Of a DNA stretch of 64,000 nucleotides, positions 1 to 64,000 are shown in pieces. Both the position numbers and the translations under genes were made by a program. The DNA lies in the NCBI GenBank assembly GCA_029261835.1, contig JAJDAO010000072.1, forward strand, positions 74,841 through 138,840, given 5' to 3'. Numbering within the stretch: position 1 is the first letter of the stretch; every line of letters begins with the position of its first letter. This DNA comes from Deltaproteobacteria bacterium (GTDB lineage Bacteria > Myxococcota_A > UBA9160 > UBA4427). The notes beneath the pieces are model-generated. The model searched no databases. It was given only the letters and a program-made list of their open reading frames with translations, and was not told where the DNA came from.

Positions 1-950
1 TCCATCCAGTAGTTGTTGAGCTGGAAGTTCCAGTGCTCGCATTCGGGCGGCGTCACTTCGATGACGAGTGCTTCGTCGAGATCCAGACGCCAGTGGCTGT
101 GGTAGTAGGTGATGTGTGGGTCGCCGCCCGCCGCCTTCGAGATCTCCGGGTCGAAGAGCGGAAGCTGATTGGAGTGGCGCTTGAAGTCCCGGGCCCACTT
201 GGCGAAGAGAAGAGACGCACCCACCACCAGTGTCCCGACCGAGCGCAGACCTTCGTCGATGAGCTGTGGCGTCACGCGGCCCGGCTGGCTGGCACCGCTG
301 ATGCACTCGATGCTGAGCTCGGCGGGCTCCTCGTTCTCGCGATCCAGGAACGTCTGCCGAACGATGAGAGTTCCGGATTCGCGCGTCATCGGCAGCCAGT
401 TGCCGGAATGCTCGCGACTGCTCAGGATAATGGTGAAGCGACCGTCGTCGGCGATCTCCATCTCTGAGCCCTCCAGATAGCCGGTGGGAGGCATGCTCCC
501 CCCCTGGCCGTAATGGCCGATCTGGGTGCCGAATCCGAGGTACTTCACGGTTCTACGATCGCCGCTGATGCGGTATTCGTACTCGCCACTGATGCGGGCG
601 GTCATATAGTAGTTGTCCGGATTGTCCGCCCCCATCTTCGTGGTCTCGTGCACGACACGATGAAGCACGGGCGCCATCGGATCCGCGTGTTCGACGAAGG
701 CTTCCAGTCCCGCGCGAGCCAGCCGGGTCAGGTAGCGGTAGCCCTCGGCCTGGTTGAACGCATCGCGCGGCGTACCGGGAAAGCTGAGCGAGGCACCCGC
801 GGCCTTGAGCGTGTCACAGAACTCCTCCCAGGCCTTTCCGCTGAGAATCCGCTCCGCAGCGAGATCGGCGTCGTCCACTCTCCGGACGCGCCTCGAATAG
901 AGCGAGATCTTGCGAAAGAGTCCAAGGAGTGAGATGAGCAGCTTTCTCAA
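1..950 (-). CDS. DUF1214-domain protein (C-terminal end runs off window start)
   Basis: Minus-strand open frame absent from the ORF track because it has no stop in the window. TTG at 950-948 lies 6 nt after GGAG (960-957). My translation LRKLLISLLGLF...GADNPDNYYMTARISGEYEYRISG...EHWNFQLNNYWM resembles DUF1214/DUF1254-type proteins as I recall them. Confidence 0.55.
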   Translation of the reverse strand, partial: MRKLLISLLGLFRKISLYSRRVRRVDDADLAAERILSGKAWEEFCDTLKAAGASLSFPGTPRDAFNQAEGYRYLTRLARAGLEAFVEHADPMAPVLHRVVHETTKMGADNPDNYYMTARISGEYEYRISGDRRTVKYLGFGTQIGHYGQGGSMPPTGYLEGSEMEIADDGRFTIILSSREHSGNWLPMTRESGTLIVRQTFLDRENEEPAELSIECISGASQPGRVTPQLIDEGLRSVGTLVVGASLLFAKWARDFKRHSNQLPLFDPEISKAAGGDPHITYYHSHWRLDLDEALVIEVTPPECEHWNFQLNNYWM

Positions 951-1215
951 TTGCGTCTCCTGGTTGCCGCGCTCAGTGCGATCGACCGCCTATTCGACGT
1001 CGTTCTCGAGATCGTGCACGACACGTACTCGATGAGTGCGATCGCTGCGAGCCGGCCCTCGCGCCCTCTATAGCGCTGGCGAATCGCCGCAGTCACACGA
1101 GCGCCACGGTAGCACCTGGGCTGGGGGCACGGCGCCCGCGTCATGCGAAACGAACGCAGGGGGACGGGGGCGAGGGTTCACTGCTCTCGTCGCATACGAG
1201 CACGATGTAAGAAGG

Positions 1216-3366
1216 TCAAATGATGAAGCGCTCGACTTCCGACTCGAGATCTTCGGATTTCTGTCGGAGGCTGGCTACCGTCTCGGCCACCACGCTGGCC
1301 CGCTGAGTGCTCTCAGAGACGGCCTGACCGAACACTTCGATCGCCTGGCGTATCTCACTGCCGCTTCTGCCCTGCTCCTCGGCCGCATCGGCAATCTGTT
1401 GAATGCGGCTGGCGACCTCCTCGACGACCGTCGTGATCACTTGGCTGGACTGGCTCTGCTCGTGGCTCGCCGTCTTGATCTGATGCGCGAGCCCACCGAG
1501 CTCGTCCATGGCGCCTCGAATCTGCGTGCTTGCCCTCTCCTGCTCACGGGTCGCGTTGTCGAGCTGTTCCGCGACGTCGCGCAGCCGTACCATCGTCTTG
1601 CTCACCTGACCGATGTCGCGGGCTTGCTGCGACGTCGACATCACGATTTCGTCTGCGTTCGACATGCACTCTTGCGTGCTTTCTCTGATCCCGCTCAGCA
1701 GGCTGCCCGCCTCCTTTGAGAGCGCGACGCCCAGATCGACGCGTTTCGAGCCTCCAGCTATGGCCTCCACAGCACCGTCGACTTCCTCCTGCACGTCCTC
1801 GATGAGAGCGCGGATCTCTTGGGTGGAGCTCGTGGTACGGTCGGCCAAGCTGCTGACCTGCTGAGCCACCACGGCGAAGGCCCGGCCGTGCTCACCGGCC
1901 TGAGCCGAGATGATGGTCGCATTGAGTGCCAGCAGGTGCGTCTGCTCGAGGACACCTTCGATAACTCGATTGATCTCCCCAATCGAGTTCGACTTCTCCG
2001 ACAAACTCGAGACGATCTTCTCGAGGCCTCGATAGCTGGCGAAGATGTCATCCATGCTCTCGCAGGTCTCGTCGACCTTCTCCATGCCGCGCTCTGCCTG
2101 CTCCCGAACGGCCTGGGTCAGCTCGTGAGTCTGCTGAGCAGTCTGCTCGACATCCACCACGGCCTTGCCGAGAGCCTGGAGTGAGCTCGCGGTCGAATCG
2201 GTCGACGTACTCAGGAGCTCTGCGCTCTTCGCGATCTGGCTCATTGAAGTCGTCAGATCGCCCACGGCCGAGGCAGCACCGTCGACGCTCTCCGAATGGC
2301 GGTCGACGAGTGCGACTGTTTCGTTGAATGAATCATCGAGCTCCGTCACCGAGGTCGATGCCCGCACTGCAGCAGACGACAGCGAGTCGACGTTCGACGC
2401 AACTTCACTCACCGCGAGGCCGACATGCTCGACCGAGCTGCTCGCCGCTCCCACGGCCTGCTCCTGACGGCTCACGCTCGAAGACATCTCGCTGCTGGCG
2501 CCGTGAAGTATGGCGGTCACCTCGCTTACCGCCTCTGTGTGTGCATGCACTCCGCGCACCAGATCAAGCAGACCTTGGGCCATCTGACCCAGGGTGACGA
2601 GCAATGCAGTGACTTCATCCTGTGATTCTTGCTCGCAGTGGACAGACTTCGCGATGTCCTCGACGCCGGCGCTGAGATCGCCCCGAGAGAGAGTCCCAGC
2701 GATCCGTATGGCGTCCGTAACAGGGCTCGTCACGGCGGCCGCTACCGCGCGGGCTGTAAGTCCCAGCGCAACCAGGCAGATGACCAGAATCGCAGCAATC
2801 GAGACCGTCAGATCGCGTTGGGCGCCTCTCGCTCGCGCGAAGGCCGTTCGGATGTCCTGCTGAGCGCCAATCGTGTCAGCCTCCAGCACGCTGCTGATCT
2901 CGTTGTGTCCATCTGACATCGCCTGGAGCGCCGGAGTGAACTCCTCCGCGAAGTCACGGCCGATCATTCCCTCGCTCGTACGCTTCGCGAGTTCGTAGTA
3001 CGCGATGAACTGGTGCTCCAGCTGATCCAGATGACCCCGATCGATCATCGGGTTGTCGCGGCCCTTCGCGAGCTGCTCCAGGAATTCGTCGCGCAGCAGA
3101 TCTGCGACCGCCAGCTCGACCACATTCTCTGTACCCACTGCATCCTGAAGTTGCCTCTGAATGCCGGCAAGCAGATTCTCGAGGTCGCGATTCAGCTCGA
3201 CGGCGGGATAGTGGCCGCTCTCGATGAACTCGAGCGCATGCTGACTCTTGCTCCCGAGCACGAGACTGGCAGCGAGAACCAGACAGAAGGCAGCTCCGGC
3301 CACGATCGGCATGACGACCATCTTGTGTCCAAACCTAAGGCGACTCAGAATCCGCATTTGCTCCAT
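1216..3366 (-). CDS. methyl-accepting chemotaxis protein (periplasmic sensor, HAMP, signalling domain)
   Basis: ORF 1216..3441 trimmed to ATG 3366 (GAAGGAAAG directly upstream, TM helix follows). Conserved MCP hairpin motif LLALNATIISAQAGEHGRAFAVVAQQV. Confidence 0.9.
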   Translation of the reverse strand: MEQMRILSRLRFGHKMVVMPIVAGAAFCLVLAASLVLGSKSQHALEFIESGHYPAVELNRDLENLLAGIQRQLQDAVGTENVVELAVADLLRDEFLEQLAKGRDNPMIDRGHLDQLEHQFIAYYELAKRTSEGMIGRDFAEEFTPALQAMSDGHNEISSVLEADTIGAQQDIRTAFARARGAQRDLTVSIAAILVICLVALGLTARAVAAAVTSPVTDAIRIAGTLSRGDLSAGVEDIAKSVHCEQESQDEVTALLVTLGQMAQGLLDLVRGVHAHTEAVSEVTAILHGASSEMSSSVSRQEQAVGAASSSVEHVGLAVSEVASNVDSLSSAAVRASTSVTELDDSFNETVALVDRHSESVDGAASAVGDLTTSMSQIAKSAELLSTSTDSTASSLQALGKAVVDVEQTAQQTHELTQAVREQAERGMEKVDETCESMDDIFASYRGLEKIVSSLSEKSNSIGEINRVIEGVLEQTHLLALNATIISAQAGEHGRAFAVVAQQVSSLADRTTSSTQEIRALIEDVQEEVDGAVEAIAGGSKRVDLGVALSKEAGSLLSGIRESTQECMSNADEIVMSTSQQARDIGQVSKTMVRLRDVAEQLDNATREQERASTQIRGAMDELGGLAHQIKTASHEQSQSSQVITTVVEEVASRIQQIADAAEEQGRSGSEIRQAIEVFGQAVSESTQRASVVAETVASLRQKSEDLESEVERFII

Positions 3367-3373
3367 CTTTCCT

Positions 3374-3817
3374 TCAGCGCTCGATCTTGACGGCCCTGAG
3401 GCCGCGGAGATCGGATTGCCTGGACACATATCCGATCGCACCTCGATTCGTCTTCACGAACTCGACGACATCCCTATCCGTCGACTTCTCGGGGGGCGGC
3501 ACCGCACGGCCGGTGAAGATTTGCTTCTGCCAGTATCTCTTGATCGAATTGACACGCTTTCCGTGGATATCTCGGGTGAATCGCGCTCGGGCTGAGGAGG
3601 AGCTGATGAGGTCGACGGGCCTGATCTCGATGCCGTCCGGCCAGCTCGTCTCTTTCCCGGTGAAGATCCTCACGAGGCGCTCGCGCGACAGTGAAGAGAC
3701 CGGATTGTTCCGATTCACGATGACCGTAAAGCCATCGGTTGCGAGCGCGGACAGGGGTGACAGTAGAGACAGCACCAGCAGCGCCACAATCGTCTGCCCC
3801 TCTCGCCAGCCCATCAT
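3374..3817 (-). CDS. small secreted PstS/PBP-like substrate-binding domain protein
   Basis: 147 aa with a signal peptide (LLVLSLLSPLSALA). FTGKETSWPDG...GAIGYV pattern is typical of phosphate-binding-protein-like domains. Stop lies 5 nt before the MCP start. Confidence 0.7.
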   Translation of the reverse strand: MMGWREGQTIVALLVLSLLSPLSALATDGFTVIVNRNNPVSSLSRERLVRIFTGKETSWPDGIEIRPVDLISSSSARARFTRDIHGKRVNSIKRYWQKQIFTGRAVPPPEKSTDRDVVEFVKTNRGAIGYVSRQSDLRGLRAVKIER

Positions 3818-3895
3818 TGAAGTCGCTCTCCTTGCGTGTGCCCGCTTGCCAATCTCCGAGGGTCCAAGCGGAGAATGCCGTCACTGGATCGATGC

Positions 3896-5170
3896 TCAAA
3901 AATCGACCACGAACCCCGCGAGAAAGGCATCGTTGTCCATCGATGGTCCGTTCTCGAACGCGAATCGATATTCAGTCTTGATCCGAAAGTGCTGGTAGAT
4001 CTCAAAGGCGGCGCCCAGCGACAGGTGCGTCTGCTCATCACTTGCGTGGCGATCCAGCTCGATCTGGCCGACTCGAGCCACGAAGAGGGTCGATTCGAGG
4101 AAGCGACAGTCGACGTCGAGCGTGTACCCGAGCTGGGCGTACCAACCAGCTTGGTATAGATCTGTTGTGAAGAAGGCGGCAAAGGTATCGGACGTGGCCA
4201 AACCAGCGCGATCCAGTTTGGCATAGACGTATTCGGCTCGTAGCTCGAATCCCTGCCAGCGGGCGGCCGTATCGGCGCCGAGGAAGAGTAACTCCGGGTC
4301 GCCACCCGTCCTCCTGAACTTCTGGTGGTGCACGGATGCACCAACCTCGACCCACGGCCAGAAGACCGCGGCCAATCGGCCTGTCACGGCAAGGCCGGTG
4401 TTGATGTTCCTGCTCTGGCGACTCGAGCGGCGAGAGGTCAGGGGATCGGACTCGAATTCAGTACCGCCGAGCCCGTTGGACACGGAGACCTCGTACGTGA
4501 AGCGGAGCTGATCACTTGGCCCCACATCACCCGAGAGCATCAGGCCGTGCTGGTAGAAGTTCCCCGGGATGATCTGACGAAAGGCAGTCGGACGGGAAAC
4601 GAGGTGGTTGACCGAAGGATACCAGACGAAGCGTTCTATCCCGAACGGCGCGTAGAAGCGACCCGCAGTGAAGGTCAGCCAATCTGCGATACCCCACGCA
4701 AGGAACGCCTGGTCGATCTCCACGTCTTCGAAGGCATGCTCGAACTCGATCTCGACGTGGCTCCGGAGATTGGGGTGCAGCAGCGCGTCGACAAAAACGT
4801 TGACGTGGTGCAGATCGAAGGTGGGGTGGCCACTCTCTGAGCCGTCGGGACCGGCGTCGATGAACTCGAGATTGATGAAGCCGTGGACATCCACACGGAT
4901 GTCCGAAATTCCGTAGAGCTTGCGCCAGCTCCGAGACGGATGGAAGTCGGAACGCTCCGAGCCGATCTCGGACTCGAACGATTCGTCCTCCTGATGCTGC
5001 TCGGCCAGCTCATCCAGAAGATCCTGTTGCCGAGCGACCGTGCTCTGGAGTTCGTCGACCTGCTCTCGCAGCACCGCGGCCGAGTCGGTCGCGGCGGCCG
5101 ACGCGCTGGAGAACGACACCCCCAGCGCGGCCACCAGCAACGCGCGTGCAGATCCCCGGATAGTGGGCAT
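3896..5170 (-). CDS. outer-membrane porin, OprO/OprP-like (N-terminal coiled coil plus beta-barrel)
   Basis: Signal peptide ending ASAAA, a Q/E-rich coiled-coil segment, alternating beta-strand pattern, C-terminal aromatic ...GFVVDF. GAGGAGGGG SD precedes ATG 5170. Confidence 0.7.
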   Translation of the reverse strand: MPTIRGSARALLVAALGVSFSSASAAATDSAAVLREQVDELQSTVARQQDLLDELAEQHQEDESFESEIGSERSDFHPSRSWRKLYGISDIRVDVHGFINLEFIDAGPDGSESGHPTFDLHHVNVFVDALLHPNLRSHVEIEFEHAFEDVEIDQAFLAWGIADWLTFTAGRFYAPFGIERFVWYPSVNHLVSRPTAFRQIIPGNFYQHGLMLSGDVGPSDQLRFTYEVSVSNGLGGTEFESDPLTSRRSSRQSRNINTGLAVTGRLAAVFWPWVEVGASVHHQKFRRTGGDPELLFLGADTAARWQGFELRAEYVYAKLDRAGLATSDTFAAFFTTDLYQAGWYAQLGYTLDVDCRFLESTLFVARVGQIELDRHASDEQTHLSLGAAFEIYQHFRIKTEYRFAFENGPSMDNDAFLAGFVVDF

Positions 5171-5256
5171 ATCCCCTCCTCGGAATCTCGCCCTGAGACC
5201 GTTCGTCTGATCTAATCGGCGATTGTGAACGACCGACTTGAGAATTTTTCACTACT

Positions 5257-5293
5257 GAGGCCGAGCAGAGGATGTCGGGGCTGCTCGGCCCTC
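5257..5293 (-). terminator. GC-rich hairpin downstream of the COG1233 operon (possible intrinsic terminator)
   Basis: gaggccgagcag (5257-5268) pairs with ctgctcggcc(c)tc (5281-5293), a 10-12 bp stem with a 12-nt loop. No clear U-tract on either strand. Confidence 0.35.
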
Positions 5294-5404
5294 GAGTGAA
5301 ACCATCAGGCGATGCGATCGGGTGATGCACCGGGGAGGTGGGCCGCGAGCCGGATCAGCCGCGGACACGGCCGCCATCAGGTGGCGGAGCGGACTGAACT
5401 TGCC

Positions 5405-7093
5405 CTACTCCTGCAAGTAGATCCTGATGTACCGCTCCATCTCGGAGGTCGGTCGCCACCACTTCGCGATGGCCATGTCCTCGGCCACTTTGTTCGCCCC
5501 CAGGTAGCCTGGGCCACCCAGGACCAGCCCGCCGGGATAGGTGGAGGCCCCGCAAACGTACAGGCCTTCGATCGGAGTGTCGGTGCCGGAGCAGTCTTGG
5601 TTGGGTCGGAAGCAGCCCATCTGAAGCGGGCCGTAGTCGCCGTGCTTGATGGCACCACGCCGCATCTGCGGAAAGCGGATCTCGATCTCTTCGGGGTCCT
5701 CCATGCCGATCGAGACGATCTTGTCGTGCGTCAGATTCGGGGCCGCTTTCTGCCAGCGCGACAGCATCGCCTCCTGGACCTCCTTCCTGCGGTCCAGCCA
5801 GCCGCCCTCGATGCCGTATGGAGCGTGGATCTGGAACATCGAGACGTACTTTCCGGGCCGGTCGCTCAGCGTGGGATCGAGCAAGCTCTCGCAGGTCGAG
5901 TGGCCTCCGAAGCTCGTGAGGTCGAGTCGGCCGGCCGCCACGTTGTCCCAGTGCGAGATCAGCTGATCGACGCTCTCTATCCCGATCACCGTGGCGAAGG
6001 CCTCATCGATCCACGGATCGTCACAGGCGTACTTCGGCGGCTCATCGGCGGCGATATGCAGCGTATTGAAGCTCCACTTGTCCCAGGCCCATCCCTCTAC
6101 ATCTCCCAAGATGGAGTCCGGAAGATGCTCCCGGCCCACGAGGTCGAGGAAGGTGGTGTGGGGATCCAAGGTGGACATCACCGCCTTGGCGCGCAGCACG
6201 CGCCCCTCGTGGGCCAGCTGCACGCCGACGGCGCGGCCGTTCTGCATGATGATCTTGTCGACCCCGGCCGCCTCCAGGATCAATCCGCCGTGCTTGACGA
6301 CCTCGCGCGCCAGGGCGCTGCCGAATTTGTGCGAGCCACCGTAGCAGTAACACTTGTTCACTGTTCGATCGAGCATCAACGGCACCATGAAGCCCAGGCC
6401 CGTCTCGTGCGGATCGAGTCCCCACATGCAGCTCGCGTAGAGCATCATCGTGCGGACCTTCTCGTGCTCGAAGGTGTTCGTGATGATCTCGAACGGGCTG
6501 TACTCGCCGAGCTCCAACATCTCGCGACCGAGCTCGGTCCTCTCCATCGCCATCGTGATCTCGATTGGTGCCATCGGCGGTACGTAGGTGGCTGGAGCCA
6601 CGATCTCGTCGACGATCTTCCGCCACTTCCGGATCACCGAGCCGAAGGTGATCGCATCCTTGAACGAGTACTTGCTGATCGAGTCCTTCGTGTCCTGCAC
6701 CATGCGGCTCATCAGGATGGAGGAACCATCCTCGAACACCATGCCGGTCTGGGCGTTCGGCTTGATCCACGTCAGCGCCGGACCGTCGAGATCGAAGTCA
6801 CGAATCGCCGGCATGTAGTCGACCATCATGTGATAGAGGACGTGCGGATTAGAGGCGTAGCAGGGATACAGATTCTCCTCTGTCGCCAGACCGCCGCCCA
6901 CCTCGAAGCGACGCTCGCAGACCGCCACGCTGAGCCCTGCCTTGGCGAGGTAGGCCGCCGCGATCAATCCGTTCGGGCCGGCGCCGATGATGACGACGTC
7001 GAACTCGCTCTCCTGCGGGAACTCTTCCTGCATGTGGCCGAATAGGTCGCTGGGATCGTACTTGAACTTCGACTCGTAGCTGAAATTCGACAT
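5405..7093 (-). CDS. NAD(P)/FAD-dependent oxidoreductase, phytoene-desaturase (CrtI/COG1233) family, paralogue 1
   Basis: 562 aa. Dinucleotide-binding motif [31 protein letters not shown]; C-terminal [25 protein letters not shown]. Confidence 0.9.
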
Positions 7094-7138
7094 GCTTTGC
7101 TCGCTTCCTCTGCGGCGACCTGCGGGCCGCTGCGCTGT

Positions 7139-8860
7139 TCAGGGGCGCCTGGCTGAGATCTTGCCTTCTTGCGGGATGTAGTACGGCGACGCGTACCACC
7201 ACTTGCCGGGCTCCGCGATTCCGTCTTCGATCAGGATGTGCATCAGGTTGTACGGAATGGCCATCAGGCAGAGTCCACCGGGATGGCCCGATGTCTGATG
7301 CGCGTGATACAGACCTTCGATCGGCGTGCGATAGCGGGCCAGCTCGGGCAGCGGCCGATTGGTCCAGAGCTGATCCTCATCGTGTCGGCTGCCGCACCAT
7401 GTGCCCCCGATGAGTCCGGTATTGCGAAACTCGATATCGCGACCCGTCGCGCTCCAATGGTGGATGAGGTTGTCGTCGTCGAGACCGTCCACCATCTGGC
7501 TGTAGGATTCGCGCATGAATCGGTCCATCTCGTCCTTGTGCCGATCGAGCGCGTCCTCGCCCTCCGTGTGGTAGTCCGGAGACGTCACGGCCATCTCGAA
7601 GGCATTCGAGATGTAGCCCCTTGGATAGCTGGCCTGGCAGTCCGTCGGGTCGAACGACTGTGGCGGTGTCTGGAACCAGAGTGCGCGCTCGGGCGGCACC
7701 GTCGGTTGCCCCTTGCGACCGTCCACGTCCCTCACGTTCTCGTAGTAGATCTCGCGAGAGTCGCACGGGTAGATGCCGAGGCCCGGCTGGCGGTTCTCGC
7801 CGACGTAGCGCGCCTCGCCGAGTTCCCGGAACCTCTCTTTGTACGTGAGCTGCTTCTTCGTGTGGAAGACCGATACGTAGAGTGTCTGATTCTTCAGGCT
7901 GATGTCCTTGATCGTGCGAATCAGGGCGGGGTCCAGGTGCTTCGGGCCGACCATCTTGAGGAATGCCTGATGTACATCGCAGGCGGCAATCACGGCCTTG
8001 TTGGCCCGAATCGTCTTGCCTCCCGCGGCCGCCGTCTCGCGCAGTCGCACCCCCACCGCGCGGCCGTCCTCGATCAGGATTTCGTCGACCGGGCAGCTCG
8101 TTCGGATCACGGCCCCGCGGTGCACGGCGGCGCGGTGAATGGCGTGGAAGTAGCCGTGCAAACCGCCCCGCGGAATGCTGTTCTTGCCGGTATTGGGCAG
8201 CGTCAGAAGCTGAACACAGAGTGCCGCCGGGATCGCCACACCCTCCCAGTGGCCGGCCGCTCCCGAAGCCCAAGCCGCAAAGGCCATGCCGGTCTTGAAC
8301 GGCTCGGTCTCGAGGTGTTCGTCCATCAGGTCGAACATCGTCATCTCGCGCAGCTCCGGCGTCCAGATGTCGGGCTGATGCTTCTTGTAGACCTGCATGT
8401 ACGGCGTGTTCTCATCCGTCACCTCGACGTCGGACGGATGCGGCGGACACCAGAACGTGGCGCGCAACAGCTCACGGGTGAACGGCGGCTGGCCCAGCAT
8501 TCCACCGATCTTGGCCCAGCCGAGCTTGTCCGCGTCCGAAATCGCACGCCAACCATCCGTGCACGCCAGACCTGCATTGGCGGCCTCCATCGGATTCGTC
8601 GGTTCCCACTCCATGCGGAAGCCGTACTTGTGGAGCTCGAGCTGCTCGAAACCCGGAGCCGCTGAGGCGTACATCAGCATGGCGTGCGGATAGATCCGCA
8701 CGCCGGGTATCGGTTCCTGGGTCTCGCAGGCGCCACCGCACTCGGTTCTCTCCTCGAGAACACAGACACTGAGCCCGCACTTGGCCAAGTAGGCGGCCGT
8801 CGTCATTCCGTTCGGACCCGCGCCCACGATGACGATGTCGAATCTCTCGTCCTTACCCAT
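7139..8860 (-). CDS. NAD(P)/FAD-dependent oxidoreductase, COG1233 family, paralogue 2
   Basis: 573 aa. DIVIVGAGPNGMTTAAYLAKCGLSVCVLEER; C-terminal YRTPIEGLYHAHQTSGHPGG. Confidence 0.9.
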   Translation of the reverse strand: MGKDERFDIVIVGAGPNGMTTAAYLAKCGLSVCVLEERTECGGACETQEPIPGVRIYPHAMLMYASAAPGFEQLELHKYGFRMEWEPTNPMEAANAGLACTDGWRAISDADKLGWAKIGGMLGQPPFTRELLRATFWCPPHPSDVEVTDENTPYMQVYKKHQPDIWTPELREMTMFDLMDEHLETEPFKTGMAFAAWASGAAGHWEGVAIPAALCVQLLTLPNTGKNSIPRGGLHGYFHAIHRAAVHRGAVIRTSCPVDEILIEDGRAVGVRLRETAAAGGKTIRANKAVIAACDVHQAFLKMVGPKHLDPALIRTIKDISLKNQTLYVSVFHTKKQLTYKERFRELGEARYVGENRQPGLGIYPCDSREIYYENVRDVDGRKGQPTVPPERALWFQTPPQSFDPTDCQASYPRGYISNAFEMAVTSPDYHTEGEDALDRHKDEMDRFMRESYSQMVDGLDDDNLIHHWSATGRDIEFRNTGLIGGTWCGSRHDEDQLWTNRPLPELARYRTPIEGLYHAHQTSGHPGGLCLMAIPYNLMHILIEDGIAEPGKWWYASPYYIPQEGKISARRP

Positions 8861-8928
8861 GGCTCTTCCTCCAATCTCTCAACCGAACGCGTACGGACCG
8901 TGCGCAGGCGGAGCCGATAACAAAAGCA

Positions 8929-10557
8929 TCAGATGTATCCTTCCTCACGCGCCGCTGTCACGTAGTCGAGCTCCTGCCACCACTTCTCGATTCCGAAGTC
9001 CTCAGCGATGGCGTTGGAGCAGTTGTATCCCGGTCCGAAGAGCACCATCCCACCCGGGGCCACACTCGCCCCTCCGAGGTACAACCCCTGAATCGGGGTC
9101 CGATAGTGGGAGCACTCGTCATTGGGCCTGAGGTACCCCATCTGAAGTGGTTGATAAGCGCCCTGCTTGTAGCTGCCCCGTACCATGTTGGCGAACTTGT
9201 TCTGGATATCAGCCGGCGTGGTGAGATAGGTCCACAGCACGTTGTCGGCGGACAGATTCGGCACGTACTGCCGCAGCAACGCGAGCCGTTGCTCGCTGAT
9301 CTCTTCGCGCGTCTCATGCGCGAGCCAGCGCTCGCTTCCTCCGTCGGCCAGATCGAACGGCGCCATCTGTGAGAGGAGCCCCGTGGCGCGACCCACGGGT
9401 GCCTGGAAGGAGTCATGGACGCTGGGGAAGCAGGCGTTGAAGCCGACATCGGCGGCAAGCCGGCCTTCTCTCATCGCCCCCCAGTGATCGAGCAGATCGC
9501 CGAGGCTCTCGTAGCCCATCAGATAGATGAAAGCTCGGTCGACTTCGGGCTCACTCTCGGCGGCGGCGAAGTGCGGAGGTTCGGCGAGTGCCAGATGGAG
9601 GTTGCAGAGGCTCCACTCCTCCCATTCCCAAGTGCGAAGACCCTCGACGAAGTCCCGCTCGAGGTTCTCCTCTCCAACGTAGGCGAGGAATGTCTGGTGC
9701 AGATCGATCGTGCTCACCACGGCCTTCTCGGCCGACAGGTGAGTGCCGTCCTGCATCTCCACCCCGCAAGCCCGTCCCCGCTCGACGACGATCCGCCGAA
9801 TCTCGGCTCCCGTTCGGATCTGCCCCCCGTGCTCGAAGATGCACTTGAGCAGTGCGTTCGAAACGCGGTGTGAGCCGCCGGCCGTGAGTCGGTAGTTCGC
9901 CATTCGATCCAGGTAGATGGGGACCATGTAGCTGACGCCCGACTGGTCGTGCTCGAGGCCCCAATGGCAGGCCATGTAGAGCATCAGCGTGCGAACATGA
10001 TCATCTTCGAACAGGTCGAAGACGATCTCCTGTGGTGTCTTCTCCGCGTACTCGGAGAGAGCGCGACCCAGCTCGGTTTCCTCTGCCCGAGCCGCCATCT
10101 CCAGAGCGCCCTCCATGGGAACGTAGGTCTGCGGAGCGAGAATGTGTCGCATCATGCGAGCGAAATCGTGCCGCATCTCGCGATAGCTCTCGGCGTCCCG
10201 CTTCGAGAAGCGCGCGATCGACTGGCACGACTTCTCGATGTCGCTGTGGATGCAGAGGCACCGCCCGTCTTTCAGCGGCATCGCAACTTGTGGCTCGGGC
10301 TGGATGTGCTTCACGCCGTAGCGGCTCTCCAACTCGAAGTCGCGGTAGACGGGCGCGTAGTCGACCATCATCTTGTAGATCGCGTGGGTGTTGTGATAGT
10401 ACTCGGGAAGCGTCACCTGCTCAGTCGCCAACCCCCCACCGGCTTCGAAACGCTTCTCGAGCAGCAAGACACGCTGCCCGGCACGGCTCAGGTACGCACC
10501 CGCCGCGAGCCCGTTGGGACCGCTACCGATGATGATGACATCGTAGCTCTGCGTCAT
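8929..10557 (-). CDS. NAD(P)/FAD-dependent oxidoreductase, COG1233 family, paralogue 3
   Basis: 542 aa. DVIIIGSGPNGLAAGAYLSRAGQRVLLLEKR; C-terminal YRTPIQGLYLGGASVAPGG. Its start overlaps the stop of paralogue 4 by 4 nt. Confidence 0.9.
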   Translation of the reverse strand: MTQSYDVIIIGSGPNGLAAGAYLSRAGQRVLLLEKRFEAGGGLATEQVTLPEYYHNTHAIYKMMVDYAPVYRDFELESRYGVKHIQPEPQVAMPLKDGRCLCIHSDIEKSCQSIARFSKRDAESYREMRHDFARMMRHILAPQTYVPMEGALEMAARAEETELGRALSEYAEKTPQEIVFDLFEDDHVRTLMLYMACHWGLEHDQSGVSYMVPIYLDRMANYRLTAGGSHRVSNALLKCIFEHGGQIRTGAEIRRIVVERGRACGVEMQDGTHLSAEKAVVSTIDLHQTFLAYVGEENLERDFVEGLRTWEWEEWSLCNLHLALAEPPHFAAAESEPEVDRAFIYLMGYESLGDLLDHWGAMREGRLAADVGFNACFPSVHDSFQAPVGRATGLLSQMAPFDLADGGSERWLAHETREEISEQRLALLRQYVPNLSADNVLWTYLTTPADIQNKFANMVRGSYKQGAYQPLQMGYLRPNDECSHYRTPIQGLYLGGASVAPGGMVLFGPGYNCSNAIAEDFGIEKWWQELDYVTAAREEGYI

Positions 10558-12281
10558 CGCCTGCCCTCCAGCAACGAGTCGCGCACGCGTCTGCGCACGA
10601 TCCTTTGCTGCTCGACAAGCGAGTCGGGCTCCTCTTTGCCGGGCTCCTCCCAGGGTTTGGCGAGCCCGAGGTCCTTGGCGATGATCTTGTAACAGTTATA
10701 TGCCTCGGTCGATCCGGCATTTGACCCCACGTGCCACGAGCCGCCGGTGGCGTAGAGCCGCTCGACGGGCGTGCGGTGGTTGGCCAGCTCCGGGGTGGGG
10801 CGATTCTCGGCGACCTGATGCGGCGGCCGGTCGACACCCGCCATGGTTCCGTTCGGTCCGAGGTTCTTCATGCGCGTGTGGTCGAAGGCGGTGTTGGTGT
10901 CGACGCCGATTACATTGTCCCATGTCATATTGGGCGCGTAGTCCTGCCAAATGGTGAGCAGCTCGTCCGCGTAGCGACGCTTGATTTCGAGCCACTGCCG
11001 CTCGCTATACGTCGTAGCTGGTGGACCAAGCTGCTCGTTCTGTACGACGTGCTTGCCCGGAGGCGCGAAGCTCGGGTCCACCAGACTGTGGCAGCCGACC
11101 GTGGGAGCGTAGTCCTCGAGCGGGGGGAACCTGCGAAGCTTCTGGTACAAGCACTCGCGGGAGATGTGGATCGGGTCGGGGTCGGGCTGCATGCCCAACC
11201 ACTGGCATTCGTGGATGTCCGGGTTGAAGGCCTCGGCCTTGTAGATCGGCGCCTGGTGGACAGCGAAGCTGTACCACATGAGACAGCCGAAGGTATCTTC
11301 CAGCAGTCGCACCCGCCTCTTCAACTGATCGCCGACGTGCTCCTCACCAATCAGATCGAATATGAGCTGGTGAGGTGAGAGCGTGCTCACGACCAGCTTT
11401 CGAGCTGCGATCTGGCTGCCGTCCGTCAACGTGATCCCGGTGGCGACACCGTTCTCGATGATCGCCTTGTCGACCTCGCTATTGGTGAAGAATTCGCACC
11501 CCATCTGCACCAGGAGCTGATGTGCAGCATGTGCGATCTGGTGGGTCCCGCCGCGGTTGAAGCCGATGGTGGGCAGAACCATGGCCATGCCCAGCAGACT
11601 CATGCCCAAGCCCGGCTCGTTGATGTCGATGACCGAGGAGACGGCGAACCGCAGGATGCAGGACTGAAGCTCTTGACTCTCGAACCACTCCCGCGAGGCG
11701 CGCAGCGTGCTCGCCTTCATCGTGAGGGAATCGGGGCCGAAGCCGGCTTCGATCAGCTTGGGGAACAGAGCGGCCTGTCGGGCGGCAACATCGGGTGTCG
11801 TCTGTTCTTCTACCGGGCGAAACAGCGTATCCGTGGTTACGCGCAACAGCTCTTCGCTCTGCGCGAGGTTCCAGAGGCGCCCCCAGGTGTCGGCGTCCCG
11901 CTGTGAGAAACGGGCGATCTCAGCGGCGGTTCTCTCCTGGGCGGGATCGTGCTTGCCACTGTAGATCGCCAGGCAGCTCTCGCTGTCCTTGAAGACGAAT
12001 CCGTCGCTGCAAGTGTGTTGCTCCCAGCGAGCACCGTAGTCCCAGAAATCGGGGAAATCGCGCCACACAGGCGCGTAGTACCAGGGCAGGATGATGTTGG
12101 CGTGCGTGTTGCCGCGAAACCCGGGCGCCGAGATTTCTTCCGTGGCGAGACAGCCCCCAATCTCGTGCCGCCGCTCGAATACGCCGACGCGCATTCCGCC
12201 GTATTTGACGAGGTACAGGGCGAGCAGGAGAGCCTTGTTCCCGCCGCCGACAATCACGGCATCGAACGTCTTGTCAGCCAT
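10554..12281 (-). CDS. NAD(P)/FAD-dependent oxidoreductase, COG1233 family, divergent paralogue 4
   Basis: ORF 10554..12749 trimmed to ATG 12281 (GAGGTG upstream). Begins MADKTFDAVIVGGGNKALLLALYLVKYGGMRVGVFERR; the 156 aa upstream are low-complexity. Confidence 0.85.
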   Translation of the reverse strand: MADKTFDAVIVGGGNKALLLALYLVKYGGMRVGVFERRHEIGGCLATEEISAPGFRGNTHANIILPWYYAPVWRDFPDFWDYGARWEQHTCSDGFVFKDSESCLAIYSGKHDPAQERTAAEIARFSQRDADTWGRLWNLAQSEELLRVTTDTLFRPVEEQTTPDVAARQAALFPKLIEAGFGPDSLTMKASTLRASREWFESQELQSCILRFAVSSVIDINEPGLGMSLLGMAMVLPTIGFNRGGTHQIAHAAHQLLVQMGCEFFTNSEVDKAIIENGVATGITLTDGSQIAARKLVVSTLSPHQLIFDLIGEEHVGDQLKRRVRLLEDTFGCLMWYSFAVHQAPIYKAEAFNPDIHECQWLGMQPDPDPIHISRECLYQKLRRFPPLEDYAPTVGCHSLVDPSFAPPGKHVVQNEQLGPPATTYSERQWLEIKRRYADELLTIWQDYAPNMTWDNVIGVDTNTAFDHTRMKNLGPNGTMAGVDRPPHQVAENRPTPELANHRTPVERLYATGGSWHVGSNAGSTEAYNCYKIIAKDLGLAKPWEEPGKEEPDSLVEQQRIVRRRVRDSLLEGRR

Positions 12282-12415
12282 TGCGACACCTCGCCCGGGC
12301 GGATTCGCAACCCGCCCGAGCCCGAGAGTCGAACCTGCGCGACCGTGGGACCCGTCGGCCGACAAGGAGCGCCCCGAGCTGGAGCGAAACCGACCGACAC
12401 CGCGATGGTAGCTGG

Positions 12416-12427
12416 CGAAAGCTTTCG
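12416..12427. promoter_or_regulatory. perfect 12-bp palindrome CGAAAGCTTTCG in the divergent intergenic region (candidate MarR operator)
   Basis: Read directly; lies between the COG1233 operon start (12281) and the MarR gene, next to a locally AT-rich stretch. Confidence 0.3.
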
Positions 12428-12537
12428 GGCAAGCTAAATTGTTGTTCTGTGGCTTTTTTCGCTGCCTCCAGCTAGGCGTCTGGGGGATCGGCGCAACCGG
12501 CCCGATCGGTGCGGTGCGTGGTAATGGTTGCGTGTTA

Positions 12538-13098
12538 ATGGTATTGACGATGGCGAAGCAGCAGCGCAGCTCGACGATGAGCCGGCCGGACGAGCCGGGG
12601 ATGGACTGGATCGACGAGCTCTCGGAAGCATGGGCTCGCGAGTACCCGGACGTCGACACCTCGACGCTGCCACCGATGCTGAGGCTGGTCCGACTGGGCG
12701 TGCTGATGACCACGTTCCAGCAGGAGACGCTCGAGCCCTTCCAACTCACACCGAGCGACTACGCCGTGCTATCGACACTGCGCCGCATGGGCCCGCCGTA
12801 CGAGCTCTCGCCGAGCGAGCTCTACACGGCACTCGAGCGATCCTCGGGCGGCATGACGAAGATGCTCAAGCGCCTCGAGCAGCTCGGCCTCGTGGAGCGC
12901 GCGCCCCACCCCGAAGATGGACGCGCCACGCTCGTCGCCCTCACGCCAGCAGGTGTCGAGCTGCAGGAGCAGATCTTCAAGGTCTTCCTGTCACATACGG
13001 AAGACCTCCTCAAGTCGATCTCACCCGCCAAGCTCCAGGAGATCGACGCCTCGCTGCGATCTCTGCTCGATGCGATCGAGAGCCACTTCTACCGATAG
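12538..13098 (+). CDS. MarR-family transcriptional regulator
   Basis: Winged-helix region LTPSDYAVLSTLRRMGPPYELSPSELYTALERSSGGMTKMLKRLEQLGLVERAPHPEDGRATLVALTPAG. Start ambiguous (ATG 12538, 12550 or 12577). Confidence 0.85.
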   Translation: MVLTMAKQQRSSTMSRPDEPGMDWIDELSEAWAREYPDVDTSTLPPMLRLVRLGVLMTTFQQETLEPFQLTPSDYAVLSTLRRMGPPYELSPSELYTALERSSGGMTKMLKRLEQLGLVERAPHPEDGRATLVALTPAGVELQEQIFKVFLSHTEDLLKSISPAKLQEIDASLRSLLDAIESHFYR

Positions 13099-13107
13099 CT
13101 CCCTGTC

Positions 13108-14088
13108 TCAGACCGAAGCAGGAGCAAGCTCGAAGCGCTTCCCCACCAGCTCCTCCGAAAGTGCCCACAGCTCCTTGGCTGTCTGCGAATCGAAAGCGTG
13201 CGGAGCGTATCCCGAGCCCACAGCCTCGCCGCCAGCCGGCTCGGCGATGCCGCAGTCTTCGAGGTAGAGCCCACCTCGATGCGCGAGCTCTGGCGCAGAC
13301 GCCGCCCAGACGGACGTAGCGGCTCCGGCTTCGATCGTCTTGAATCGCAGCGGCGCCGCATCCGGAGACATCTCCATCATGCTCTTGATATCGTCGGGCG
13401 TCAGGTCTCGCGCGAGCTCGGTCATGATGACGCCTGGATGCACCGCATTCGCCACGACACCATGCGCCTGGAGTCTCTCGTTCAGCTCGTGCGCGAACAG
13501 CACATTGGCGGTTTTCGACTGCGCGTACGCGAGCCATTTGTCATAGCTTCGTCGCTCGAAGTGGATGTCGTCGAGATCCACGGGGGACAGCAGGTGGGCG
13601 GCCGAGCTGACGACAACGATACGCGAAGGCGCACCGGCGAGCAGCGCGGGCACGAGCAAACCCGTGAGCAGGAAATGCCCCAGATGATTCGTGGCGAACT
13701 GGAGCTCCCAGCCCTGCTCCGTTCGCGCCAGGGGGCAGGCCATGATTCCCGCGTTGTTCACCAGAATGTGCAGATCGCGACCGGATTCTTTGAAGCGTGC
13801 CGCGAAGCTGTGAACACTCCGCAAGCAGGTGAGGTCCAGCTCCGCCACCTCGACCGAGCCGTCGTCCACCTGTGACTGGATCAGCTCCACAACCGCTGCG
13901 GCCTTGGCCAGATCTCGCGCCGCCAGTGTGACGCGAGCGCCCTTCCCAGCCAGCGCCCGGGCGGTCTCAGCCCCGAGACCGCCTGAGGCTCCGGTGACGA
14001 TGGCGTTGCGACCCGTGAGATCGATACCCTTCAACACGTCCGAGGTCGTGGTCTCGGGGCCGAATCGCGAAACGGTGGCTGCGGACAT
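13108..14088 (-). CDS. SDR-family oxidoreductase
   Basis: 326 aa. TGASGGLGAETARALAGKGARV Rossmann motif; NNAG; YAQSK catalytic motif. Confidence 0.9.
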   Translation of the reverse strand: MSAATVSRFGPETTTSDVLKGIDLTGRNAIVTGASGGLGAETARALAGKGARVTLAARDLAKAAAVVELIQSQVDDGSVEVAELDLTCLRSVHSFAARFKESGRDLHILVNNAGIMACPLARTEQGWELQFATNHLGHFLLTGLLVPALLAGAPSRIVVVSSAAHLLSPVDLDDIHFERRSYDKWLAYAQSKTANVLFAHELNERLQAHGVVANAVHPGVIMTELARDLTPDDIKSMMEMSPDAAPLRFKTIEAGAATSVWAASAPELAHRGGLYLEDCGIAEPAGGEAVGSGYAPHAFDSQTAKELWALSEELVGKRFELAPASV

Positions 14089-14200
14089 GACACTCCCCCC
14101 TCGCGGCGCAGGTTAGCCTCGAGCGGCAGATGCTGGGAACCGAATCGGCGAGAATGACCTGGCGACGAGCGGGCTGCACGAGACGAAGGAGCAATGGGAC

Positions 14201-15235
14201 ATGAGAAGGGTCACCATCCACGCCCCGAACGATGTGCGGAAGGTCGAAGCGACGAAGCCTCTGCCGGGTCCCAAAGATGCTGTCATCAAGGTAGAGGCCT
14301 GCGGAATCTGCGGCAGCGACCTCGGCTACGTCGCGATGGGCGGGCTGCCCCTGGCCGACAGCGGACCCATGCCATTGGGGCACGAGCTGGCCGGCACGGT
14401 TGATTCGGTCGGGCAAGCGGTCGACGCCGTGAAGCCGGGTGAACGGGTGGTCGTCAACCCGGAGGCGGCCGGCAACCGGATCGGAAACGGCGGGACGCAG
14501 GGGGGCTTCGCTCCCTACCTGCTCGTCCGCAACGTGACCGAGGACGAGTGCCTCTACACGCTGCCGGACACTCTCAGCTTCGAACAGGGCGCCCTCGTCG
14601 AGCCGCTGGCGGTCTCGATGCATGCGGTGAACCAGTGCGAGCTGCGTCCCGACGACAGGGTTGTGATCTTCGGCGCCGGCCCGATCGGGTTGGGGATCAT
14701 CGTCTGTATGCGATATCGCGGCGTGAGGAACATTGTCGCGGTGGACTACTCTCGGAAGCGATTGGCGATCGCGGCGGAATTGGGGGCCGACGCGGTGCTC
14801 GATCTGACCGACGGCGAGCCCTGGGACGATATCCGAGCGGCACACGGTCAGGAGTTGGCGCTGGGCTTCATCCCCGTGGTGGGCAGCGACGTATTCATCG
14901 ATGCATCCGGGGCAGCGACTGTCGTGCGGGGCGTCGTCGACAACGCGAAATTCGGCGCACGGCTGGTCGTCGTAGGCGTTCACAAGACCGAGACATCACT
15001 GCATTTCCTGCAGGTCATGATGAAGGAGCTGACCATCAGGGGCTCCATGGCATATCCGAACGAGTTTCAGTCGGTCATTGACATGCTCTCCTCGGGCGAT
15101 GTCGACCCCTCACCGATCGTCACGCACCGATTCGACTACGACGACTTCGAAGCCGCACTCGAAACCGCGAAACAGTCCGACAAGGCCGGCAAGGTGATGG
15201 TCAACCTCGCCGGCGAGCATGCGGACGGACCATGA
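14201..15235 (+). CDS. zinc-dependent alcohol dehydrogenase (MDR family)
   Basis: 344 aa. EACGICGSDL zinc motif; GAGPIGLG NAD-binding motif; AAGGAG SD upstream. Confidence 0.9.
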   Translation: MRRVTIHAPNDVRKVEATKPLPGPKDAVIKVEACGICGSDLGYVAMGGLPLADSGPMPLGHELAGTVDSVGQAVDAVKPGERVVVNPEAAGNRIGNGGTQGGFAPYLLVRNVTEDECLYTLPDTLSFEQGALVEPLAVSMHAVNQCELRPDDRVVIFGAGPIGLGIIVCMRYRGVRNIVAVDYSRKRLAIAAELGADAVLDLTDGEPWDDIRAAHGQELALGFIPVVGSDVFIDASGAATVVRGVVDNAKFGARLVVVGVHKTETSLHFLQVMMKELTIRGSMAYPNEFQSVIDMLSSGDVDPSPIVTHRFDYDDFEAALETAKQSDKAGKVMVNLAGEHADGP

Positions 15236-15281
15236 GTTCAACGCATCGACGCCTCCACCCAAGCAGGAGCGAGAGAACGAG

Positions 15282-15677
15282 ATGAAGCTCTCACATGTCC
15301 TCACGGTCAAGATTCTTCTGACGACCTTTCTCTGGTGCCTTCCCCTGCTGACTTTCTCGCCCGAGATGTTCGCGCTATTCGGACTCCCGACCCCGCAGCC
15401 GATGGTATTCGCGCGACTGCTCGGCGCCGCCTATGCGGCCCTCCTCGTCGCCTACTACTTTGGGCTGCTCGAGGCTCGGCGCGGTGCTCGCCCTCTCACT
15501 GTGGTCTGGGTGGGTCTGACGAGCAATGGCCTTGCATCTGTCGTTCTCGCGCTTCATGGCATTGCGGGCAGCTGGGGCTCATGGCCGGTGCAGGGGCAGG
15601 CTTTCATGTGGCTCTCTCTCGCCGCCACATCGGGTATCACGCTCTCCCTGGCCTGGACCGGCTTGCGCCCAACATGA
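15282..15677 (+). CDS. small integral membrane protein, unknown function
   Basis: ORF 15219..15677 trimmed to ATG 15282 (AGGAG upstream). Four hydrophobic helices predicted by eye. Confidence 0.55.
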   Translation: MKLSHVLTVKILLTTFLWCLPLLTFSPEMFALFGLPTPQPMVFARLLGAAYAALLVAYYFGLLEARRGARPLTVVWVGLTSNGLASVVLALHGIAGSWGSWPVQGQAFMWLSLAATSGITLSLAWTGLRPT

Positions 15678-15686
15678 AGCTACGCC

Positions 15687-16511
15687 TCAGCGAATGTCCA
15701 TTTGGCGCAGCAGCAAGGCATCGCGCAGTCGCATCGGAAGGAAGCGATTGAGGGCCATGAAGAACCGGCTCTTGGCATCGATCGCATTGTGGCGCTTCAG
15801 GTTGGGCGACTGAACCACCCGGACGATCTCGGCCGCCGCAGTCGTCGCGTCCGGAGCGGTCTGGATGAGTTCCTCATCGCGGGCGATGAAGCGGCGCACT
15901 CGCTCTCGATAGGGAGAGCCATCGGGCGGCAGAACATGAATCTTGGCGGCAAAGCCGGTCGAGACCTGGGCCGGCTGAATCAGCGCGACCTGAATGCCGA
16001 ATGGCTCCACCTCGTAGCGCAGCGAGAGCACCATCCCCTCGACCGCGAACTTGCTGGCCGAGTAGAGGGATTCGAAGGGAAACGGGATCTGCCCCACGAG
16101 CGAAGAGACGGCAATCAGCCTGCCCGAACGCCTCTCGCGCATGGCGGGGATGAACGCTTGCAGGATCGCCGCCGTGCCGAGGACGTTGATCTCCAGACAG
16201 CGCTTGGCACGCTCCAGATCGAGCTCCTCGAAAGGGCCAAAGAAGCCGATCCCGACGTTCGAGAGCACGACGTCCACATGGCCGTACTTTCGCAGTACTT
16301 CGTCTCGAAACCGCAGGATGCTCGGGCGGTCGCAGATATCGAGCGTGGACAGGAGTGGGTCACACCCAGCCGCCTCGAGCTCGCGCCTGAGCAGCTCGAC
16401 TCCGGCCTCATCGACATCGAAGCCCGCCACGGAGACTCCCATCGCGCCGAGCTTCAGTGCCACCTCGCGGCCCATCCCCTGGGCGAGGCCCGTGATCACG
16501 ACCACTCGCAT
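15687..16511 (-). CDS. SDR-family oxidoreductase
   Basis: 274 aa. VVVITGLAQGMGREVALKL; YSASK motif. ATG overlaps the stop of the upstream gene (TGATG). Confidence 0.85.
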   Translation of the reverse strand: MRVVVITGLAQGMGREVALKLGAMGVSVAGFDVDEAGVELLRRELEAAGCDPLLSTLDICDRPSILRFRDEVLRKYGHVDVVLSNVGIGFFGPFEELDLERAKRCLEINVLGTAAILQAFIPAMRERRSGRLIAVSSLVGQIPFPFESLYSASKFAVEGMVLSLRYEVEPFGIQVALIQPAQVSTGFAAKIHVLPPDGSPYRERVRRFIARDEELIQTAPDATTAAAEIVRVVQSPNLKRHNAIDAKSRFFMALNRFLPMRLRDALLLRQMDIR

Positions 16512-17515
16512 CAGACGCTCCTTCTCTGCAGTGGGTCCCGCCGCCCCAGCTCTCGCATCGATTCCGCGAAGTCGGGGTGGATGAGCCGATAGCCGGCCTG
16601 CTTCAGCTTTCGGTTGTCGACCACGTAGTCGGCGTGCAGGTAGCGCAGCGCGTCGTATTCGAGATCCGGAATCCGCCCGCGCAGTCGCGCCAACACGCCG
16701 TCGACCCGCGCGATCAGCGCGAGAAGCGACAGCGGAAGATGTACTCTCGGCCGTCGACCACCGAACGCATCTGCCGCCAAGACCAGAGCCTCCTCCAGCG
16801 TCGGGTGGCTGTCGTCGGCGACATTGAAGGCCTGGCCCCGTGCTTGCTCCCGCTGAGACAGATGGATGGCCGCGCCGGCTACGTCTTCGACTCGCACATT
16901 CGAGAGCCGCTGTCGGCCGTCTCCCGGAATGGCCGCCAGCGAGCTCCTGCGTGAGAAGACCTTCCCCGCCCCATCCGTGTGGCCCGGGCCGTAGATCGTG
17001 CAGGGGCGAAGGATGACGGCCGGGAGCCCGCTGCGAATCGCGCGCCAGACGACGTCCTCACCATCTCGCTTGCTTCGCCCGTAGGCGTCGGAGGGCTCGC
17101 GGGGGGCGTCCTCGTCGAGCGATCTGCCCCGGCAGGGTCCGTAGACGCTGGTCGAACCCATGTAGATGAAGCAGCGGACTCCGGCAGAAAGGGCGCGTTC
17201 GGTGATGCGCGCGACGCCAGCGACATTCACGGGCTGCAGCACCGAATCGGGGCTCGAGAAATTGCAGATCGCGCCCAGATGAAAGACCGACTCCACCCGG
17301 CCGGCGAACAGGGGCGGCAATGTCTCCGGCTTCCTGAGGTCTGCGCGTACGAACTCGATCTCACCCGCCTCGTGCCGCATCCGCAAATCGTCGGCATCTT
17401 CCCAGGCGGGCGCGGTGGCGCGAATCCGCCCCCCCCTGCTGACGAGCTGCTCGATCAAGTGACCACCGAGGAAGCCGGCAGCACCCGTCACCAGGCTGAT
17501 TCCGTCGCTACGCAT
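16511..17515 (-). CDS. NAD-dependent epimerase/dehydratase family protein
   Basis: ORF 16511..17671 trimmed to ATG 17515. MRSDGISLVTGAAGFLGGHLIEQLVSRG. ATG overlaps the upstream stop (TGATG). Confidence 0.8.
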   Translation of the reverse strand: MRSDGISLVTGAAGFLGGHLIEQLVSRGGRIRATAPAWEDADDLRMRHEAGEIEFVRADLRKPETLPPLFAGRVESVFHLGAICNFSSPDSVLQPVNVAGVARITERALSAGVRCFIYMGSTSVYGPCRGRSLDEDAPREPSDAYGRSKRDGEDVVWRAIRSGLPAVILRPCTIYGPGHTDGAGKVFSRRSSLAAIPGDGRQRLSNVRVEDVAGAAIHLSQREQARGQAFNVADDSHPTLEEALVLAADAFGGRRPRVHLPLSLLALIARVDGVLARLRGRIPDLEYDALRYLHADYVVDNRKLKQAGYRLIHPDFAESMRELGRRDPLQRRSV

Positions 17516-18597
17516 CACAAGCGGCAGAGCTCCGCCGCGAGCTCGACGCGACGGGTCTGGCTGAATCCGACGGCAAAGGTCGGGATCCAGCACGAGTGTT
17601 TGCCGGCACCCCCCGCCACGAGCACTCTCAACAGCGCCGCTTCGCGAGCCAACGGAATCCTGCCGCGCCACTCGTCGAGCTGGTCCGCATAGCCACCCCA
17701 GGATGTGAGCTCGTCGAGCTTCTGCGCCGAAATCCGATCCAGCGGAACACGGGCGTGCTCGAATAGGTAGCCTTGCACGTCTTCGCGCGAGAAGCCCGAA
17801 TCGGCTACTGCCCGAGCGTGCTCCGGACCAAAGACCACGAAATGGTCGCCGCCGACATAGAGGTTGTTGTTGCCGACCGTAGCCATCGTCTGTGCCAGTG
17901 TGTTCAAGATCGACTCCCCGTCACAGGAGCCATGGTCATTGATATTGTGTGGCCCCTCGGCGGCCGCCACGGTGACGCAGGAGTCCTCGACCCCGAAGCC
18001 GAGCGTGGTGCGCAGAGCGGGCCACGGGCTCGCCTCTTCGTTCTCCGCAAAGCAGAAACCGAACTTGGCCGGGCTCCCCTGGGTCGCCTTGTCGGTCTCG
18101 CCCGCAATCGCCCCTCCGATATTCTGGAGCACGAGTCGCAGAGCACGGCCGATGCTCGCATTGGCCCGGTTACCCGGACCCATGCAGCCATGCCCGGCGT
18201 TCATGGCCAGCAAATCGGCGACCGGTCCATGTACGATTGCCAGCAGGCCACATGGATGGGTCGTGGTCTGCATTCCGATCAGGTTGAAGTCTCGCTCCTG
18301 AATCGCAGCGATCGCCGCTTCCAGCAGCGGCATGTGCTCGGGCAGGCAGCCGGCCATGACGGCGTTGGCGGCGACGCGCTGAAGCGTGGCGGTGCCATTG
18401 CGCGGCGACAGGTCACCCAAGCTCTCCATCGGGTAGTGACTCGCACCGTCGCACATGTCCTTTACGCGCCCTCGCGTCGGGATCACCACCGGCAGACCAT
18501 CCGTAAAGCCCCAGGCGTGCAGTTGCTCCAGCGCAGCAACATCATCGCCGTCGAACTCGATCTGCTCGGCCAACGGCGCGTCGTCTCGCCGACTCAC
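17515..18597 (-). CDS. conserved hypothetical protein (360 aa), partner of the UGSC selenoprotein
   Basis: Long GC3-biased ORF. GTG start overlaps the UGSC gene stop (GTGA). I recognise no family. Confidence 0.7.
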   Translation of the reverse strand: MSRRDDAPLAEQIEFDGDDVAALEQLHAWGFTDGLPVVIPTRGRVKDMCDGASHYPMESLGDLSPRNGTATLQRVAANAVMAGCLPEHMPLLEAAIAAIQERDFNLIGMQTTTHPCGLLAIVHGPVADLLAMNAGHGCMGPGNRANASIGRALRLVLQNIGGAIAGETDKATQGSPAKFGFCFAENEEASPWPALRTTLGFGVEDSCVTVAAAEGPHNINDHGSCDGESILNTLAQTMATVGNNNLYVGGDHFVVFGPEHARAVADSGFSREDVQGYLFEHARVPLDRISAQKLDELTSWGGYADQLDEWRGRIPLAREAALLRVLVAGGAGKHSCWIPTFAVGFSQTRRVELAAELCRL

Positions 18598-19130
18598 GAT
18601 TCGCCCCCACTCGACAACGCCGCGATCACGTCTTCGAGCACCTTGTCTGAAATCAGCGCAGCCGCCTGCTCGGGCGATATCCCGCCGACCGGATGTCGCA
18701 CCACGGCCAGCGGCAAAGCGCCGGCGTTGCGCTGCTCAAGCAACTGGCTGGCGAAATCCTGAAACGCATCGGTCACGAGGCCCACCACCGCACATCCCAT
18801 TCGCGCGAGCTCGATCTGGTCGTGGATACTCCACGACGTGCACGATCCTCAATCGTAGGCAGCCAACACCACGGCGTGACATGACTCGCCGCACTGACGG
18901 ATGAGTTCGGGTGCGGCCTCCAGAGAGGGAACGTCCTTCCGAAAGTGGCTCACCGTAACCCCAAAGCGCTCTCTCAGCCCCGCCGCGACCCGTTCCAGGA
19001 GCACGTCCGCGTTGGGCTTGTTGTTGCTGAAGAGTCCGATCTTCGCCCCCGCCAGACTCGTGAGCCGTTCGCCGAGCGTCTCGGGCGGAGGCGGACCGCT
19101 CGTGGGGTTGACGATCACGATTCTGCCCAT
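18594..19130 (-). CDS. UGSC-family selenoprotein; in-frame TGA at 18851-18849 read as Sec
   Basis: Track ORFs 18849..19130 and 18594..18800 are in the same frame (51 nt = 17 codons from the TGA to the second ATG). Read-through gives ...HAVVLAAYD-U-GSCTSWSIHDQIELARMGCAVVG..., containing the family-defining UGSC motif. GGGAGA SD precedes ATG 19130. Confidence 0.75.
18819..18837 (-). promoter_or_regulatory. candidate bacterial SECIS hairpin for the UGSC gene
   Basis: mRNA GUCGUGG-AGUAU-CCACGAC, a perfect 7-bp stem with a 5-nt loop, starting 11 nt after the UGA. An outer GAUC/GAUC pairing is possible. Confidence 0.55.
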
Positions 19131-19249
19131 CTTGTCTCCCTGACACGCCCGGATCTCGACCCGGCAGGTGGCTGAACACCGCTTGACGGTCCGCGATGCG
19201 ATGGATAAGATACTACAGATTCCAAATAATTTCGAAACTGTATATTTCT

Positions 19250-19277
19250 CTTCCGGAGATCAGGCTTCCGGAGATCA
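19250..19277. repeat. two direct copies of CTTCCGGAGATCA at 15-bp period (candidate operator)
   Basis: 19250-19262 and 19265-19277, each containing the palindrome TCCGGA. Sits in the AT-rich divergent region between the selenoprotein operon and the MarR gene, just downstream of a TATATT box (19241-19246). Confidence 0.4.
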
Positions 19278-19303
19278 AGCGGGACAGGGGATCGAAGCTG
19301 ACC

Positions 19304-19750
19304 ATGGCGAAGCGGCGCTCGGGTGCAAACGATCGGCAGGGCAAGGCTCTGATGGGCCTGATCCATCGCGTCACGGCGACCCACTCTGAGCGGCCGACTC
19401 TGGGACTCAACGTCCGTCAGCGCCTCATCATTCAGAGGCTCGGGCTCGAGGGAGAGCTCCATATGGCGGCCCTCGGACAGCAGCTCGGACTGACGCCCTC
19501 GGCAATGACTGGGCTCGTGGACCGCCTGGTGGCACAGGGCTTCGTGAGCCGCCTGCCGCATCCAAGTGATCGCCGAGCCACTCTTGTCAGCCTGAGCCGC
19601 AAGGGCGAGACCGCTTTTCTGCGCGAGGTCGATTTCTACCGCGTGCTGGTGGACGAAACCCTGGCGGCGATGGGCGACGGTGCCAGGCGCCAGGTATTGG
19701 ACGCCCTGACCGAACTCGGGCGCAACGCAGCGGCCGTGGATGCCGCCTGA
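19304..19750 (+). CDS. MarR-family transcriptional regulator
   Basis: ORF 19196..19750 trimmed to ATG 19304. LHMAALGQQLGLTPSAMTGLVDRLVAQGFVSRLPHPSDRRATLVSLSRKG. Confidence 0.85.
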   Translation: MAKRRSGANDRQGKALMGLIHRVTATHSERPTLGLNVRQRLIIQRLGLEGELHMAALGQQLGLTPSAMTGLVDRLVAQGFVSRLPHPSDRRATLVSLSRKGETAFLREVDFYRVLVDETLAAMGDGARRQVLDALTELGRNAAAVDAA

Positions 19751-19784
19751 ATGTAGGCCCTGGTAGCAAGGAGGCAGTCGGATC

Positions 19785-20945
19785 ATGGATTTTCAGCCCA
19801 GTGAAGAGCAGCTCGTTCTGCTCCGCAGCGTGCGCGATTTCGCCGACCGTGAAATGAGGCCGCTGGCTGCAACCTGGGACCATGAGGCGCGGGTTCCGGA
19901 CCAGAAGGTGATCGACCAGTTGGTCGAGATGGGCCTGGTCGGAATGTGCCTGCCCGAGCAATACGGTGGAGGGGGCCAAGAGCTGGTCTCCGCACTTCTG
20001 TGCATCGAGCAGCTCGCCCGGATTTCGCCACTCTGTGCAAGCTCGGTCTTCGAGAGCAATGTCGGCCCCGTCCGTGTAATCGAGCGCTTCGGAAACAAGG
20101 AGCAGAAGCGTAGATATCTGCCAGCCGTGTGCCGCGGCGAGCTGGAGATCAGCATCGGGATGACCGAGCCCGAGGCCGGCAGCGCGCTGACGGATCTGCG
20201 CACGCGCGCCTCGAAGGTGGACGGCGGATGGCGGATCGACGGCCGCAAGATCTTCTGCACCGGCGGAGGGCACAGCGAGGCATATATGGTCTATTGCCGC
20301 ATGAATGACGAGCTCGGAGCCAAGAGTATCGGGGCGGTGATAGTGGAGAAGGGAACACCGGGTTTCTCCTTCGGGAAGCAGGAAGAGTTCATGGGATTGC
20401 GCGGGTTCCCGAGCGCCGATCTCGTCTTCGACGGCTGCGTGGTTCCCGACGACAACCTGATCGTGCCTGCCGGCGGCTTTCGCTCGCTGATGCAGTGCTT
20501 CGACATCGAACGCTGCGGCAACGCCACGATGGCCCTCGGGATCTCTCTCGGCGCTCTGGAGACGGCGACCGCCTATGCGCTCGAGCGGGAGACCTTTGGC
20601 AAGCCGATCGCCGAACGTCAGGCGATTCAGATGATGCTTGCCGACATGGCGATCCGGGTGGACGCCGCGCGCCTGCTGATCCACCGCGCGGCGATCGGGG
20701 CCGAGAGCGGCTTCCCCTCGGTGAAGGAGACCTCCATGGCCAAGGTCTTCGCCAACGAGACCGCCAAGGCGGTGACCGATATGGCGATGGAGATCCTGGG
20801 CGCCTACGGGTACACCAAGGAGTATCCGGTGGAGCGAATGCTCCGGGACAGTCGCGGGTGGCCCTTGGCTGGAGGAACGCTCCAGATTCAGAAGATCATC
20901 ATCGCGTCCGCTGTGCTCGGGCGACGCTTCGACCAACGCAAGTGA
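19785..20945 (+). CDS. acyl-CoA dehydrogenase
   Basis: 386 aa. MDFQPSEEQLVLLRSVRDFADREM...; TEPEAGSALTDL; AAGGAGG SD upstream. Confidence 0.9.
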   Translation: MDFQPSEEQLVLLRSVRDFADREMRPLAATWDHEARVPDQKVIDQLVEMGLVGMCLPEQYGGGGQELVSALLCIEQLARISPLCASSVFESNVGPVRVIERFGNKEQKRRYLPAVCRGELEISIGMTEPEAGSALTDLRTRASKVDGGWRIDGRKIFCTGGGHSEAYMVYCRMNDELGAKSIGAVIVEKGTPGFSFGKQEEFMGLRGFPSADLVFDGCVVPDDNLIVPAGGFRSLMQCFDIERCGNATMALGISLGALETATAYALERETFGKPIAERQAIQMMLADMAIRVDAARLLIHRAAIGAESGFPSVKETSMAKVFANETAKAVTDMAMEILGAYGYTKEYPVERMLRDSRGWPLAGGTLQIQKIIIASAVLGRRFDQRK

Positions 20946-21007
20946 AGAGTCGGCGGCAAGCTCGCACGGTTGGCAGGCGCTCGACCACTGGGCGGGAGCT
21001 CGACCAC

Positions 21008-21568
21008 GTGCTCGCCGTGTCGCGACGCGGTGTGCTGCGCGCCGGCCTGCTTGGCTCGGTCGCTGTGTGGGGGGGCGGACTGCTGGCATGCGGCTCCGAC
21101 CGGGGCGTGGCGTCCGCCGCGAGTGGGAACCGCGTCGCGATCTCCTCAGCAGGCGAAGAGATCCTGCGCTCGGTGACGCCGGTGGTGCTCGGGGGAATGA
21201 TTCCCGCGACTGGAGACGCCCGCGAGCGCATAATCGATGATGGAATCGCGAGTCTCGACGACTACGTCGCTCACCTTTCCCCATGGCTGCAACGGGAAGT
21301 CAGAGACGTCTTCGGGATGCTCGACCTATGGCCGGTCCGTCTGCTGCTGACCGGAGACAGCCGGCCTTGGCGCGAGAAGCCGCTGCAGAGCGTCGATTCT
21401 TTTCTGCGCTCGGCCCGGGAGAGCCGCCTGCTGCTACTGCGACGAGTCTACTCCTTCCTGCAATCCATGGTCGTGTTGAGCTTCTTCGATCAGCCCAGCG
21501 CTTGGCAGGCAGTCGGCTATCCCGGCCCGCTGGCGGCGCCACCCACAGTACTGCAGGAGACGCGGTGA
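21008..21568 (+). CDS. Tat-signal small subunit (gluconate 2-dehydrogenase subunit-3-like) of the GMC oxidoreductase
   Basis: Twin-arginine motif SRRGVLRAGLLGS. Start uncertain (GTG 21008 after GGGAG, or GTG 20942 overlapping the ACAD stop). Stop overlaps the GMC start (GTGA). Confidence 0.55.
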   Translation: MLAVSRRGVLRAGLLGSVAVWGGGLLACGSDRGVASAASGNRVAISSAGEEILRSVTPVVLGGMIPATGDARERIIDDGIASLDDYVAHLSPWLQREVRDVFGMLDLWPVRLLLTGDSRPWREKPLQSVDSFLRSARESRLLLLRRVYSFLQSMVVLSFFDQPSAWQAVGYPGPLAAPPTVLQETR

Positions 21569-23187
21569 CGACCCGACGCATCATCGTAGGGTGCGATCTC
21601 GAACGCGATCTCGTGCTCGAAGGCGATGTGGCCATCGTCGGGTCCGGTGCTGGGGGCGGCGTCACGGCTGAGATCTTGGCCCGCGCCGGCTTGCGCGTCA
21701 TCATCCTCGAAGAGGGAAGCGACTCGAAGCCCGCGGAGTTCGGCCTGCGCGAGGCACCCTCCTTCGCCCGGCTCTACTTCGACGGGGGGCTGCGCCCCAC
21801 CGAAGACGGCGCCATTGGAGTCGTGCAGGGGCGCACGGTGGGGGGCTCGACCACGGTCAACTGGACGAGCTGCTTCCGCACACCGGAGCCGACCCTGCGC
21901 CATTGGAGTGAGACGCTCGGGCTGGCGGACTATCGACCTGCCGAGCTCGAGCCGTGGTTCGAGCGGATGGAGCGGCGGCTGCACATCCAGCCTTGGGAGA
22001 CGCCGAACCGCAACAACGAGGTCCTGGCGCGGGGAGCGGAGAAGTTGGGATGGCGCCATGGTGCGATCGCGCGCAACGTCCTCAACTGCCTGAATCTGGG
22101 CCTCTGCGGTCTCGGCTGCCCAGCGATTGCCAAGCAGAGCATGCAGGTGACGACGATACCCGCGGCGCTGGATGCAGGCGCAGTGTTGGTAACGCGCGTG
22201 CGCGCCGAGAAACTCGAGCTGAGCGGCGATCGCGTTCTCGGTGTCCAAGCACTCGCCCTGGACGAACGCGGCGTTCATCCGAGTGGGCATTCGCTGCGTG
22301 TCCGGGCGAAGTGGATCGTCGTGTCCGGCGGTGCCATCAACAGCCCCGCCCTGCTGATGCGCTCTCGGGCTCCCGATCCCCATGAACGACTCGGCAAACG
22401 CACTTTTCTGCAGATGCACAACTACAGTCTGGCCAGCATGCCGGAGCGGCTGGACCCCTTCTACGGCGCTCCACAATCGGTGTACTGCGACGAGTTCACA
22501 TGGCGCGACGGCGTGACGGGAAGCGCCGGCTTCAACCTCGAGGCCGTGGGGGCGCAACCGCTGGTGATGATGAACTTCTGGAAGGGGATGGGCCCAGCGC
22601 TCGAAGAGCTGGCCCGTGGCCTCTCGAACTTGCACACCATGGTCGCTCAGATCCGCGACGGCTTTCATCCTCAAAGCCCCGGCGGAGAGGTGCGCCTGCG
22701 CGACGACGGCAGCGCCGTGCTCGACTACCCGATCAACGACTACATCTGGCATGGCGTGCGCAGCTCGTACCTCGTGATGGCGGAGTGCCAGTTTGCTGCC
22801 GGCGCAGTGAACGTCCGGCCGGCGAGCAGTGACGCAAAGCCGTACAGCAGCTGGCCGGAGGCGCGAGCGGCAATCGAGTCTCTCCCCCTGCGCTCGCCCA
22901 ATGTCTTCCTGAACTCAACGCATCCCATAGGCGGCTGCGCGATGGGGAACGACCCTCGCCATTCGGTAGTCGACGGCGACGGTCGGCACCATCAGATCGA
23001 GAACCTGATGGTGCTCGACAGCTCCGTCTTTCCGACCGGCCTCGGCGTGAACCCGAGCCTCTCCGTCTACGCCCTGGTCGCCCGCAACGCGACGAAGCTC
23101 TTGGGCCGCATCAATGGCGAAACAAGCGAAGCTCCACTGAACTCGAAACCCGACAACTGGCAGGAAGCGACTGGAATCGATGGGTGA
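21565..23187 (+). CDS. GMC-family FAD oxidoreductase
   Basis: ORF 21283..23187 trimmed to GTG 21565 (AGGAGA upstream). DVAIVGSGAGGGVTAEILARAGLRVIILEEG; C-terminal HPIGGCAMG...VLDSSVFPTGLGVNP. Confidence 0.85.
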   Translation: MTTRRIIVGCDLERDLVLEGDVAIVGSGAGGGVTAEILARAGLRVIILEEGSDSKPAEFGLREAPSFARLYFDGGLRPTEDGAIGVVQGRTVGGSTTVNWTSCFRTPEPTLRHWSETLGLADYRPAELEPWFERMERRLHIQPWETPNRNNEVLARGAEKLGWRHGAIARNVLNCLNLGLCGLGCPAIAKQSMQVTTIPAALDAGAVLVTRVRAEKLELSGDRVLGVQALALDERGVHPSGHSLRVRAKWIVVSGGAINSPALLMRSRAPDPHERLGKRTFLQMHNYSLASMPERLDPFYGAPQSVYCDEFTWRDGVTGSAGFNLEAVGAQPLVMMNFWKGMGPALEELARGLSNLHTMVAQIRDGFHPQSPGGEVRLRDDGSAVLDYPINDYIWHGVRSSYLVMAECQFAAGAVNVRPASSDAKPYSSWPEARAAIESLPLRSPNVFLNSTHPIGGCAMGNDPRHSVVDGDGRHHQIENLMVLDSSVFPTGLGVNPSLSVYALVARNATKLLGRINGETSEAPLNSKPDNWQEATGIDG

Positions 23188-24952
23188 CAACAAGACCGAA
23201 ACCAATGGCGCCCTGAGTCACTCACGTGATGGTGACGGTGGCGCCCGCAGCCGAGCGGCTTACGACGAAGCCGTCGCGACCCTCACCGCGCCCGGCGCCC
23301 CCTTCGAGCTGAGGAGCGAAGATGTCGGGGGGTACGCAGTGCGAAACTTCGCCACGCGTCCGCGATCACTGCGAGAGCTGGTGGCGGCAGCGGGCGGACG
23401 AGGTGAGCGAGAGTTTCTCGTTCAGGGAGAGCGTCGCATCGGATACGGCGAGTTTGCCCGTCTGGTCTGGGGGGCAGCGGCGCGCCTCAAGCAGCGCGGG
23501 CTCGAGCGCGGCGATCGGATCTCCATCCTCGCCTACAACAGCCTCGACTACGTGGTCAGCGTCTTCGCCACTGCCTGTGTCGGCGGCATCACGGTCGCGC
23601 TCAACGGCTGGTGGGTCGAGGAGGAACTCGACTACGCACTGCGGGACTCCGGCAGTCGGTTCTTGATTGTCGACGAACGCCTCTTTCAGCGCGTGCGTAG
23701 TCTCATCGGTCGGGTCGACAGCTTGGAGGAAATCTTCTTCGCGGGTGCCAGCGCTCCCCCGCCTGGAACCGTCGCCCTTTCCGAGCTGATCCAGCCAGGC
23801 CACGAGCCACCAACGGACGAGATCGACGAGGATGATCCCTTCGTCATCCTCTACACCTCGGGTACCACGGGCCGGCCGAAGGGCTGCATCACGACCCACC
23901 GCGGAACCATCACGCAGGTGATGGGCATCCTGCTACAGGGAATGGTCTCGGCTGCACTCGGAGAGCCGAGCCCACTGCCCGCCGATGGATCCCAGCCCAC
24001 ATCGCTCATGACCGCGCCACTCTTTCACGTCGCGGGCATTCATACCGGTCTTTGTACGGCGATGGCGGCTGGCGCGAAGGTCGTGCTCAGTGAGGGCCGG
24101 TTCGATCCCGATCAGGTGCTCGCTCTGATAGAGCGAGAGCGCGTCAGCACGTGGAGCGCCATCCCCACCATGCTGCACCGCGTGGTTCACTCTCCGGTGG
24201 TTGACAAGTATGACCTCTCGAGTCTGGTGCGCATTTCGTTCGGCGGTGCCCCGACGGCTCCCGAAACGATGGCGCGAGCCCGCGAGGTTCTGCCAGTGAA
24301 ACCCGCACTCACGAATGGGTACGGGCTGACGGAGACACACGGCATCGTGATGCTCTCCGGCGGCAGCGACCTCGAGGAGAATCCGACATCGGCCGGCCGC
24401 CCCTCCGCCTTCTTCGATATCCGACTGGTCGACTCATCCGGTCGCGAAGTCGCGCAGGGTGAGCTCGGCGAAATCCTGCTGCGGGGTCCCACCGTAACAC
24501 CCGGCTACTGGAATCAGCCCGAAGCGACGGCTGAGGCAATTCGCGATGGCTGGTTCCACACCGGAGACATCGCCTACCGGGCGCCCGACGGCCTCTACCA
24601 CCTGGTGGACCGGGCCAAGGACATGATCATCCGCGGCGGAGAGAACGTGTACTGCATCGAGATCGAGAACTGTCTGGCAGAACACCCCGAGGTGGACGAG
24701 GTGGCGGTGATTGGCGTTCCCGACACCGAATTGGGTGAGCGAGTCAAAGCAATCGTGCGGTGTATGCCGGGGGCCCAGCCCCAAGAAGCCGATCTGCGTG
24801 CCCATGTCGCGGCACGCCTGGCCGCCTACAAGGTTCCGGAGCTGGTCGAGTTCACCGATACACCACTGGCCCGCAACGCATCGGGAAAGATCCTGAAGAA
24901 CGAGCTGCGGGGTGAGGGGTCGAACTCCTTCGATGCGGAGCTGATCGGCTGA
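23180..24952 (+). CDS. AMP-dependent acyl-CoA synthetase/ligase
   Basis: 590 aa. ILYTSGTTGRPKGC AMP-binding motif; TGDIAYR; overlaps the GMC stop by 8 nt. Confidence 0.9.
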   Translation: MGDNKTETNGALSHSRDGDGGARSRAAYDEAVATLTAPGAPFELRSEDVGGYAVRNFATRPRSLRELVAAAGGRGEREFLVQGERRIGYGEFARLVWGAAARLKQRGLERGDRISILAYNSLDYVVSVFATACVGGITVALNGWWVEEELDYALRDSGSRFLIVDERLFQRVRSLIGRVDSLEEIFFAGASAPPPGTVALSELIQPGHEPPTDEIDEDDPFVILYTSGTTGRPKGCITTHRGTITQVMGILLQGMVSAALGEPSPLPADGSQPTSLMTAPLFHVAGIHTGLCTAMAAGAKVVLSEGRFDPDQVLALIERERVSTWSAIPTMLHRVVHSPVVDKYDLSSLVRISFGGAPTAPETMARAREVLPVKPALTNGYGLTETHGIVMLSGGSDLEENPTSAGRPSAFFDIRLVDSSGREVAQGELGEILLRGPTVTPGYWNQPEATAEAIRDGWFHTGDIAYRAPDGLYHLVDRAKDMIIRGGENVYCIEIENCLAEHPEVDEVAVIGVPDTELGERVKAIVRCMPGAQPQEADLRAHVAARLAAYKVPELVEFTDTPLARNASGKILKNELRGEGSNSFDAELIG

Positions 24953-24987
24953 ACCTCGCGCGAGAACGGGCGTCTAGGCGGGTAGCA

Positions 24988-26082
24988 TCAGCACCCGGCG
25001 AGCGCGCGAACATCGCCGAGCAGCGCGCTGATGTCCTGGTCCGACGTGTCCCAGGAGCACATGAAGCGGGCGCCGCCAGCCCCGATGAACGTGTAGAAGA
25101 CCCAGCCACGTTCACGCAGTCCATCGAGAACGGGGCTCGGGAGCTTGGCGAAGACGGAGTTCGCCTGGGCGGGAGCCAGGATCTCCACCCCGGGCACGTC
25201 GCGCAGGCCCGACTCGAGCCGCTGCGCACAGGCGTTGGCGTGCTTCGCGTGTTGGAGCCAACCGCCGTTCTCGAGTAGAGCGACCCACGGTGCCGCAATG
25301 AAACGCATCTTCGAGGCGAGCTGCCCGGCCTGCTTACAGCGGTACGCAAAGTCCTGAGCCAGCTCGCGGTCGAAGAAGACGACCGCGTCGCCCACCGCCA
25401 TGCCATTCTTCGTACCGCCGAAGCACAGTACATCCACGCCCACCTTCCAGGTCAGCTCCTTGGGTGCGACGTCGAGAGTCGCGACGGCGTTGGCGAAGCG
25501 TGCACCGTCCATGTGCAGTCGCAGTCCGAGCTGGCGCGCCGTCTCGGCAACGGCGTCCAACTCGCTCTTGTCGTAGACGGTTCCCAACTCGGTGGCCTGG
25601 GTGATGCTCAATACGCGCGGCTTCGGGTAGTGGATGTCCGTTCGACGCAATACGGTGTTTCTCACGTCGGCGAGATCGACCTTGCCCCGCTCGCCAGCCG
25701 CGAGCAAGACCTTGGTGCCGTTCGAGAAGAACTCCGGCCCGCCACACTCGTCGGTCTCGAGATGCGCGGTCTGGTGGCAGATGATGCTGTGGTAGGACTC
25801 GCACAGAGCCGCCAGGCTGAGCGAGTTGGCGGCCGTGCCGTTGAATACGAAGAAGACCTCACAGTCGATCTCGAAGACCTCGCGCAGCAGCTCGCAGGCT
25901 CGCTGGGTCCAAGCGTCCTCGCCGTAGGCGGGAGCGAAGCCGCTCTTGGCCCTCTCGAGCGCGGCCCATGACTCCGGGCAGATTCCGGCTGCGTTATCGC
26001 TGGCAAACTGCAGCCGCTGGCGCTCCAGCGAGACCGCGGCGCCGGTCGTGGGGTCGCCCTGCTCACCCGCCTGGGCCGTCAT
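24988..26082 (-). CDS. ltaE: low-specificity L-threonine aldolase (PLP enzyme)
   Basis: ORF 24988..27105 trimmed to ATG 26082. FASDNAAGICPE, FNGTAANSL, CFGGTKNG (PLP lysine). Confidence 0.8.
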   Translation of the reverse strand: MTAQAGEQGDPTTGAAVSLERQRLQFASDNAAGICPESWAALERAKSGFAPAYGEDAWTQRACELLREVFEIDCEVFFVFNGTAANSLSLAALCESYHSIICHQTAHLETDECGGPEFFSNGTKVLLAAGERGKVDLADVRNTVLRRTDIHYPKPRVLSITQATELGTVYDKSELDAVAETARQLGLRLHMDGARFANAVATLDVAPKELTWKVGVDVLCFGGTKNGMAVGDAVVFFDRELAQDFAYRCKQAGQLASKMRFIAAPWVALLENGGWLQHAKHANACAQRLESGLRDVPGVEILAPAQANSVFAKLPSPVLDGLRERGWVFYTFIGAGGARFMCSWDTSDQDISALLGDVRALAGC

Positions 26083-26214
26083 GCAAGTCAGAGTACCGCA
26101 AACGACGAGGGTCTGCGGATCAGATGCAAAGGGCGGTCTTGTGTCTGGCGTGGGCCTCGAATAGTCTGAAGCGAGTGTCGCAATCGGCGTGGGAGCGAAG
26201 CCAGGAGAATAGAC

Positions 26215-27294
26215 GTGCCGCACATCCGCACCGTCCCGCCGAGTCGAGCCGATGCAGAAACAGCATCGACCTACCGCTACATGAAGGAGGTCGGGGGCTC
26301 CTCGCAGGCGGCGAACATCGTGCAACTCTTCAGCCTCCGCCCGGCGTCCATGCGACGGATGATCCGGAGCTGGGAGCTCGCACTCTGGTGCGGCCATGAG
26401 CCGCGATCGAACCGCGAGCTGATCGCGGCAGCCGTCTCTCGCTATGCAGATTGTCACTACTGAACGGATGGCCACGAGGCCTTCCTGCAGGCTGCAGGAG
26501 GAGACGCGAGCCGGGTTGCGCGCCTGATCGATGGCACGACGACCGACGCGACACCTCTCGAGCGAGCGCTGGTGGCACTCGCGAAGAAGGCCCACGAGCA
26601 GCCTCGCCACCTCACGCCGGCGGATCTCGATCCCCTGCGAGCGATCGTTGGAGCGGGCGCGCTCGACTACGCGTTCGTGCTCGGGTCGTTCCACTTCATC
26701 AACCGGATGGCCGATTTGCTCGACGTGAGCTCCGAGGCCCTCCCCGCACCCCTGCGGCGCCTCGAACTGGTCCGGAGGCTGGCAACCCGGCTGCAGGGCA
26801 TCCTGCTGCGCAAGATGATGAACCTCGAGAATCGCGCCTACGGCAGAAGCTACGAAGAGGTCGTCGCGGCCATCGCGCCGGCCTATCGAGAGGCGTTGGG
26901 GTGCGAGCCGGGGGAGGCGTTTGCGCGCCTGCGCGAGCGACCGCAGATCATCGAAGCGCTGCAGCTCATGCTGGAAGAGCGCTTGGAGAGAAGCAGCCTC
27001 CAGCACACCGTGATGGTGGACCTTCACCGCATCGTCGAAGAGGCACTGCCGAATAGGCCCGAGGACCTGGAGGGCTTCCACGAGCGCCCCGCCGATCCCG
27101 TTCACGCGCTTGCATTCGTCGGTACGCGCTATGCCAGCCGGACGACAAAGCAGATGATCGATGCCCTGCGTCTCGCGGGCTATGACGACCTCGGCATCCT
27201 CGACCTGGCCATTGCAATCGCGGACGCCAACAATTGGGCGCGGCTGCGCCGCCTTACAGGCCTTTCAGCGGGCATCGGTTGCGTCGCCGTGTGA
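26215..27294 (+). CDS. AhpD/carboxymuconolactone-decarboxylase-like selenoprotein; in-frame TGA at 26461-26463 read as Sec
   Basis: Track ORFs 26215..26463 and 26572..27294 are in the same frame (357 nt apart) with no other stop between. Read-through gives ELIAAAVSRYADCHY-U-TDGHEAF, which is E-x11-C-x2-U-x3-H, the AhpD core motif E-x11-CxxC-x3-H with Sec at the second Cys. AGGAG lies 7 nt before GTG 26215. Confidence 0.75.
26481..26501 (+). promoter_or_regulatory. candidate bacterial SECIS hairpin for the AhpD-like gene
   Basis: CUUCCUGC-AGGCU-GCAGGAGG, an 8-bp stem (one G.U pair) with a G-containing 5-nt loop, starting 17 nt after the UGA. Confidence 0.5.
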
Positions 27295-27446
27295 GGTACG
27301 CGAATGACCGCGGCGCGGATCACGGCGCGGAGCTGGCCGTCGGTATCCAGTCGGGCGGGTGCCGGTTCAAGCTCGGCTGTCGGTAGCTTCTGAAACCGAA
27401 ACACATCATCGGACTCGAAGTCTCCCGCTGAGCGCGATGAGGGACC

Positions 27447-28304
27447 TCACGCGACGACGGCCCCGAGGTCGGCCGGCATGAAGGCGTCGCCGATCACTGG
27501 TCCCCCATCGAGCGGCCGCACGGAACGGCCAATGGCGTGCAGAAACGAACGGCTGTCGACCACTTGAGCGGTGTGGGAGCCAGTCACCAGGGCCAAGGCC
27601 GCCTCGACCATGACCTCGATGGGCTCGGCCATATCGGGGTTCTGCTTGGCGATATGCCCGACGAAGCGCGAGGCCTCCTGCGTGAGGACGATCGAGACGG
27701 GTGCAAGTGAGTTGACGCGAATGCCGTCGTCCCACAGCTCATGAGCCAGGCCCTCGCTATAGCGCTCCAAGATCAGCTTCGTCGCGCCATAGGGCGCGAT
27801 CACGTGTGCGGCCTCGGGCGTGTCGCGGTAGGGCACGGCCGGCTGGCGTGCGGCGCTGCTTCCGATGTTGAGGATCCAGCCGCACCCGCGCTCCCGCATG
27901 CCCGGCAACGCCTGCTGCATGAGATCGACCGGTGCATTGAAGTTCACCTCCAGCATGGCGCGGCGGTCCTTCAGGCTGCATGCGCTCGCGGGAGCCCAGA
28001 TCCCCATGGCTGCGTTGTTGACCAGGATGTCGAGCGGGCCGAGGGCCGCTTCGGCCCGACTGATCAGATTCTCGCGCGCTTCCTCGAAGCGCAGGTCGAC
28101 GGCCAGAGCTTCGGCGCGGCCCCCCGCAAGTGCGATCTCCGCCACCGTCTGTTCGAGACTTCCCTCGAGACCCTCGCGCTCGCCCAAACGCGAAGCCACG
28201 ACCGCAACCGCTGCACCCTCGGCCGCGAGGCGGCGCGCGATCGCCTTGCCGATCCCCCGGCTGGCGCCCGTCACCAGCGCCACCCTGTCCCTCAGCTCGG
28301 ACAT
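27447..28304 (-). CDS. SDR-family oxidoreductase
   Basis: ORF 27447..28319 trimmed to ATG 28304 (GAGGAGGG SD). VALVTGASRGIGKAIARRLAAEGAAV; NNAA; YGATK. Confidence 0.9.
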   Translation of the reverse strand: MSELRDRVALVTGASRGIGKAIARRLAAEGAAVAVVASRLGEREGLEGSLEQTVAEIALAGGRAEALAVDLRFEEARENLISRAEAALGPLDILVNNAAMGIWAPASACSLKDRRAMLEVNFNAPVDLMQQALPGMRERGCGWILNIGSSAARQPAVPYRDTPEAAHVIAPYGATKLILERYSEGLAHELWDDGIRVNSLAPVSIVLTQEASRFVGHIAKQNPDMAEPIEVMVEAALALVTGSHTAQVVDSRSFLHAIGRSVRPLDGGPVIGDAFMPADLGAVVA

Positions 28305-28351
28305 TTCAGCCCTCCTCACTCGACTCGACTCGACAGGAAGAGGTATACATT

Positions 28352-28368
28352 CATTTGCTTGACAAATG
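28352..28368. promoter_or_regulatory. inverted repeat CATTTG-N5-CAAATG in an AT-rich divergent region (candidate MarR operator)
   Basis: Read directly; contains TTGACA (28359-28364). Sits between the SDR start (28304) and the MarR start. Confidence 0.3.
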
Positions 28369-28392
28369 CAAATATTTCCTCAGCATGGCAGC

Positions 28393-28857
28393 ATGGCAAT
28401 CGGAAAGGATCTGGAGCGGGTGCAGGCGGCGATGGAGCAGCTCAACCGCATCGGTCGCAGTCGACGCTCCGACGCTCTCCGCAGTGCCCGGGCCGGCGTC
28501 CATCTGCCGCGCGCTGCGCAAGGCGTGCTGCGCCAGGTCGTCGAGCACGGCCCCGGGCGCATCTCGGATCTGGCTCGCGCCACGGGTTCGGGCGACGCCG
28601 CCGTGAGTCGTCTGGTGACCCAGCTCGCCGAGCAGGGCTTGCTGAGGCGCTCTGCCAGTCGCGAAGACGGGCGCGTCGCAGAGGTTCACGCAACCGCAGC
28701 AGGCCGGCGCGCGTCGAAGAGACTGCGAAAGGCCGCGGACGAAATCTTCCTCGAACACTTGGCGGGCTGGTCTGAGCGGGATCTCGCGAAGCTTGGAGAC
28801 CTGATGGAGCGACTCGCACGAGATCTACGAGGTGCACCGGCCTCAGGTTCACGGTGA
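28393..28857 (+). CDS. MarR-family transcriptional regulator
   Basis: GPGRISDLARATGSGDAAVSRLVTQLAEQGLLRRSASREDGRVAEVHATAAG. Start is ATG 28393 or 28366. Confidence 0.85.
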   Translation: MAIGKDLERVQAAMEQLNRIGRSRRSDALRSARAGVHLPRAAQGVLRQVVEHGPGRISDLARATGSGDAAVSRLVTQLAEQGLLRRSASREDGRVAEVHATAAGRRASKRLRKAADEIFLEHLAGWSERDLAKLGDLMERLARDLRGAPASGSR

Positions 28858-28898
28858 ACGTGAGGCCTTCCGTAACTCGTGATGGGAGATTCGGAAGA

Positions 28899-30416
28899 AT
28901 GCCCCAGCAAGACACGCTCCACGGCTATCTCCTACGGCGAGCAGCCGCACTCGGGCTCGCGCTGGCGGCGGCGGCTCTGCTGCAGGCTTGCTCGAATGAC
29001 ACCGGCATCGACCCGGCTCCAGACGTGGGTGACGTCATCGGCCAAGCTCGGGCCAGCTCGACGAGGCCACCCAATATCATCATCATCAATGCGGATGACC
29101 TCGGATACGGTGACCCGGGATGCTACGGGGGCCAGGCGATTCAGACTCCTGCCATCGACAGCCTGGCGACCCAGGGCGTGCGATTCAGTGACTTCCACTC
29201 GAGTGACTCCGTTTGCACACCCTCTCGGGCCGGTCTTCTGACCGGACGATACGCCAAGAGGATGGGCCTCGACGTTCCTCTGCACCCCGAGAAGATGTCC
29301 CTGCGGCAGACGATCACTGTGAGCCTGGGCTATCTGGCCGGCAAGATCGGCTTGATGGATCTCGCGACGGAAGGGGGAGAAGCCGGCTTACGGGGCGACG
29401 AGATCACGCTCGCGGAGGCGCTGAGGGTCGCGGGCTATGCGACAGGCATGGTGGGCAAGTGGCATCTCGGCGACTTCGGGGCGAACCCGAGGCACAACCC
29501 GCGGAGGCACGGCTTCGATTTCTTCTTCGGTGTCCCCTACAGCAACGACATGCATCCGTTCCCGCTCTATCGAAACGAGGATGAGTTGGAATCGCATGTG
29601 GCGGATCAGTCAGGGCTGACGCGCCTGTACACCGCTCAGGCGGTCGAGTTCATCGAAGCATCGCGAGACGAACCGTTCTTTCTGTACTTCGCCCACACCT
29701 TCCCGCATCGCCCACTCCACGCCTCAGCCGAATTCAGACACCGGTCGGCAGGTGGGGTCTTCGGCGATACGGTCGAGGAACTCGATTGGAGTGTCGGACA
29801 GGTGCTCGCCACGCTGGAGCGACTCTCCCTGCAAGACGACACGATCGTGATGTTTACCAGCGACAACGGCCCTTGGTATCAAGGCAGCCCAGGAGTCCAT
29901 CGCGGCCGTAAGGGGCAGAGCTATGAAGGCGGTCACCGCGTGCCGTTCATCGTCCGCTGGCCGGGCCGCATCCAACAGGGGCGAATCGAGAGGCAGCCGG
30001 CGATGAACATCGACCTCTTCCCAACCTGCCTGGCCTTGGCGGGGTTGACGCTGCCCAACGACCGAATCATCGACGGTGAGAGCATCGAAGACCTGCTCAC
30101 GGCCGACTCGACTCAGCCCCCCCACGAGTATCTGTTCTTCTATCACCAGGGTGAGTTGGAGGGGGTTCGAAGCGGTCGTTGGAAGTACTTTCGCAATTTC
30201 AACCACTACGTCTGGCCAATGCCCGTCAACACCAAGATGGGCCGTCTGAGCAACCACACGACCGGACCGCTCCCCCTGCTCTTCGATCTCGAAACGGATC
30301 CGGGCGAAGCCTACGACGTGGCGAGCGAGCACCCGGAAGTGGCCCGGCGCCTCTCGGAGACGATGGCGGACTGGGAGCAGCAAATCCGGAGCAACCGCAG
30401 AGGCTGGACGCGGTAG
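28899..30416 (+). CDS. arylsulfatase-family lipoprotein (formylglycine type)
   Basis: ORF 28854..30416 trimmed to ATG 28899. Lipobox LLQAC; IIINADDLGYGD; the SVCTPSRAGLLTGRY C-x-P-x-R motif. Confidence 0.9.
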   Translation: MPQQDTLHGYLLRRAAALGLALAAAALLQACSNDTGIDPAPDVGDVIGQARASSTRPPNIIIINADDLGYGDPGCYGGQAIQTPAIDSLATQGVRFSDFHSSDSVCTPSRAGLLTGRYAKRMGLDVPLHPEKMSLRQTITVSLGYLAGKIGLMDLATEGGEAGLRGDEITLAEALRVAGYATGMVGKWHLGDFGANPRHNPRRHGFDFFFGVPYSNDMHPFPLYRNEDELESHVADQSGLTRLYTAQAVEFIEASRDEPFFLYFAHTFPHRPLHASAEFRHRSAGGVFGDTVEELDWSVGQVLATLERLSLQDDTIVMFTSDNGPWYQGSPGVHRGRKGQSYEGGHRVPFIVRWPGRIQQGRIERQPAMNIDLFPTCLALAGLTLPNDRIIDGESIEDLLTADSTQPPHEYLFFYHQGELEGVRSGRWKYFRNFNHYVWPMPVNTKMGRLSNHTTGPLPLLFDLETDPGEAYDVASEHPEVARRLSETMADWEQQIRSNRRGWTR

Positions 30417-30477
30417 ACGTCAGGCGTGCTCTCGGATCGAACGGAAGATCTGACGAGACGCACTGCCCGATTTGGAC

Positions 30478-31605
30478 TCAGACGGAGGCCCGGCGCAAGA
30501 TGATGCTGCCGATCGAATAGCCGGCTCCAAAGGAGCAGAGCACGCCGACGTCACCCGGGAGCAGGTCATCCTTGTACTGATGAAAGGCGATCACGGACCC
30601 TGCGGAGCTCGTATTCGCGTACTCGTCGAGAATCACCGGTGCCTCGTCGGGCAGGGGCTCTCGACCCAAGACGGTCTTGCCAATGAGCTGGTTCATGCCG
30701 AGGTTGGCTTGGTGCAGCCACATCCGCCTGAGGTCAGTGACCCCGAGTGAAGTCTCGGCGAGATGCTCGACGATGTGCTCGGCGACCATCGGGCACACCT
30801 CGTGGAATACCTGACGCCCGTTCTGGCGAAAGACGAGCTCGTGAGGATGCCGCTCGCCTTCTTCGCAGCGGTTCAAGAAGCCGAAGTCGTTGCGGATGTT
30901 GTTCGAGAACTTGGTGCGCAGCTTGCTGCCCAGCACCTCGAAGCCTCCTCGAACGCGGCAGTCCTCCGCTCGCTCGATCACGACGGCAGTGCAGGCATCA
31001 CCAAAGATGAAGTGATAGTCGCGCAACTCGAAGTTGTTATGCCCCGAGGTGATCTCCGGGTTCACCACGACTGCGCAGCGCGCATGCCCCATCGCTACGG
31101 CGTCGACCGCGGCCTGGATTCCGAATGTCGCCGATGAGCAGGCGACATTGAGATCATAGGCCCAGCCACCTGCCCCGAGGGCCTCCTGAACCTCGATCGC
31201 AACCGCTGGGTAGGGCCGCTGCAGGTTGGAGCAGGCGACCAGCACGGCATCAACTTCAGAACGCTCGCGACCCGCCTGTTCGAGTGCTTCATCGATCGCG
31301 ATTAGCGAGATCTCACACTGGATCGAGGGTTCGTCCTCACCGCGCATTAGAAGGCGGGGCCGCAGCCGGGAGGGATCCAGCAGACCTTGCTTGTCGAGCA
31401 CGTACCGACTCTTGATTCCCGATGCCCTGATGATCCAACGATCGCTCGAGGAATCACGTTCCTCGACCTCTCCAGCCGCGATCTCACTCTCGTGCTCGCG
31501 GTTGAAGCGCTCGACCGCGATTCGATGCGACTCTACGAGTTCGTCGTTCGAGACCGAATCCGGCGGCGTATAGAGGCCGCTCCCGCTGATGATGCTTCGC
31601 TCCAC
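30478..31605 (-). CDS. beta-ketoacyl-ACP synthase III family protein (long FabH-like)
   Basis: 375 aa. NVACSSATFGIQ active-site Cys; HQANLGMN; SFGAGYS. Confidence 0.85.
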   Translation of the reverse strand: MERSIISGSGLYTPPDSVSNDELVESHRIAVERFNREHESEIAAGEVEERDSSSDRWIIRASGIKSRYVLDKQGLLDPSRLRPRLLMRGEDEPSIQCEISLIAIDEALEQAGRERSEVDAVLVACSNLQRPYPAVAIEVQEALGAGGWAYDLNVACSSATFGIQAAVDAVAMGHARCAVVVNPEITSGHNNFELRDYHFIFGDACTAVVIERAEDCRVRGGFEVLGSKLRTKFSNNIRNDFGFLNRCEEGERHPHELVFRQNGRQVFHEVCPMVAEHIVEHLAETSLGVTDLRRMWLHQANLGMNQLIGKTVLGREPLPDEAPVILDEYANTSSAGSVIAFHQYKDDLLPGDVGVLCSFGAGYSIGSIILRRASV

Positions 31606-31938
31606 CTGTTCTCCACCCCCGGTTGCACCCGTCGAATCTTAGCGATCTCGCGTGATGAAGCGATCGCGATACTCCGCAAAGTCCCTCTCGACACCATCCT
31701 CGAACCAGAATTGCCGCCACCTCCACTTCGAGAGCCGGCACGAGCCCTTGGACCCCGCTTCGATGGCGTGCTCGCCGAAGCCGGAATCGCGGCCGTGCGC
31801 AGCGTGCTGCGTGGGCTCTCGTGGGCGGCGCCAGAAAGTGCTTCACAAGCGAGTGGGATTGTGTCTAGTGTGTCGCTAGGGGAGAGCGGAAGCCAGCGAC
31901 CACCGGTCGCTCGCGTTCCTGGAATGGAGGGTGTTGTC

Positions 31939-32568
31939 ATGCGAAGCGATGCGCTATGGCGACTGGCTGGAATCGCAGCCGTCTTGGGACTCTCGAGCGC
32001 CTACTTCATCTACGAGGGGATGCGCCCGACCACCGAGTACTCGTTCCAGATCGAATCCAACGGGGCACGACCATCTGTGGATGCACCCGGAGCGAGCGAA
32101 TCGCCGCCAGCGGCTACCGCAGCAGCAGGCTCGAACTGGCAGCTCTCCTCGAGCCGATCTCTCATCACGGGTCACCGAATCGTGCAGCTGAGGACGAGTG
32201 CAGGAAACGTAATCAGGACTCGAGACGCCTCGTTCAGGCCTACCCTGGTGCTGCACTGCGACGAGCCGGCGCTGCGAATCTTCGTCGCCACCGGGCTTCC
32301 GGCCCAGCAAGAACCGGAGTCCGACCGGCGGTACCGCGTTGCGATTCGTTTTGGCGACTCGCCCCTGCGCGAGTTTCGCACGGCTGCCGATTTCGAAGAC
32401 AGAAGCCTGCTGCTCGAGCCCGTATCAGAGATACTGACGGAGATGCGTTCGAGTGCCACTCTGGAGTTCTTCTTCACGCCGCGCTCGTCGAAGACCGTCG
32501 GAATGAGGTTCGACCTCAGCGGCTTCGCCGAGATGGCTCCGCAACTCGAAGAGGTCTGCCCGAGCTGA
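31939..32568 (+). CDS. membrane-anchored hypothetical protein
   Basis: ATG 31939, 7 nt after GGAGGG. N-terminal anchor ALWRLAGIAAVLGLSSAYFIY. An upstream in-frame GTG/TTG start cannot be excluded. Confidence 0.5.
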   Translation: MRSDALWRLAGIAAVLGLSSAYFIYEGMRPTTEYSFQIESNGARPSVDAPGASESPPAATAAAGSNWQLSSSRSLITGHRIVQLRTSAGNVIRTRDASFRPTLVLHCDEPALRIFVATGLPAQQEPESDRRYRVAIRFGDSPLREFRTAADFEDRSLLLEPVSEILTEMRSSATLEFFFTPRSSKTVGMRFDLSGFAEMAPQLEEVCPS

Positions 32569-32720
32569 TCGTCGGCGTTCTGCGCTCGGATCCACCCGCT
32601 GTCGCCAAGCGACCAGACCCCGCAGCTCGCCGAGGCCATGGGGATCGATTCCGTCTGGCTACCCGACCGCGGTAGCTGGTTCGATCTTGCCTGGCACCAC
32701 GCATTTGCGAAACTGCACAT

Positions 32721-34082
32721 ATGAGCAAGACGAAGATTCTCCTCGACGAGTCCGAAATCCCCACCCACTGGTACAACGTCATCGCCGATATGCCGAACCC
32801 GCCGACGCCACCCGTCGGGCCGGACGGGCAACCGCTGCCACCCGAGGCGCTCGGGGTGATCTTCCCGGGCGCTCTGCTCGAGCAGGAAATGTCAGCGGAG
32901 CGCTGGATCCCTATTCCCGAGGCGATCCGAGAGGTCTACCAATTGTGGCGTCCGGCGCCGGTCTTCCGCGCGTCTCGCCTCGAACGGCAGATCGACACAC
33001 CTGCGCGCATCTATTACAAGTACGAGGGGATGAGCCCGGCGGGCTCCCACAAGCCCAATACGGCAGTCGCTCAGGCCTACTACAACCAGCAGGCCGGCAT
33101 CCGGCGGCTCGCCACCGAGACGGGAGCCGGACAGTGGGGCTCGGCGCTGGCGCTGGCGGGTCAGTTCTTTGGAATCGATGTGCGTGTCTACATGGTGAAG
33201 GTGAGCTACCAGCAGAAGCCGTACCGCCGATCGATGATGGAGACGTGGGGGGCCGAGGTCTTCGCCAGCCCATCGAACATGACGGAGGCGGGTCGAAACG
33301 CGCTGGCTGCCGATGCCGACAATCCGGGGTCGCTGGGCCTCGCCATCTCGGAAGCAGTCGAGGAGGCGGCTTCGCGGGACGACACCAACTACTCGCTCGG
33401 CTCCGTGCTGAACCACGTGCTCCTGCATCAAACCGTGATCGGCATCGAAGCCAAGAAGCAAATGGAACTCGTCGGCGACTACCCCGACGCGATCTTCGCG
33501 TCCTGCGGTGGAGGCTCGAACTTCGGCGGCATTGCGTTCCCCTTCCTCGCGGACAAGGCAGCGGGCAAGGATGTCCGTCTGGTCGCGGTCGAGCCGGCCT
33601 CCTGTCCCACGCTCACCAAAGGGACCTACACCTGGGACTACGGTGACACCGCCGGCCTCACGCCCATCGTCAAGATGCACACCCTCGGTCACGACTTCAT
33701 TCCTCCGGGTATCCATGCCGGCGGTCTGCGCTACCACGGCGAGTCGCCACTCGTCTCTCAGCTCTACCACGAGGGCGTGCTGGAGGCCGTTGCGGTGCCA
33801 CAGCTCGCGACGTTCGAGGCCGGCGTGGTCTTCGCCCGCTGCGAGGGCATCGTGCCGGCACCGGAGTCGAGCCACTCGATCCGAGCCGTGATGGACGAGG
33901 CATTGCGCTGCAAGGAGAGCGGCGAGCCCAAGGTGCTGCTCTTCAATCTTTCAGGGCACGGGCATTTCGACATGTCGGCATACGATCGCTATCTGGCCGG
34001 CGATCTCGTCGACTATGAATACCCAGAAGAAGCCATCCAAGACGCCATGAGTCGGCTGCCGCAGCTGGCCACCAGCGAATAG
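32721..34082 (+). CDS. trpB: TrpB-like PLP enzyme (tryptophan synthase beta, type 2)
   Basis: 453 aa. IPTHWYN..., [26 protein letters not shown]. No trpA adjacent. Confidence 0.85.
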
Positions 34083-34111
34083 GAGCACCGAGCCGGCACG
34101 CCGCGGCCCTC

Positions 34112-34324
34112 TCAGCCGGGTCCCCGGGCCGTCCCGCGCTCCGCCAGAACGAAACGCTCGAGGATGATCTCCATCGGGCACCATCGCGTAAAGGCGGACT
34201 GCAGCAGATTGAGCCCTACGAAGGCCGTAAAGAGGTAGGCGTAGGGTGTGATCCAGTGTCCGAGCGCCAGTGAGATCAGCACGAAGCTGCCGGCGATCGC
34301 GCGAATGTACTGCTCCATGTTCAT
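34112..34324 (-). CDS. DUF2892 (YgaP-like) small membrane protein
   Basis: 70 aa. RAIAGSFVLISLALG...FVGLNLLQSAFTRWCPME, as in DUF2892. Confidence 0.75.
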   Translation of the reverse strand: MNMEQYIRAIAGSFVLISLALGHWITPYAYLFTAFVGLNLLQSAFTRWCPMEIILERFVLAERGTARGPG

Positions 34325-34386
34325 TCGAGTTCTCCTTGCGAGTTCCCCTTTCGAGTTCTCGAGAGGCAGAACCCCTGCGAGCAGGT

Positions 34387-34740
34387 TCAGATGTCAGCTC
34401 CCTGGAGAGCATCGAGTCCATCGGAGAGCTGATCGCTGAGCCCTCCGCACACGATGCGGCACAGCTGCTCGACACTGGGATCCGCGATGTGATAGAAGGC
34501 CCGATTGCCTTCGCGGCTGCGTCCCACGAGCCCCTCGCGGCGCAACAGGCCGAGATGGCGCGAGACGTTCGTCTGGCTCAGCCCTGACTCCGTCACCAGC
34601 TCCTGCACCGACCGTTCTCCTGGCATCAGCAGGTTCAGCAGCCTCAGGCGCGAGGCGTCCCCGAGCGAGCGGAAACGAGCGGCCACGAGTTCGAGGGCAT
34701 CCTCGTGCAGCGGCGGATGAGCGGCTTTTCTTCTCGGCAT
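34387..34740 (-). CDS. ArsR/SmtB-family transcriptional regulator
   Basis: ORF trimmed to ATG 34740. LGDASRLRLLNLLMPGERSVQELVTESGLSQTNVSRHLGLLRREGLV. C-terminal CRIVC pair. Confidence 0.85.
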   Translation of the reverse strand: MPRRKAAHPPLHEDALELVAARFRSLGDASRLRLLNLLMPGERSVQELVTESGLSQTNVSRHLGLLRREGLVGRSREGNRAFYHIADPSVEQLCRIVCGGLSDQLSDGLDALQGADI

Positions 34741-34751
34741 GATGACCCAGT

Positions 34752-34779
34752 ATATTGACAATCTATCATATGTCAATAT
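34752..34779. promoter_or_regulatory. perfect 9-bp inverted repeat ATATTGACA-N10-TGTCAATAT (candidate ArsR operator)
   Basis: Read directly, in the AT-rich gap between the divergent arsR-like (34740) and RND (34804) genes. Confidence 0.5.
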
Positions 34780-34803
34780 GCTTACTTACTCATATTCGCG
34801 CCC

Positions 34804-37800
34804 ATGAGGAATGCCATGTCGGCTAGCCAGTCAGGCGGACACTCCGAAAGCTCGTTTCTGGCTCGCATCGTCGACGTCTTCCTGCAGGGGGACCTCGCCC
34901 CCCTGCTGATTCTGCTCTCCTTGCTTGGCGGAGCGGTGGCGCTCTACGTCACGCCCCGCGAAGAAGAGCCCCAGATCGTCGTGCCGCTGGCGGACGTAAT
35001 CGTCGAAGCGCCGGGCCTCCCGGTCGCCGAGGTCGAGCGGCAGGTCGCAACTCCGCTCGAGAAGCTGCTGCACCAGATCGACGGCGTCGAGTACGTCTAC
35101 TCCATGTCCCAACCCGGTCGCGCGATCATCACCGTTCGCTTCTACGTGGGTGAAGACCGCGAAGACAGCCTCGTCAAGATCTACAACAAGATCGACTCCA
35201 ACGTCGACCTCGTTCCCCAGGCCGTCGCGGGCTGGGTCGTCAAGCCGCTCGAAATCGACGACGTGCCGATCCTGATCGTGACGCTGTGGAGCGAGCGCCC
35301 GGAAGCACTCGATGACTTCGCACTGCGCCGCATCGGCGAAGAGCTCGAGATCGAGCTTCAGGCAGTACCGCGAACCAACCGAGTCCGCGTAATGGGTGGC
35401 CGGCCCCGCGTGGTACGAGTCGAGCTCGACCCCGAGGCGCTGGCGGGCAGGCAGATTTCCCCACTCGAGGTTGCCTGGGCGCTGCAAGTCTCGAATACGC
35501 GCGGCAGAGCCGGCGCGTTCGATCGGCTCGACGAGCGGGTACCGGTAGACGTCGGAGAGTTCATCGACGGCGTTGCCGGGCTTCGCAAGCTCGTCGTCGG
35601 CGTCGTCGACGGCTCACCCGTCTTCCTCGAGGACGTCGGACGCGTCATCGATGGACCGGCGGAGGCCAATCAGTACAGCTGGATCGGATTCGGGCCGGCC
35701 GAGCAGAACAGCGCCGGTCTTTCGCGGGAGCTCTATCCCGCCGTCCACATCGCAATAGCGAAACAGAAGGGTGCCAACGCCGTACGGGTAGCGCACGACG
35801 TTGAAACGAAGCTCGAGGAACTCGAGGTCAGTCACCTGCCCGCCGGTGTTCATCTGCGCGTCACACGAAACTACGGCGAGACCGCAAACGAGAAGGTGAA
35901 TGAGCTGGTCGAGGGGCTCCTGGTGGCAATCGTGATCGTGGTCGGCTTGATCGCATTTGCGCTTGGGTGGAGAGAAGCGCTGGTCGTAGCGGTCGCGGTA
36001 CCGATCACGTTTTCGCTTGTGCTGCTGCTGAACTACCTCGCTGGCTACACGATCAACCGCGTCACACTCTTCGCGCTGATTCTCTCACTCGGTCTGGTGG
36101 TGGACGACCCGATCGTTGATGTCGAGAACATCTACCGACACCTGCGCATGCGTGCGCAACCGGCCCTGCAGGCGGTTCGCACCGCGGTAAACGAGGTGCG
36201 ACCGCCAATCTTGCTCGCAACGCTGGCTGTCATCATTTCGTTTCTCCCCATGCTCTTCATCACAGGAATGATGGGACCCTATATGCGGCCGCTGGCGATC
36301 AACGTGCCGCTGGCCATGTTCATGTCGATGGTGGTGGCCTTCATGGTGACCCCTTGGCTCGCCTACCGCGCACTGCGCAAAGTCGCCGAGCGCGGCGAAG
36401 AGCAAGCCGCCGGGTCGGTGGAGCACTCGACCCTCTACCGCATCTACGCCCGACTGCTCGAGCCGTTGCTCGCGAGCAGGACGCGTGCTTGGGCGTTGCT
36501 TGTGATCATGATGCTGTTGTTCTTCTCTGCGGCGCTGCTGGGAGCACTGCGAGCCGTGCCGCTCAAGATGCTGCCCTTCGACAACAAGAATGAGTTTCAA
36601 GTTCTCATCGACGCGCCCGAGGGAACAACCCTCGAGCGCGTAGACGCCGCGACCCGGGCACTCGCTGCCGAGCTCGCTCGCGTACCGGAGGTGCGGGACT
36701 TCGAGCTCTACGTAGGCATGGCGAGCCCCATGGACTTCAACGGCATGGTTCGGCACTACTTCCTCAGACGCGGTCCAACGGTGGCGGAGATCCGCGTCAA
36801 CCTGGTCGGCAAGCGCGAGCGAGAGATGCAGTCCCACGCAATCTTGCTGCGCTTGCGCGATCGGCTCGAGGCGGTCGCAAAGCGCGAAGGCGTGCAAGTC
36901 GCGCTTGTCGAGGTGCCGCCCGGCCCGCCGGTGCTCTCGACCCTGGTGGCGGAGGTCTACGGTGATCCCCAGATGCCGTATGAGCGACTGAGGCAGGCAG
37001 CCCTGATGGTGGGAGAGCGGCTCGCCCGCGAGCCACTGGTCTCAGACGTAGACACCAGCGTCGAGCACGAACACGAGCGCCTGGTCTTCGTCACCGACAA
37101 GGAGAAGGCGGCGCTCTCGGGCATCGCGACCGACGATGTCGAGCGAACTCTCTCCCTCGCACTCGGCGGGCTGGACGCGAGCGAGCTCCACGAGCCGGGT
37201 GAGGTGAACCCGCTGCCGATCCGCCTGCGGCTGGCGCGTGGCATGCGTTCGGGGGAAGAGTGGCTCAAGGCGCTCGCCGTCAAGGGAAGGCCGGGGGTGA
37301 CGAAGGTGCGCGAGTCCGGGGGGCTGCGGGATGCGCCGATTCCGCTCGTCCGGCTCGGTGAACTCGGACACTTCGAGAGTCTGCCGGCGGAGCGGGTCAT
37401 CTACCACAAGAACCTCGAACGCGTCGCCTATGTGTATGCCGAGACCGTTGGACGGGCGCCCGCAGAGGCCATCATCGATGTCGGCAGCGACTTTCGTGAC
37501 GAAATGCTTCCGAGGCCGTCGGACGGGGATGAGCGCGTCGCACGGCCGTTGGCCGAACGCAGCTTCCTCTCGAACGGAGGTGATATCGCCTGGTCGCTGC
37601 CACCCGGCACGCGTGCGGTCTGGACGGGAGAGGGTGAGTGGAAGATCACTCTGGACGTCTTTCGCGACCTCGGAATCGCCTTCGGTGCGGCCGTGCTCGG
37701 AATCTACTTCCTGCTGGTCTATCAGACGGGCAGCTATGCCATGCCTCTCATCCTGATGATCTCGATCCCCCTCACGCTGATCGGCATCATGCCCGGCTTC

Positions 37801-38223
37801 TGGCTCCTCAACGCACTGACGGGCGGCGTCGTGGGTGGCTATCCGAATCCGGTTTTCTTCACCGCCACCGCGATGATCGGCATGATTGCGCTCGCGGGCA
37901 TTGCAGTCCGCAATGCGATCCTGCTGATCGAGTTCGTGCACGTCGCACTGCAGAACGGTACGTCTCTGCGCCAAGCCCTGCTGCAGGCGGGCGCGGTTCG
38001 CGCGCGAGCCATCGTACTGACGGCGGGAACCGCGATGCTCGCCGCCATTCCGATCACACTCGACCCGATCTTCTCCGGTCTGGCCTGGGCGCTCATTTTC
38101 GGCCTCTCAGTCTCGACGGTCTTCACGCTATTCGTCGTGCCGGTGACCTATGACCTGGTCTATCGCAACCGGCCCGGGCACGGACTGCGCGCCTCGCAAG
38201 GAAAGGAGAGCACCCATGAATAG
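34804..38223 (+). CDS. RND efflux transporter permease (AcrB/CzcA superfamily)
   Basis: 1139 aa. 12-TM RND architecture with two large periplasmic loops; N-terminal FLARIVDVFLQG...PREEEPQIVVP. Confidence 0.9.
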   Translation: MRNAMSASQSGGHSESSFLARIVDVFLQGDLAPLLILLSLLGGAVALYVTPREEEPQIVVPLADVIVEAPGLPVAEVERQVATPLEKLLHQIDGVEYVYSMSQPGRAIITVRFYVGEDREDSLVKIYNKIDSNVDLVPQAVAGWVVKPLEIDDVPILIVTLWSERPEALDDFALRRIGEELEIELQAVPRTNRVRVMGGRPRVVRVELDPEALAGRQISPLEVAWALQVSNTRGRAGAFDRLDERVPVDVGEFIDGVAGLRKLVVGVVDGSPVFLEDVGRVIDGPAEANQYSWIGFGPAEQNSAGLSRELYPAVHIAIAKQKGANAVRVAHDVETKLEELEVSHLPAGVHLRVTRNYGETANEKVNELVEGLLVAIVIVVGLIAFALGWREALVVAVAVPITFSLVLLLNYLAGYTINRVTLFALILSLGLVVDDPIVDVENIYRHLRMRAQPALQAVRTAVNEVRPPILLATLAVIISFLPMLFITGMMGPYMRPLAINVPLAMFMSMVVAFMVTPWLAYRALRKVAERGEEQAAGSVEHSTLYRIYARLLEPLLASRTRAWALLVIMMLLFFSAALLGALRAVPLKMLPFDNKNEFQVLIDAPEGTTLERVDAATRALAAELARVPEVRDFELYVGMASPMDFNGMVRHYFLRRGPTVAEIRVNLVGKREREMQSHAILLRLRDRLEAVAKREGVQVALVEVPPGPPVLSTLVAEVYGDPQMPYERLRQAALMVGERLAREPLVSDVDTSVEHEHERLVFVTDKEKAALSGIATDDVERTLSLALGGLDASELHEPGEVNPLPIRLRLARGMRSGEEWLKALAVKGRPGVTKVRESGGLRDAPIPLVRLGELGHFESLPAERVIYHKNLERVAYVYAETVGRAPAEAIIDVGSDFRDEMLPRPSDGDERVARPLAERSFLSNGGDIAWSLPPGTRAVWTGEGEWKITLDVFRDLGIAFGAAVLGIYFLLVYQTGSYAMPLILMISIPLTLIGIMPGFWLLNALTGGVVGGYPNPVFFTATAMIGMIALAGIAVRNAILLIEFVHVALQNGTSLRQALLQAGAVRARAIVLTAGTAMLAAIPITLDPIFSGLAWALIFGLSVSTVFTLFVVPVTYDLVYRNRPGHGLRASQGKESTHE

Positions 38224-39280
38224 TCCGCTGCGAAGTATCGTGCAGGCGCTGGCGGGGGGGGCGACGCTGGTGGCGGTCATCGCTGGGCTCTCTGGAGGCT
38301 GCGGCGAGCGCATTGCACCCGACGACCCGGTGCCCGAGGCGGCAGCACCGACCAGCTCCCGCGAGCTTGTCGAGGTCGTCGAGCAACAGACCGCACGTTT
38401 CGAGCAAGCCAGCGGCACCATCTTCTCGGCGCGGCATGCGACGGTTTCGTCGAAGATACTGGCGCGGATCGAGGAGATCCCGGTGCGGGCGGGTGATGAA
38501 ATCCGCAAAGGCGCGCTCGTGGTGCGGCTGGACAGCCGCGATCTTCAGGCCCGGCTGCAGGCGGCGCGCGAGGACGCTGCCGCCGCGCGGGCGTCACTCG
38601 AGCTGGCGCATTCCGAGCGGGAGCGCGTGACCGGTCTCTATCAGTCGAAGGTCGCGTCGCGCCAACAGCTCGATCGTGCGAGGGCCAGCCAGCAAGTCGC
38701 GATGGCCGCACTCGAACGGGCGGAGCAGAGCGTCGCAACTGCTGAGGTGGCGGTCTCGCACAGCGAGATCCGCTCACCGGTCGCCGGGCGCGTGATCGAC
38801 CGTCTGGCCGAGCCGGGCGACACGGCAGCGCCGGGCGTGCCGCTGCTGCGTGTCTACGACCCGGGCACCATGCGACTCGAAGCGCCCGTTCGAGAGGGAC
38901 TCGCGACGCGGCTGACACCGGGTCGCCGGCTGCGGGTTCACGTTGAAGCAATCGATCTCGGGCTCACTGGCGAGATCGAAGAGATCGTGCCAGCCGCTGA
39001 GCCCGGCGCGCGCACCTTCCTGGTCAAGGTGCGCCTGCCCGACGATCCGCGCTTGTTCGCCGGCATGTTCGGTCGCGTCGAGATTCCGGCCGGCACTGTG
39101 CGGCGGCTCTTGCTGCCCGCCGAGGCCGTCGAGCGTATCGGCCAGCTCGAATTCACCATGGTCGTGGCCGAGGACGGTCACGCACACAGACGCCTCGTCA
39201 CCACCGGACCCGCACCGCAGCCGGGCTCCGTCGAGATTCTGAGCGGCTTGACAGGTGGGGAACGGATCGCACTACCGTGA
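38216..39280 (+). CDS. RND efflux periplasmic adaptor (membrane fusion) lipoprotein
   Basis: ORF 38150..39280 trimmed to ATG 38216 (AGGAG 7 nt upstream; overlaps the RND stop as ATGAATAG). Lipobox LSGGC; coiled-coil hairpin; SPVAGRVI lipoyl-like motif. Confidence 0.85.
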   Translation: MNSPLRSIVQALAGGATLVAVIAGLSGGCGERIAPDDPVPEAAAPTSSRELVEVVEQQTARFEQASGTIFSARHATVSSKILARIEEIPVRAGDEIRKGALVVRLDSRDLQARLQAAREDAAAARASLELAHSERERVTGLYQSKVASRQQLDRARASQQVAMAALERAEQSVATAEVAVSHSEIRSPVAGRVIDRLAEPGDTAAPGVPLLRVYDPGTMRLEAPVREGLATRLTPGRRLRVHVEAIDLGLTGEIEEIVPAAEPGARTFLVKVRLPDDPRLFAGMFGRVEIPAGTVRRLLLPAEAVERIGQLEFTMVVAEDGHAHRRLVTTGPAPQPGSVEILSGLTGGERIALP

Positions 39281-42076
39281 GTTGACGCTCGCCCCGCGAT
39301 CGACGGGCGCGATGTCGACCCGCACCGCGCGGTCGATGGGAACCGGCTGCCAGTGCAGCGCGCGATAGCGGAGATGACCGTAGCCGCCCGCGAGGTGCAG
39401 CCACTTGACCATGCCCGGCTCGATATTCGAAAAATCCTGCCAGCCTTCGAATTGATACGGCTCGAAGCCGTTGTACATGATCATCTGCCCGGGCTGCACG
39501 GCCGGTGTCACCCGCGCCTGAACGACGAGGGAAGCGAGATCGTTGAAGACGCGCATGGGGGCCCCGTTCTCGATTCCCCGGGCGGCTGCATCATTGTCGT
39601 TGATGTGCGCGACGGGCTCACCGCGAATCGTACCCAGAATGATACGACTCGTGCTGTTCATGGAGTTGACGCTCCAACGGGGGTGCCCGCTGGTGATCTG
39701 GAAGGGATGATCGCCTCCCTGGGCCGGCGCCTCCTTGTGGACCGGCAACTCCTCACCCGCCTCCAGGAACCACTCGTGGTCGATGTAGAACTGGGCGCGG
39801 CGCGTGAGTGTCGGGAAGGGCTCCTTCTTCTCGGTCTGCCAGCGAAATGGTGAGTGTGTCTCGTTCGGTAGCAGATCCGAGGCCTGGGCCAACGCCATCG
39901 GTGAGCGGCCCCAACCGGTAAAGCGCACCCAACCCGTCTCGCGCAGCGTCTCGAGGCTGGTTCCCTCCGGCAGGTTTCCCAGCACGACCGAGTCGCGCAC
40001 CATCTCGTCGATCACCGCGTCGTCGTCCGCCAGTGCGCCATCGAAGGAGATCTCCTCGTACAGCCGATCGAGCCGGACCGATTCGCCGTTCGGCTTGACC
40101 ATCTCCGCCAGACCGCGCGCTTTGGCTCGCTCGGAGAGCTTCTTGGCGAGCAGCAGCGTGAACTGCCACTCGGTGCGCACGTCTTCGGGCGGGTCCACGG
40201 CGCGATCCGACAGCGTTAGGTTCATGACGTCGGGTGTCGTGTAGGGAAAGTTGGGCTTCTCGTAGTGCTGCGCCGCGGGCAGCACGATGTCCGAATACAG
40301 GCCGGTGGTGGACATGCGCCAGTCCATCGAGACGATCAGCTTCAGCTTGGGCCAGAGATGCTCGAGCAGCATGCGCTGTCCGCCCCGTTGGCGCCGGAGC
40401 AGGTTGCCACCGATCTCGAAGAGGACGCGGGGCGGCTTGTCGGGCGGCGGCTGGACGGTCCCCTGCCACCAGCCTTTCTCCTCGGCCTCCTGAATGTAAT
40501 CGTCGAAGGAGCGACGCATGGCCGGGTCGTTCCAGTCGGCTTTGTTCCACGCCTCGCGATAGCCGCAGTGGTGATACCAGAAGAAGGCGGAGGGCACTGC
40601 GCCCATCGGGAGCAGGCCCAGGTAGCTCAGCTCCGAAATCGCAATCTCCTCGGTAAGCGTGGGATCCTGTGCCAGGAAGCCGTCCATCATCGCCTGCTGT
40701 CCCTGGGCGATCTCCTCGGTGGCCTGCTGGCCCGGGCGCGGCTTGCCCGAGAGAATGAACGGACCGTCGAACATGCCCACGGCCCAGCTGCGGATTCCGG
40801 CTCCCTTCTTGCCCCAGTTGCCCGTGAGCGCGAGCAGCAGACACATGGCCCGCTCCATCAGATCGCCGTGATAGGCCTTGCCGGTCGTCCAGCCCAGAAG
40901 GATCCGCGTGCGACTGCGCGCTGTCTTGCGAGCCAGCTCGCGAATCGTGTCCGGATGAGCGCCGCACAGCGCCGAGGCCTGCTCCGGACCGTAGTCCTCG
41001 AGCAAGCGGCGCAGCAGCACGAACACCGGCTCTACGTCCACCGCCTCGCCGTCGCACAGCGTGGCGCTGTAGCTGCCCTCCAAGGCCGGCTCCAGCCCGG
41101 CGAGATCGAGCGTGCGCGGCGCCTCGGCAATCGCGCCGCTGCGCGTGTCGAAGAGGTGGAAGACGGTGTCGGAGCCGCCCTGCTGGAGATCACACTGACG
41201 CAGGAAGCGCCCGTTATCGCGGCGCACGAGCAGCGCGAGGTCCGTCTGCTCTCGCACGAAGTCCTCGTCCACCAGCCCCTCGTCGACGATCACGCGGCAC
41301 ATCGAGAGCGCAAGGGCGGCGTCCGAGCCGATTCGCACGGGCACGAAGTGATCACCGTGGATGGCCGAAGGGCTGTAGTCGGGCGCGATGGTCACGACCT
41401 GGCTGCCGTTGTAGCGAGCCTCGACGATGTAGTGGTACCAGGGAATCGCGCTGTAGGCGGGGTTGTTGGCCCAGATGAGCAACAGTTCGGAGTGGAACCA
41501 GTCGTCGCTGCTCGGCACCGGATCGAAGCGGCCGAAGGTCGCATAGAGACCGGGATTGAAGTCGTTGATCTCGGACTGCACATCGGTCGAGGTCGTGCCG
41601 AGGCGCTGAAAGACGTTGTTGGCCAGCACCATGCTCTGCGTGCCGCCCTCACCGGGCGTGCCGATCTTGACGATCGTCTCCGGACCCGACTCCTGGATGG
41701 CATCGAGCATGGCATCGGCGATCTCGCCGAGCGCCGCATCCCAGGAAATGGGCTCGAAGCGACCCTCTCCGCGCTCGCCGACGCGGCGCAGCGGATGGAG
41801 CACGCGCTCCTTGCCGTAGAGCATCGTGCTCCAGGAGGCGCCCTTCTGGCAGCCAGCCGGATTCATGTCCGGCACACCCTCCTCGACCGACTCGAAGTTG
41901 CCAGCCGCCTCTTCGCGCACGACGCGGCCGTCTCGCACATAGACGCGATGTGGACAGTTGCTCGGATAGCAGTCGACGCAGTGGCAGCCCCACGCCATGT
42001 CGTCCCACTTCCACTTGTCGCGATATGCATTCGCCCAGCGGCCGGCAATGCTTGGCCGCGCCACATGCTCTGCCAT
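39272..42076 (-). CDS. molybdopterin-dependent oxidoreductase catalytic subunit, NarG/EbdA-like, no signal peptide
   Basis: ORF trimmed to ATG 42076 (AAGGGGA SD). N-terminal Cys cluster WGCHCVDCYPSNC...GCQKG; TIAPDYSPSA; about 45 percent identical by eye to ORF 49569..52448. Confidence 0.85.
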   Translation of the reverse strand: MAEHVARPSIAGRWANAYRDKWKWDDMAWGCHCVDCYPSNCPHRVYVRDGRVVREEAAGNFESVEEGVPDMNPAGCQKGASWSTMLYGKERVLHPLRRVGERGEGRFEPISWDAALGEIADAMLDAIQESGPETIVKIGTPGEGGTQSMVLANNVFQRLGTTSTDVQSEINDFNPGLYATFGRFDPVPSSDDWFHSELLLIWANNPAYSAIPWYHYIVEARYNGSQVVTIAPDYSPSAIHGDHFVPVRIGSDAALALSMCRVIVDEGLVDEDFVREQTDLALLVRRDNGRFLRQCDLQQGGSDTVFHLFDTRSGAIAEAPRTLDLAGLEPALEGSYSATLCDGEAVDVEPVFVLLRRLLEDYGPEQASALCGAHPDTIRELARKTARSRTRILLGWTTGKAYHGDLMERAMCLLLALTGNWGKKGAGIRSWAVGMFDGPFILSGKPRPGQQATEEIAQGQQAMMDGFLAQDPTLTEEIAISELSYLGLLPMGAVPSAFFWYHHCGYREAWNKADWNDPAMRRSFDDYIQEAEEKGWWQGTVQPPPDKPPRVLFEIGGNLLRRQRGGQRMLLEHLWPKLKLIVSMDWRMSTTGLYSDIVLPAAQHYEKPNFPYTTPDVMNLTLSDRAVDPPEDVRTEWQFTLLLAKKLSERAKARGLAEMVKPNGESVRLDRLYEEISFDGALADDDAVIDEMVRDSVVLGNLPEGTSLETLRETGWVRFTGWGRSPMALAQASDLLPNETHSPFRWQTEKKEPFPTLTRRAQFYIDHEWFLEAGEELPVHKEAPAQGGDHPFQITSGHPRWSVNSMNSTSRIILGTIRGEPVAHINDNDAAARGIENGAPMRVFNDLASLVVQARVTPAVQPGQMIMYNGFEPYQFEGWQDFSNIEPGMVKWLHLAGGYGHLRYRALHWQPVPIDRAVRVDIAPVDRGASVNSR

Positions 42077-42261
42077 GCTCGATCCCCTTTCGAAACGCCA
42101 GCGTAGCAAGGCGCCCGCTCAGCACGCCGATGCAGCGCGGCTCGGCGCCCGCACGCTTTTCGCTTTACCCATCTTCGTAGAAGTGATAGGTAGTACATAT
42201 CACTTTTCCTTCCCGGATGCAGCGGGTACGAGGCAGTCCGGGCAACGGGCGGACGAGTCGG

Positions 42262-43926
42262 ATGAAGCGAGACTTCGACGTGATCGTGGTGGGGGCCGGG
42301 ATAAACGGCCTCGCCTGCGGGGCCTACTTGGCGCGGGCCGGGCTCGATGTCGCCGTGGCCGAGGCGAGAAACGAGTGCGGCCCGTTCGCGCTGACGGAGG
42401 ATCTCTTCGGCGCCGGCGTGCCCGTCGACACCCATGCGGGCGTCTGCTTCATCACGATGAGCCCGGTGCTGGGAGATCTGGAGCTCGATCGCTTCGGCCT
42501 GGACCTGATCTTTCCGCGCGTCCCGACCGGTACGGTCTCGAAGGACGGCAGCAACCTCATCTACTACCCCGACATCGAGAGAAGTTGTCAGGAGATCGCC
42601 CGCTTCTCGCCGCGCGACGCCCGCACCTATCGCGAGACGCGCCAGAGCATCTTGCAGCGCGCGGTCGAAATCCTGGAGCGCGGTGTCTTTCGGGCGCCTT
42701 CGGAGGAAGGACTCGAGTACCTGTGGAACCTGGGCAGCCTCGTCGGCTTCTCACCCGACGACTTTCGCACCATGAACGGCTTCGAGTATCTCGACCTGCT
42801 CTTCGAGCACGAGAAGGTCAAGTGCTCGCTGCTCGGGCAGGCGGCCATCGGCATCTTTGGCGACCCGTCCGAGAAGGGCGAAGGCGCCGTGATGGCGCTC
42901 ATGGGGCAAGCCTGCTCCTTTGCAGTGCCGCGCGGCGGCATGCACACGCTCGTTCACGCACTGGTGCGCTGCTTTCGGCACCACGGCGGAACGCTGCTCC
43001 TCAACGCCCCGGTCGAGCACGTGACGTTCGAGGCGGGACGCCCGACCGGCGTCGAGCTGGCCGAACGCACCGTGCTGCCCGAGCGTGCCTTGCGTGCTCG
43101 CCACGCGGTCGTCATGCACGTGAGCCCACCGGTCGCACTCCAGCTGCTCGGTGACGACCCGTTGCAGGAACACGACCGCGCCCTTTGGCGCAAGATGAAC
43201 GACTGGGACATGACCGGGCACTGCGCCTTCACGTCGTACGCCCTGCTGCGCGGCCCGGCTCGTTGGGCCTCACGCCACTGGAATCCCGACATCCAGGAGT
43301 GCGCCTTTCCGCTGCGGGCCTGGGATTCCTGGGAGCACGCCAAGCGCTCTTTTCAATACGCCAAGAACGACGAAGTCTTCGGTGTGGCGGGAGACGTCGG
43401 CGAGATCTACCAGCTCGGTGCTGTCGATCCTTCGCGCGTGCCGGCCAGCGGAGAGACCGTGCTCGTCTACGAGGTCGAGTACCCCGTGAACATGCGACGC
43501 CACGGAGGCCTGCCCGCTTGGGATCGCCGCGAGATCACCGACCGGCTGCATGATGAGCACCTGCAGGATCTTCGCGACATGATCGATGACTTCGACGTCG
43601 ACCTGATCGACTCCATGTACTTCACGCCCATCGACAACTGGCGGCGCAATCCCTCGGCCGTGCTGGGCCACGAGCTCGGCGGGGACGTGAGTGGGGCGCA
43701 GTGGTATGAGGGCCGCATGCCCAACCGCTCGGCGATCCCCGGGCTCTACTTCTCGCAGGGTGTCTGGCCCTGCTCGCTGACACACCTCGGCAGCGCCTAC
43801 ACGACGGCGTGCGCAATTGCTGCAGATCTCGAGGTGCGCGACCAGCCGTGGTGGAAGAGCGCACCGATGCAACGCTATCTCGAGCTGATGCTCGAACGGG
43901 AGCAGACTGCAGGGGGCAGCGCGTGA
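42262..43926 (+). CDS. NAD(P)/FAD-dependent oxidoreductase, COG1233 family, paralogue 5
   Basis: ORF trimmed to ATG 42262. DVIVVGAGINGLACGAYLARAGLDVAVAEAR. Confidence 0.85.
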   Translation: MKRDFDVIVVGAGINGLACGAYLARAGLDVAVAEARNECGPFALTEDLFGAGVPVDTHAGVCFITMSPVLGDLELDRFGLDLIFPRVPTGTVSKDGSNLIYYPDIERSCQEIARFSPRDARTYRETRQSILQRAVEILERGVFRAPSEEGLEYLWNLGSLVGFSPDDFRTMNGFEYLDLLFEHEKVKCSLLGQAAIGIFGDPSEKGEGAVMALMGQACSFAVPRGGMHTLVHALVRCFRHHGGTLLLNAPVEHVTFEAGRPTGVELAERTVLPERALRARHAVVMHVSPPVALQLLGDDPLQEHDRALWRKMNDWDMTGHCAFTSYALLRGPARWASRHWNPDIQECAFPLRAWDSWEHAKRSFQYAKNDEVFGVAGDVGEIYQLGAVDPSRVPASGETVLVYEVEYPVNMRRHGGLPAWDRREITDRLHDEHLQDLRDMIDDFDVDLIDSMYFTPIDNWRRNPSAVLGHELGGDVSGAQWYEGRMPNRSAIPGLYFSQGVWPCSLTHLGSAYTTACAIAADLEVRDQPWWKSAPMQRYLELMLEREQTAGGSA

Positions 43927-45557
43927 ACACGAGCTATGACGCGATCGTGCTCGGTGCCGGCCCCAACGGGCTCGCGGCCGCCGCATACTTGTCCGCGGCG
44001 GGGCAGCGCGTCGCTGTGATCGAGCAAGACGTCGAGACGGGTGGTGGGCTCGCCACGCAGGAGCTCAGCGGCTACCGCCTCAATCACCATGCCACCTATA
44101 TGCTGATGGCGGAGCTGCTACCGCCCTATCGCGATTTCGGGCTGCGCGAGCGCGGCGTCGACTTCATCCGGCCAAAGGTGCAGACGGCGTTTCTCTTCGA
44201 GCGACAGCAGTCTCTGCTTCTCTACTCGGATCCGGCGGGCAGCGAAGCCTCCGTCGAGGCGCTGTCGCCCGGTGACGGTGCCCGCTTTCGACGAATGTAC
44301 GATGAGTTCGAGCAGATGTGCGAGGCCTTTCTGCTGCCGGCCAGCTACGTCCCACCGCTGCCGCCGCTGGATCAGACGATCGCACTCGACCAGGCCGGTG
44401 AGCTCGGCCGGCGCATTTCGGAGATCTCGGAGATGTCGCCCCGCGAGGTAATCGCAAGCTACGAGTTCCGCGATCCACGTATCGAAGCCGCCTTTCTCTA
44501 CCTCGCGACGATGTTCGGGCTGGAGGCCTCCGAGGGCGGCATCGGCTTCCTCGTCCCGATCTACGTCTCGCGCATGATGAAGGCCGCCCTGGTGCGCGGC
44601 GGCTCTCACCAGCTCGCCTCTGCGTTGCGCCGCACGATCGAAGAACACGCTGGCGAGATTCTGACGTCGACAGCATTGCAGGAGATCCTCGTGCGCGAGG
44701 AGCGTGCCATCGGTGTTCGCGTCCTGTCTCGCGATGGAGCGGCGGAGCTGCATGCGAACACGGTGGTGAGCACGCTGAACCCCCAGCAGACCTTTCTCGA
44801 TCTGATGCCCCGCGATCGTGTCACGGCGCTACTGAGTGACACAGCGGCCGCGTGGGAGTGGGAGCCCACGAGCCTCTTTCTATTCAATCAGGGGATCGTC
44901 GGCGATCCGCCGATCTACGAGTGCTATCCCGACGATGCCAGCCGTGCTCTAATGGCCGTGATGGGCTATGAGACGCCAAACGACGTGATCGAGCACCAAG
45001 AGGCAGTCGCAGCCGGGGACCGCTCGCACCTGGCGGGGCACGGCTCGGTGCCGAGCCTCTTCGATCCCCTGATGGTGCCCGACCACGTGCCATTCGGGCC
45101 GCATCACGTGCTGCGCTGGGAGTGCTGCGCCCCCTACGAAGCGGACTGGAGCATCGAGGCCAGCCGGGAGTTCGCCGAGCAGCGCTACGATTTCTGGTGC
45201 CGCTACGCGCCCAACCTGAAGCAAGCGCAGTCGCGCGTGCGTATCACCTGGACGCCCCGCGACATCGAGACACACTTGCCCACGATGAGGCGCGGCTCGA
45301 TCAAGCACGGCGCCTACACCAGCCTGCAGATGGGCTACAACCGGCCGCTACCCGAGTGTTCGGGCTACAGGACGCCAATCGCCGGGCTGTACCTCGCCGG
45401 CTCGAGTGTCCATCCCGGCGGCATGGTCACGATGGGGGCCGGCTACAATGCGGCGCGCGTCGTGGCACGAGACATCGGCGCCGAGCTACTTCCCGAGCCC
45501 GAGATGGTGCGGCAAGCCCGCGAGCGAGGTTACCTGGAGAGCGAGGAGCAGGCGTAG
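43923..45557 (+). CDS. NAD(P)/FAD-dependent oxidoreductase, COG1233 family, paralogue 6
   Basis: GTG 43923 overlaps the upstream stop (GTGA). DAIVLGAGPNGLAAAAYLSAAGQRVAVIEQD; C-terminal YRTPIAGLYLAGSSVHPGG. Confidence 0.85.
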   Translation: MNTSYDAIVLGAGPNGLAAAAYLSAAGQRVAVIEQDVETGGGLATQELSGYRLNHHATYMLMAELLPPYRDFGLRERGVDFIRPKVQTAFLFERQQSLLLYSDPAGSEASVEALSPGDGARFRRMYDEFEQMCEAFLLPASYVPPLPPLDQTIALDQAGELGRRISEISEMSPREVIASYEFRDPRIEAAFLYLATMFGLEASEGGIGFLVPIYVSRMMKAALVRGGSHQLASALRRTIEEHAGEILTSTALQEILVREERAIGVRVLSRDGAAELHANTVVSTLNPQQTFLDLMPRDRVTALLSDTAAAWEWEPTSLFLFNQGIVGDPPIYECYPDDASRALMAVMGYETPNDVIEHQEAVAAGDRSHLAGHGSVPSLFDPLMVPDHVPFGPHHVLRWECCAPYEADWSIEASREFAEQRYDFWCRYAPNLKQAQSRVRITWTPRDIETHLPTMRRGSIKHGAYTSLQMGYNRPLPECSGYRTPIAGLYLAGSSVHPGGMVTMGAGYNAARVVARDIGAELLPEPEMVRQARERGYLESEEQA

Positions 45558-45563
45558 CGCCCC

Positions 45564-48473
45564 CTACTCGCTCTTTTCCCGCTCGAGGAAACGTACGAAC
45601 TCGGAGGCCGGAACCGCGGGGCTGAAGAGGTAACCCTGGACCTCGTCACAGCCCTGCTCGCGCAGGATTTCAAGCTGGGCCCGAGTCTCGACGCCCTCTG
45701 CAACGACCGCCAGGCGCAGGCCATGAGCCATGGCGATGATCGCAGCGGTGAGCGAGCGGTCGTCCGCACTCTCGGTGATATCGCCGACGAACGAGCGGTC
45801 GATCTTCACGTGATCGAGCGGGAATCGCCGCAGGTGGCTCAGCGACGAGAAGCCGGTCCCAAAATCATCCAACGCCAGCCCGATGCCGAGCTCACTCAGC
45901 CGATTGATTGTGGATGTGCTTGAGTCGCCGTCGTCCATGATCGCGCTCTCCGTGATTTCGAGCTCGAGCTGGCCCGGAGAGAAGCCCGTATCACTGAGAA
46001 TCTGCTCCACCGTCTCGATCAGCGTTGCATAACGGATCTGGTGGGCGGATAGGTTCACAGCCATCCGAAACGCGCGGTATCCCTGGCGGCGCCACGCTTC
46101 ACCCTGCGCACAGGCAGTGCGCAGCACCCACACGCCAATCGGTGCGATCAGACCCGACTCCTCGGCGATGGGAATGAACTCCTCTGGAGAGACTTGGCCC
46201 AGCTGTGGGTCCCGCCAGCGAAGGAGAGCCTCCGCGCCGATCAGCCGTGTGTCGTGGCAGTCGCGGACGGGCTGGTAGTAGACGGAGAACGCGTCACTTT
46301 CCAGGGCTCGCCGCAGACGATTCTCGATTCGGAGCTTACGCAAACCAGCAGCATTCATGGACTTCGTGTAGAACTGATAGTTGTTCCGGCCGCGCTTCTT
46401 GGCATCGTACATGGCTGCGTCTGCGTTCTGGAGCAGCGTCTCGGCGCAATCGCCGTCTTCGGGGTAGATGACGATGCCGATGCTCGCGCTGATGAACACC
46501 TCGTGCTGATCGATACCGACAGGCTCCTTGAGTGCCCCGAGGATGCGCCGTGCGACGCGGGAGGCATCCAGGGGATGAGATATATCCGACAAGACCACCG
46601 TAAACTCGTCACCGCCCAATCGCGAAAGCTCAGTCGGCAACTCGGCATCTTCTGAGTGCGACCGCTGCCCGTCGCTCCCTCGCCCGATGAAGTCGGTGAA
46701 TCGAATGCTCTGCTCGAAGCGGGCAGCGACCTCGCAGAGCACCCGGTCACCCGTACTGTGTCCCAGACTGTCGTTGATTCTCTTGAAGCCATCGAGATCG
46801 ATGAAGAGAAGTGCCAGCAGTCGGCCTCCGTGTTGTGCCGACTGCAGCATGCGTTGAAGTTGAGTCTGGAATCGCTGTCTGTTCGGAAGCCCAGTCAGGG
46901 CATCGTAGAATGCCAGACTGCGAATCCTCTCCTCTGCGCGCTTTCGTTCTGTCAGATCCTGGCAGTGGCTGATCAGCCTGATCACTGTGCCGTCGTCGCC
47001 CAGCACCGGAATGAAGCTGGCCGCGAACTCTCGCGCAGCCTCGTCCCCGATCGAACTGACCTCGAACTCACAGGCCTCACCCGCCAGTGCCCGCCCGAGC
47101 AGCGCCCCAATACGTTGCCGGTCGCTGACTGCAACGAGACTCAGATACGAGTGGCCGACGAGATCTTCGAGACCCAGCATCTGCGCTATGCGCAGACCTG
47201 CCGGGTTCATCGTGACAAACCGTCCAGCGAGATCGAGCTCGGCGATGCAGATGGGCACGCTCTCGAAGAGCATGCGGTGTCGGATCTCACTCTGGACCAG
47301 CGCCGCACTGGCCCGCTCGCGCTCCGTCACGTCGCGCAGCACGAGAACTCGGCTCGCCGCCTCCTCTTCGTAATCGGCCAGGGGCGACAACTCCAACTCA
47401 TACGTCGCTTCGGTTTTCTCTCCTTGTAGCGTGATCTCACTGCGGCCCGACACCTGACGAGACAGTAGGTAGACGAGCTGCGGATGATGCGCGAGCGCCT
47501 CGATAAAGGGCTCCTCCGGCTTGAATGCGGTCAGTTCCAGTATGCGCAACGCTGCCGCGTTGACATCGATCAGGCGACCACGCGCGTCGATGACGGCGAT
47601 GCCATCGCTCATTCCATCGACGACCCCACTGCGTGCAACACGAACTACATCGAGCAAACCGTGCTTCAGACCGGCACCCCAGGTGATTCCCGTCACCGCA
47701 AGGGCGAAGGGCGTCAGGTCGAGATTGGGAACCAGCTCAATGCCCAGGACGTAGAGCATGTTGGCGACCCACGGCGCTGCAAAGCCGGTGAGCACCAGAA
47801 TCGCCTCACTGCGGTACGAATGCCAGGCGCGCGCGTACTTCACGAGGAGCAGGATCGTGGCCAGGGCAATGCACAGATTCGAGTAGACTACGAAGCCAAA
47901 GTAGGCAGGTCCGTGGATGATGGACAGAGCCCTGAACGGACCGTTCGCGTTCAGCGCGACCTGGGCCCAAATGAGACCGTGCAGCTCGTTGGTCGCCGCC
48001 AGCAGAAACGTCGCGAGCGGGAGGAGTGCCCCTGCGGCCAGCCTGCCCGGAGTGAGCCAGTGCGAGCGGCCCGTTGCAAAGAGCGCAACCACGAGAGCCA
48101 TGGGTGCGGTCAGAACGATGCCGAGATACTGAATCTTCGCGAAGACGATCATGGGGCCGGGATCGGCCGCGAGAATCTCGAGTCCGTACGCTACGACCCA
48201 GATGCTGATCGCCGACAACAGGATCGCGAAGGGCGCTCCGATCGACGTCGCTCGGTGTCGCCAGGAATAGACTGCCATCGCGGCGAGAACGACACCGGTT
48301 ACGAGAGGCGGAACGCCGTAACCGCTCCAGTGAAACTGAATGAAGGTATCCAGGGCCGTTCCTCTCGTGCATCCAGGCGTCTTAGCCTGGCGGCGAGCCA
48401 AACCACGTATTGCAATCGGCCAATCGCGCGTGTCAGTTGATCCGCGCGGGCACTGCAGAGCCACTACCGCCAT
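45564..48473 (-). CDS. 7TM-PAS-GGDEF-EAL signalling protein (c-di-GMP cyclase/phosphodiesterase)
   Basis: RLGGDEFTVVL (GGDEF); EITESAIMDD, LALDDFGTGFSS, KIDRSFV (EAL); N-terminal multi-helix membrane domain. Start uncertain (48473, 48512 or 48578). Confidence 0.85.
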   Translation of the reverse strand: MAVVALQCPRGSTDTRDWPIAIRGLARRQAKTPGCTRGTALDTFIQFHWSGYGVPPLVTGVVLAAMAVYSWRHRATSIGAPFAILLSAISIWVVAYGLEILAADPGPMIVFAKIQYLGIVLTAPMALVVALFATGRSHWLTPGRLAAGALLPLATFLLAATNELHGLIWAQVALNANGPFRALSIIHGPAYFGFVVYSNLCIALATILLLVKYARAWHSYRSEAILVLTGFAAPWVANMLYVLGIELVPNLDLTPFALAVTGITWGAGLKHGLLDVVRVARSGVVDGMSDGIAVIDARGRLIDVNAAALRILELTAFKPEEPFIEALAHHPQLVYLLSRQVSGRSEITLQGEKTEATYELELSPLADYEEEAASRVLVLRDVTERERASAALVQSEIRHRMLFESVPICIAELDLAGRFVTMNPAGLRIAQMLGLEDLVGHSYLSLVAVSDRQRIGALLGRALAGEACEFEVSSIGDEAAREFAASFIPVLGDDGTVIRLISHCQDLTERKRAEERIRSLAFYDALTGLPNRQRFQTQLQRMLQSAQHGGRLLALLFIDLDGFKRINDSLGHSTGDRVLCEVAARFEQSIRFTDFIGRGSDGQRSHSEDAELPTELSRLGGDEFTVVLSDISHPLDASRVARRILGALKEPVGIDQHEVFISASIGIVIYPEDGDCAETLLQNADAAMYDAKKRGRNNYQFYTKSMNAAGLRKLRIENRLRRALESDAFSVYYQPVRDCHDTRLIGAEALLRWRDPQLGQVSPEEFIPIAEESGLIAPIGVWVLRTACAQGEAWRRQGYRAFRMAVNLSAHQIRYATLIETVEQILSDTGFSPGQLELEITESAIMDDGDSSTSTINRLSELGIGLALDDFGTGFSSLSHLRRFPLDHVKIDRSFVGDITESADDRSLTAAIIAMAHGLRLAVVAEGVETRAQLEILREQGCDEVQGYLFSPAVPASEFVRFLEREKSE

Positions 48474-48742
48474 GCGAGGGACGGCGCGATGCAATGTCCT
48501 ACGCTGCGGCATCCACCGCGCGCGCACACGTATCCGGGCGCTCAGAAGCCCGAGAGCCGAGCACGTCCGTTTCGACACAGTTGAATGCCGGAGGGCGATC
48601 GATATGGATATGCTGAGCTGGGCTGCAACTTCTTCCGGGAGCGCTCACCCACGGAAGTATTGAGAGTTTGGCGGCGAGACGACGGCTCGAATCCGGAGCG
48701 CCGCTCGGCGCGGCCGTGTCCGGGGACGACACGCGTGCTGCC

Positions 48743-49534
48743 TCACTCCTCGAGCAGGTCTGCCAAGAGGCGATCTCGCACAGCCAGCACCAGGGCCTCT
48801 GTGCGTTCGAGCGCCGCGCGCGTGTAGCGCTCCTCTGTAGCGGGATCGAACCGCCCGACCACGCGAGAGTTGAATAGCTGCAGCTCCGCCCGCACGAGCA
48901 CGTCCAGCCGCTTCACATAGATCGCGAGGTCGCTGACCTCGAGCCCCACCTCTTCGGTCAGTCCACTCTCGCGCGCCCCGCCAACCGCGCGGGTGATCTT
49001 CAGGCTGAGCGGGTCGTAGCGTTCCCGCCCGGCGCTCTCGAGCCGTCGCACCAGTCGCAGCTCTTCCAGCGCGCTGAGTACGTCGCTGTCGATGCCGGGC
49101 ACCGCGAGCAGCTCGCAGCGCTTGACCGGCGTGCGGCGGTCCCCGGCCAACGCTTCGACCAGATCTGCGCGCAATACCCGCGTACGCTGTAGCTCGCGCG
49201 CAACGCGGTCTGCGCCTTGCTGCTGGATCATCCGGGCGATCACACGCAGCGGCAGATGGCGCTGCGAGCAAAGCTCACGCACCAGCGCGATCCGCTCGAT
49301 GCAGACGGGATCGTAGTAGGCCATGTTGGGCCCGGTGAACAGGGCGGGCGGCAGCAGACCGAGATCGTTGTAATGCTTGACCGTCGCGCGGGTCACATCG
49401 GCCGCGCGCGCCAGCCGAGCGCGGCTGAGCCAACCCGCTGGAACCTGCGAGCGCTCGACATATGTGCGCCGGGCCCTGCCCGGCGTGCCTGCCGTCTTTT
49501 TGCCTGCGATGCCGCAGACGTAGCACAGCGGCAT
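48743..49534 (-). CDS. MerR-family transcriptional regulator
   Basis: HTH region LSRARLARAADVTRATVKHYNDLGLLPP. Lies 34 nt downstream of the Tat molybdoenzyme gene on the same strand. Confidence 0.75.
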   Translation of the reverse strand: MPLCYVCGIAGKKTAGTPGRARRTYVERSQVPAGWLSRARLARAADVTRATVKHYNDLGLLPPALFTGPNMAYYDPVCIERIALVRELCSQRHLPLRVIARMIQQQGADRVARELQRTRVLRADLVEALAGDRRTPVKRCELLAVPGIDSDVLSALEELRLVRRLESAGRERYDPLSLKITRAVGGARESGLTEEVGLEVSDLAIYVKRLDVLVRAELQLFNSRVVGRFDPATEERYTRAALERTEALVLAVRDRLLADLLEE

Positions 49535-49568
49535 GTTGGAGCCAGCCCACCCCTCGGGTGGAATCCAG

Positions 49569-52448
49569 TCAGATCGAGGTGTCGCTGGCGGAGGTGTGCT
49601 TGCTGACCTCGACCCGCGTGCCGCGATCGCTGGCTCCCGGCGTTCCTACCGCGAGTCTCGGCTGCAGGTGAAAATAGTCGCCCGCGAGTTGAATCGGGTT
49701 GAAGGGGTTCGGAGTGATGGCCTTCTGCGACGTGTGACCCGCAAACTGGTACGGCTCCCAGGCGTGGTAGATGATCACCTGCCCCGGTCGCACCGAGGGT
49801 GAAACCCTGGCCTGCACTTCGAAGGAGCCGGCGTCGTTGTGGACGCGCACGATCTCGCCGTCCTCGATTCCGCGCGCACCGGCGTCTTCCGGCCCGATGG
49901 TCAGCAGCGGCCCACCGCGCTGCAGACGCAGGAGCGAGACGTCGTCACGCCACGCCGCATGAACCGACCAGCGTGTGTGGCCGCTCGTCATCTGCAGCGG
50001 ATGGTTCCCGCCGATGGGCGGCGGGTCCTTGTGAACGGGCAGCTCCTCCCCGAGCTCGAAGTAGAGATCGTGGTCGATATAGAACTGCATGCGACGCGTC
50101 AGTGTGGGCCAGGGGCGCTTCTTCTCGGTATGCCAGCTATTCGCCGTGATCGTCTGGTCGGGCTCGATATCGCTGGCATTCCCAAGATTCATGTAGCCGG
50201 AGCCCAGCCCGGTGTAGCGCTCGAAGCCCTTCTGCTTGAGCTCGTCCCACCCGATCCCGTCGAGATTGTTCGCCAGCGAGAGGGCCTCCTGCATCATCGC
50301 TTCGGAGTCGTTCTCCCCGAAGCGCTGCTGAAAAGTGAACTCTTCGTAGAAGTCGTCGATACGACGGCGCTCACCAGCACGGTCTTCGAACTCACTGACA
50401 CCGCGCGCTCGGGCCCGCTCCTGCAACGCCTTCGCGAAGCCACAGTGAAACGCCCAGTCGGATCTGGACTCGCCGAGGGGAGGGACGGCCTGGGTGGTGA
50501 CGTGCGCGAAGGGTGCGATCGGTGTCGTCCACGGGATCGTATTGACTTCGTAATAGGCGGCGATCGGCAACACGAAATCGCTGTGAAGCGCGGTAAAGTT
50601 CATGCGCCAATCGAGCGTGACGATCAGCTCCAGCTTGGGCCAGAGCTCTGCGAGGATCTTCGGATAGCCCCGGTTGCGGCGCAGATAGTTGCCACCGGCC
50701 TCGAAGAAGAGGCGTGGCCGGTTGCGCGCGGGCACCTGCCAGCCCTTCTCGAAAGCCTCCTCCAGGTATTCGTGCGACTCGCGCTGCTGGCTGGGATCCC
50801 ACTTCTTCGAACCGCCCAGATCGTCCGCGAGCCCCGCGTGCTCGTAGAGGAAGATTGCGCTCGAGGGTTGACCACCGCCGGCGTGCCTCCGGCGCATCAG
50901 TTCGTACATCACCATCTCCGGCGTGTACCCATCCCACTTCATCTCGAGCACATCCAGCGCGACGGGGAGTCCCTCGGCGACCAGACCCAACCGCGGCGGT
51001 AGCGAGCCCGATCCGACGATCAGGCCTTCATGGCCCGAGAGCCACAGGTTTGGAAAACCGTTGATCCCGCTGCCCTTCCGTCCGAACTGTCCCGCCAACG
51101 CAAAGGCGAGGAACTGCGCGCGCTCCATCTCGAGCCCGTGATAGTACTTGCCGAAATTGGACTGTGTGATGCACGTGGCAGCGCGCGCCCGCGCCATCGC
51201 TCGAGCCAGCTCGCGCACCGTCTGCGGCCGAACGCCGGTGACCTCTGCCGTCGCCTGCGGTGAGTAGGCCGCGAGTCGCTCGCGGAGCAGCTCGAAGACC
51301 GGCACCACCCGCACCTCTCCTCGCGGCGTGGCGACGCGATACTCCCCCTCCAACGCGGGGTCCAGCCCCTCGAGCGCGAGGCTCGTCTGCGAAACGGCCT
51401 GAATGCTGCCAGAAGTCCTGTCGTATACCCAGAAACGATCTTCCTCGCCGCCCTGCTCGAGGTCGCTGGAACGCAGGAAGCGGCGTGTATCGCGGCATAC
51501 GAGCAGAGGCAGGTCCGTCTGCTCCGCCACGAATTTCGCGTCGTAGATATTCTCTTCGACCATCACGTGAGCCAGGGACAATCCGAATGCGGCATCGCTG
51601 GCGATGTTCAACGGGATCCACTGGTCGGCGTGAATCGCCGAGGGGTTGTAGTCGGGCGTGATTGCGACCACCCGAGCACCGCGATAGCGGGCCTCGTTGA
51701 TGAAGTGCGCGTTCGGAATCTGTGTGTAGGTCGGGTTCCCGCCCCAGACCAGAATCAGGTCGGAGTAGAAGAGGTCGTCGGCCGAGCTGCAGAAGGAGAT
51801 CTTGCCGCACGTGACGGCGGCGCCCGGGTGGTGATCTCCGAACTCCGAGTCGAGGTCCAGCACGTGAGTATCGAGCAGCGCGTGGGTACGCTGAACACCG
51901 AGGTTGGAGCCTCCCGAGCCCTCGTCCCAGATGATCGACCCGGGGCCATCGCTCGCCAGAACGTCGATGCACCGGTCGGCGATCGTGCGCAGCGCATACT
52001 CCCACGAGACTCGCTTCCAGCTTCCGGCTCCACGCGGGCCGACGCGTTCGAGCGGGTAGCGCAGGCGACCGGCGTCATACATCCGTCCGCTGAAGGAGGC
52101 GCCCTTCTGACATCCGCGCGGATTGAAGTCCGGCACGTCGGCGTTCGTCTGTGGATAGCTGCCGGTCTGCTCCTCGCGCCAGACAACGCCTTCCTTCACA
52201 TAGACGTTCCAGTTGCAGCAGCGCTGGTACCAGCAGTTCCCGTGGTGGGTCCCCTTCGCGACGCGATCCCAGGTCCACTGGCGCCGGTAGACATCCCTGA
52301 AATCGTGATAGTGAATCTCGCGCACGATCGGCGCGACGGATCCAGATGAATCCTGTCGCGCTTCGCCGCAGCGGAGCTGGAGGAGTGAGAGGGCGAGCAG
52401 ACCGCCACCGCCCTGCAGAAAGCGCCGCCGCGTGATGGGGGCTCGCAC
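49569..52448 (-). CDS. Tat-exported molybdopterin-dependent oxidoreductase catalytic subunit, NarG/EbdA-like
   Basis: 959 aa. GTG start after GGAG. Twin-arginine signal MRAPITRRRFLQGGGGLLALSLL; HHGNCWYQRCC...GCQKG cluster motif; ITPDYNPSA. Confidence 0.9.
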   Translation of the reverse strand: MRAPITRRRFLQGGGGLLALSLLQLRCGEARQDSSGSVAPIVREIHYHDFRDVYRRQWTWDRVAKGTHHGNCWYQRCCNWNVYVKEGVVWREEQTGSYPQTNADVPDFNPRGCQKGASFSGRMYDAGRLRYPLERVGPRGAGSWKRVSWEYALRTIADRCIDVLASDGPGSIIWDEGSGGSNLGVQRTHALLDTHVLDLDSEFGDHHPGAAVTCGKISFCSSADDLFYSDLILVWGGNPTYTQIPNAHFINEARYRGARVVAITPDYNPSAIHADQWIPLNIASDAAFGLSLAHVMVEENIYDAKFVAEQTDLPLLVCRDTRRFLRSSDLEQGGEEDRFWVYDRTSGSIQAVSQTSLALEGLDPALEGEYRVATPRGEVRVVPVFELLRERLAAYSPQATAEVTGVRPQTVRELARAMARARAATCITQSNFGKYYHGLEMERAQFLAFALAGQFGRKGSGINGFPNLWLSGHEGLIVGSGSLPPRLGLVAEGLPVALDVLEMKWDGYTPEMVMYELMRRRHAGGGQPSSAIFLYEHAGLADDLGGSKKWDPSQQRESHEYLEEAFEKGWQVPARNRPRLFFEAGGNYLRRNRGYPKILAELWPKLELIVTLDWRMNFTALHSDFVLPIAAYYEVNTIPWTTPIAPFAHVTTQAVPPLGESRSDWAFHCGFAKALQERARARGVSEFEDRAGERRRIDDFYEEFTFQQRFGENDSEAMMQEALSLANNLDGIGWDELKQKGFERYTGLGSGYMNLGNASDIEPDQTITANSWHTEKKRPWPTLTRRMQFYIDHDLYFELGEELPVHKDPPPIGGNHPLQMTSGHTRWSVHAAWRDDVSLLRLQRGGPLLTIGPEDAGARGIEDGEIVRVHNDAGSFEVQARVSPSVRPGQVIIYHAWEPYQFAGHTSQKAITPNPFNPIQLAGDYFHLQPRLAVGTPGASDRGTRVEVSKHTSASDTSI

Positions 52449-52470
52449 GCCAAGACTCCGTCGATCCCGG

Positions 52471-52662
52471 TCAGGACGGCCTGGACAGAATGACGGCGCC
52501 GTTCTGGAAGTCGACCTCTCGAATCACGCCCTCGATCTCTTTCGTCTCTCCGAAGAGCGTCGCGATGCGAATCCGCTTGCCATCGCACTCGATCATCGCG
52601 ATGTCTTCGAGTACCAGCTCACGCTCGCCATTCTCGTCGAAGTACGCACTCGCCATGCACAT
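52471..52662 (-). CDS. cooT: CooT-family nickel-binding protein
   Basis: ORF 52471..52707 trimmed to ATG 52662 (GGGAGGA 7 nt upstream). The 63-aa product starts MCMASAYF... like R. rubrum CooT (MCMAK..., Cys2 is the Ni ligand), with a conserved TLFGE-type segment. Confidence 0.75.
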   Translation of the reverse strand: MCMASAYFDENGERELVLEDIAMIECDGKRIRIATLFGETKEIEGVIREVDFQNGAVILSRPS

Positions 52663-52663
52663 G

Positions 52664-52879
52664 TCACGGTCCTCCCAACTCGTCGAGGGCGCCCTGCAGA
52701 ACGTCATTCGCCCGACGCATCTGCTCCGCGGCCTCGAGAATGCGTTGTGAAACGCCGGCGTGTCCCGAAGCCTCGGCCTTCTCTGCCCATTTTCGGAACT
52801 CCTGCATATGCCCTTTGTTGTGCTCCATCCAGTGTTCGAGCACGATGGTCAACTTGCCCTCTTTGCTCTCCGTGGTCAT
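52664..52879 (-). CDS. CooJ-like small helical nickel-binding protein (no His tail)
   Basis: ORF 52664..52963 trimmed to ATG 52879 (GGGAG upstream). 71 aa. EHWMEHNKGHM matches the CooJ H-(W/F)-X2-H-X3-H Ni(II) site motif exactly. Stop lies 1 nt before the cooT ATG. Confidence 0.6.
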   Translation of the reverse strand: MTTESKEGKLTIVLEHWMEHNKGHMQEFRKWAEKAEASGHAGVSQRILEAAEQMRRANDVLQGALDELGGP

Positions 52880-52916
52880 CTTCCCAGCTCCCATATGCAG
52901 ACTTATGCGCTCAGTG

Positions 52917-53732
52917 CTAACTCGGATCGCGCGAGAGAATCCATCGATCGACGATCTCGCCAACGGCCACGATACCAGGTGAGTCCGGTGGCAGCTCAGT
53001 GAGGGGCTTCCCGATCAGATCGTGGTAGGCAACTCGCTCGTCCTGCGGAATGAATCCGACGACCTCCACCCCCACCGACTGCGCCGCCCGCTCGACCAGC
53101 TCTTCGTTTCCCTGAACGCGGTTCAGGACCAGACCGAGACGACCACACTCGATGACGTTCTCCTCTTCGACCATTCGCTTCACCAACGAAGCGGTCTGCA
53201 GACCGCGCGAGGTCGCATCACTGACGATGATCAGAGTGTCGACCCGTCGCATCACCTGGCGATTGATCTGCTCGAGCCCCGCCTCCCCGTCGATCAAGAT
53301 CGTGTCGAAGTCTTGCGAAAGCGCCTCGATGGTTCCGCGCAACAGGTCGTTGACCGGGCAGTAGCAACCCTTCGTCTCGGTTCTCCCCATCGCGAGCAGG
53401 GCGTAGTCCTCCTGCTCGCTCAGCGCCTCGAGAACCATGTAGTCGAGCATGTCGATCAGTTGAGTCTTTTGCTCTCGATTGGCTCGTCTCGACCTGGCGA
53501 TGATCTCCTCGCGAACTTCTCCCATCGTCCGCTTCACCTCGACATCGAGCGCCAGCGGCAACCCCTTGGCCGGGTCCGCGTCGATCAGCAGCAGCCGTCC
53601 CGTGCGGTCCCGGTCCAGCAGTACCTTGCTCATCATCGCGGTGAAGGCAGTCTTTCCGACGCCACCCTTGCCACAGACGGCGATCAACCTCGTCTGCTGC
53701 CCACTCGTGCCCACACTGGCCGCCTCCACCAC
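52917..53732 (-). CDS. cooC: CooC/AcsF-type nickel-insertion ATPase (MinD/ParA class)
   Basis: 271 aa. Deviant Walker A CGKGGVGKT; metal-bridging C-x-C motif TKGCYCPVN; GGAGGGG SD before GTG 53732. Confidence 0.8.
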   Translation of the reverse strand: MVEAASVGTSGQQTRLIAVCGKGGVGKTAFTAMMSKVLLDRDRTGRLLLIDADPAKGLPLALDVEVKRTMGEVREEIIARSRRANREQKTQLIDMLDYMVLEALSEQEDYALLAMGRTETKGCYCPVNDLLRGTIEALSQDFDTILIDGEAGLEQINRQVMRRVDTLIIVSDATSRGLQTASLVKRMVEEENVIECGRLGLVLNRVQGNEELVERAAQSVGVEVVGFIPQDERVAYHDLIGKPLTELPPDSPGIVAVGEIVDRWILSRDPS

Positions 53733-53734
53733 GC

Positions 53735-54586
53735 CTACCCCTCCGCCCTCTTCGCCTTCTTCGCCGACTGGGCCGCCCGTTTCGCCTGTCTGCGCAGCAG
53801 AACGACCTCGCGGATGTCATCGCAATCCTGCTGCTCGCTGCAGGATCCACAGTCGTGCGAGACGCTGCAGGCGGCGGGATCGAAGCCCTTGGCGCGCCAC
53901 GCCTCTTTCGCCAGCTCCGCTCCGATCAAGCTGGCCTCTTCGGCGATCTCTCCCAGCCGCTCCACGTCCTCGCGTCCCGAGGTGACGAAGAGCACCTGCA
54001 TCGTCCGAATCTTGGGCAGCTCGCCCTTGAAGATCGCGATCAGTGCTGCGCCGAGCGCCTCGAAGTCGAATCCCTTGCCGGCGATCTCCCGGCCAACGCG
54101 ACTCCAGAGCCGACCCGGCGCGCGACGGATCATGTACCCCTCGATCTGGTTCGCGACGAACTGCTTGAGTTCGAGCGCCGACTGGTCCCCTTTGTCGAGC
54201 GCTTCGCCGCCCACCATCACCACCTGGCCGAATGGCAGGCTGGCGCCCTCGGACTCCTGCAAGCCGGGGCCGACGAGCGTGATTCGGCCGTCCTCGATCA
54301 GCTCGGACCGCCGGGTCCAGAGCAGCAGCGGGCAGGAACCCGCGTCGGGGCTGCCCAGCTCCGCGAAGACGTCCTTTCGCAGGATCAGTCCCGAGTGGGC
54401 TCCGGGCCCGACCCGCATCGGCAACTTCTCGAGCAGCGCATCCGCCTCACCCCGTGCATGCCAAACGCGAGTGGGACGACCCGCCGCGCCCAGTTCTTCG
54501 ACGAGGCGAGCTACCTCTGCGATGTGGAGGTCGAAGCTCTGGCCGGGCGGGGCGTCGTCCACATCGCGACTCGCGGGCTCACTCAT
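53735..54586 (-). CDS. acetyl-CoA synthase (AcsB/CdhC) middle-domain-like protein with C-terminal 4-Cys motif
   Basis: 283 aa. MRVGPGAHSGLILRKDVFAELG...IEDGRITLVGPGLQESEGASLPFGQVV...QIEGYMIRRAPGRLWSRVGREIAGKGFDFEALGAALIAIFKGELPKIRTMQVLFVTSG aligns by eye with Moorella AcsB residues about 300-490, recalled from memory. Ends with CSVSHDCGSCSEQQDC. Confidence 0.6.
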   Translation of the reverse strand: MSEPASRDVDDAPPGQSFDLHIAEVARLVEELGAAGRPTRVWHARGEADALLEKLPMRVGPGAHSGLILRKDVFAELGSPDAGSCPLLLWTRRSELIEDGRITLVGPGLQESEGASLPFGQVVMVGGEALDKGDQSALELKQFVANQIEGYMIRRAPGRLWSRVGREIAGKGFDFEALGAALIAIFKGELPKIRTMQVLFVTSGREDVERLGEIAEEASLIGAELAKEAWRAKGFDPAACSVSHDCGSCSEQQDCDDIREVVLLRRQAKRAAQSAKKAKRAEG

Positions 54587-54616
54587 TCGCCCTTCCCGAT
54601 CGCCACGCCCGCCCGC

Positions 54617-55405
54617 CTAGAGCTTCGCATCCAGCCTCTCCCGAGCGAGGAGGGCCGCCCCGAGCGCGCCCGCGAGCTGGGGATCGCGCGGCAGCCTCTT
54701 CACTTCGACCTCCAGCGACTCTCCAATCGCCTTCACCAAGCCGTCATTCTTCGAGCAGCCGCCGGTGAGCACGACGTCTTCGATCACGCCCACGCGGCGC
54801 GCCATTCCCTTCAGCCGCTTGGCGACCGAGAGGTTCACTCCGGCAATGATGTTGCGAAAGTCGGTGCCCTCATTGACGAGGGTCACGACCTCGGACTCCG
54901 CGAACACGCTGCACTGGTTGGAGATCACGCAAGGCTTCTCTCCCTGGTTCTCCAAGGCCGAGATCCCGTCGAGTCCGCAGCCGAGCCCACGTGAGATGCC
55001 TTCGAAGAACCGCCCGGTGCCCGCAGCGCAGCGATCATTCATGACGAACTCGAGCACGCCGCCCTTGGGCGAGACGGAGATCACCTTGCAGTCCTGTCCG
55101 CCGATATCGATCACAGTCCGCACGCTGGGCACCATCCAGTGGGCACCCTTCGCATGGCAAGCGATCTCCGACACGTTCTCGTTGGCAAACGGGATGTCGA
55201 GTCGGCCGTATCCGGTACTCACGGTGTTCTCGATGTGGTCGACGGAGGGAACACCCGCCTCCGCCAACGCCGCTTCGATCACCCGATTTGCCATCTTCAA
55301 GGGGTGTGCCGTCGACGGTTCTATGTGCGTGCCAATCACGTCTCCGTCTTTCATGACGACGGCCTTGCCAGTAGCCGATCCGAGATCGATGCCCGCGACG
55401 ATCAT
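54617..55405 (-). CDS. acyl-CoA dehydratase activase (HgdC/BcrAD_BadFG ATPase)
   Basis: 262 aa. GIDLGSATGKAVV, DIGGQDCKVI, NDRCAAGTGRFFE, LTGGCSKN. Confidence 0.9.
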   Translation of the reverse strand: MIVAGIDLGSATGKAVVMKDGDVIGTHIEPSTAHPLKMANRVIEAALAEAGVPSVDHIENTVSTGYGRLDIPFANENVSEIACHAKGAHWMVPSVRTVIDIGGQDCKVISVSPKGGVLEFVMNDRCAAGTGRFFEGISRGLGCGLDGISALENQGEKPCVISNQCSVFAESEVVTLVNEGTDFRNIIAGVNLSVAKRLKGMARRVGVIEDVVLTGGCSKNDGLVKAIGESLEVEVKRLPRDPQLAGALGAALLARERLDAKL

Positions 55406-55444
55406 GACTTCCCGCCCTTCCCCACTGCGCTGCGTCTCGCCCGA

Positions 55445-56743
55445 CTAGCCAACACCAATACCGGCGAAGAAACGTGCGAACTTGTCCTTGATCTGATCCG
55501 GCGTCGTGTACCGACGATCGAAGATGTCCATGCGGATGTCCATGAATGGGACACCCAGCTCACGACAGGCCTCTCTCATGATACCGAAGGTGCCCTGAGT
55601 CTCCTTGTGGCCCATATGGCCGGGCCAGACGACGACATCGATCTGGTAGTCCTTGACGATCCGCACCAGATCGTCGACGAAGCCCTCGGCCGGTCCCATC
55701 GCCTGTCTGACCATCGGGGTGTCGAAGAGGCCTCGCTTGGCCAGGCCTCGCCAGATTTCCTGCTCGTCCGAGGTGTCGATCGTCGTATAGGGATGGTTCC
55801 CGAACATGTCCATCACGACGACCGCGCCGAACTCCTCTTCGAGCCACGGCATGAACTCGAAGATGAAGCCGCTCGGCATGATGTCGAACCAGAACAGCCT
55901 GATCTTCTCCTTCTCTACGGCGCCGATCCCCTTCTCGACCTTCTCCTCGGTCAGGTCGACGAGATTCTGGAACCACTCGGTTCCATCCTTGTGCCCCACC
56001 TTGAACATCTGCGATACCGCAAAGCACATCGGGCCTCCGAGGCCATAGCCGTGGGGGCACGGAACCGCGCGTCGGAGCTCGTTGTACTCCTGCCACAGGA
56101 GATACTGACGGTCGCTCTCCTCTACGACCTCTCGCAGGCGATCCATGTCCAGCTTGGCGCCCGTCTCCTTCTCGAGAAAGGCCGTCATCTTCTTCAGCTC
56201 GTTGGCGAAGTAATCAATGCTGCGATCGTCGTTGAAGTAGGGCGGATCGGGGCAGAACATTGGAATGTGCCCCCAGGTCTTGCTGTGCTTGATTACCTGG
56301 TGGAGCATCGGCATGCCGTCACAGGGGAAGATGAAGCCGATCACCGCGCTCGGAACTGGCACCAGATCTTTCTCGACGTAGTAGATGCTGGATCGAATCG
56401 CGGTGCAGAGATCGGTCCCCAGTCCCATCGCGCCCGTCTCGTCGATCTGATCGGAGAGCCCCTCGACGCTGACAGCCATGAAGGGAGCCTCGTAGAGCAT
56501 CAGCCATGGGATGTCCATGGCCTCGGTGATCTCCGGGGCCGTGCAGTAGTTGTTGTTGACGAACGGCCGGCCTTCCTCGTGGGCGGTCAGGATCGTGTCT
56601 CGAGCCTCGCTCACGAACTTGGCCAGCCTGCCCGCGACACGGATCTCGGGATTCTCACTCTGCTGAGAGAGCGCGTAGAAGCCGGCGTAGCGCTCACGAT
56701 CCTCTTTATAGGACCGGATGCCCCGATGTTCTTCAGTCGTCAT
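55445..56743 (-). CDS. 2-hydroxyacyl-CoA dehydratase / benzoyl-CoA reductase D-component family subunit
   Basis: 432 aa. Pattern typical of HgdA/B-BcrB/C proteins (NNNYCTAPEI..., LGTDLCTAIRS, IFPCDGM). Confidence 0.8.
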   Translation of the reverse strand: MTTEEHRGIRSYKEDRERYAGFYALSQQSENPEIRVAGRLAKFVSEARDTILTAHEEGRPFVNNNYCTAPEITEAMDIPWLMLYEAPFMAVSVEGLSDQIDETGAMGLGTDLCTAIRSSIYYVEKDLVPVPSAVIGFIFPCDGMPMLHQVIKHSKTWGHIPMFCPDPPYFNDDRSIDYFANELKKMTAFLEKETGAKLDMDRLREVVEESDRQYLLWQEYNELRRAVPCPHGYGLGGPMCFAVSQMFKVGHKDGTEWFQNLVDLTEEKVEKGIGAVEKEKIRLFWFDIMPSGFIFEFMPWLEEEFGAVVVMDMFGNHPYTTIDTSDEQEIWRGLAKRGLFDTPMVRQAMGPAEGFVDDLVRIVKDYQIDVVVWPGHMGHKETQGTFGIMREACRELGVPFMDIRMDIFDRRYTTPDQIKDKFARFFAGIGVG

Positions 56744-56746
56744 GGC

Positions 56747-57892
56747 TCATTTCCCCATACTTTCGATGAATGCCTGGACGCGAGTCTTCAGCTGACCTGT
56801 TGCGCTGGTGAGATACTCGCGATCGATTCGCAGAAAGGGAATCCCCTCGTCTGCAAGATCCATGTCCAGCATGTAGTTTTCCACGTCCCACTGATCACAG
56901 AACATCATCTTCTCGCCCAAGACGCCGTCGCAGTTGAAATCACGACACATCTTGACCGTGAACTGGGTGCGTTTCTCCTGCGTGTCGAGGAGCCGCGGAC
57001 AACTCGGCCGGTCCGCCAGGTAGTAGCGAGCCAGCGCCTCGAGAGGATCCTCCGCCTCTTCGTCGATGTCCTGCCACATCAGCCGAGCTCCAAAGCAGGT
57101 CCCGTCGGTAACGACGAGCCCCCCCACCGACTCGACCGCACGCACCCAGGCGGGATCGTCCAAGATACCACCCGTAATCATCAGTCTGGCGCGGTAATCC
57201 CCCTCGCCCTGCACGCCGTCGAGCTCCGTCAGAAGTCGGCTGAGCAGCGCGTTGTACTCCTCTTTCGGCATCGCCGTTCCGGCAACCATGATCACGAGGG
57301 CCTGCTCGCCGTTGATCGGCGGTCGCTCCTGCTTGCGAAGCGCATACAGGGCGCGCTGGAGCCCCCGCCCCTGATTCGCGAGCCGAATCGCCGCCCTGAC
57401 ATCGTCATCCTTGATCTCGACGGCGAAGCTCTCGGCCAGCGCATCGCGCAGCATCCTGCACTCCTGGGTGTACCACTGGATCTGGTCCGGTCCCGACTGG
57501 CGAGGCAGGCTGATGAAGTGAAGAAAGCCGGTGTCGACGTTTCGCTTCCAATTATCGTAGAGCCTGCGAATGTGGTCGCAGCTGTTGATGCCCACGACAC
57601 CATCGAGGAATTCGAACTCTCCCTCCAGCGCCAGGTTGAGACAATGTCGAGGAAAGGAGCAATTCAGATTGGTGAAGTAGGCGTCCGCCAGATCGGTGCC
57701 CGTGCTGCCGGTGGCGCGCATCCTGAAGGGCAACAAGCCCGCCGCCATGAAGAGCTCTTCCGGCACCATCGAGCAGAGGAAACCGATCACGCGGCCGCCG
57801 TCATCCCGCCAGCGCTGCAGCGCTGGATTGACCAGCGTCGAAGCGGCCTCGGCCATGGTCGCAAAGGCTTCCGAGCTGGCAGTAGGATCCAT
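56747..57892 (-). CDS. 2-hydroxyacyl-CoA dehydratase / benzoyl-CoA reductase D-component family subunit
   Basis: ORF 56747..57940 trimmed to ATG 57892 (GGAGGAG 5 nt upstream). RVIGFLCSMVPEELFMAAGLLPFR, NLNCSFPRHC, INSCDHIRR. Confidence 0.8.
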   Translation of the reverse strand: MDPTASSEAFATMAEAASTLVNPALQRWRDDGGRVIGFLCSMVPEELFMAAGLLPFRMRATGSTGTDLADAYFTNLNCSFPRHCLNLALEGEFEFLDGVVGINSCDHIRRLYDNWKRNVDTGFLHFISLPRQSGPDQIQWYTQECRMLRDALAESFAVEIKDDDVRAAIRLANQGRGLQRALYALRKQERPPINGEQALVIMVAGTAMPKEEYNALLSRLLTELDGVQGEGDYRARLMITGGILDDPAWVRAVESVGGLVVTDGTCFGARLMWQDIDEEAEDPLEALARYYLADRPSCPRLLDTQEKRTQFTVKMCRDFNCDGVLGEKMMFCDQWDVENYMLDMDLADEGIPFLRIDREYLTSATGQLKTRVQAFIESMGK

Positions 57893-58093
57893 CGACGCTC
57901 CTCCGTCTGTGGGTTGCGGTGAGCTGGTCGCCCGGCTCACGACGTCTGCTGAGCCTCCATCCTCTCACGATACGCGGACCCGGTTCGGCGAACATCGTCC
58001 ATATTGACTATCCGGGGCCTTGCGCCGCAAGCTGCGAGCGGCGGACGTAGCGCCCCGCCTTGCGAGTGCCGGCCCAGTGATACAATCCCCGGC

Positions 58094-59224
58094 GTGGGCG
58101 CTCAGCGTAACACCACGGATTTCGAAGAGATTCTCGGCCTCGTCTACCAGGGCCCGATCGAGCCCGTCCCCTGGCACTCGTTTCTCGATCGATTTCGCGA
58201 CGTAATGGAGGCCATGACGGTTGGGCTCATCCTGCGCCCACCGAGCGAGGGCGACCGCGGGCTCCTCTTGAACGAGAGCGACATCAGCCCGGCCTGGAGA
58301 ACCGCCTACCGCGATCGCTACTTCGCACTCGATCCGTTCGTCGACCTGCCGCTCGGAGAGCCGGTGACGCTGCAGGAGTTGGTTCCGGTCGAGGAGCTGC
58401 TGCGAAGCGAATTCTACACCCGCTACATGGAGCCGATGGGCGCGCTCTATGCGCTGGCGGTGGACGTCCGGGAGCCGGGCGGACTCGAGGCCCGGCTGCG
58501 CGCGGCTCGACCGAAGGGATCGCGAGATTTCGGCGAGGAGGAAAAGGCTGTCTTCAGACGGCTCGTCCCCCATCTCGAACGCGCACTACAGATCCACGGC
58601 AAGCTGTGCCAGACGGAGTCCGAACGCGATCTCTATGCCAACGCGGTCGATCAGTTCTCGGTCGGTACGATTCTGCTGGACTCATCGGGCCACGTCTTGA
58701 AGATGAACCGAATCGCCGAGAGCCTGCTGCACGAGCGGGACGGCCTGGTGCTGCACGAGGGACGACTCCGAACCGAAGACCGCGAGAGCTCGCAGCAGCT
58801 CCAGCGGTTGATCGACAGCGCGGCGGCGGCGCAGCGCACTCGACGCCCCAGTGTGGTGGCGGCTCTGCGCGTCGAGCGACCATCGGGAAAGCGGCACATT
58901 GCGCTGCTGCTGCGACCGGTACCACTCGGGCGTTGGTCGGATGAACGCACCTGTCCCGCGCTGGCGATCTTCGTCGGACGGCCTGAGGAACGGCCCGAGG
59001 TCGCGCCGGAGGTCCTCGAGAACCTGTTCAGCCTGACCCCGGCCGAAGCGGCGGTGGCGAGTCTGCTCGCCGAAGGCCTGAGCGTGGAGGAGAGCGCCGC
59101 GGCGCTGGGAATCTCGGTCCATACCGCCCGCGCCCACCTGCGCGCGATCTTCTCCAAGACAGGCGTCTCCCGCCAGACAGAGCTCGTCCTGCTGATCCTG
59201 GGGAGTGCGGCCAAGCTGGGCTGA
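58094..59224 (+). CDS. LuxR-family transcriptional regulator (N-terminal sensor domain, C-terminal HTH)
   Basis: C-terminal LTPAEAAVASLLAEGLSVEESAAALGISVHTARAHLRAIFSKTGVSRQTELV. Start uncertain: GTG 58094 is preferred over TTG 58004, whose 30 extra residues are low-complexity. Confidence 0.75.
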   Translation: MGAQRNTTDFEEILGLVYQGPIEPVPWHSFLDRFRDVMEAMTVGLILRPPSEGDRGLLLNESDISPAWRTAYRDRYFALDPFVDLPLGEPVTLQELVPVEELLRSEFYTRYMEPMGALYALAVDVREPGGLEARLRAARPKGSRDFGEEEKAVFRRLVPHLERALQIHGKLCQTESERDLYANAVDQFSVGTILLDSSGHVLKMNRIAESLLHERDGLVLHEGRLRTEDRESSQQLQRLIDSAAAAQRTRRPSVVAALRVERPSGKRHIALLLRPVPLGRWSDERTCPALAIFVGRPEERPEVAPEVLENLFSLTPAEAAVASLLAEGLSVEESAAALGISVHTARAHLRAIFSKTGVSRQTELVLLILGSAAKLG

Positions 59225-59330
59225 GACATCTCGCCGACAATCGAGCCTGTCGAAGAAGTGTACCATCGGACGAGGACTCGGTTGCCCGAGCCCGCAATCC
59301 ACGTCGGCGATCTGAGGAGAGGAAGCGAGC

Positions 59331-60122
59331 ATGAGCGCAGCAGCGAAGGATCCCGTCCTGGTCGAACGAAGTGGAGCCGTGACCACGCTGAGGCTCAACG
59401 ACCCGCCCCACAATCCGCTCGGCATGGCGCTGATCGATCGTCTCGAAGAGGTCGTCTCGCAGCTGGCCGATGATGCCAGCGTGCGCGCCATCGTAATCAC
59501 GGGCGCTGGTGAGCGAAGCTTCTCTGTCGGCGCTGATATCCGCGAGTTCGGAAAGGCGGCCAGTGAGGTCGGAATCCAGGCCTTCATCCAGCAACGCCTG
59601 CGACTCATTGCGCGCATCGAGCAGCTCGCCAAGCCAGTCGTGTGCGCCATTCGGGGCGCATGCGTCGGCGGAGGCCTCGAGCTGGCGCTCGGCTGTCACT
59701 TTCGCATCGCGGCGCGGGGAGCGCGCATCGGCCTGCCGGAGATCGAGCTGGGCATCATCCCGGCCTGGGGAGGCACACAGCGCCTCACGCGCGCGGTGGG
59801 ACGTGCGCACGCGCTCGACATCATTCTCCGAGCCAAGAAGATCACTGCCGACGAAGCGCTGCGCATTGGACTGGTGCACGAGATCTGTCAGCCCGACGAC
59901 CTGCTGGAGCACGCCCAGGACCTGGCCCGCGAACTCGCGGAGAAGGCGCCCATCGCTGTCGCGGGCATTCTCGAAGCTGTGATTCGCGGCGGAGCGCTGC
60001 CGCTCGAAGAGGGACTCGAAATCGAGTATCAGGCGATGGAACGCGTCAGCAGCACGAAGGACCTGCGTGAGGGCATCGTCGCCTTCTTCGAGAAGCGAAA
60101 GCCCGTCTTCCGCGGCGAATGA
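59331..60122 (+). CDS. enoyl-CoA hydratase/isomerase (crotonase) family protein
   Basis: 263 aa. AIVITGAGERSFSVGADIREF; GGGLELALGCHFRIA; GAGGAGAGGAAG SD upstream. Confidence 0.9.
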   Translation: MSAAAKDPVLVERSGAVTTLRLNDPPHNPLGMALIDRLEEVVSQLADDASVRAIVITGAGERSFSVGADIREFGKAASEVGIQAFIQQRLRLIARIEQLAKPVVCAIRGACVGGGLELALGCHFRIAARGARIGLPEIELGIIPAWGGTQRLTRAVGRAHALDIILRAKKITADEALRIGLVHEICQPDDLLEHAQDLARELAEKAPIAVAGILEAVIRGGALPLEEGLEIEYQAMERVSSTKDLREGIVAFFEKRKPVFRGE

Positions 60123-60124
60123 TC

Positions 60125-60147
60125 CCGCGTGTCGCTTCCCCACGCGG
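60125..60147 (+). terminator. weak hairpin directly after the crotonase stop
   Basis: ccgcgtg (60125-60131) pairs with cacgcgg (60141-60147), 9-nt loop, no U-tract. Confidence 0.2.
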
Positions 60148-60241
60148 CCCCGCTTGGCGGACGAGCCCACCGGGCGACGGGAGGGGTTTATGAGATAGCT
60201 TCTCGTGTCTCAGGTGAGTTCTGCGAGAACTGGAGGTGCTG

Positions 60242-60883
60242 ATGGCCGTCGAGCTGTCTGATCTGATCCTCGAGCTGCGAAGGGAGGAGGCCTCGGCCGA
60301 GGTGCTTCGCCGCGTGCGGGAAGGTGACGATCCGCTGGTGATCCTCGCCGAATGCCGCCGGGGCATGGCTGCGGTCGGTGACCGCTTCCAGCAAGGCGAC
60401 TACTACCTCGCCGAGTTGATGCTCTCCGGCGAGCTGCTGCGAAGTCTGGTCGATCTCCTCGTCCCGCTGCTGAAGGGAAGAGACCGGGGTGTGGCGTCGG
60501 GCACGGTTGTTCTCGCAACACCAAAGGGTGATATCCACGACCTCGGCAAGGACGTGTTCGCGACCATGCTCGAAGCACACGGCTTCACTGTGCATGATCT
60601 CGGTGTCGATGTCGCACCTGAGCGAATCGTGCAAGAAGTCGAGCGAGTGGCGCCCGACTTCGTCGGCCTCTCTGCGCTGATCACGACTTCCTTCGAGAGC
60701 ATGAAGCAGACCGCTTCACTGCTCGAGCAGGCCGGGCTGCGGCAGCGTCTCAAGCTCATGGTCGGAGGCGGCGTGACGGGCCCATCCGTCAGGCGGCACA
60801 TCAACGCTGACTTCCAGACCCTGGACGCCATGGAGGGCGTCTCGTACTGCATCAATGTCATGAATCCAACGCCGACAAAGTAA
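60242..60883 (+). CDS. cobalamin (B12)-binding corrinoid protein, MtbC/MttC-like
   Basis: ATG 60242, 5 nt after GGAGG. N-terminal helical cap domain, then a Rossmann-like domain with the D-x-H-x2-G motif (GDIHDLGKD) and LSALITT. Confidence 0.8.
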   Translation: MAVELSDLILELRREEASAEVLRRVREGDDPLVILAECRRGMAAVGDRFQQGDYYLAELMLSGELLRSLVDLLVPLLKGRDRGVASGTVVLATPKGDIHDLGKDVFATMLEAHGFTVHDLGVDVAPERIVQEVERVAPDFVGLSALITTSFESMKQTASLLEQAGLRQRLKLMVGGGVTGPSVRRHINADFQTLDAMEGVSYCINVMNPTPTK

Positions 60884-60904
60884 TCCGTCTCGGAGGAGCA
60901 CAGC

Positions 60905-62032
60905 TTGTCCATCCTCTTCGAGCCGACTCGGATCGGCCGACTGGAGATCAGGAACCGCTTCATTCGCTCTGCCACGTACTACGGCCTGGCGGATGTGGCG
61001 GGGCGCGTCGGCGACGAGAGTGTCGAGCTGATGCGCACGCTCTCGAGCAACGAGGTCGGGCTCATCGTCACCGGCTACGCGTTCGTGTCGCAGACTGGGC
61101 GCTGCTTCGCCGACATGAATGGCATCGACCGCGACGATCACATCCCGGGCTATCGCAGGATGACGGACGCCGTACACGCCTGCGGCGGCCACATCGCAAT
61201 GCAGATTGCGCACGGAGGAGCGGCCGCGACTCAGTTGCGCCGCGACGGCAAGGAACCTCTCGTCGTCTCCCTGACCGACCGGCAGAGAGAGCGGGGTGAG
61301 GGGGTACGCGAGATGTCGAACGAGGACATCGAGTCGATCGTCGCCGACTTTGGGCGGGCAGCAGGCCGGGTCGAGGAGGCCGGCTTCGATGCGGTCCAGA
61401 TCCATGGCGCCCACGGCTACCTCGTTTCGCAGTTTCTGAGCTCGGCCCGCAACCAGCGCAGCGATCGCTGGGGAGGGAGCACGGAGAAGCGAATGCGTTT
61501 CGTGCTCGAGGTGGCGCGCTCGATCCGACAGCATGTCAGCGATGACTTCCCGCTGACGATCAAGCTGGGATGTCGTGACTACCTGGACGAGAGCGACGGG
61601 CTGACGATCGGTGAGGGGACGCGTGTCGCGGCGGCGCTCGAGCGCGAGGGTGTCTGCTTCATCGAGGTGAGTCATGGAGACACAGGGCGTGCCTTTCGCA
61701 AGCTGAGCGGAGGCAAGAAGACGGCTCCGGTCCGTGAAGCCTACCTGCTGCCCGATGCCAAGGCGGTGCGCGGCTCGACCTCGGTCGCGCTCGGGCTCGT
61801 CGGCGGTCTGCGCAGCCTGCCCGTGATGGAGGCGTTGGTGGCATCGGGCACGGTGGACTGCGTCTCCCTGTCGCGCCCGCTCATCCGCGAGCCCGATCTC
61901 GTCAAGCGCTGGCGCGAGGGCGAGACGAAATCCGCCGAGTGCGTGAGCTGCTGGGGCTGCCTGAAGACGGACGGGGACGGAAGAAGCAGCATACACTGCC
62001 GTCAGCCCGCCCCCGTACCCGCGCCCCTATAG
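60905..62032 (+). CDS. Old-Yellow-Enzyme-family NADH:flavin oxidoreductase with C-terminal Cys cluster
   Basis: 375 aa. TTG start after GGAGGAG. LEIRNRFIRSAT, QIAHGG, VQIHGAHGYLVSQFLS. C-terminal CVSCWGCL...C resembles the 4Fe-4S motif of FadH/TMADH-type enzymes. Confidence 0.85.
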   Translation: MSILFEPTRIGRLEIRNRFIRSATYYGLADVAGRVGDESVELMRTLSSNEVGLIVTGYAFVSQTGRCFADMNGIDRDDHIPGYRRMTDAVHACGGHIAMQIAHGGAAATQLRRDGKEPLVVSLTDRQRERGEGVREMSNEDIESIVADFGRAAGRVEEAGFDAVQIHGAHGYLVSQFLSSARNQRSDRWGGSTEKRMRFVLEVARSIRQHVSDDFPLTIKLGCRDYLDESDGLTIGEGTRVAAALEREGVCFIEVSHGDTGRAFRKLSGGKKTAPVREAYLLPDAKAVRGSTSVALGLVGGLRSLPVMEALVASGTVDCVSLSRPLIREPDLVKRWREGETKSAECVSCWGCLKTDGDGRSSIHCRQPAPVPAPL

Positions 62033-63436
62033 GTACCCGAGCTCCTCGAGCTCGCGGCGGCGTTCCTCATCGAGATGGAAACGCGAGATCGACGGCGCCT
62101 GCCGCGGACGGGCGCGCAGCTCACGCAAGCGCGTTCCGAGTTCGCGAGCTCTTTCTGCAGCAACGGGTCGCACGGCATCTTCGCGCGGGTCGAGCGCAAG
62201 GTCGAAGAAGCGCGGCGCTCTCGGCGCTGTCTTGCCCGCGCGAAGCTTCCAGGAGCCGGCGCGCAGCGAGACTTCGTGCAGGGTCTCACTCATGACATCG
62301 CTCTCTGCCTCCGCGAGCAGGTTCCGGCCGTCGACGTCTCTCTGCTCCGGCAGACCGAGGATCGCCAGGACGGTGGGAAAGATATCGACAGTCGATACCG
62401 GATTCGCAACGACTGCTCCGGGGGTGCAGCCCGGGTAGTAGACCAGGAGTGGAACATGCACCTGATCCTGCGTCAGCTCGTTGCCATGGCTGAAGTAGAA
62501 GCCATTGTCTCCCGCCAGCGCCTCACCGTGATCGGACGAGAGAACGACAGCGGAATCATCGAGCAGGCCATCGCGCTCAAGCCGCACCAGTAGACGACCG
62601 AGCTCGCCGTCGAGATCGCGAACCTCGGCTGCGTAGCGGGCCAGGTAGTCCCGCCCGTCGCGCGAGCGGCTCGCGATGGGCTTCCACTGATAGTGCGGGA
62701 TCCCGCCACGACCTGAATTGTCTCCCTTGGCGAGCAGCTCGAGTTCACGTGGTGCGTCGAACTGCTCGCTGGGAAACAACGCCAGAACATCCTGCGGCGG
62801 AACATAGGGGCCGTGCGGCTCCATGAAGTGCAGCCAGAGAAAGAAGCGACGACTCGTCGGACGCTCATCGAGCCAGCCGAGCGCGCGGTGCACCAGCTCG
62901 GAGGCGCGGGCCTTCGGCTCGCCACTGGCTCTCTCGACCAGCTCGTAGTGGTCGAAGCCGGCCTCAAAGCCGAATCCCGCCCTCAATAGTGGATTGGCCA
63001 CGACCGCGGCGTTGACGAACCCGGCTTCGCGCAGCTTCGAAGCGAGAGTCGGCACGGTCGCGGGAAGCACGTGCTGGTTGGAGACGACGCCAGAGCGGTA
63101 GGGAAAGAGGCCTGTCAGGATCCCCGCGACGCCCGGAGAAGTCTGCGTGCCGACGGAGGACGCATCGGCGAAGAGAATCATCCGGCTGGCCCAGGCCGTG
63201 AGCTCGGGCGTGAGCGCCTGCCCGGCGCGTTGGGCCGACAGGTGGTCGCCTCTCCACGTATCCACTGTGATGAGAATGACGTTCTTCGGCGGCGAATGCC
63301 TCTGCGCTCCGCCACAGGCGGCGACGAAGAGTGCACCGATGAGCAAGACGAGCAGCCCCGCACAGCGCAGCTTCGAAACGGGCACGAGCTCGGAGAGCTC
63401 GTTGCGCGAGAGCCGATTCAGCGACACGCTGCTCAT
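62027..63436 (-). CDS. sulfatase-like hydrolase/transferase lipoprotein (alkaline-phosphatase superfamily, no C-x-P-x-R motif)
   Basis: ORF 62027..63505 trimmed to ATG 63436. Lipobox FVAAC; ILITVDTWRGDH; GTQTSPGVAGILTG in place of the fGly motif; SSDHGE. Confidence 0.8.
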   Translation of the reverse strand: MSSVSLNRLSRNELSELVPVSKLRCAGLLVLLIGALFVAACGGAQRHSPPKNVILITVDTWRGDHLSAQRAGQALTPELTAWASRMILFADASSVGTQTSPGVAGILTGLFPYRSGVVSNQHVLPATVPTLASKLREAGFVNAAVVANPLLRAGFGFEAGFDHYELVERASGEPKARASELVHRALGWLDERPTSRRFFLWLHFMEPHGPYVPPQDVLALFPSEQFDAPRELELLAKGDNSGRGGIPHYQWKPIASRSRDGRDYLARYAAEVRDLDGELGRLLVRLERDGLLDDSAVVLSSDHGEALAGDNGFYFSHGNELTQDQVHVPLLVYYPGCTPGAVVANPVSTVDIFPTVLAILGLPEQRDVDGRNLLAEAESDVMSETLHEVSLRAGSWKLRAGKTAPRAPRFFDLALDPREDAVRPVAAERARELGTRLRELRARPRQAPSISRFHLDEERRRELEELGYL

Positions 63437-63496
63437 CACGAACTCTTCCATCATGAACTCATCCATCATGAACTCATCCATCACGAACTCATCCAT
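63437..63496. repeat. four tandem copies of a 15-bp unit (minus-strand ATGGAKGAGTTCRTG)
   Basis: Read directly. In frame with the sulfatase-like gene, it would encode (M)DEF(V/M) x4 and supplies many in-frame ATG/GTG codons upstream of the signal peptide. Confidence 0.8.
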
Positions 63497-63595
63497 CACG
63501 AGCACATCCGTCGAGAGTCCATCCGACCCGCGGCGAGTCTACTGCAGGTCGACTCTCGGCGCCCAATGGCCGAACGATGAATTCGCAAAGGCGGG

Positions 63596-64000
63596 TCAGC
63601 GAGGCGATCCGACATCGAACACGACAATGTGTTGATTATCGATGATCGGACGCCCCACGCGCTCGCTCAAGTACTCGACCACGGGAGAGACATCCACGGT
63701 AGGAGGCCGAATGAAGCCGCCACTCGGCGGGTTGGGATGCAGAATGACGTAACGCACGTTGCGCGATGCGAGGGTCTCGATGTCGGCGATGTCCACATAC
63801 CTGGAAAAGCGCAGCCGCGGGTCCTCGAGCGGCAGCTCGTGGCTCGCGTTCTCCTCCATCAACCGACCGACGAAGCCGACCAGAACCGGCTTGCCGTGTA
63901 CGGCCTGAAAGCGATGGTAGAGCGGCGGCTCTTTCCACGACCAGGGAGCCTCCACTATCTGAAATGATCCCTCCTGTGCCGCGATCTCGCGGTAGAACTC
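63596..64000 (-). CDS. hypothetical protein (N-terminal end runs off window end)
   Basis: The frame of ORF 63596..63955 stays open to position 64000 (…EFYREIAAQEGSFQIVEAPWSW…). I recognise no family. Confidence 0.5.
   Translation of the reverse strand, partial: EFYREIAAQEGSFQIVEAPWSWKEPPLYHRFQAVHGKPVLVGFVGRLMEENASHELPLEDPRLRFSRYVDIADIETLASRNVRYVILHPNPPSGGFIRPPTVDVSPVVEYLSERVGRPIIDNQHIVVFDVGSPR

What the first reader, a model, noticed from the sequence alone, without database searches (positions are those of the whole stretch)
18594..19130. UGSC-family selenoprotein hidden as two ORFs split by an in-frame TGA
ORFs 18849..19130 and 18594..18800 share a frame. Reading TGA 18851-18849 as Sec gives a 178-aa protein with ...LAAYD-U-GSC-TSWSIHDQ..., the UGSC motif that names a selenoprotein family first reported from marine metagenomes. 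A perfect 7-bp hairpin with a 5-nt loop starts 11 nt after the UGA, the position expected for a bacterial SECIS. Taken together with the second case at 26461, the organism probably decodes Sec.
Basis: partly seen in the sequence, partly recalled or inferred. Interest (0 to 1): 0.6.

Follow-up and report, generated by a model that had tools for sequence, protein, structure and literature searches.

The report
UGSC selenoprotein gene with SECIS hairpin
The two small ORFs are one real gene for a selenocysteine-containing protein of the already described UGSC family, wrongly split by gene callers at its in-frame UGA; it is a well-supported but ordinary new member, and it turns out to be tied to a conserved partner gene of unknown function.

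Summary
Observation confirmed and interpretation supported. Window 18594-19130 (- strand) is a single 178-codon frame with one in-frame TGA (18851-18849), giving ...LAAYD-U-GSC-TSWSIHDQ.... Pfam PF24696 (UGSC family) matches across the TGA (E 7e-35). All ten full-length homologues have Cys at that position. About 127 of the 150 best cluster representatives stop exactly there. All 67 species-level genome loci recovered carry TGA there, never TAA, TAG or a sense codon. The hairpin 18837-18819 meets the published bacterial SECIS rules: 7 bp stem, loop AGUAU, 18 nt from the UGA, -11.1 kcal/mol. It sits in the same register in 62 distinct sequences, with compensatory changes and frozen synonymous codons. 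A second Sec candidate (a CxxU AhpD/CMD-like gene, TGA 26461-26463) shows the same Cys/truncation pattern. No sel genes or tRNA-Sec lie in the window, and the rest of the genome could not be searched.

- The gene overlaps a 360-aa gene with no Pfam family. This partner is adjacent in every locus that has flanks, upstream in Dehalococcoidia, and fused in frame in at least 18 genomes.
- The AlphaFold model of a Cys-form UGSC homologue is flavodoxin-like, not thioredoxin-like.

Verdict: a new member of a known kind, of modest interest.

The parts
18594..19130 (-). Complete UGSC-family selenoprotein gene: ATG 19130-19128, Sec-UGA 18851-18849, true stop TGA 18596-18594; 178 aa with U94 and C97
   Evidence: Searches show one frame with one internal TGA. 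Pfam PF24696 matches residues 17-173 at E 6.9e-35. NCBIfam NF041046 scores 109.9 bits. Protein identity to relatives after the TGA is as high as before it.
18849..18851 (-). In-frame UGA read as selenocysteine (U of the U-G-S-C motif)
   Evidence: Cys aligns here in all 10 full-length homologues. TGA is present in 67/67 genome loci and in L071-L073. About 127 of the 150 best cluster representatives end here.
18819..18837 (-). Bacterial SECIS-type hairpin: stem 18837-18831 / 18825-18819, apical loop AGUAU 18830-18826, loop starting 18 nt after the UGA
   Evidence: -11.1 kcal/mol. It fits the consensus rules quoted. In 62 distinct sequences, 93.8% of cells are paired against 79.8% in shuffles, and 4 pairs show double changes. 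Synonymous codons are frozen inside the hairpin and free outside it.
19136..19140 (-). Shine-Dalgarno-like GGGAG, 5 nt upstream of the ATG
   Evidence: Sequence read (..CAGGGAGACAAG ATG). Inference only.
17515..18597 (-). Partner gene, 360 aa, with no Pfam or NCBIfam family; its GTG start overlaps the UGSC stop (GTGA). Invariant motifs are DGLP, NAVMAGC (C84), RANxxIGRA, DKxTxGxPxKxxFC (C182) and PW.
   Evidence: no family. More than 3495 homologues, all named hypothetical. It is adjacent on the same strand in every locus with flanks and fused in frame in at least 18 loci and in P0022 and P0241-3. The AF2 model has pLDDT 89 and no PDB relative.
16511..17515 (-). NAD-dependent epimerase/dehydratase (3-beta-HSD-like) gene, 334 aa; its start overlaps the partner's stop. 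It follows the pair only in close relatives.
   Evidence: Pfam PF01370 and PF01073. Gene calls on the identical Logan contig L070. Synteny in L003-L005, L007, L009 and L014.
15687..16511 (-). Short-chain dehydrogenase gene, 274 aa, the last gene of the apparent four-gene operon
   Evidence: Pfam PF00106. Its start overlaps the upstream stop in the L070 gene calls.
19196..19750 (+). Divergently oriented MarR-family regulator gene, a candidate local regulator, conserved only in close relatives
   Evidence: Pfam PF01047. A homologue sits on the opposite strand upstream of UGSC in 13 of the closer loci (L001, L003-L009, L011, L012, L014, L015).

Best explanation
Window 18594-19130 (- strand) is one gene for a 178-residue selenoprotein of the UGSC family. 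The ribosome reaches UGA 18851-18849. The hairpin 11 nt downstream (7-bp stem, loop A-G-U-A-U) acts as a bacterial SECIS: it recruits SelB-GTP-Sec-tRNA(Sec), so that selenocysteine is inserted instead of termination.

The product is a small alpha/beta protein, flavodoxin-like in the model. The U-G-S-C motif sits at the end of strand 3 and the first turn of helix 3, which is the geometry of a redox-active selenol/thiol pair that cycles through a selenenylsulfide.

The protein most likely works together with the product of the overlapping downstream gene. That product is a 360-aa protein of an uncharacterised family with two invariant cysteines, and the UGSC protein would serve as its dedicated redox or nucleophile module. 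In other lineages the two are a single fused polypeptide.

Shown here:
- one frame across the TGA;
- family membership;
- the Cys/Sec alignment;
- universal TGA at the site;
- a conserved, covarying hairpin;
- the linkage and fusion with the partner.

Inferred, not shown:
- SelB binding and actual Sec insertion in this organism;
- the redox role;
- physical interaction with the partner;
- the substrate.
For: Sec codon:
- One frame and one TGA.
- PF24696 matches across the TGA at E 6.9e-35.
- 275 cluster representatives were found. About 127 of the best 150 end within 2 residues of the site, and 10 run through it, all with D-C-G-[ST]-[CS].
- 67/67 genome loci from at least eight differently labelled lineages have TGA at the site. 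The loci were found with an N-terminal peptide pattern that is blind to that codon.
- The frame stays open after the TGA, and protein identity there equals or exceeds that before it, e.g. 63/84 against 57/93 for L014.
- TGA is the ordinary stop of 26 of 40 window genes, including this gene's own stop, so the code is not reassigned.

SECIS:
- The published rules are a loop of 3-9 nt, a stem of 4-16 bp, G in the first two loop positions (N-G-[G/U]-N-N), 16-37 nt from the UGA to the loop, and MFE <= -7.5 kcal/mol (PMC13188914). The hairpin here has 5 nt, 7 bp, AGUAU, 18 nt and -11.1 kcal/mol.
- In 62 distinct sequences the loop G-U is invariant and 93.8% of cells are paired (79.8% in shuffles, 0/500 reach the observed value; slid registers give 29-50%).
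- Pair 18-30 is GC in 40, CG in 21 and UA in 1. Pair 21-27 is GC in 38 and CG in 24. The outer pair changes GC->AU twice.
- Several of these changes are purely synonymous on both sides: TCT..CAA in L042, and ACA..GAT in L016 and L018.
- Inside the hairpin, codons are frozen: TCG, AGT and CAC in 36/36 sequences. The Gly and Ser codons just upstream use all four third bases.

Sec use by this organism:
- A second gene, 26215-27294, has a TGA at the second Cys of C-x-x-C-x-x-x-H of an AhpD/CMD domain.
- Seven of the eight full-length homologues that show the motif have Cys there, and 110 of 120 hits are post-TGA fragments.

Partner:
- It is adjacent on the same strand in all loci with flanks.
- The gene order is inverted in Dehalococcoidia.
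- It is fused in frame in at least 18 Sec-type loci and in the Cys-type proteins P0022 and P0241-3.
- The stop and start overlap in the window.

Fold:
- The AF2 model of the Cys form P0016 has pLDDT 93, with Cys95 immediately after strand 3 and Cys98 in helix 3.
Against: - No selA, selB, selD or tRNA-Sec is present in the 64-kb window. The rest of the genome could not be examined, so Sec decoding in this particular organism is inferred, not shown.
- The single-sequence fold is not statistically unusual.
- The covariation comes from few independent events. Most of it is one split between the Dehalococcoidia clade and the rest, and the stem lies in the most conserved peptide of the family, so protein constraint contributes to its conservation.
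- The NCBIfam equivalog model scores below its cut-off.
- The functional link to the partner rests only on gene order and fusion. One divergent member (L072) has no partner next to it.
- No experimental work on any family member was found in the papers searched.
Confidence: 0.9

Rival explanations
1. The TGA is a genuine stop: either a pseudogene created by a nonsense mutation or sequencing error, or two separate small genes (a 93-aa N-terminal protein and a 68-aa protein re-initiated at ATG 18800).
For: Gene callers split it this way. The 93-aa product is on record as a separate protein from the same NCBI contig, and most homologues in protein collections are about 95-aa fragments. TGA is the commonest stop codon in the window.
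Against: The same codon is TGA in 67/67 species-level genomes and is never TAA or TAG. A decaying pseudogene or an ordinary stop would not be held to one of the three stop codons. The 16 codons between the TGA and ATG 18800 (GSCTSWSIHDQIELAR) are the most conserved peptide of the family, yet they would be untranslated under this reading. Cys-form homologues read straight through.
Confidence: 0.02
2. The UGA is read through, but by a near-cognate or suppressor tRNA (Trp, Cys or Gly) rather than by the Sec machinery.
For: The Sec machinery was not found in the window. One homologue of the second candidate gene has Trp at the equivalent site (P0296).
Against: The downstream hairpin has the spacing, size and invariant loop G-U of SelB-dependent SECIS elements, and it shows compensatory and synonymous-codon constraint. 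The family is a curated '(seleno)protein' family (PMC2398784, PMC13188914). Two different genes in one window carry a TGA exactly at a redox Cys position.
Confidence: 0.04
3. The gene is a selenoprotein gene, but the hairpin is only a by-product of the conserved peptide T-S-W-S-[IV]-H-D, and the real SECIS lies elsewhere or is not needed.
For: The stem coincides with the most conserved amino acids. Four of the seven pairs vary little or not at all, and most double changes trace to one clade split.
Against: Clades with a different peptide (T-S-C-C-M-Q-D; S-S-G-S-L-L-D; S-A-C-S-V-H-D) still form a stem in exactly the same register, with a loop N-G-U-N-N. Synonymous third positions inside the stem and loop are fixed (TCG, AGT and CAC in 36/36 sequences), while flanking codons drift. 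Double-synonymous compensations occur in L042, L016 and L018.
Confidence: 0.04

Closest known systems
UGSC-containing selenoprotein family (Pfam PF24696; NCBIfam NF041046; Zhang & Gladyshev 2007, PMC1976440; GOS analysis 2008, PMC2398784)
   Same: The U-G-S-C motif is at the same position. The Pfam match is far above the gathering score. Sec forms strongly outnumber Cys forms: 255 against 21 in GOS, and here about 127 against 10 cluster representatives and 67 against 0 genome loci. A fusion to an unnamed second domain was reported in GOS as 'Unknown_1'.
   Different: Nothing essential differs. This member comes from a 64% G+C MAG whose closest relatives are labelled Binatia or Myxococcota, not from a marine alphaproteobacterium. 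It scores below the NCBIfam equivalog cut-off. The family was said to have a 'likely Trx-like fold', which the model here does not support. Whether 'Unknown_1' is the partner described here could not be checked, because that figure is an image.
Bacterial SECIS consensus (bSECISearch model, as summarised in PMC13188914; prototype E. coli fdhF)
   Same: The hairpin lies in the coding region immediately 3' of the UGA. It has a 7-bp upper stem, a 5-nt apical loop with G-U at loop positions 2-3, and 18 nt between the UGA and the loop, and it folds at -11.1 kcal/mol.
   Different: No bulged U or lower stem was examined. SelB binding was not tested. The sequence is family-specific, as is usual for bSECIS elements.
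UxxC selenoproteins of the Stickland reductases (PrdB, GrdB; Pfam PF07355)
   Same: They share the same Sec-x-x-Cys arrangement (GOS Table 2). Like them, UGSC is a small Sec subunit that works with (here: is genetically tied to) a larger catalytic partner protein. This is a working analogy only.
   Different: There is no detectable sequence relationship: PF07355 was not reported even at E <= 1, and the profile search against PDB sequences returned no significant match (best E about 1). The partner has no match to any Pfam family. Nothing here shows a pyruvoyl group or reductive cleavage chemistry.
Thioredoxin-fold CxxC/UxxC oxidoreductases
   Same: A redox dyad spaced by two residues sits at the N-terminus of a helix.
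   Different: The model shows five beta-alpha units. Its best PDB matches are flavodoxins, B12-binding domains, lumazine synthase and receiver-like domains (TM 0.35-0.51), and there is no thioredoxin-fold protein among the 50 best.

Membership tests
UGSC family (Pfam PF24696) | Match to the family HMM above the gathering score | tested here: met
   121.1 bits against a cut-off of 25, E 6.9e-35, residues 17-173 of 178, profile positions 15-171 of 172.
UGSC family (NCBIfam NF041046, equivalog) | Score at or above the curated equivalog cut-off (125 bits) | tested here: not met
   109.9 bits, E 1e-31, profile positions 2-146 of 147. The Cys forms P0016 and P0022 also fall short, at 92 and 99 bits. 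This clade is therefore more distant from the model's seed than an equivalog, although it is clearly homologous.
UGSC family | Sec (or Cys)-Gly-Ser-Cys motif at the conserved position after the third strand | tested here: met
   D-U-G-S-C in the window. The same motif occurs in 65 of 67 loci, with the variants UGAC (L068) and UGGC (L020).
Selenoprotein gene (general criteria) | In-frame TGA aligned with Cys in homologues, with conservation continuing downstream of the TGA | tested here: met
   Ten full-length homologues have Cys at the site. Post-TGA identity is as high as pre-TGA identity.
Selenoprotein gene (general criteria) | selA, selB, selD and tRNA-Sec present in the same genome | not testable with these tools
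   None lies in the 64-kb window. The 277-kb source contig and the rest of the MAG could not be fetched: one search returned only an 8-kb Logan contig.
Bacterial SECIS (bSECISearch consensus) | 3-9 nt apical loop on a 4-16 bp stem; G in the first two loop positions; 16-37 nt from the UGA to the loop; MFE <= -7.5 kcal/mol | tested here: met
   The hairpin here has the 5-nt loop AGUAU, a 7-bp stem, an 18-nt spacing and -11.1 kcal/mol. Hairpin MFE across the 58 aligned homologues is -8.0 to -11.1 kcal/mol.
Bacterial SECIS | Structure maintained in evolution (compensatory changes) | tested here: met
   93.8% of cells are paired, four pairs show changes on both sides, and 0/500 shuffles reach the covariation score. 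The independent events are few.
Bacterial SECIS | Binds SelB and directs Sec insertion | not testable with these tools
   This needs an experiment.
Thioredoxin-like fold (as suggested for UGSC in PMC2398784) | Thioredoxin-type beta-alpha-beta-alpha-beta-beta-alpha topology, with structural matches to Trx-fold proteins | tested here: not met
   The AF2 model (pLDDT 93) shows a regular (beta-alpha)x5 arrangement. Foldseek's best PDB matches are flavodoxin-like folds, with none of the Trx fold. This rests on a model of a 44%-identical Cys form, not on a solved structure.

The most novel reading that the evidence does not exclude
UGSC and its partner (window 17515-18597) form an obligate two-component selenoenzyme, fused into one chain in many lineages, whose chemistry has not been described. 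The large subunit has a fold with no solved relative and only two invariant cysteines (C84, C182). The small flavodoxin-like subunit supplies a Sec-x-x-Cys nucleophile and resolving pair, by analogy with PrdB and GrdB. The family keeps Sec almost exclusively (67/67 genomes), which suggests that selenium is chemically required rather than optional.
Probability: 0.4. Interest if true: 0.6.

Novelty: new member of a known kind. Interest (0 to 1): 0.3.

Why it matters
- Annotation. The gene is split or truncated in public gene calls: the 93-aa fragment is on record as a protein of the source contig. The same error affects most of the family. The window's organism should be treated as a Sec decoder with at least two selenoprotein genes.
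- Biology. UGSC is among the most abundant predicted selenoprotein families in aquatic metagenomes (PMC2398784), yet it has no known function. Three results here narrow where to look and suggest a concrete experiment, co-expression and structure of the pair or of a natural fusion:
  - the near-universal linkage or fusion to one uncharacterised 360-aa family with no Pfam model and more than 3495 homologues;
  - the near-absence of Cys forms;
  - a fold that is not thioredoxin-like.
- None of this changes the classification of the finding itself, which is a routine new member.

Tried and rejected
- Single-sequence folding as evidence for the SECIS. The z-score was only -0.77, so it was replaced by comparative analysis.
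- Read-through protein as a query.
- Word-indexed search with the read-through protein. It found only two relatives.
- The search for related loci with the broad alignment A1. It had no sufficiently conserved stretch, and the narrower A2 worked.
- Sec machinery in the window. The tRNA scan, Rfam and Pfam scans of about 40 ORFs found none.
- Reaching the 277-kb source contig. The look-up returned only an 8-kb Logan copy.
- Partner identity. Pfam and NCBIfam gave nothing. PDB sequence searches with a single sequence and a profile gave nothing. Foldseek against the PDB gave only weak hits: class I fumarate hydratase at E 2.5e-3 and TM 0.24, and 'Toblerone' cyclic amide hydrolases at TM about 0.2.
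- An Fe-S hydro-lyase reading of the partner. It was dropped because only two Cys, and no third Cys or His, are invariant.
- Testing whether the GOS 'Unknown_1' domain equals the partner. The figure is held only as an image, and motif searches of the truncated sequence supplement found nothing relevant.
- A scan for further in-frame TGA candidates in the window. Only the two known sites were convincing; the others were antisense frames or adjacent genes that happen to share a frame.
- Other conserved neighbours of UGSC. All were clade-specific only.
Full report
**1. What is in the sequence**

On the - strand, 19130->18594 is one reading frame of 179 codons with a single internal stop, TGA at 18851-18849. 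The mechanical ORF list shows it as two same-frame ORFs, 18849..19130 (93 aa) and 18594..18800 (68 aa). Reading the TGA as Sec gives 178 residues with ...HAVVLAAYD-U-GSC-TSWSIHDQIELAR....

A GGGAG lies 5 nt before the ATG. Eleven nucleotides after the TGA comes a perfect hairpin: GTCGTGG (18837-18831), loop AGTAT (18830-18826) and CCACGAC (18825-18819). On its own the fold is not remarkable in this 64% G+C DNA (z = -0.77; composition), so the case has to be made comparatively.

**2. Family**

With Cys substituted for the stop, Pfam PF24696 'UGSC family' matches residues 17-173, straight across the TGA, at E 6.9e-35 (121 bits against a cut-off of 25). NCBIfam NF041046 'UGSC family (seleno)protein' matches at E 1e-31 but at 109.9 bits, under its equivalog cut-off of 125. 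Cys-form relatives also fall short. This clade is homologous to the model's seed but not especially close to it.

**3. Is the TGA a Sec codon?**

An exhaustive HMMER search with the 93-aa N-terminal ORF found 275 cluster representatives.
- Among the best 150, about 127 end within two residues of the aligned site, with tails such as ...GVGD or ...AVAD.
- The ten that run through all have Cys there (D-C-G-[ST]-[CS]), for example P0016, P0022, P0036 and P0124.

A scan of one genome per species used an N-terminal peptide pattern, [GA][FL][LF][SD]NNK[PM]N, which cannot see the codon in question. It returned 67 loci. Every one has TGA at the site, none has TAA, TAG or a sense codon, and the TGA is followed by G-[SAG]-C.

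The MAGs are labelled Binatia, Myxococcota, Thermodesulfobacteriota, 'delta proteobacterium', Dehalococcoidia/Chloroflexota, Actinomycetota, Pyrinomonadaceae, Lacipirellulaceae, Limnocylindrales and Desulfovirgula.

After the TGA the frame stays open. Protein identity to the window is as high as before the TGA, e.g. L014 at 63/84 after against 57/93 before.

In the window itself TGA is the usual stop: it ends 26 of 40 Pfam-supported genes, including this gene's own terminator. The recoding is therefore local, not a reassigned code. A pseudogene, a sequencing error or two separate genes cannot explain these facts.

**4. The hairpin as a SECIS**

A 2026 review summarises the bSECISearch consensus (PMC13188914):
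- an apical loop of 3-9 nt on a stem of 4-16 bp;
- at least one G in the first two loop positions, mostly N-G-[G/U]-N-N;
- 16-37 nt between the UGA and the loop;
- MFE <= -7.5 kcal/mol.

The window's element has a 5-nt loop A-G-U-A-U, 7 bp, an 18-nt spacing and -11.1 kcal/mol.

In an ungapped alignment of 62 distinct sequences starting at the TGA, the stem occupies the same columns everywhere and the loop G-U is invariant. 93.8% of cells are paired, against 79.8% in column shuffles (0/500 reach the observed value) and 29-50% in slid registers.

The individual pairs behave as follows:
- pair 18-30 is G-C in 40 sequences, C-G in 21 and U-A in 1;
- pair 21-27 is G-C in 38 and C-G in 24;
- pair 19-29 is U-A in 61 and G-U in 1;
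- the outer pair switches G-C to A-U twice.

Some compensations are synonymous on both sides: Ser TCT with Gln CAA in L042, and Thr ACA with Asp GAT in L016 and L018.

Codon use makes the same point. Among 36 distinct 'class A' sequences the hairpin codons are fixed (Ser TCG 36/36, Ser AGT 36/36, His CAC 36/36, and the Val/Ile third base always C). The Gly and Ser codons just upstream use all four third bases.

More divergent members with different peptides still fold in register, with loops AGUUU, AGUGU and GGUCU (L071: S-S-G-S-L-L-D; L072: S-A-C-S-V-H-D; L073).

Two caveats apply. The independent events are few, and the stem overlaps the family's most conserved peptide.

**5. Does the organism decode Sec?**

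No tRNA of any kind, no Rfam family and no selA, selB or selD domain is present in the window. The identical partner protein P0153 is on record from an NCBI contig of 277,184 bp. Only an 8-kb Logan copy (SRR15505514) could be fetched, so the machinery is untested.

Indirect support comes from the second candidate, 26215-27294 (+ strand).
- It is one frame with a TGA at 26461-26463, in R-Y-A-D-C-H-Y-U-T-D-G-H-E.
- Pfam CMD (PF02627) matches across the TGA, and there are weaker NCBIfam hits to peroxidase-related and AhpD-related '(seleno)protein' models.
- Seven of the eight full-length homologues that show the motif have C-x-x-C-T-D-[AG]-H-E, and one has Trp.
- 110 of the 120 listed hits are C-terminal fragments, and those examined start just after the site.
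- A 7-bp hairpin with loop GGC begins 22 nt after the TGA.

A scan for other in-frame TGAs flanked by coding-like sequence found no further convincing case.

**6.

The UGSC stop overlaps the GTG start (GTGA) of a 360-aa gene, 17515-18597. That gene matches no Pfam or NCBIfam family even at E <= 1. It has more than 3495 homologues, all named 'hypothetical', including Streptomyces and Nocardioides proteins.

A homologue lies next to UGSC on the same strand in every locus with enough flank. Three arrangements occur:
- partner downstream of UGSC, in the window's clade and others;
- partner upstream of UGSC, in about 27 Dehalococcoidia/Chloroflexota loci;
- the two fused in frame, where the post-TGA ORF is about 440-460 aa, in at least 18 loci (L016, L019, L021, L022, L024, L025, L027-L032, L034, L038-L041, L068). 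Cys-type fusions of about 570 aa also exist (P0022, P0241-3).

No other neighbour is shared across clades. The GOS paper mentions a 'UGSC/Unknown_1 fusion'. This is probably the same domain, but the figure is held only as an image.

One divergent UGSC gene (L072) has no partner beside it.

Across 46 sequences the partner keeps DGLP, NAVMAGC, RANxxIGRA, DKxTxGxPxKxxFCxxE and PW, with exactly two invariant cysteines, C84 and C182.

In the window and its close relatives the pair heads an apparent four-gene operon with overlapping stops and starts. The order is UGSC, partner, an NAD-dependent epimerase/3-beta-HSD-like protein (16511-17515) and a short-chain dehydrogenase (15687-16511). A divergent MarR gene and acyl-CoA dehydrogenase, GMC oxidoreductase and acyl-CoA synthetase genes lie on the other side.

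**7. Structure**

AlphaFold2 was run on the Cys form P0016, which is 44% identical to the window protein, with a 47-row alignment. The model has pLDDT 93 and pTM 0.87 and five regular beta-alpha units. Cys95 (equivalent to U94) sits immediately after strand 3, and Cys98 in the first turn of helix 3.

Foldseek against the PDB returns flavodoxins, flavodiiron flavodoxin domains, B12-binding domains, lumazine synthase and receiver-like domains (TM 0.35-0.51). No thioredoxin-fold protein appears in the top 50. The 'likely Trx-like fold' of the literature is therefore not supported, though this rests on a model.

The partner model is confident (pLDDT 89, pTM 0.90) but has no PDB match at E <= 1e-3. 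The best are class I fumarate hydratase (TM 0.24) and Toblerone-fold hydrolases (TM about 0.2). Profile searches of PDB sequences return no significant match for either protein (best E about 0.15-1.7).

**8. Mechanism**

- Shown: a single gene of the UGSC family; a TGA at a catalytic-type Cys position; a conserved, covarying hairpin at SECIS distance; obligate genetic linkage or fusion with one partner family.
- Inferred from established knowledge of bacterial Sec insertion: SelB-GTP-Sec-tRNA(Sec) binds the hairpin loop while the UGA is in the A site and inserts Sec.
- Inferred from the motif geometry: U94 and C97 form a reversible selenenylsulfide.
- Hypothesis: the UGSC domain is the dedicated redox or nucleophile module of the partner enzyme, whose two invariant cysteines are candidates for the relay. 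The U-x-x-C arrangement and small-subunit/large-subunit organisation recall PrdB and GrdB, but no homology is detectable.

**9. Comparison and verdict**

This is a member of a family listed since 2007-2008 (PMC1976440, PMC2398784), curated in Pfam and NCBIfam, and included in reviews up to 2026 (PMC9312934, PMC13188914).

The finding is correct, and its main use is to correct an annotation. I class it as a new member of a known kind, with modest interest.

The more interesting residue is the UGSC-partner module, which is Sec-dependent almost without exception and has no solved relative. Those facts make a long-uncharacterised, abundant selenoprotein family experimentally approachable.

Noticed in passing
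window 26215-27294 (+), TGA 26461-26463: A second selenoprotein candidate: an AhpD/CMD-like protein with C-H-Y-U-T-D-G-H. Seven of the eight full-length homologues that show the motif have Cys at the site, and most database hits are post-TGA fragments. A 7-bp hairpin with loop GGC starts 22 nt after the UGA. The long antisense ORF 24988-27105 is real only in its 3' part, the Beta_elim_lyase domain from about 26010 downwards.
   Followed up: partly
P0296 (homologue of the 26215-27294 protein): One full-length homologue has Trp (C-R-Y-W-T-D-A-H-E) where the others have Cys or Sec. Either a TGG sits one base away from TGA, or a UGA was translated as Trp by the source's gene caller.
   Followed up: no
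window 39272-42109 (-) and 49569-52448 (-): Two paralogous type II DMSO-reductase-family alpha subunits. Their best named NCBIfam match is ethylbenzene dehydrogenase EbdA (about 650-830 bits, far below the equivalog cut-off). A MerR-type regulator lies beside the second one (48743-49534).
   Followed up: no
window 52917-57940 (-): A cluster suggesting an anaerobic lifestyle: two 2-hydroxyacyl-CoA dehydratase/benzoyl-CoA reductase-type HGD-D subunits, a BcrAD/BadFG ATPase, a CdhC-like protein and a ParA/NifH-like ATPase.
   Followed up: no
window 5405-12749 (-) and 42217-45557 (+): Six paralogous FAD-dependent amine-oxidase/phytoene-desaturase-like genes in two tandem groups. Genes 7139-8860 and 5405-7093 happen to share a frame across a TGA, which produced a false positive in the in-frame TGA scan.
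   Followed up: no
window 19131-19195; L001 about 9600-9658; L002 about 60-189: The short A+T-richer spacer between the divergent MarR gene and UGSC contains GTAGTAT in the window and in two relatives (ctGTAGTATct, tcGTAGTATcg, ccGTAGTATat). This could be a -10 element or a MarR operator.
   Followed up: no
L072 (ERZ26167216 contig, UGSC at 2501-3094): A divergent UGSC selenoprotein gene (D-U-G-S-C-S-A-C-S-V-H-D) has no partner gene within 2.5 kb. Its neighbours are a Zn-ribbon protein, a PLP enzyme and a methyltransferase. The UGSC-partner linkage is therefore not absolute across the whole family.
   Followed up: partly
L001/L008 (contig CAVSWU010000002.1, 4.79 Mb): In this long-read MAG several genes around the UGSC locus are broken into pieces (acyl-CoA dehydrogenase, acyl-CoA synthetase, GMC oxidoreductase, and the UGSC C-terminus run into the partner). 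This pattern is typical of frameshift errors, so ORF lengths from such assemblies (also L023, L026, L035, L036) should not be over-read.
   Followed up: no
L020 3001-3459 and L068 3001-3486: Motif variants U-G-G-C (L020) and U-G-A-C (L068) show that the Ser of 'UGSC' is not invariant. The Sec, Gly and second Cys are.
   Followed up: no

What the first reader, a model, noticed from the sequence alone, without database searches (positions are those of the whole stretch)
26215..27294. AhpD/CMD-like selenoprotein with a CxxU redox motif and a long second domain
An 82-aa ORF ends ...ELIAAAVSRYADCHY at a TGA, then continues in frame for 277 further codons with no other stop. The junction reads E-x11-C-x2-U-x3-H, the AhpD-core signature E-x11-CxxC-x3-H with Sec replacing the second Cys. 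An 8-bp stem with an AGGCU loop lies 17-40 nt after the UGA.

The recoded protein is 359 aa, about twice a normal CMD protein. The C-terminal half looks like a second, Cys-less CMD-like repeat (…ALAFVGTRYASRTTKQMIDALRLAGYDDLGILDLAIAIADANNWARL).
Basis: partly seen in the sequence, partly recalled or inferred. Interest (0 to 1): 0.6.

Follow-up and report, generated by a model that had tools for sequence, protein, structure and literature searches.

The report
Two-lobed AhpD-like selenoprotein gene
This is a genuine selenocysteine-encoding gene for an AhpD-type redox enzyme that public annotation splits into two pieces; the kind of protein is well known, but this version carries a second, degenerate copy of its own fold, giving it a layout like human Sestrin.

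Summary
Window 26215-27294 (+) is one 359-codon gene whose in-frame TGA (26461-26463) encodes selenocysteine in a C80-H-Y-U83 motif, with E68 and H87 at AhpD-core spacing. The Pfam CMD match runs across the TGA. Full-length homologues have Cys at exactly that position. In 22 of 23 related genome loci the TGA is conserved. A hairpin 18-40 nt downstream meets all four published bacterial SECIS criteria. Its codons show almost no synonymous variation in 23 Sec forms, unlike all 126 other conserved degenerate columns, and the hairpin is lost in all three Cys forms with DNA. A second selenoprotein gene (UGSC family, 18594-19130, minus strand) lies in the same window, so this organism very likely decodes Sec. 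The C-terminal half has no detectable sequence similarity to CMD domains, but its predicted fold is a diverged AhpD-like lobe. The whole protein best matches human Sestrin2, a pseudo-dimer of two AhpD-like lobes with only the N-lobe redox-active. AhpD-like CxxU selenoproteins have been known since 2005. This is a new member of a known kind, in a small, mostly Sec-containing, systematically mis-annotated two-lobed subfamily.

The parts
26215..27294 (+). Complete recoded coding sequence: 359 aa including Sec83, with a terminal TGA stop at 27292-27294
   Evidence: The frame is open apart from the TGA at 26461. Full-length Cys homologues of 352-373 aa align end to end. tblastn matches residues 1 to about 350 in 23 genome loci.
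26203..26207 (+). Shine-Dalgarno-like AGGAG, 7 nt before the GTG start at 26215
   Evidence: Read directly from the sequence. The start is supported by homologues beginning M-[AP]-[FHY]-I at the same position.
26215..26739 (+). N-lobe (residues 1-175): catalytic AhpD-like domain
   Evidence: TIGR01926 covers residues 16-172 at 73.8 bits. phmmer to solved structures gives 2OYO 9e-12, 6K40 1e-9, 3C1L and 2PRR. The family profile to 6K40 gives 4.5e-18.
26416..26475 (+). Active-site segment: E68 (26416-18), C80 (26452-54), Y82 (26458-60), U83 (26461-63), H87 (26473-75)
   Evidence: The spacing is identical to E74/C86/Y88/C89/H93 of PDB 2PRR as described in PMC4674687. These columns are invariant in the Cys forms.
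26461..26463 (+). UGA selenocysteine codon (Sec83)
   Evidence: Homologues P0002-P0010 have Cys here. TGA is present in 22 of 23 genome loci and also in L002 and L028.
26481..26501 (+). Bacterial SECIS hairpin: stem 26481-26489 / 26493-26501, GGC triloop (or AGGCU loop closed by A-U)
   Evidence: All four bSECIS criteria of PMC13188914 are met: a 3-5 nt loop, an 8-9 bp stem, loop pattern A-G-G-C-U, 25-26 nt from UGA to loop, and MFE -13.7 kcal/mol. Codons 90-94 have about zero synonymous entropy in 23 Sec forms, against a mean of 1.42 bits elsewhere with 0 of 126 columns at zero. The hairpin is absent in Cys forms L018, L026 and L027.
26740..27291 (+). C-lobe (residues 176-359): diverged AhpD-like lobe with no conserved Cys; conserved motifs AFVGTRYAxR and GYDDLGILDLAIAxADANxWAR
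   Evidence: The AlphaFold model has pLDDT 90.4. All top 30 Foldseek PDB hits are AhpD/CMD-fold proteins at TM 0.4-0.55. It has no Pfam or PDB sequence match. Only 68 representative clusters carry it, and none in another architecture.

Best explanation
Window 26215-27294 (+) is a single gene for a 359-aa selenoprotein of the AhpD-like (CMD-fold, TIGR01926-type 'peroxidase-related') class.

Shown or strongly supported: the UGA at 26461 is a selenocysteine codon. It is followed 18-40 nt downstream, inside the coding sequence, by a conserved SECIS hairpin, the type of element that bacterial SelB-Sec-tRNA(Sec) uses for Sec insertion. The gene's own terminal UGA has no such element and terminates translation.

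Inferred: the product has two all-helical lobes. The N-lobe carries the redox centre C80-H-Y-U83 with the proton-relay residues E68, Y82 and H87. Sec83 occupies the position of the second Cys of the AhpD CxxC motif. Its selenolate attacks a hydroperoxide, or an oxidised sulfur on a partner protein or substrate. The selenenic acid or mixed intermediate is resolved by Cys80 into an intramolecular selenenylsulfide, which a cellular thiol reductant then reduces.

The C-lobe is a degenerate duplicate of the same fold that has lost the redox motif. Fused in one chain, it probably takes the place of the second subunit of the homodimers formed by single-lobe relatives, as in Sestrin2. Its strongly conserved polar residues (R305, Y306, R309, D324, D325, N339, W341, R343) suggest it also contributes a binding surface.
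For: Gene model:
- The CMD domain spans the TGA. The AhpD core domain scores above its cutoff and TIGR01926 covers residues 16-172.
- Nine full-length homologues have Cys at the TGA position.
- More than 100 'truncated' homologues of 235-290 aa begin just after it.
- 22 of 23 genome loci from Binatia, Myxococcota, Desulfobacterota and the Olavius Delta-1 symbiont carry TGA at that codon, at 38-62% protein identity.

SECIS:
- The hairpin is invariant, with near-zero synonymous variation, and is the unique minimum along the gene.
- RNAalifold predicts a 7-bp consensus stem.
- The hairpin is present in all 24 TGA forms (mean MFE -12.5 kcal/mol) and lost in all 3 Cys forms.
- It fits the published bSECIS model.

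Sec decoding in this organism:
- A second gene in the window has TGA inside the eponymous U-G-S-C motif. Pfam UGSC scores 121 bits across that TGA, and a perfect 8-bp hairpin starts 11 nt downstream.

Fold:
- The full-length model has pLDDT 94.4 and pTM 0.93.
- Sestrin2 is the top hit over 364-388 columns. Single-lobe AhpD enzymes cover about half of the model.
- The C-lobe alone hits only AhpD/CMD folds.
- Catalytic residues correspond to 2PRR and AhpD.

The class is established in the literature: PMC1088965, PMC2398784, PMC1976440 and PMC13188914.
Against: - No tRNA-Sec, selA, selB or selD lies in the 64-kb window, and the rest of the genome could not be searched.
- The hairpin does not vary, so there is no covariation support. 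As a single sequence it folds no better than shuffled controls.
- No Rfam family matches.
- TIGR01926 scores just below its cutoff (73.8 against 81.8).
- Nothing is known experimentally about the substrate, the reductant or the role of the C-lobe. No conserved neighbouring gene points to a partner.
- The full-length structural model is of a 56%-identical Cys homologue, not of the window protein itself.
Confidence: 0.9

Rival explanations
1. The gene model and Sec insertion are the same, but the chemistry is not peroxide reduction. The CxxU centre acts on another substrate, for example reductive dehalogenation as in the CMD-fold debrominase Bmp8, or reduction of a specific protein or small-molecule disulfide. 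In this reading the C-lobe supplies substrate specificity.
For: Bmp8 (6OHJ, 6OHI) is among the structural hits for both the whole protein and the C-lobe. The CMD fold hosts several different chemistries. The C-lobe has many invariant polar residues. No AhpC/Prx partner is conserved nearby.
Against: The closest sequence relatives with solved structures are annotated as AhpD or peroxidase-related enzymes (6K40, 2OYO, 3C1L, 2PRR). The full E/C/Y/C/H proton-relay set of alkylhydroperoxidases is kept.
Confidence: 0.15
2. There are two separate genes, as in public annotation: an 82-aa ORF (26215-26463) and a 240-aa ORF (26572-27294, protein P0001). The TGA is an ordinary stop.
For: Public gene calls split the locus this way. 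A GTG start exists at 26572.
Against: A single CMD domain and the AhpD core run across the TGA. The 108 nt between the two calls are conserved in frame as protein. Cys homologues are single ORFs. The nucleotide-level constraint sits exactly where a SECIS belongs.
Confidence: 0.03
3. It is a pseudogene: a Cys codon (TGC or TGT) mutated to TGA, leaving a dead gene whose frame is still open by chance in GC-rich DNA.
For: Long accidental ORFs do occur here (the 705-codon antisense ORF). One relative, L002, carries a frameshifting 7-nt duplication.
Against: The same TGA is present in 24 independent genes at 38-62% protein identity, with purifying selection on both sides. Cys forms are the minority and are scattered across the tree. 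The SECIS is intact in the window.
Confidence: 0.03
4. UGA is read as another amino acid (Trp or Gly) because the organism uses an alternative genetic code.
For: One database protein (P0004) shows Trp at this position.
Against: P0004's codon is TGA and the protein does not translate under code 11, so this is a gene-caller artefact. The window has 64% GC and many of its genes end in TGA, including this one. In-frame TGAs with coding signal on both sides and an adjacent redox motif occur only at the two selenoprotein motifs.
Confidence: 0.01

Closest known systems
AhpD-like CxxU selenoproteins of bacteria (TIGR01926 / COG2128 / PF02627 types; Zhang and Gladyshev 2005-2008; BSepDB 2026)
   Same: CMD/AhpD fold. 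Sec sits in a CxxU motif replacing the second Cys. Cys homologues exist. The SECIS lies in the coding sequence just after the UGA. Occurrence in Deltaproteobacteria-type lineages, including the Olavius Delta-1 symbiont.
   Different: It is about 360 aa rather than about 180 aa, because of a fused second, redox-dead lobe. It scores just below the TIGR01926 cutoff. It forms a small separate subfamily (68 representative clusters) in which Sec, not Cys, is the majority state.
Single-lobe 'peroxidase-related' AhpD-type enzymes with solved structures (2PRR YP_296737.1, 2OYO, 6K40 D. radiodurans AhpD, 3C1L, 2PFX)
   Same: The N-lobe aligns significantly by sequence (up to 4.5e-18) and by fold (target TM 0.64-0.75). 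The E/C/Y/C/H catalytic set has identical spacing.
   Different: Those proteins have Cys-Cys, consist of a single lobe, and assemble as homo-oligomers. Here the second Cys is Sec, and a degenerate lobe is fused in the same chain.
Eukaryotic Sestrin2 (PDB 5DJ4, 5T0N, 5CUF; Pfam PA26)
   Same: It is the best full-length structural match (E about 1e-5, 364-388 aligned columns, TM about 0.55). Both have two AhpD-like lobes in one chain, with the redox motif kept only in the N-lobe and lost in the C-lobe.
   Different: No sequence similarity is detectable: there is no PA26 Pfam hit and no Sestrin hit with single-sequence or profile searches at E up to 10. The global rmsd is large (10-16 A). Sestrin keeps only the first Cys, whereas this protein keeps both positions, with Sec at the second. 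An independent duplication is at least as likely as common descent.
NF041238 AhpD_rel_CFYUT alkylhydroperoxidase-related (seleno)protein ('hypothetical protein 1' of the Sargasso Sea)
   Same: Similar length (357-position model). It has a CxxU motif of the form C-F/H-Y-U-T and is AhpD-related.
   Different: It scores only 50 bits against a cutoff of 175. In that model the AhpD-like part lies at positions 175-329, the C-terminal half, while here it is the N-terminal half. The architecture is therefore different.
Mycobacterium tuberculosis AhpD (1GU9, 1KNC)
   Same: It shares the core motif E-x11-C-x2-C-x3-H. The family profile matches AhpD residues 113-158 (E = 0.0096).
   Different: The relationship is distant. 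The motif sits at a different place in the chain and the oligomeric context differs (PMC4674687). No AhpC partner gene lies nearby.

Membership tests
Pfam CMD (PF02627) | Score at or above the gathering threshold of 23 bits | tested here: met
   34.3 bits over residues 43-124, profile positions 1-83 of 84, on the read-through protein. The 82-aa ORF alone scores only 15.3 bits. All 9 Cys homologues match.
AhpD core domain (TIGR00778) | Score at or above 27.8 bits, with the signature E-x11-CxxC-x3-H | tested here: met
   35.4 bits over residues 63-105. E68, C80, U83 and H87 are read directly from the sequence, with U at the second Cys position.
TIGR01926 peroxidase-related enzyme (the model cited for 'AhpD-like protein' selenoproteins) | Score at or above 81.8 bits | tested here: not met
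   73.8 bits over residues 16-172 against profile positions 12-174 of 178. This is the best NCBIfam hit, with near-complete coverage, but it falls 8 bits short.
NF041238 AhpD_rel_CFYUT (seleno)protein | Score at or above 175 bits, with the same domain order | tested here: not met
   50.1 bits. The query's residues 31-167 align to model positions 175-329, so the lobes are in the opposite order.
Bacterial selenoprotein gene | In-frame UGA aligned with Cys in homologues and conserved as UGA in other genomes | tested here: met
   Nine Cys homologues. TGA is present in 22 of 23 genome loci and also in L002 and L028.
Bacterial selenoprotein gene | bSECIS: 3-9 nt apical loop, 4-16 bp stem, G in the first two loop positions, 16-37 nt from UGA to loop, MFE at or below -7.5 kcal/mol | tested here: met
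   Loop A-GG-C-U or GGC, stem 8-9 bp, spacing 25-26 nt, MFE -13.7 kcal/mol (criteria from PMC13188914). Synonymous sites are frozen in Sec forms, and the element is lost in Cys forms.
Bacterial selenoprotein gene | Sec machinery (selA, selB, selC, selD) present in the genome | not testable with these tools
   None lies within the 64 kb, and the rest of the genome is not available. Indirect support comes from a second selenoprotein gene (UGSC family) in the window.
Bacterial selenoprotein gene | Selenium actually incorporated into the protein | not testable with these tools
   This needs 75Se labelling or mass spectrometry.
Sestrin (Pfam PA26, PF04636) | Sequence match to the PA26 profile or to Sestrin chains | tested here: not met
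   No PA26 hit at E up to 1. No Sestrin chain appears in phmmer or hmmsearch against the PDB at E up to 10.
Sestrin (architecture only) | Two AhpD-like lobes in one chain, with the redox motif only in the N-lobe | tested here: met
   Foldseek places Sestrin2 top over the full length. The C-lobe alone has an AhpD/CMD fold. The C-lobe has no conserved Cys.
Tandem CMD-CMD repeat detectable by sequence | A second CMD or AhpD profile match, or a significant internal repeat | tested here: not met
   Pfam finds one CMD domain only. HHalign of N versus C gives E 0.02-0.05 at under 3% probability. The C-lobe has no PDB sequence match.

The most novel reading that the evidence does not exclude
The two-lobed family is a bacterial counterpart of Sestrin in more than appearance. 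It would be a fused AhpD pseudo-dimer in which the redox-dead C-lobe has acquired a ligand- or partner-binding role that is coupled to the Sec-dependent redox centre, making it a redox sensor or regulator rather than a simple peroxidase. It might share ancestry with the duplication that gave rise to eukaryotic Sestrins.
Probability: 0.08. Interest if true: 0.65.

Novelty: new member of a known kind. Interest (0 to 1): 0.3.

Why it matters
AhpD-like CxxU selenoproteins are among the most common bacterial selenoprotein families, so the main claim adds a member rather than a concept. Three points have practical value.

1. This roughly 360-aa subfamily is split or truncated in essentially every public annotation. 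More than 100 database clusters start just after the TGA, and one caller even wrote Trp there. No curated Pfam or NCBIfam model captures it. A dedicated model with the Sec position marked would correct many records.

2. Sec is the majority state and apparently the ancestral one, with several independent switches to Cys, each accompanied by loss of the SECIS. That makes the family a compact natural data set for studying Sec/Cys exchange and SECIS constraint on coding sequence.

3. The Sestrin-like layout of two AhpD lobes in a bacterial protein offers a simple model for how a duplicated redox domain is repurposed.

Tried and rejected
- Rfam at gathering thresholds over the whole window, and permissively over 26400-26600, found nothing relevant. 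There is no usable Rfam model for this SECIS.
- The single-sequence fold of the region is not better than shuffles. It was replaced by the comparative test.
- RNAalifold covariation is uninformative because the stem is invariant.
- HHalign of the N half against the C half was too weak to call an internal repeat. The question was settled by structure instead.
I modelled the closest natural Cys homologue (P0006) and, separately, the window's own C-lobe.
- Conserved gene neighbourhood: nothing recurs in more than 4 of about 28 loci, so there is no inferred partner.
- Promoter and terminator scans found nothing.
- The source organism could not be identified. The listing of cluster members gave no accession or name for P0001, and the window's genome is not among the GTDB species representatives returned.
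- The same-frame ORF pair at 5405-8878 (minus strand) was examined as a possible second recoding site and rejected. These are two tandem genes, the second with its own start.
- Other TGA-interrupted frames, at 37042 and at 38594/38774, were not pursued: 37042 lies antisense to the RND pump gene, and 38594/38774 lie at or beyond the end of a small ORF with no family match. None has a redox motif beside the TGA.
- The 705-codon minus-strand ORF over 24988-27105 is real only up to about 26082 (Beta_elim_lyase). The rest is an antisense shadow of the selenoprotein gene.
Full report
OBSERVATION

A GTG at 26215, preceded by AGGAG at 26203-26207, opens an 82-codon ORF that ends ...ELIAAAVSRYADCHY at TGA 26461-26463. 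The same frame then runs for 276 more codons to a TGA stop at 27292-27294. The junction reads E68-x11-C80-x2-[TGA]83-x3-H87. The hairpin CUUCCUGC-AGGCU-GCAGGAGG lies at 26481-26501.

These facts alone are weak evidence. The window is 64% GC, a 705-codon antisense ORF overlaps the same region, and the local RNA fold is no better than shuffled sequence (z = -0.39). The case therefore rests on comparative evidence.

ONE GENE, NOT TWO

- On the read-through protein (U written as C), Pfam CMD matches residues 43-124 against profile positions 1-83 of 84, at 34.3 bits (cutoff 23). The match runs straight across the TGA. The 82-aa ORF alone scores 15.3 bits, and the downstream part alone gives no CMD hit.
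- NCBIfam places the AhpD core domain TIGR00778 above its cutoff (35.4 against 27.8). TIGR01926 'peroxidase-related enzyme' covers residues 16-172 at 73.8 bits, just under its cutoff of 81.8.
- A search of 5.8 billion proteins returned two classes of hit. About ten were full-length proteins of 352-373 aa with a CMD domain. More than a hundred were 235-290-aa proteins covering only the C-terminal 60-75% of the query.
- The full-length proteins read C-H-Y-C-T-D-A-H-E where the window has C-H-Y-TGA-T-D-G-H-E.
- Several 'short' proteins start at the codon right after that position, which suggests gene callers stopped at a Sec codon.

CONSERVED TGA

- A scan of one genome per GTDB species returned 23 loci. 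They come from Binatia, Myxococcota, Desulfobacterales/Thermodesulfobacteriota, unclassified 'Deltaproteobacteria', one Gammaproteobacteria MAG and the Olavius Delta-1 symbiont. tblastn matched residues 1 to about 350 in one frame.
- Twenty-two of the 23 have TGA at the aligned codon, and one (L018) has TGC.
- An unrelated 5.3-Mb contig (L002) also has the TGA.
- The one database protein with Trp at this position (P0004) turns out to have TGA in its DNA.

SECIS

- In all TGA forms, the 14 nt CTGCAGGCTGCAGG, 21-34 nt after the TGA, are essentially invariant (one substitution, in L024). Neighbouring codons wobble freely.
- In a codon alignment of 23 Sec forms, codons 90-94 (TTC CTG CAG GCT GCA) have near-zero codon entropy. 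None of the 126 other conserved, degenerate columns reaches zero (mean 1.42 bits). This stretch is the unique minimum along the gene.
- RNAalifold gives a 7-bp consensus stem with a GGC triloop. Because the stem is invariant, there is no covariation.
- All 24 TGA forms fold this hairpin at the same offset (mean -12.5 kcal/mol). The three Cys forms with DNA available (L018, L026, L027) have lost it, even where the peptide is nearly unchanged, as in L026 with F-L-Q-A-V.
- At the protein level, none of the nine Cys forms keeps L-Q-A-A.
- The hairpin meets every criterion of the published bacterial SECIS model (PMC13188914). The loop is 3-9 nt, the stem 4-16 bp, the loop pattern N1-G-[G/U]-N-N2 is met by A-G-G-C-U, the spacing of 25-26 nt lies within 16-37, and the MFE of -13.7 kcal/mol is below -7.5.

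DOES THIS ORGANISM DECODE SEC?

- The window has no tRNA gene and no Rfam hit. A Pfam/NCBIfam pass over about 45 candidate genes found no selA, selB or selD. That is uninformative for a 64-kb sample.
- The pass did reveal a second selenoprotein gene. On the minus strand, ATG 19130 opens a frame reading ...AAYD-TGA(18851-18849)-GSCT... that continues for 84 codons.
- The read-through protein matches Pfam UGSC at 121 bits over profile positions 15-171 of 172. The 93-aa ORF alone scores 46 bits over positions 3-90. NCBIfam 'UGSC family (seleno)protein' is the best hit.
- A perfect 8-bp hairpin with a GUA loop starts 11 nt after that UGA.
- A systematic scan for TGA-interrupted coding frames found redox motifs next to the TGA only at these two sites.
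- Two independent selenoprotein genes in one window make Sec decoding very likely.

THE SECOND HALF

By sequence, the C-terminal 184 residues match nothing:
- no Pfam family;
- no credible PDB chain;
- only a sub-significant HHalign match of residues 307-353 to residues 130-174 of the N half (E 0.02-0.05);
- a few weak profile hits to the last helices of CMD proteins.

By structure, the picture is clear:
The model has pLDDT 94.4 and pTM 0.93, and is all-helical.
- Foldseek against the PDB puts human Sestrin2 first (5T0N, 5DJ4, 5CUF; E about 1e-5, 364-388 aligned columns, TM about 0.55). Single-lobe AhpD-type enzymes (6K40, 2PRR, 3C1L, 2OYO, 2PFX) follow, covering only about 170-200 columns.
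- The window's own C-lobe, modelled alone (pLDDT 90.4), has AhpD/CMD-fold proteins as all of its top 30 hits (probability 0.90-1.00, TM 0.4-0.55).
- The Sestrin2 structure paper describes the same logic. Sestrin2 has two lobes, each resembling 2PRR, which together mimic the 2PRR homodimer. The redox motif is retained only in the N-lobe (PMC4674687).
- That paper lists the 2PRR catalytic set as E74, C86, Y88, C89 and H93. The window protein has E68, C80, Y82, U83 and H87 at identical spacing. phmmer and profile alignments to 2OYO, 6K40, 3C1L, 2PRR and M. tuberculosis AhpD confirm the register.
- No Sestrin or PA26 similarity is detectable by sequence. The resemblance is architectural and does not show common descent.

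FAMILY SIZE AND HISTORY

- An exhaustive HMMER search of 1.84 billion representatives with the C-lobe found only 68 clusters at E <= 1e-3. None has a different architecture.
- Among the roughly 21 representatives of 240 aa or more, 2 are full-length Cys forms and about 19 show the truncated Sec pattern.
- A rough NJ tree, without bootstrap, places the Cys forms in at least four clades nested among Sec forms. The most divergent members are Sec forms. This suggests Sec is ancestral, with repeated replacement by Cys.
- The window's nearest relative is a Myxococcota chromosome (L006, 62% identity).
- No neighbouring gene is conserved. In the window, the gene sits between a divergent threonine-aldolase-like gene and a convergent SDR gene, with a MarR regulator and a sulfatase beyond.

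MECHANISM

Shown:
- the gene model;
- the Cys/Sec correspondence;
- the constraint on the SECIS;
- the two-lobe fold (predicted).

Inferred from established AhpD chemistry and the Sestrin2 work:
- The Sec83 selenolate attacks a hydroperoxide or an oxidised partner.
- Cys80 resolves the intermediate to a selenenylsulfide.
- The relay through H87, E68 and Y82 assists proton transfer, and a thiol system recycles the enzyme.
- The C-lobe replaces the partner subunit of a dimer. Given its invariant polar residues, it may also shape a binding site.
- A different substrate chemistry, such as Bmp8-like dehalogenation, cannot be excluded.

NOVELTY

- AhpD-like proteins with CxxU were reported as selenoproteins in 2005 (PMC1088965).
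- They rank among the most abundant families in ocean metagenomes (PMC2398784).
- Seven genes of this kind are reported in the Olavius symbiont metagenome, five of them in Delta-1 (PMC1976440).
- Current reviews and BSepDB list them.
- The finding is therefore correct but belongs to a known kind.
- I could not find two things in the searchable literature: this specific two-lobed, Sestrin-like subfamily, and its near-universal mis-annotation.
- No curated model reaches threshold for the subfamily as a whole.

Noticed in passing
window 18594-19130 (minus strand); TGA at 18849-18851; hairpin about 18819-18837: This is a second selenoprotein gene, of the UGSC family. An in-frame TGA sits inside the U-G-S-C motif (…AAYD-U-GSCT…), giving a 178-aa read-through protein. 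Pfam UGSC scores 121 bits across the TGA, and NF041046 scores 109.9 (cutoff 125). A perfect 8-bp hairpin with a GUA loop starts 11 nt after the UGA. A 360-aa ORF with no family match follows immediately (17518-18597, minus strand).
   Followed up: partly
L002 10020-10045 (ENA ERZ26166939, contig_3, 5.3 Mb): A relative of the gene carries a 7-nt duplication (GGCTGCA) inside the SECIS hairpin, which shifts the frame after ...EAFLQAAG. This is either an assembly error in a palindromic repeat or a decayed copy.
   Followed up: partly
Database proteins P0001, P0009 and P0011-P0120; L028 595-597: The family is systematically mis-annotated. More than 100 clusters are called as 235-290-aa proteins starting after the Sec codon, usually with a separate 82-aa ORF upstream. 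One record (P0004) translates the TGA as Trp.
   Followed up: yes
window 24988-27105 (minus strand): This 705-codon ORF is real only for its last 364 codons (24991-26082, a Beta_elim_lyase / threonine-aldolase-like gene). The upstream 340 codons are an antisense shadow of the selenoprotein gene. Simple longest-ORF gene calling would pick the wrong strand here.
   Followed up: yes
window 5408-12749 (minus strand): Four consecutive paralogous FAD/amine-oxidase-like (phytoene-desaturase-type) genes of 542-731 aa lie in tandem. The first pair is in the same frame, separated by a single TGA, but the second gene of that pair has its own start, so there is no recoding.
   Followed up: partly
window 39275-42109, 49572-52448 and 52920-57940 (all minus strand); 60236-62029 (plus strand): The window holds a set of anaerobe-type genes: two molybdopterin oxidoreductases of about 950 aa (neither interrupted by TGA), a BcrAD/BadFG ATPase with two HGD-D subunits (benzoyl-CoA-reductase / 2-hydroxyacyl-CoA-dehydratase type), a CdhC-like protein, a ParA/NifH-like ATPase, a corrinoid protein and an OYE flavoenzyme. 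This fits an anaerobic or facultative lifestyle typical of Sec-rich lineages.
   Followed up: no
window 27292-27294, and the terminal stops of L003, L005, L011-L013, L015, L016, L019 and L021-L024: The selenoprotein gene itself ends with TGA in the window and in about half of its relatives. The same codon therefore means Sec at position 83 and stop at the end of the gene, distinguished only by the local hairpin.
   Followed up: partly

What the first reader, a model, noticed from the sequence alone, without database searches (positions are those of the whole stretch)
39272..42076. Two NarG/EbdA-like molybdoenzyme catalytic subunits, one cytoplasmic and one Tat-exported, with no beta, gamma or chaperone genes
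ORFs 39272-42076 and 49569-52448 are clear paralogues of about 945-960 aa. Both have an N-terminal Cys/His cluster motif and PDY(S/N)PSA segments, like type II DMSO-reductase-family alpha subunits. Only the second has a twin-arginine signal.

Characterised type II enzymes (nitrate reductase, ethylbenzene dehydrogenase, selenate/chlorate reductases) are encoded with a four-cluster beta subunit, a heme gamma subunit and a NarJ/TorD-like chaperone. None of these is adjacent to either copy. Their neighbours are COG1233 flavoproteins for the cytoplasmic copy and the Ni/dehydratase genes for the exported one. Their electron-transfer partners, and probably their substrates, are therefore unconventional.
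Basis: partly seen in the sequence, partly recalled or inferred. Interest (0 to 1): 0.55.

Follow-up and report, generated by a model that had tools for sequence, protein, structure and literature searches.

The report
Two orphan EbdA-like molybdoenzyme subunits
Two genes encode catalytic subunits of molybdenum enzymes related to ethylbenzene dehydrogenase, one cytoplasmic and one exported; their usual iron-sulfur partner genes are absent here but sit beside close relatives elsewhere, and the exported copy is nearly always next to an unusual iron-sulfur and nickel gene set.

Summary
Both ORFs lie on the minus strand (39272-42076, 934 aa; 49569-52448, 959 aa) and are 44% identical. Both are type II DMSO-reductase-family alpha subunits, with ethylbenzene dehydrogenase EbdA as the closest solved structure. 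Both keep the FS0 His/Cys3 motif, the Asp molybdenum ligand and Lys450. Only copy 2 has a twin-arginine signal. No beta, gamma or chaperone homologue occurs anywhere in the 64 kb.

Each copy represents a large uncultured-lineage clade (Binatia, Chloroflexota). One clade is uniformly Tat-less (0/114), the other Tat-bearing (107/113). In both clades many members sit beside canonical EbdB-type beta (with or without gamma and delta) genes, and about 40% are orphans. The closest relative of copy 1 in the tree, at 81% identity, has beta directly upstream. Shared partners encoded elsewhere, as in Sterolibacterium S25DH isoenzymes, are therefore the likeliest reading, at least for copy 1.

Two points are new. 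The cytoplasmic EbdA-like clade appears undescribed. The copy 2 orthogroup is linked to a BzdNO/HadBC-like HGD-D pair in 8 of 9 loci, in three gene orders, usually with an activase, a truncated ACS-like protein, CooC, DUF8180 and CooT, and never with beta. Copy 1 diverges from a flavoprotein pair that resembles CtmAB/delta24-desaturase.

The parts
39272..42076 (-). Copy 1: Tat-less (cytoplasmic) EbdA-like Mo-bisPGD catalytic alpha subunit, 934 aa
   Evidence: It has an RBS and ATG start, and no upstream open frame. It is 42% identical to EbdA. None of 114 full-length homologues has a Tat motif.
41849..41983 (-). Copy 1 FS0 [4Fe-4S] ligand region: His32-x3-Cys36-x4-Cys41 ... Cys76
   Evidence: Aligned to the EbdA HxxxCx5C...C motif. 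The motif HCVDCYPSNC is conserved across the clade.
41561..41563 (-). Copy 1 Asp172, the predicted Mo ligand (aligned with EbdA Asp223)
   Evidence: Residue-by-residue alignment to 2ivf_A, numbering.
49569..52448 (-). Copy 2: Tat-signal-bearing EbdA-like Mo-bisPGD catalytic alpha subunit, 959 aa
   Evidence: 107 of 113 full-length homologues have an S/T-R-R-x-F-L motif.
52359..52448 (-). Copy 2 twin-arginine signal peptide region (TRRRFLQGGGGLLALSLLQLRC...)
   Evidence: The motif and the following LSLLQLRC string are conserved in the orthogroup.
52110..52247 (-). Copy 2 FS0 ligand region: His68-x3-Cys72-x5-Cys78 ... Cys113
   Evidence: Alignment to EbdA. HHGNCWYQRCC is typical of the orthogroup.
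51834..51836 (-). Copy 2 Asp205, the predicted Mo ligand (aligned with EbdA Asp223)
   Evidence: alignment, numbering.
42217..43926 (+). Flavoprotein F5 (CrtI/CrtO-like, COG1233-type), divergent from copy 1 across a 140-bp intergenic region
   Evidence: Pfam and NCBIfam. GVPVDTHA lies at the position of the covalent-FMN His motif.
43923..45557 (+). Flavoprotein F6, the partner of F5. Its likely GTG start overlaps the F5 stop. The pair resembles CtmAB/delta24-steroid desaturase
   Evidence: Its GYRLNHHA compares with the published consensus G-F-L/R-x-N/S-T/L-H-A (PMC11061730).
55445..57940 (-). Two HGD-D family genes (56747-57940 and 55445-56743): a BzdNO/HadBC/double-cubane-like Fe-S enzyme pair, the conserved neighbour of the copy 2 orthogroup
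   Evidence: Pfam, NCBIfam, PDB 8s02_B at 160 bits. Orthologues lie beside the alpha in L005, L006, L167, L168, L169, L171 and L172.
54617..55405 (-). BcrAD/BadFG-type ATPase (activase)
   Evidence: Orthologues at 74-76% identity in L005, L006 and L167.
53735..54586 (-). Truncated acetyl-CoA-synthase-like protein: it matches only the middle (A2) domain of CdhC/AcsB and ends in a Cys-x6-Cys-x2-Cys-x5-Cys tail
52917..53732 (-). CooC-like P-loop (MinD/ParA-class) ATPase, a presumed Ni-insertion factor
   Evidence: Orthologues at 74-79% identity.
52664..52894 (-). DUF8180 homologue, a small His-rich protein (…EHWMEHNKGH…)
   Evidence: by comparison with the PF26551-annotated genes of L005 and L006.
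52471..52662 (-). CooT homologue (MCMASAYF…, 63 aa). Its stop is 22 bp before the copy 2 start
   Evidence: The orthologous genes in L005 and L006 are annotated PF10133.
48743..49534 (-). MerR-family regulator, 34 bp downstream of copy 2 on the same strand
   Evidence: It is not conserved in the other loci.
58004..59224 (+). LuxR/GerE-family regulator, divergent from the HGD-D…alpha string and conserved with it
   Evidence: Orthologues in L005, L006, L167 and L169.

Best explanation
Both genes encode the catalytic alpha subunit of EbdA/S25DH-type type II DMSO-reductase-family enzymes. This subunit holds the Mo-bisPGD cofactor, ligated by Asp, and one [4Fe-4S] cluster (FS0). Characterised enzymes of this type remove a hydride from a C-H bond and add a hydroxyl group derived from water, passing two electrons through FS0 to a partner.

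Copy 1 belongs to a large, uniformly Tat-less and therefore cytoplasmic clade. Copy 2 belongs to a sister clade that is exported by the Tat pathway.

Both are 'orphan' paralogues in a lineage (Binatia-like) that carries many alpha genes and fewer beta genes. The most likely arrangement is that they assemble with an EbdB-type four-cluster beta subunit encoded elsewhere in the genome. For the exported enzyme this would also include a heme-b gamma subunit and a delta chaperone. This matches the S25DH isoenzymes of Sterolibacterium denitrificans.

Substrates are inferred only from context. Copy 1 is divergently paired with a flavoprotein pair resembling CtmAB/delta24-desaturase. The window is rich in acyl-CoA, SDR, OYE, sulfatase and RND genes. 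This suggests oxygen-independent oxidation of isoprenoid, terpenoid or steroid side chains. Copy 2 acts in the same pathway as the adjacent BzdNO/HadBC-like, ATP-activated Fe-S enzyme.

Shown: family, cofactor-ligand motifs, localisation signals, absence of partner genes in the window, presence of partner genes beside relatives, and conserved synteny. Inferred: partners supplied in trans, reaction type and substrate class.
For: Family and ligands:
- TIGR03479 scores 882/889 bits and the EbdA model 831/653 bits.
- 2ivf_A scores 785/644 bits. Asp223 and Lys450 of EbdA align with Asp and Lys in both copies, and the FS0 His/Cys3 motif is kept.

Localisation: a Tat motif occurs in 0/114 copy 1 homologues and 107/113 copy 2 homologues.

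Partners exist in both clades:
- The neighbour clusters were identified as TIGR03478 beta (470-510 bits), TIGR03477 gamma and TIGR03482 delta.
- 33 of 57 copy 1-clade alphas have beta within 4 kb.
- L009, the sister of copy 1 in the NJ tree at 81% identity, has beta at position -1.
- L013 has the orphan orthologue 4 kb from a paralogous alpha-beta pair.
- L010 (orphan orthologue) and L030 (beta-alpha) come from one MAG. Across 14 assemblies, 43 alphas compare with 16 betas in the fetched loci.
- Copy 2-clade members L100, L106, L103 and L044 have beta, with or without gamma and delta.
- Beta is abundant and highly conserved in the same lineages: more than 120 clusters at 77-85% identity, several named Candidatus Binatia.

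Precedent: S. denitrificans has fewer beta-gamma genes than its eight alpha genes, and S25DH1 is alpha1-beta3-gamma3 (PMC6016249).

Flavoprotein link:
- All six window flavoproteins carry the His of the covalent-FMN motif, in three adjacent pairs.
- Delta24-SD followed by Mo-dependent S26DH2 is a known two-step route (PMC11061730).
- Such pairs recur near alphas in L010, L166 and L168.
Against: - The source genome outside the window could not be searched. No beta on the same 277,184-bp contig appeared among the top 120 beta homologues.
- Most orthologues of copy 1 at 76% identity or more are orphans too (L001, L003, L010-L014).
- For the copy 2 orthogroup, none of 9 loci has beta, gamma or delta within 10 kb, while 8 of 9 have the HGD-D pair.
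- The delta chaperone, reported as essential for S25DH production, is also absent from the window.
- EbdA His192 is not conserved: it is Pro in copy 1, and the loop is deleted in copy 2. The chemistry may therefore differ from EbdA.
- On the trimmed alignment, copy 2 is as similar to PcrA as to EbdA (37% each).
- The flavoprotein link is seen in only about 5 of roughly 170 loci.
Confidence: 0.55

Rival explanations
1. The copy 2 orthogroup does not use a beta-gamma module. Its redox partner, or a subunit of the same complex, is the BzdNO/HadBC-like HGD-D iron-sulfur pair, matured or assisted by the Ni factors. The pair might even be co-exported with the alpha by Tat hitch-hiking, as beta normally is.
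For: - Orthologous HGD-D pairs (62-86% identity) are directly linked to the alpha in 8 of 9 loci.
- Three different gene orders occur: HGD-HGD-…-alpha, HGD-HGD-alpha and alpha-HGD-HGD. Flanking genes are not conserved.
- Beta, gamma and delta were never found within 10 kb of these alphas (and the Pfam tables of those calls).
- Alphas at 60% identity or less to copy 2 lack the HGD-D pair.
- FS0 is retained, so some Fe-S partner is needed.
Against: - Known HGD-D enzymes are cytoplasmic and need an ATP-driven activase, whereas the alpha has a well-conserved Tat signal.
- No such Mo/HGD complex is known.
- Linkage is equally explained by a shared pathway. In known alkylbenzene degradation, a periplasmic EbdA-type hydroxylation comes first and a benzoyl-CoA-reductase-type step later.
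- The activase and Ni genes are missing in L168 and L169.
- No interaction could be tested with the tools available.
Confidence: 0.17
2. One reading: both alphas are stand-alone enzymes that hand electrons from FS0 directly to unconventional, unlinked or neighbouring carriers. Copy 1 would use the adjacent flavoproteins and copy 2 a periplasmic carrier.
For: - No partner genes occur in 64 kb.
- About 40% of clade members are orphans.
- Monomeric FS0-containing relatives exist in other DMSOR subfamilies, such as FdhH and assimilatory nitrate reductases (my own knowledge, not tested here).
Against: - One orthogroup (76-82% identity) contains both orphan and beta-coupled genes (L009), so loss of the beta requirement is unlikely for copy 1.
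- 12 of 14 assemblies with several fetched loci have a beta at another alpha locus.
- The flavoprotein neighbours are not conserved in most orthologues.
Confidence: 0.12
3. Copy 2 is not a C-H hydroxylase. It would be a periplasmic oxyanion or sulfur-compound enzyme of the SerA/ClrA/PcrA/DdhA kind, acting for example as a terminal reductase or a dimethylsulfide dehydrogenase.
For: - Copy 2 is 37% identical to both EbdA and PcrA on the trimmed alignment, and PcrA scores 503 bits.
- Its clade branches outside the group formed by EbdA and the copy 1 clade.
- The EbdA His192 loop is deleted.
Against: - The EbdA structure and model still score highest (644 bits; 653 bits).
- The tree was rooted on PcrA, is NJ without support values, and contains no SerA, ClrA or DdhA sequences, so it cannot decide.
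- The gene context is catabolic (HGD-D pair, CoA enzymes, OYE), not respiratory. No heme or membrane-anchor genes are present.
Confidence: 0.12
4. One or both copies are decaying, non-functional paralogues left behind after operon break-up.
For: They lack adjacent partner genes, and the lineage has many paralogues.
Against: - Both are full-length, uninterrupted ORFs with strong third-position GC bias (0.85 and 0.81).
- All cofactor-ligand motifs are intact.
- Orthologues at 70-90% identity occur in many MAGs and metagenomes.
- Copy 1 has a good RBS.
- Copy 2 is embedded in a conserved operon.
Confidence: 0.03

Closest known systems
Ethylbenzene dehydrogenase alpha subunit EbdA (Aromatoleum aromaticum, PDB 2ivf chain A)
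   Same: - It is the best solved-structure match for both copies (785 and 644 bits), aligned end to end.
- The domain set is the same.
- The FS0 motif is the same type, H-x3-C-x4/5-C…C.
- The Asp223 Mo ligand and Lys450 are conserved.
   Different: - Identity is only 42% (copy 1) and 37% (copy 2), far below the NCBIfam equivalog cutoff (831/653 bits against 2000).
- His192 is not conserved.
- Copy 1 has no Tat signal.
- There is no ebdBCD-like operon here.
Steroid C25/C26 dehydrogenases (S25DH1-4, S26DH1/2) of Sterolibacterium denitrificans
   Same: - They belong to the same subfamily of water-dependent hydroxylases.
- There are many alpha paralogues per genome and fewer beta-gamma genes, with alphas sharing beta-gamma encoded elsewhere (PMC6016249).
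- S26DH2 acts after a flavin desaturase related to CtmAB (PMC11061730). This resembles copy 1 with its divergent flavoprotein pair.
- JGI labels some homologues 'steroid C-25 hydroxylase alpha/beta subunit'.
   Different: - All S25DH and S26DH enzymes are periplasmic alpha-beta-gamma complexes, according to PMC6016249 and PMC10100899.
- No S25DH sequence was available for direct comparison.
- The host here is a Binatia-like uncultured bacterium, not a denitrifying betaproteobacterium.
Perchlorate reductase PcrA (PDB 4ydd) and the SerA/ClrA/DdhA group
   Same: They are type II, Asp-ligated, Tat-exported alphas. PcrA is the second-best structural relative (453/503 bits).
   Different: The scores are lower than for EbdA, those enzymes sit in alpha-beta-gamma-delta operons, and the genomic context here is catabolic.
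Respiratory nitrate reductase NarGH
   Same: It is the one well-known cytoplasmic type II enzyme, so it is a functional analogy for the Tat-less copy 1 clade, which is often encoded as an alpha-beta pair.
   Different: - It is much more distant (168/232 bits) and is 1,250 aa long.
- It is membrane-anchored by NarI.
- It keeps a vestigial Tat motif for NarJ. Copy 1 has no such remnant, and no NarI or NarJ genes are present.
Limonene dehydrogenase CtmAB / delta24-steroid desaturase (neighbours of copy 1)
   Same: - The window proteins are two adjacent subunits of about 570 aa from the phytoene-desaturase-like superfamily.
- A His sits at the position of the published covalent-FMN motif.
- In Sterolibacterium the desaturase acts upstream of a Mo hydroxylase.
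   Different: - No CtmAB or delta24-SD sequence was available, so homology beyond the motif and the superfamily is untested.
- Only one of the six window proteins matches the consensus exactly.
Class I benzoyl-CoA reductase BzdNO / 2-hydroxyacyl-CoA dehydratase HadBC / double-cubane cluster protein (neighbours of copy 2)
   Same: Both are HGD-D family proteins. The best PDB matches are BzdN at 160 bits for the first and the double-cubane cluster protein (7yyl/6eno) at 46 bits for the second (BzdO 40 bits). A single BcrAD/BadFG-type ATPase gene is adjacent.
   Different: - All NCBIfam scores are below their cutoffs.
- The pair is linked to a Mo-bisPGD alpha, a truncated ACS-like protein, CooC, CooT and DUF8180. 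I could not find this combination described.

Membership tests
Type II DMSO reductase family, alpha subunit (TIGR03479) | Molybdopterin oxidoreductase domain plus molybdopterin-dinucleotide-binding domain | tested here: met
   PF00384 (113 bits each) and PF01568 (52/69 bits) in both copies.
Type II DMSO reductase family, alpha subunit (TIGR03479) | Score at or above the curated family cutoff | tested here: not met
   882 and 889 bits against a cutoff of 984.75, aligned over the full model length. Both are near-threshold outliers of the family.
Type II DMSO reductase family, alpha subunit (TIGR03479) | N-terminal FS0 [4Fe-4S] motif with His as first ligand (H-x3-C-x3-5-C … C) | tested here: met
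   Copy 1 has H32/C36/C41/C76 and copy 2 has H68/C72/C78/C113, aligned to EbdA.
Type II DMSO reductase family, alpha subunit (TIGR03479) | Aspartate as the protein ligand of Mo | tested here: met
   Asp172 (copy 1) and Asp205 (copy 2) align with EbdA Asp223. That type II enzymes use Asp is stated in PMC10100899.
Type II DMSO reductase family, alpha subunit (TIGR03479) | Encoded with a four-cluster beta, a heme-b gamma and a TorD/NarJ-like delta chaperone | tested here: not met
   None is present in the 64-kb window. The feature is met at many related loci of both clades.
Periplasmic EbdA/S25dA/SerA-type enzymes | Twin-arginine signal on the alpha subunit | tested here: inconclusive
   Met for copy 2 (TRRRFLQ plus an h-region; 107/113 homologues). 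Not met for copy 1 (no motif, no upstream frame; 0/114 homologues). No dedicated signal-peptide predictor was available.
Ethylbenzene dehydrogenase EbdA (NF042978 equivalog) | Equivalog-level score and EbdA active-site residues | tested here: not met
   831 and 653 bits against a cutoff of 2000. His192 is replaced by Pro in copy 1 and its loop is deleted in copy 2, while Asp223 and Lys450 are kept. The roles of these residues are recalled from the EBDH literature.
Steroid C25/C26 dehydrogenase alpha subunits | Sequence clustering with S25dA/S26DH alphas | not testable with these tools
   No S. denitrificans sequence could be fetched. The only hints are JGI name labels on homologues.
CtmAB / delta24-steroid desaturase flavoproteins (neighbours F5/F6 and F1-F4) | Heteromeric pair of roughly 60-kDa subunits, each with the motif G-F-L/R-x-N/S-T/L-H-A holding the FMN-binding His | tested here: inconclusive
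   - There are three adjacent pairs.
- The His is present in all six proteins.
- F4 is an exact match (GFRGNTHA), F6 is close (GYRLNHHA), and the others are degenerate.
- The superfamily is confirmed (CrtO/CrtI models below cutoff).
- No reference sequence was available for comparison.
HGD-D enzymes (BzdNO / HadBC / double-cubane protein), neighbours of copy 2 | HGD-D domain pair plus a BcrAD/BadFG ATPase, scoring at the level of a named family | tested here: inconclusive
   PF06050 is met in both proteins (308/174 bits) and the activase scores 195 bits on PF01869. All NCBIfam equivalogs are below cutoff; the best is double_cubane at 204 against 350.

The most novel reading that the evidence does not exclude
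The copy 2 orthogroup defines a new kind of enzyme system. In it, a Tat-signal-bearing EbdA-like Mo-bisPGD subunit works with a BzdNO/HadBC-like Fe-S pair instead of the universal beta-gamma module. This would be either one complex or an obligatorily coupled pair of steps. The system would include an ATP-driven activase, a truncated acetyl-CoA-synthase-like protein and a dedicated Ni-delivery set (CooC, CooT, DUF8180, sometimes a His-rich permease). It would carry out an undescribed oxygen-independent transformation of a hydrophobic or methylated substrate. Separately, the Tat-less clade would be the first cytoplasmic branch of the EbdA-type hydroxylases.
Probability: 0.2. Interest if true: 0.8.

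Novelty: new variant of a known kind. Interest (0 to 1): 0.5.

Why it matters
EbdA/S25DH-type enzymes hydroxylate unactivated C-H bonds with water instead of oxygen. They are of interest for anaerobic hydrocarbon and sterol turnover and for biocatalysis, for example 25-hydroxyvitamin D3 synthesis. All characterised members are periplasmic alpha-beta-gamma complexes from a few denitrifying Proteobacteria.

This window points to two large uncharacterised radiations in Binatia and Chloroflexota, lineages common in soils, sediments and groundwater. One radiation is cytoplasmic and mostly has beta only. This raises the question of what accepts its electrons.

The fixed linkage of one exported orthogroup to an ATP-activated Fe-S enzyme pair and Ni-maturation genes is unexplained. 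It offers a concrete, testable candidate for new anaerobic-type chemistry.

The plain fact that the alpha genes are unlinked from their partners is not itself remarkable. It is common in these clades and has a published precedent.

Tried and rejected
1. Exact look-ups of copy 1 and copy 2 to fetch more of the source contig found nothing on record. The cluster look-up showed only that both lie on one unnamed NCBI contig of 277,184 bp.
2. I searched for a beta on that same contig by looking for the contig length among beta homologues. None appeared in the top 120 of 6,214 hits, so this is inconclusive.
3. My first ferredoxin filter required two or more CxxCxxCxxxC motifs and missed the real beta genes, which have one canonical motif. 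All-vs-all clustering and NCBIfam then found them.
4. Greedy ORF calling picked long antisense ORFs across the HGD/Ni operon. I replaced it with tblastn of window proteins.
5. The first tree attempt timed out. I redid it with a thinned set and simple NJ. That tree has no support values and only EbdA and PcrA as references.
6. The 166-aa ORF at 38774-39271, downstream of copy 1, was considered as a possible chaperone. I rejected it because it is antisense to the Pfam-supported HlyD gene and has no delta similarity.
7. There is no Moco riboswitch or any other Rfam hit. No sigma-70-like promoter and no minus-strand terminator lies within the copy 2 operon.
8. Literature searches on Binatota with EbdA, on a Tat-less EbdA-like clade, and on HGD/CooC/CooT/ACS-like clusters found no description of these systems. 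The isoprene-reductase paper describes a different system.
9. The MerR gene after copy 2 is not conserved in the related loci, so I did not count it as part of the module.

Full report
**Observation**

The two ORFs are real and lie on the minus strand: 39272-42109 (first in-frame start TTG; biological start ATG at 42076) and 49569-52448.
- Copy 1 starts MAEHVARPS…. An AAAGGGGA ribosome-binding site lies 6-7 nt upstream. The frame is closed a few codons further up, and the divergent flavoprotein gene starts 140 bp away, so there is no room for a hidden signal peptide.
- Copy 2 starts VRAPITRRRFLQGGGGLLALSLLQLRC…, a textbook twin-arginine motif followed by a hydrophobic stretch.
- The proteins are 44% identical over 917 residues.
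- Third-position GC is 0.85 and 0.81, as expected for real genes in this 64% GC sequence.

**Family**

Both proteins carry PF00384 and PF01568.
- The best NCBIfam model is TIGR03479, the type II DMSO-reductase alpha subunit. The scores are 882 and 889 bits over the full model, just under the 985-bit cutoff.
- Next is the EbdA equivalog, at 831 and 653 bits against a cutoff of 2000. NarG, DmsA and the others fall far below.
- Among solved structures, EbdA (2ivf_A) is best at 785 and 644 bits. PcrA follows at 453 and 503, NarG at 168 and 232, and NxrA at 122 and 139.

The residue-level alignments show the following:
- The FS0 motif is H32-x3-C36-x4-C41…C76 in copy 1 and H68-x3-C72-x5-C78…C113 in copy 2.
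- EbdA Asp223, the Mo ligand, aligns with Asp172 and Asp205.
- Lys450 is conserved in both.
- His192 of EbdA is Pro in copy 1 and falls in a five-residue deletion in copy 2.

They are therefore Asp-ligated type II alphas of the EbdA kind, but not EbdA orthologues.

**Absence of partners in the window**

Pfam scans of all large ORFs found no four-cluster ferredoxin, no EB_dh heme subunit and no TorD/NarJ chaperone. No CxxCxxCxxxCP motif occurs in any of the six frames; a relaxed pattern matches once, in a short 89-aa ORF. A tblastn search with 38 beta, 11 gamma and 13 delta sequences taken from related loci found nothing better than E = 0.014.

**Two clades**

Homologue searches returned thousands of relatives. 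They come mainly from MAGs labelled Candidatus Binatia, 'Deltaproteobacteria' or 'Myxococc-', and from Dehalococcoidia, Chloroflexota and Anaerolineaceae.
- None of the 114 full-length proteins most similar to copy 1 has a Tat motif, and they share the FS0 string HCVDCYPSNC.
- 107 of the 113 most similar to copy 2 have S/T-R-R-x-F-L, with HxxNCWYQRxC.
- A neighbour-joining tree rooted on PcrA places copy 1 inside a Tat-less radiation. That radiation is sister to a Tat-bearing subclade, and both group with EbdA. The copy 2 clade branches outside that group. The tree has no support values and only EbdA and PcrA as references.
- Identities on the trimmed alignment are 42% for copy 1 to EbdA, 37% for copy 2 to EbdA and 37% for copy 2 to PcrA.
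- A recent survey lists EbdA, S25dA, CmdA, SerA, ClrA and PcrA as periplasmic and Asp-ligated. By design it kept only sequences with canonical operons (PMC10100899). I found no description of a cytoplasmic EbdA-like clade.

**Do relatives have partners?**

I fetched 80 genome loci with copy 1 and 79 metagenome loci with copy 2. I called ORFs and clustered all neighbours. The three commonest neighbour families are confirmed by NCBIfam:
- type II beta (TIGR03478, 470-510 bits; EbdB model 406-452 bits);
- heme-b gamma (TIGR03477, 156-158 bits);
- delta chaperone (TIGR03482, 102-149 bits).

Among copy 1-clade alphas with at least 4 kb of flank on both sides (n = 57), 33 have beta within 4 kb on the same strand, 14 have gamma, 13 have delta and 23 have none. 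More specifically:
- Copy 1's closest relative in the tree, L009 at 81% identity, has beta directly upstream. L019, L015 and L017 (66-72% identity) do too. Most other orthologues at 76% identity or more are orphans.
- In L013 the orphan orthologue lies 4 kb from a paralogous alpha-beta pair.
- L010 (orphan, 80% identity) and L030 (beta-alpha) belong to one MAG. Over 14 assemblies with several fetched loci there are 43 alphas and 16 betas, and 12 of the 14 assemblies have at least one beta.
- In the copy 2 clade, L100 is a canonical gamma-beta-alpha-delta operon, L106 is gamma-beta-alpha-alpha, L103-L105 are alpha-beta, and L044 is beta-alpha-alpha.
- Beta proteins of this type are abundant and strongly conserved in the same lineages, with more than 120 clusters at 77-85% identity.
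- This mirrors Sterolibacterium denitrificans. That genome has eight alpha genes and fewer beta-gamma genes, and S25DH1 is alpha1-beta3-gamma3 (PMC6016249).

The orphan state is therefore ordinary for these families, and partners supplied in trans are the economical reading. I could not test this in the source genome. Both copies lie on an unnamed NCBI contig of 277,184 bp. Exact look-ups failed, and no beta from that contig surfaced.

**Context of copy 1**

Copy 1 converges on an RND pump (AcrB and HlyD) and diverges from two flavoprotein genes of about 570 aa, 42217-43926 and 43923-45557. Four more such genes lie at 5405-12275.
- They match CrtO/CrtI-family models below cutoff.
- They occur as three adjacent pairs.
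- All six have a His at the position of the covalent-FMN motif G-F-L/R-x-N/S-T/L-H-A. This motif was reported for both subunits of limonene dehydrogenase CtmAB and of the delta24-steroid desaturase. F4 has GFRGNTHA and F6 has GYRLNHHA (PMC11061730).
- In Sterolibacterium that desaturase creates the allylic position which the Mo-dependent S26DH2 then hydroxylates.
- Such pairs recur near alphas. L010 has F1/F2 orthologues at 79-84% identity, 4 kb from the copy 1 orthologue. In L166 a pair lies directly upstream of alpha-gamma-beta-delta. In L168 a pair is divergent from a copy 2 orthologue.
- The link is suggestive but seen in few loci. Most copy 1 orthologues have unrelated neighbours.

**Context of copy 2**

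The apparent 470-bp gap upstream of copy 2 in fact holds two small genes:
- a DUF8180 homologue at 52664-52894;
- a CooT homologue at 52471-52662, whose stop is 22 bp before the copy 2 start.

The minus-strand string, with gaps of 2-39 bp, is HGD-D, HGD-D, BcrAD/BadFG activase, CdhC-like protein, CooC-like protein, DUF8180, CooT, alpha, MerR. A divergent LuxR gene lies upstream.

Nine independent loci carry alphas 69-79% identical to copy 2:

| Arrangement | Loci |
|---|---|
| Full string | window, L005, L006, L167, L171, L172 |
| HGD-D, HGD-D, alpha | L169 |
| TetR, alpha, HGD-D, HGD-D | L168 |
| No HGD-D seen; contig ends 466 bp after the alpha | L170 |

- L006 and L172 add a membrane protein between CooT and the alpha. 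In L006 it is His-rich and resembles a Ni/Co permease.
- The HGD-D genes are orthologous across these loci, at 62-86% identity.
- None of the nine loci has beta, gamma or delta within 10 kb.
- None of the roughly 75 loci with alphas at 60% identity or less to copy 2 has the HGD/Ni genes.
- Genes outside the LuxR-to-alpha block differ between loci, so the linkage looks selected rather than merely inherited.
- The first HGD-D protein is closest to BzdN (8s02_B, 160 bits). It also matches HadC, MbdN and the double-cubane cluster protein. The second HGD-D protein matches the double-cubane cluster protein best (46 bits), then BzdO (40 bits).
- The CdhC-like protein matches only the middle domain of acetyl-CoA synthase (residues 318-482 of the 730-aa enzyme). 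It ends in a C-x6-C-x2-C-x5-C tail and lacks the A-cluster domain.

**Reading the copy 2 linkage**

The conservative reading is a shared pathway. In known alkylbenzene degradation, a periplasmic EbdA-type hydroxylation comes first and a benzoyl-CoA-reductase-type step later (established knowledge of those pathways). The alpha would still use a beta-gamma module encoded elsewhere.

The bolder reading is that the HGD-D pair replaces beta-gamma as the redox partner. This fits the complete lack of beta in nine loci and the three gene orders. It conflicts with the conserved Tat signal and with the cytoplasmic, ATP-dependent nature of known HGD-D systems. I rate it about 0.17. What the Ni factors mature remains unexplained.

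**Verdict**

- The finding is real, and the family assignment is right.
- The Mo ligand is Asp.
- The split between a cytoplasmic and an exported copy is clade-wide.
- Missing adjacent partners alone do not imply unconventional partners, because relatives in both clades have conventional ones and orphan alphas are common.
- Two things remain interesting: an apparently undescribed cytoplasmic radiation of EbdA-type enzymes, and a conserved module that ties one exported orthogroup to an ATP-activated Fe-S enzyme pair and nickel-handling genes.

Noticed in passing
window 52471-57940 (- strand); L005, L006, L167, L171, L172: A conserved string combines an HGD-D pair, a BcrAD/BadFG activase, a truncated ACS-like protein (A2 domain only, with a Cys-rich tail), CooC, DUF8180 and CooT. 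No recognisable Ni enzyme (no CODH, no full ACS) is present, so what the Ni chaperones mature is unexplained.
   Followed up: partly
L006 9237-9998; L172 5578-6291: In two related loci a membrane protein is inserted between CooT and the alpha. In L006 it carries a His-rich loop (HSHWHLHAGAGLHHHEHAHHSDHLHLHE) and looks like a Ni/Co permease. In L172 it has a weak DsbD_2 hit.
   Followed up: no
window 5405-12275 and 42217-45557: Six CrtI/CrtO-like flavoprotein genes occur as three adjacent pairs. Each protein has a His at the position of the covalent-FMN motif of CtmAB/delta24-steroid desaturase. This is an unusually high dosage for 64 kb.
   Followed up: partly
window 52359-52448 and homologues P0121-P0134: The Tat signal of the copy 2 orthogroup ends in a highly conserved LSLLQLRC string. 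The invariant Cys right after the hydrophobic region suggests a possible lipid anchor, although Arg at position -1 is not a canonical lipobox.
   Followed up: no
window 60218-60883; L005 332-1678; L170 1618-3518: Corrinoid-methyltransferase components recur on the LuxR side of the module. The window has a B12-binding protein, L005 has an MtmB-family protein, and L170 has a B12-binding protein plus a URO-D/MtaA-like protein.
   Followed up: no
window 59331-62032: Enoyl-CoA hydratase, a B12-binding protein and an Old-Yellow-Enzyme-type flavin reductase follow the LuxR gene. OYE, sulfotransferase, 3beta-HSD-like and SDR genes also flank related loci (L167, L168). This hints at steroid or terpenoid metabolism.
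   Followed up: no
L009 1176-9923: Beside the beta-alpha pair of the relative closest to copy 1 in the tree (81% identical) lie a putative glycyl-radical enzyme (795 aa), a radical-SAM activase, a CoA ligase, an acyl-CoA dehydrogenase and an SDR. These identifications rest on N-terminal sequence only.
   Followed up: no
L103-L105, about 13700-17350 in L103: A Tat-alpha and beta pair of the copy 2 clade sits next to genes that look like ETF-ubiquinone oxidoreductase and ETF beta and alpha. This could be a route for electrons. The identification rests on N-terminal sequence only.
   Followed up: no
window 45564-48578 (-): A large 7TM-PAS-PAS-GGDEF-EAL signalling protein lies between the two molybdoenzyme loci.
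   Followed up: no
window 28854-30416 (+) and 62027-63538 (-): There are two sulfatase genes. An acyl-CoA dehydrogenase, a GMC oxidoreductase and an AMP-dependent ligase at 19767-24952 add to the catabolic character of the region.
   Followed up: no
L013 and L009 beta genes: The beta subunits of a 'Chloroflexota' MAG (L013) and a 'Deltaproteobacteria' MAG (L009) from the same study have identical first 34 residues. This suggests recent transfer or a binning error between these lineages.
   Followed up: no
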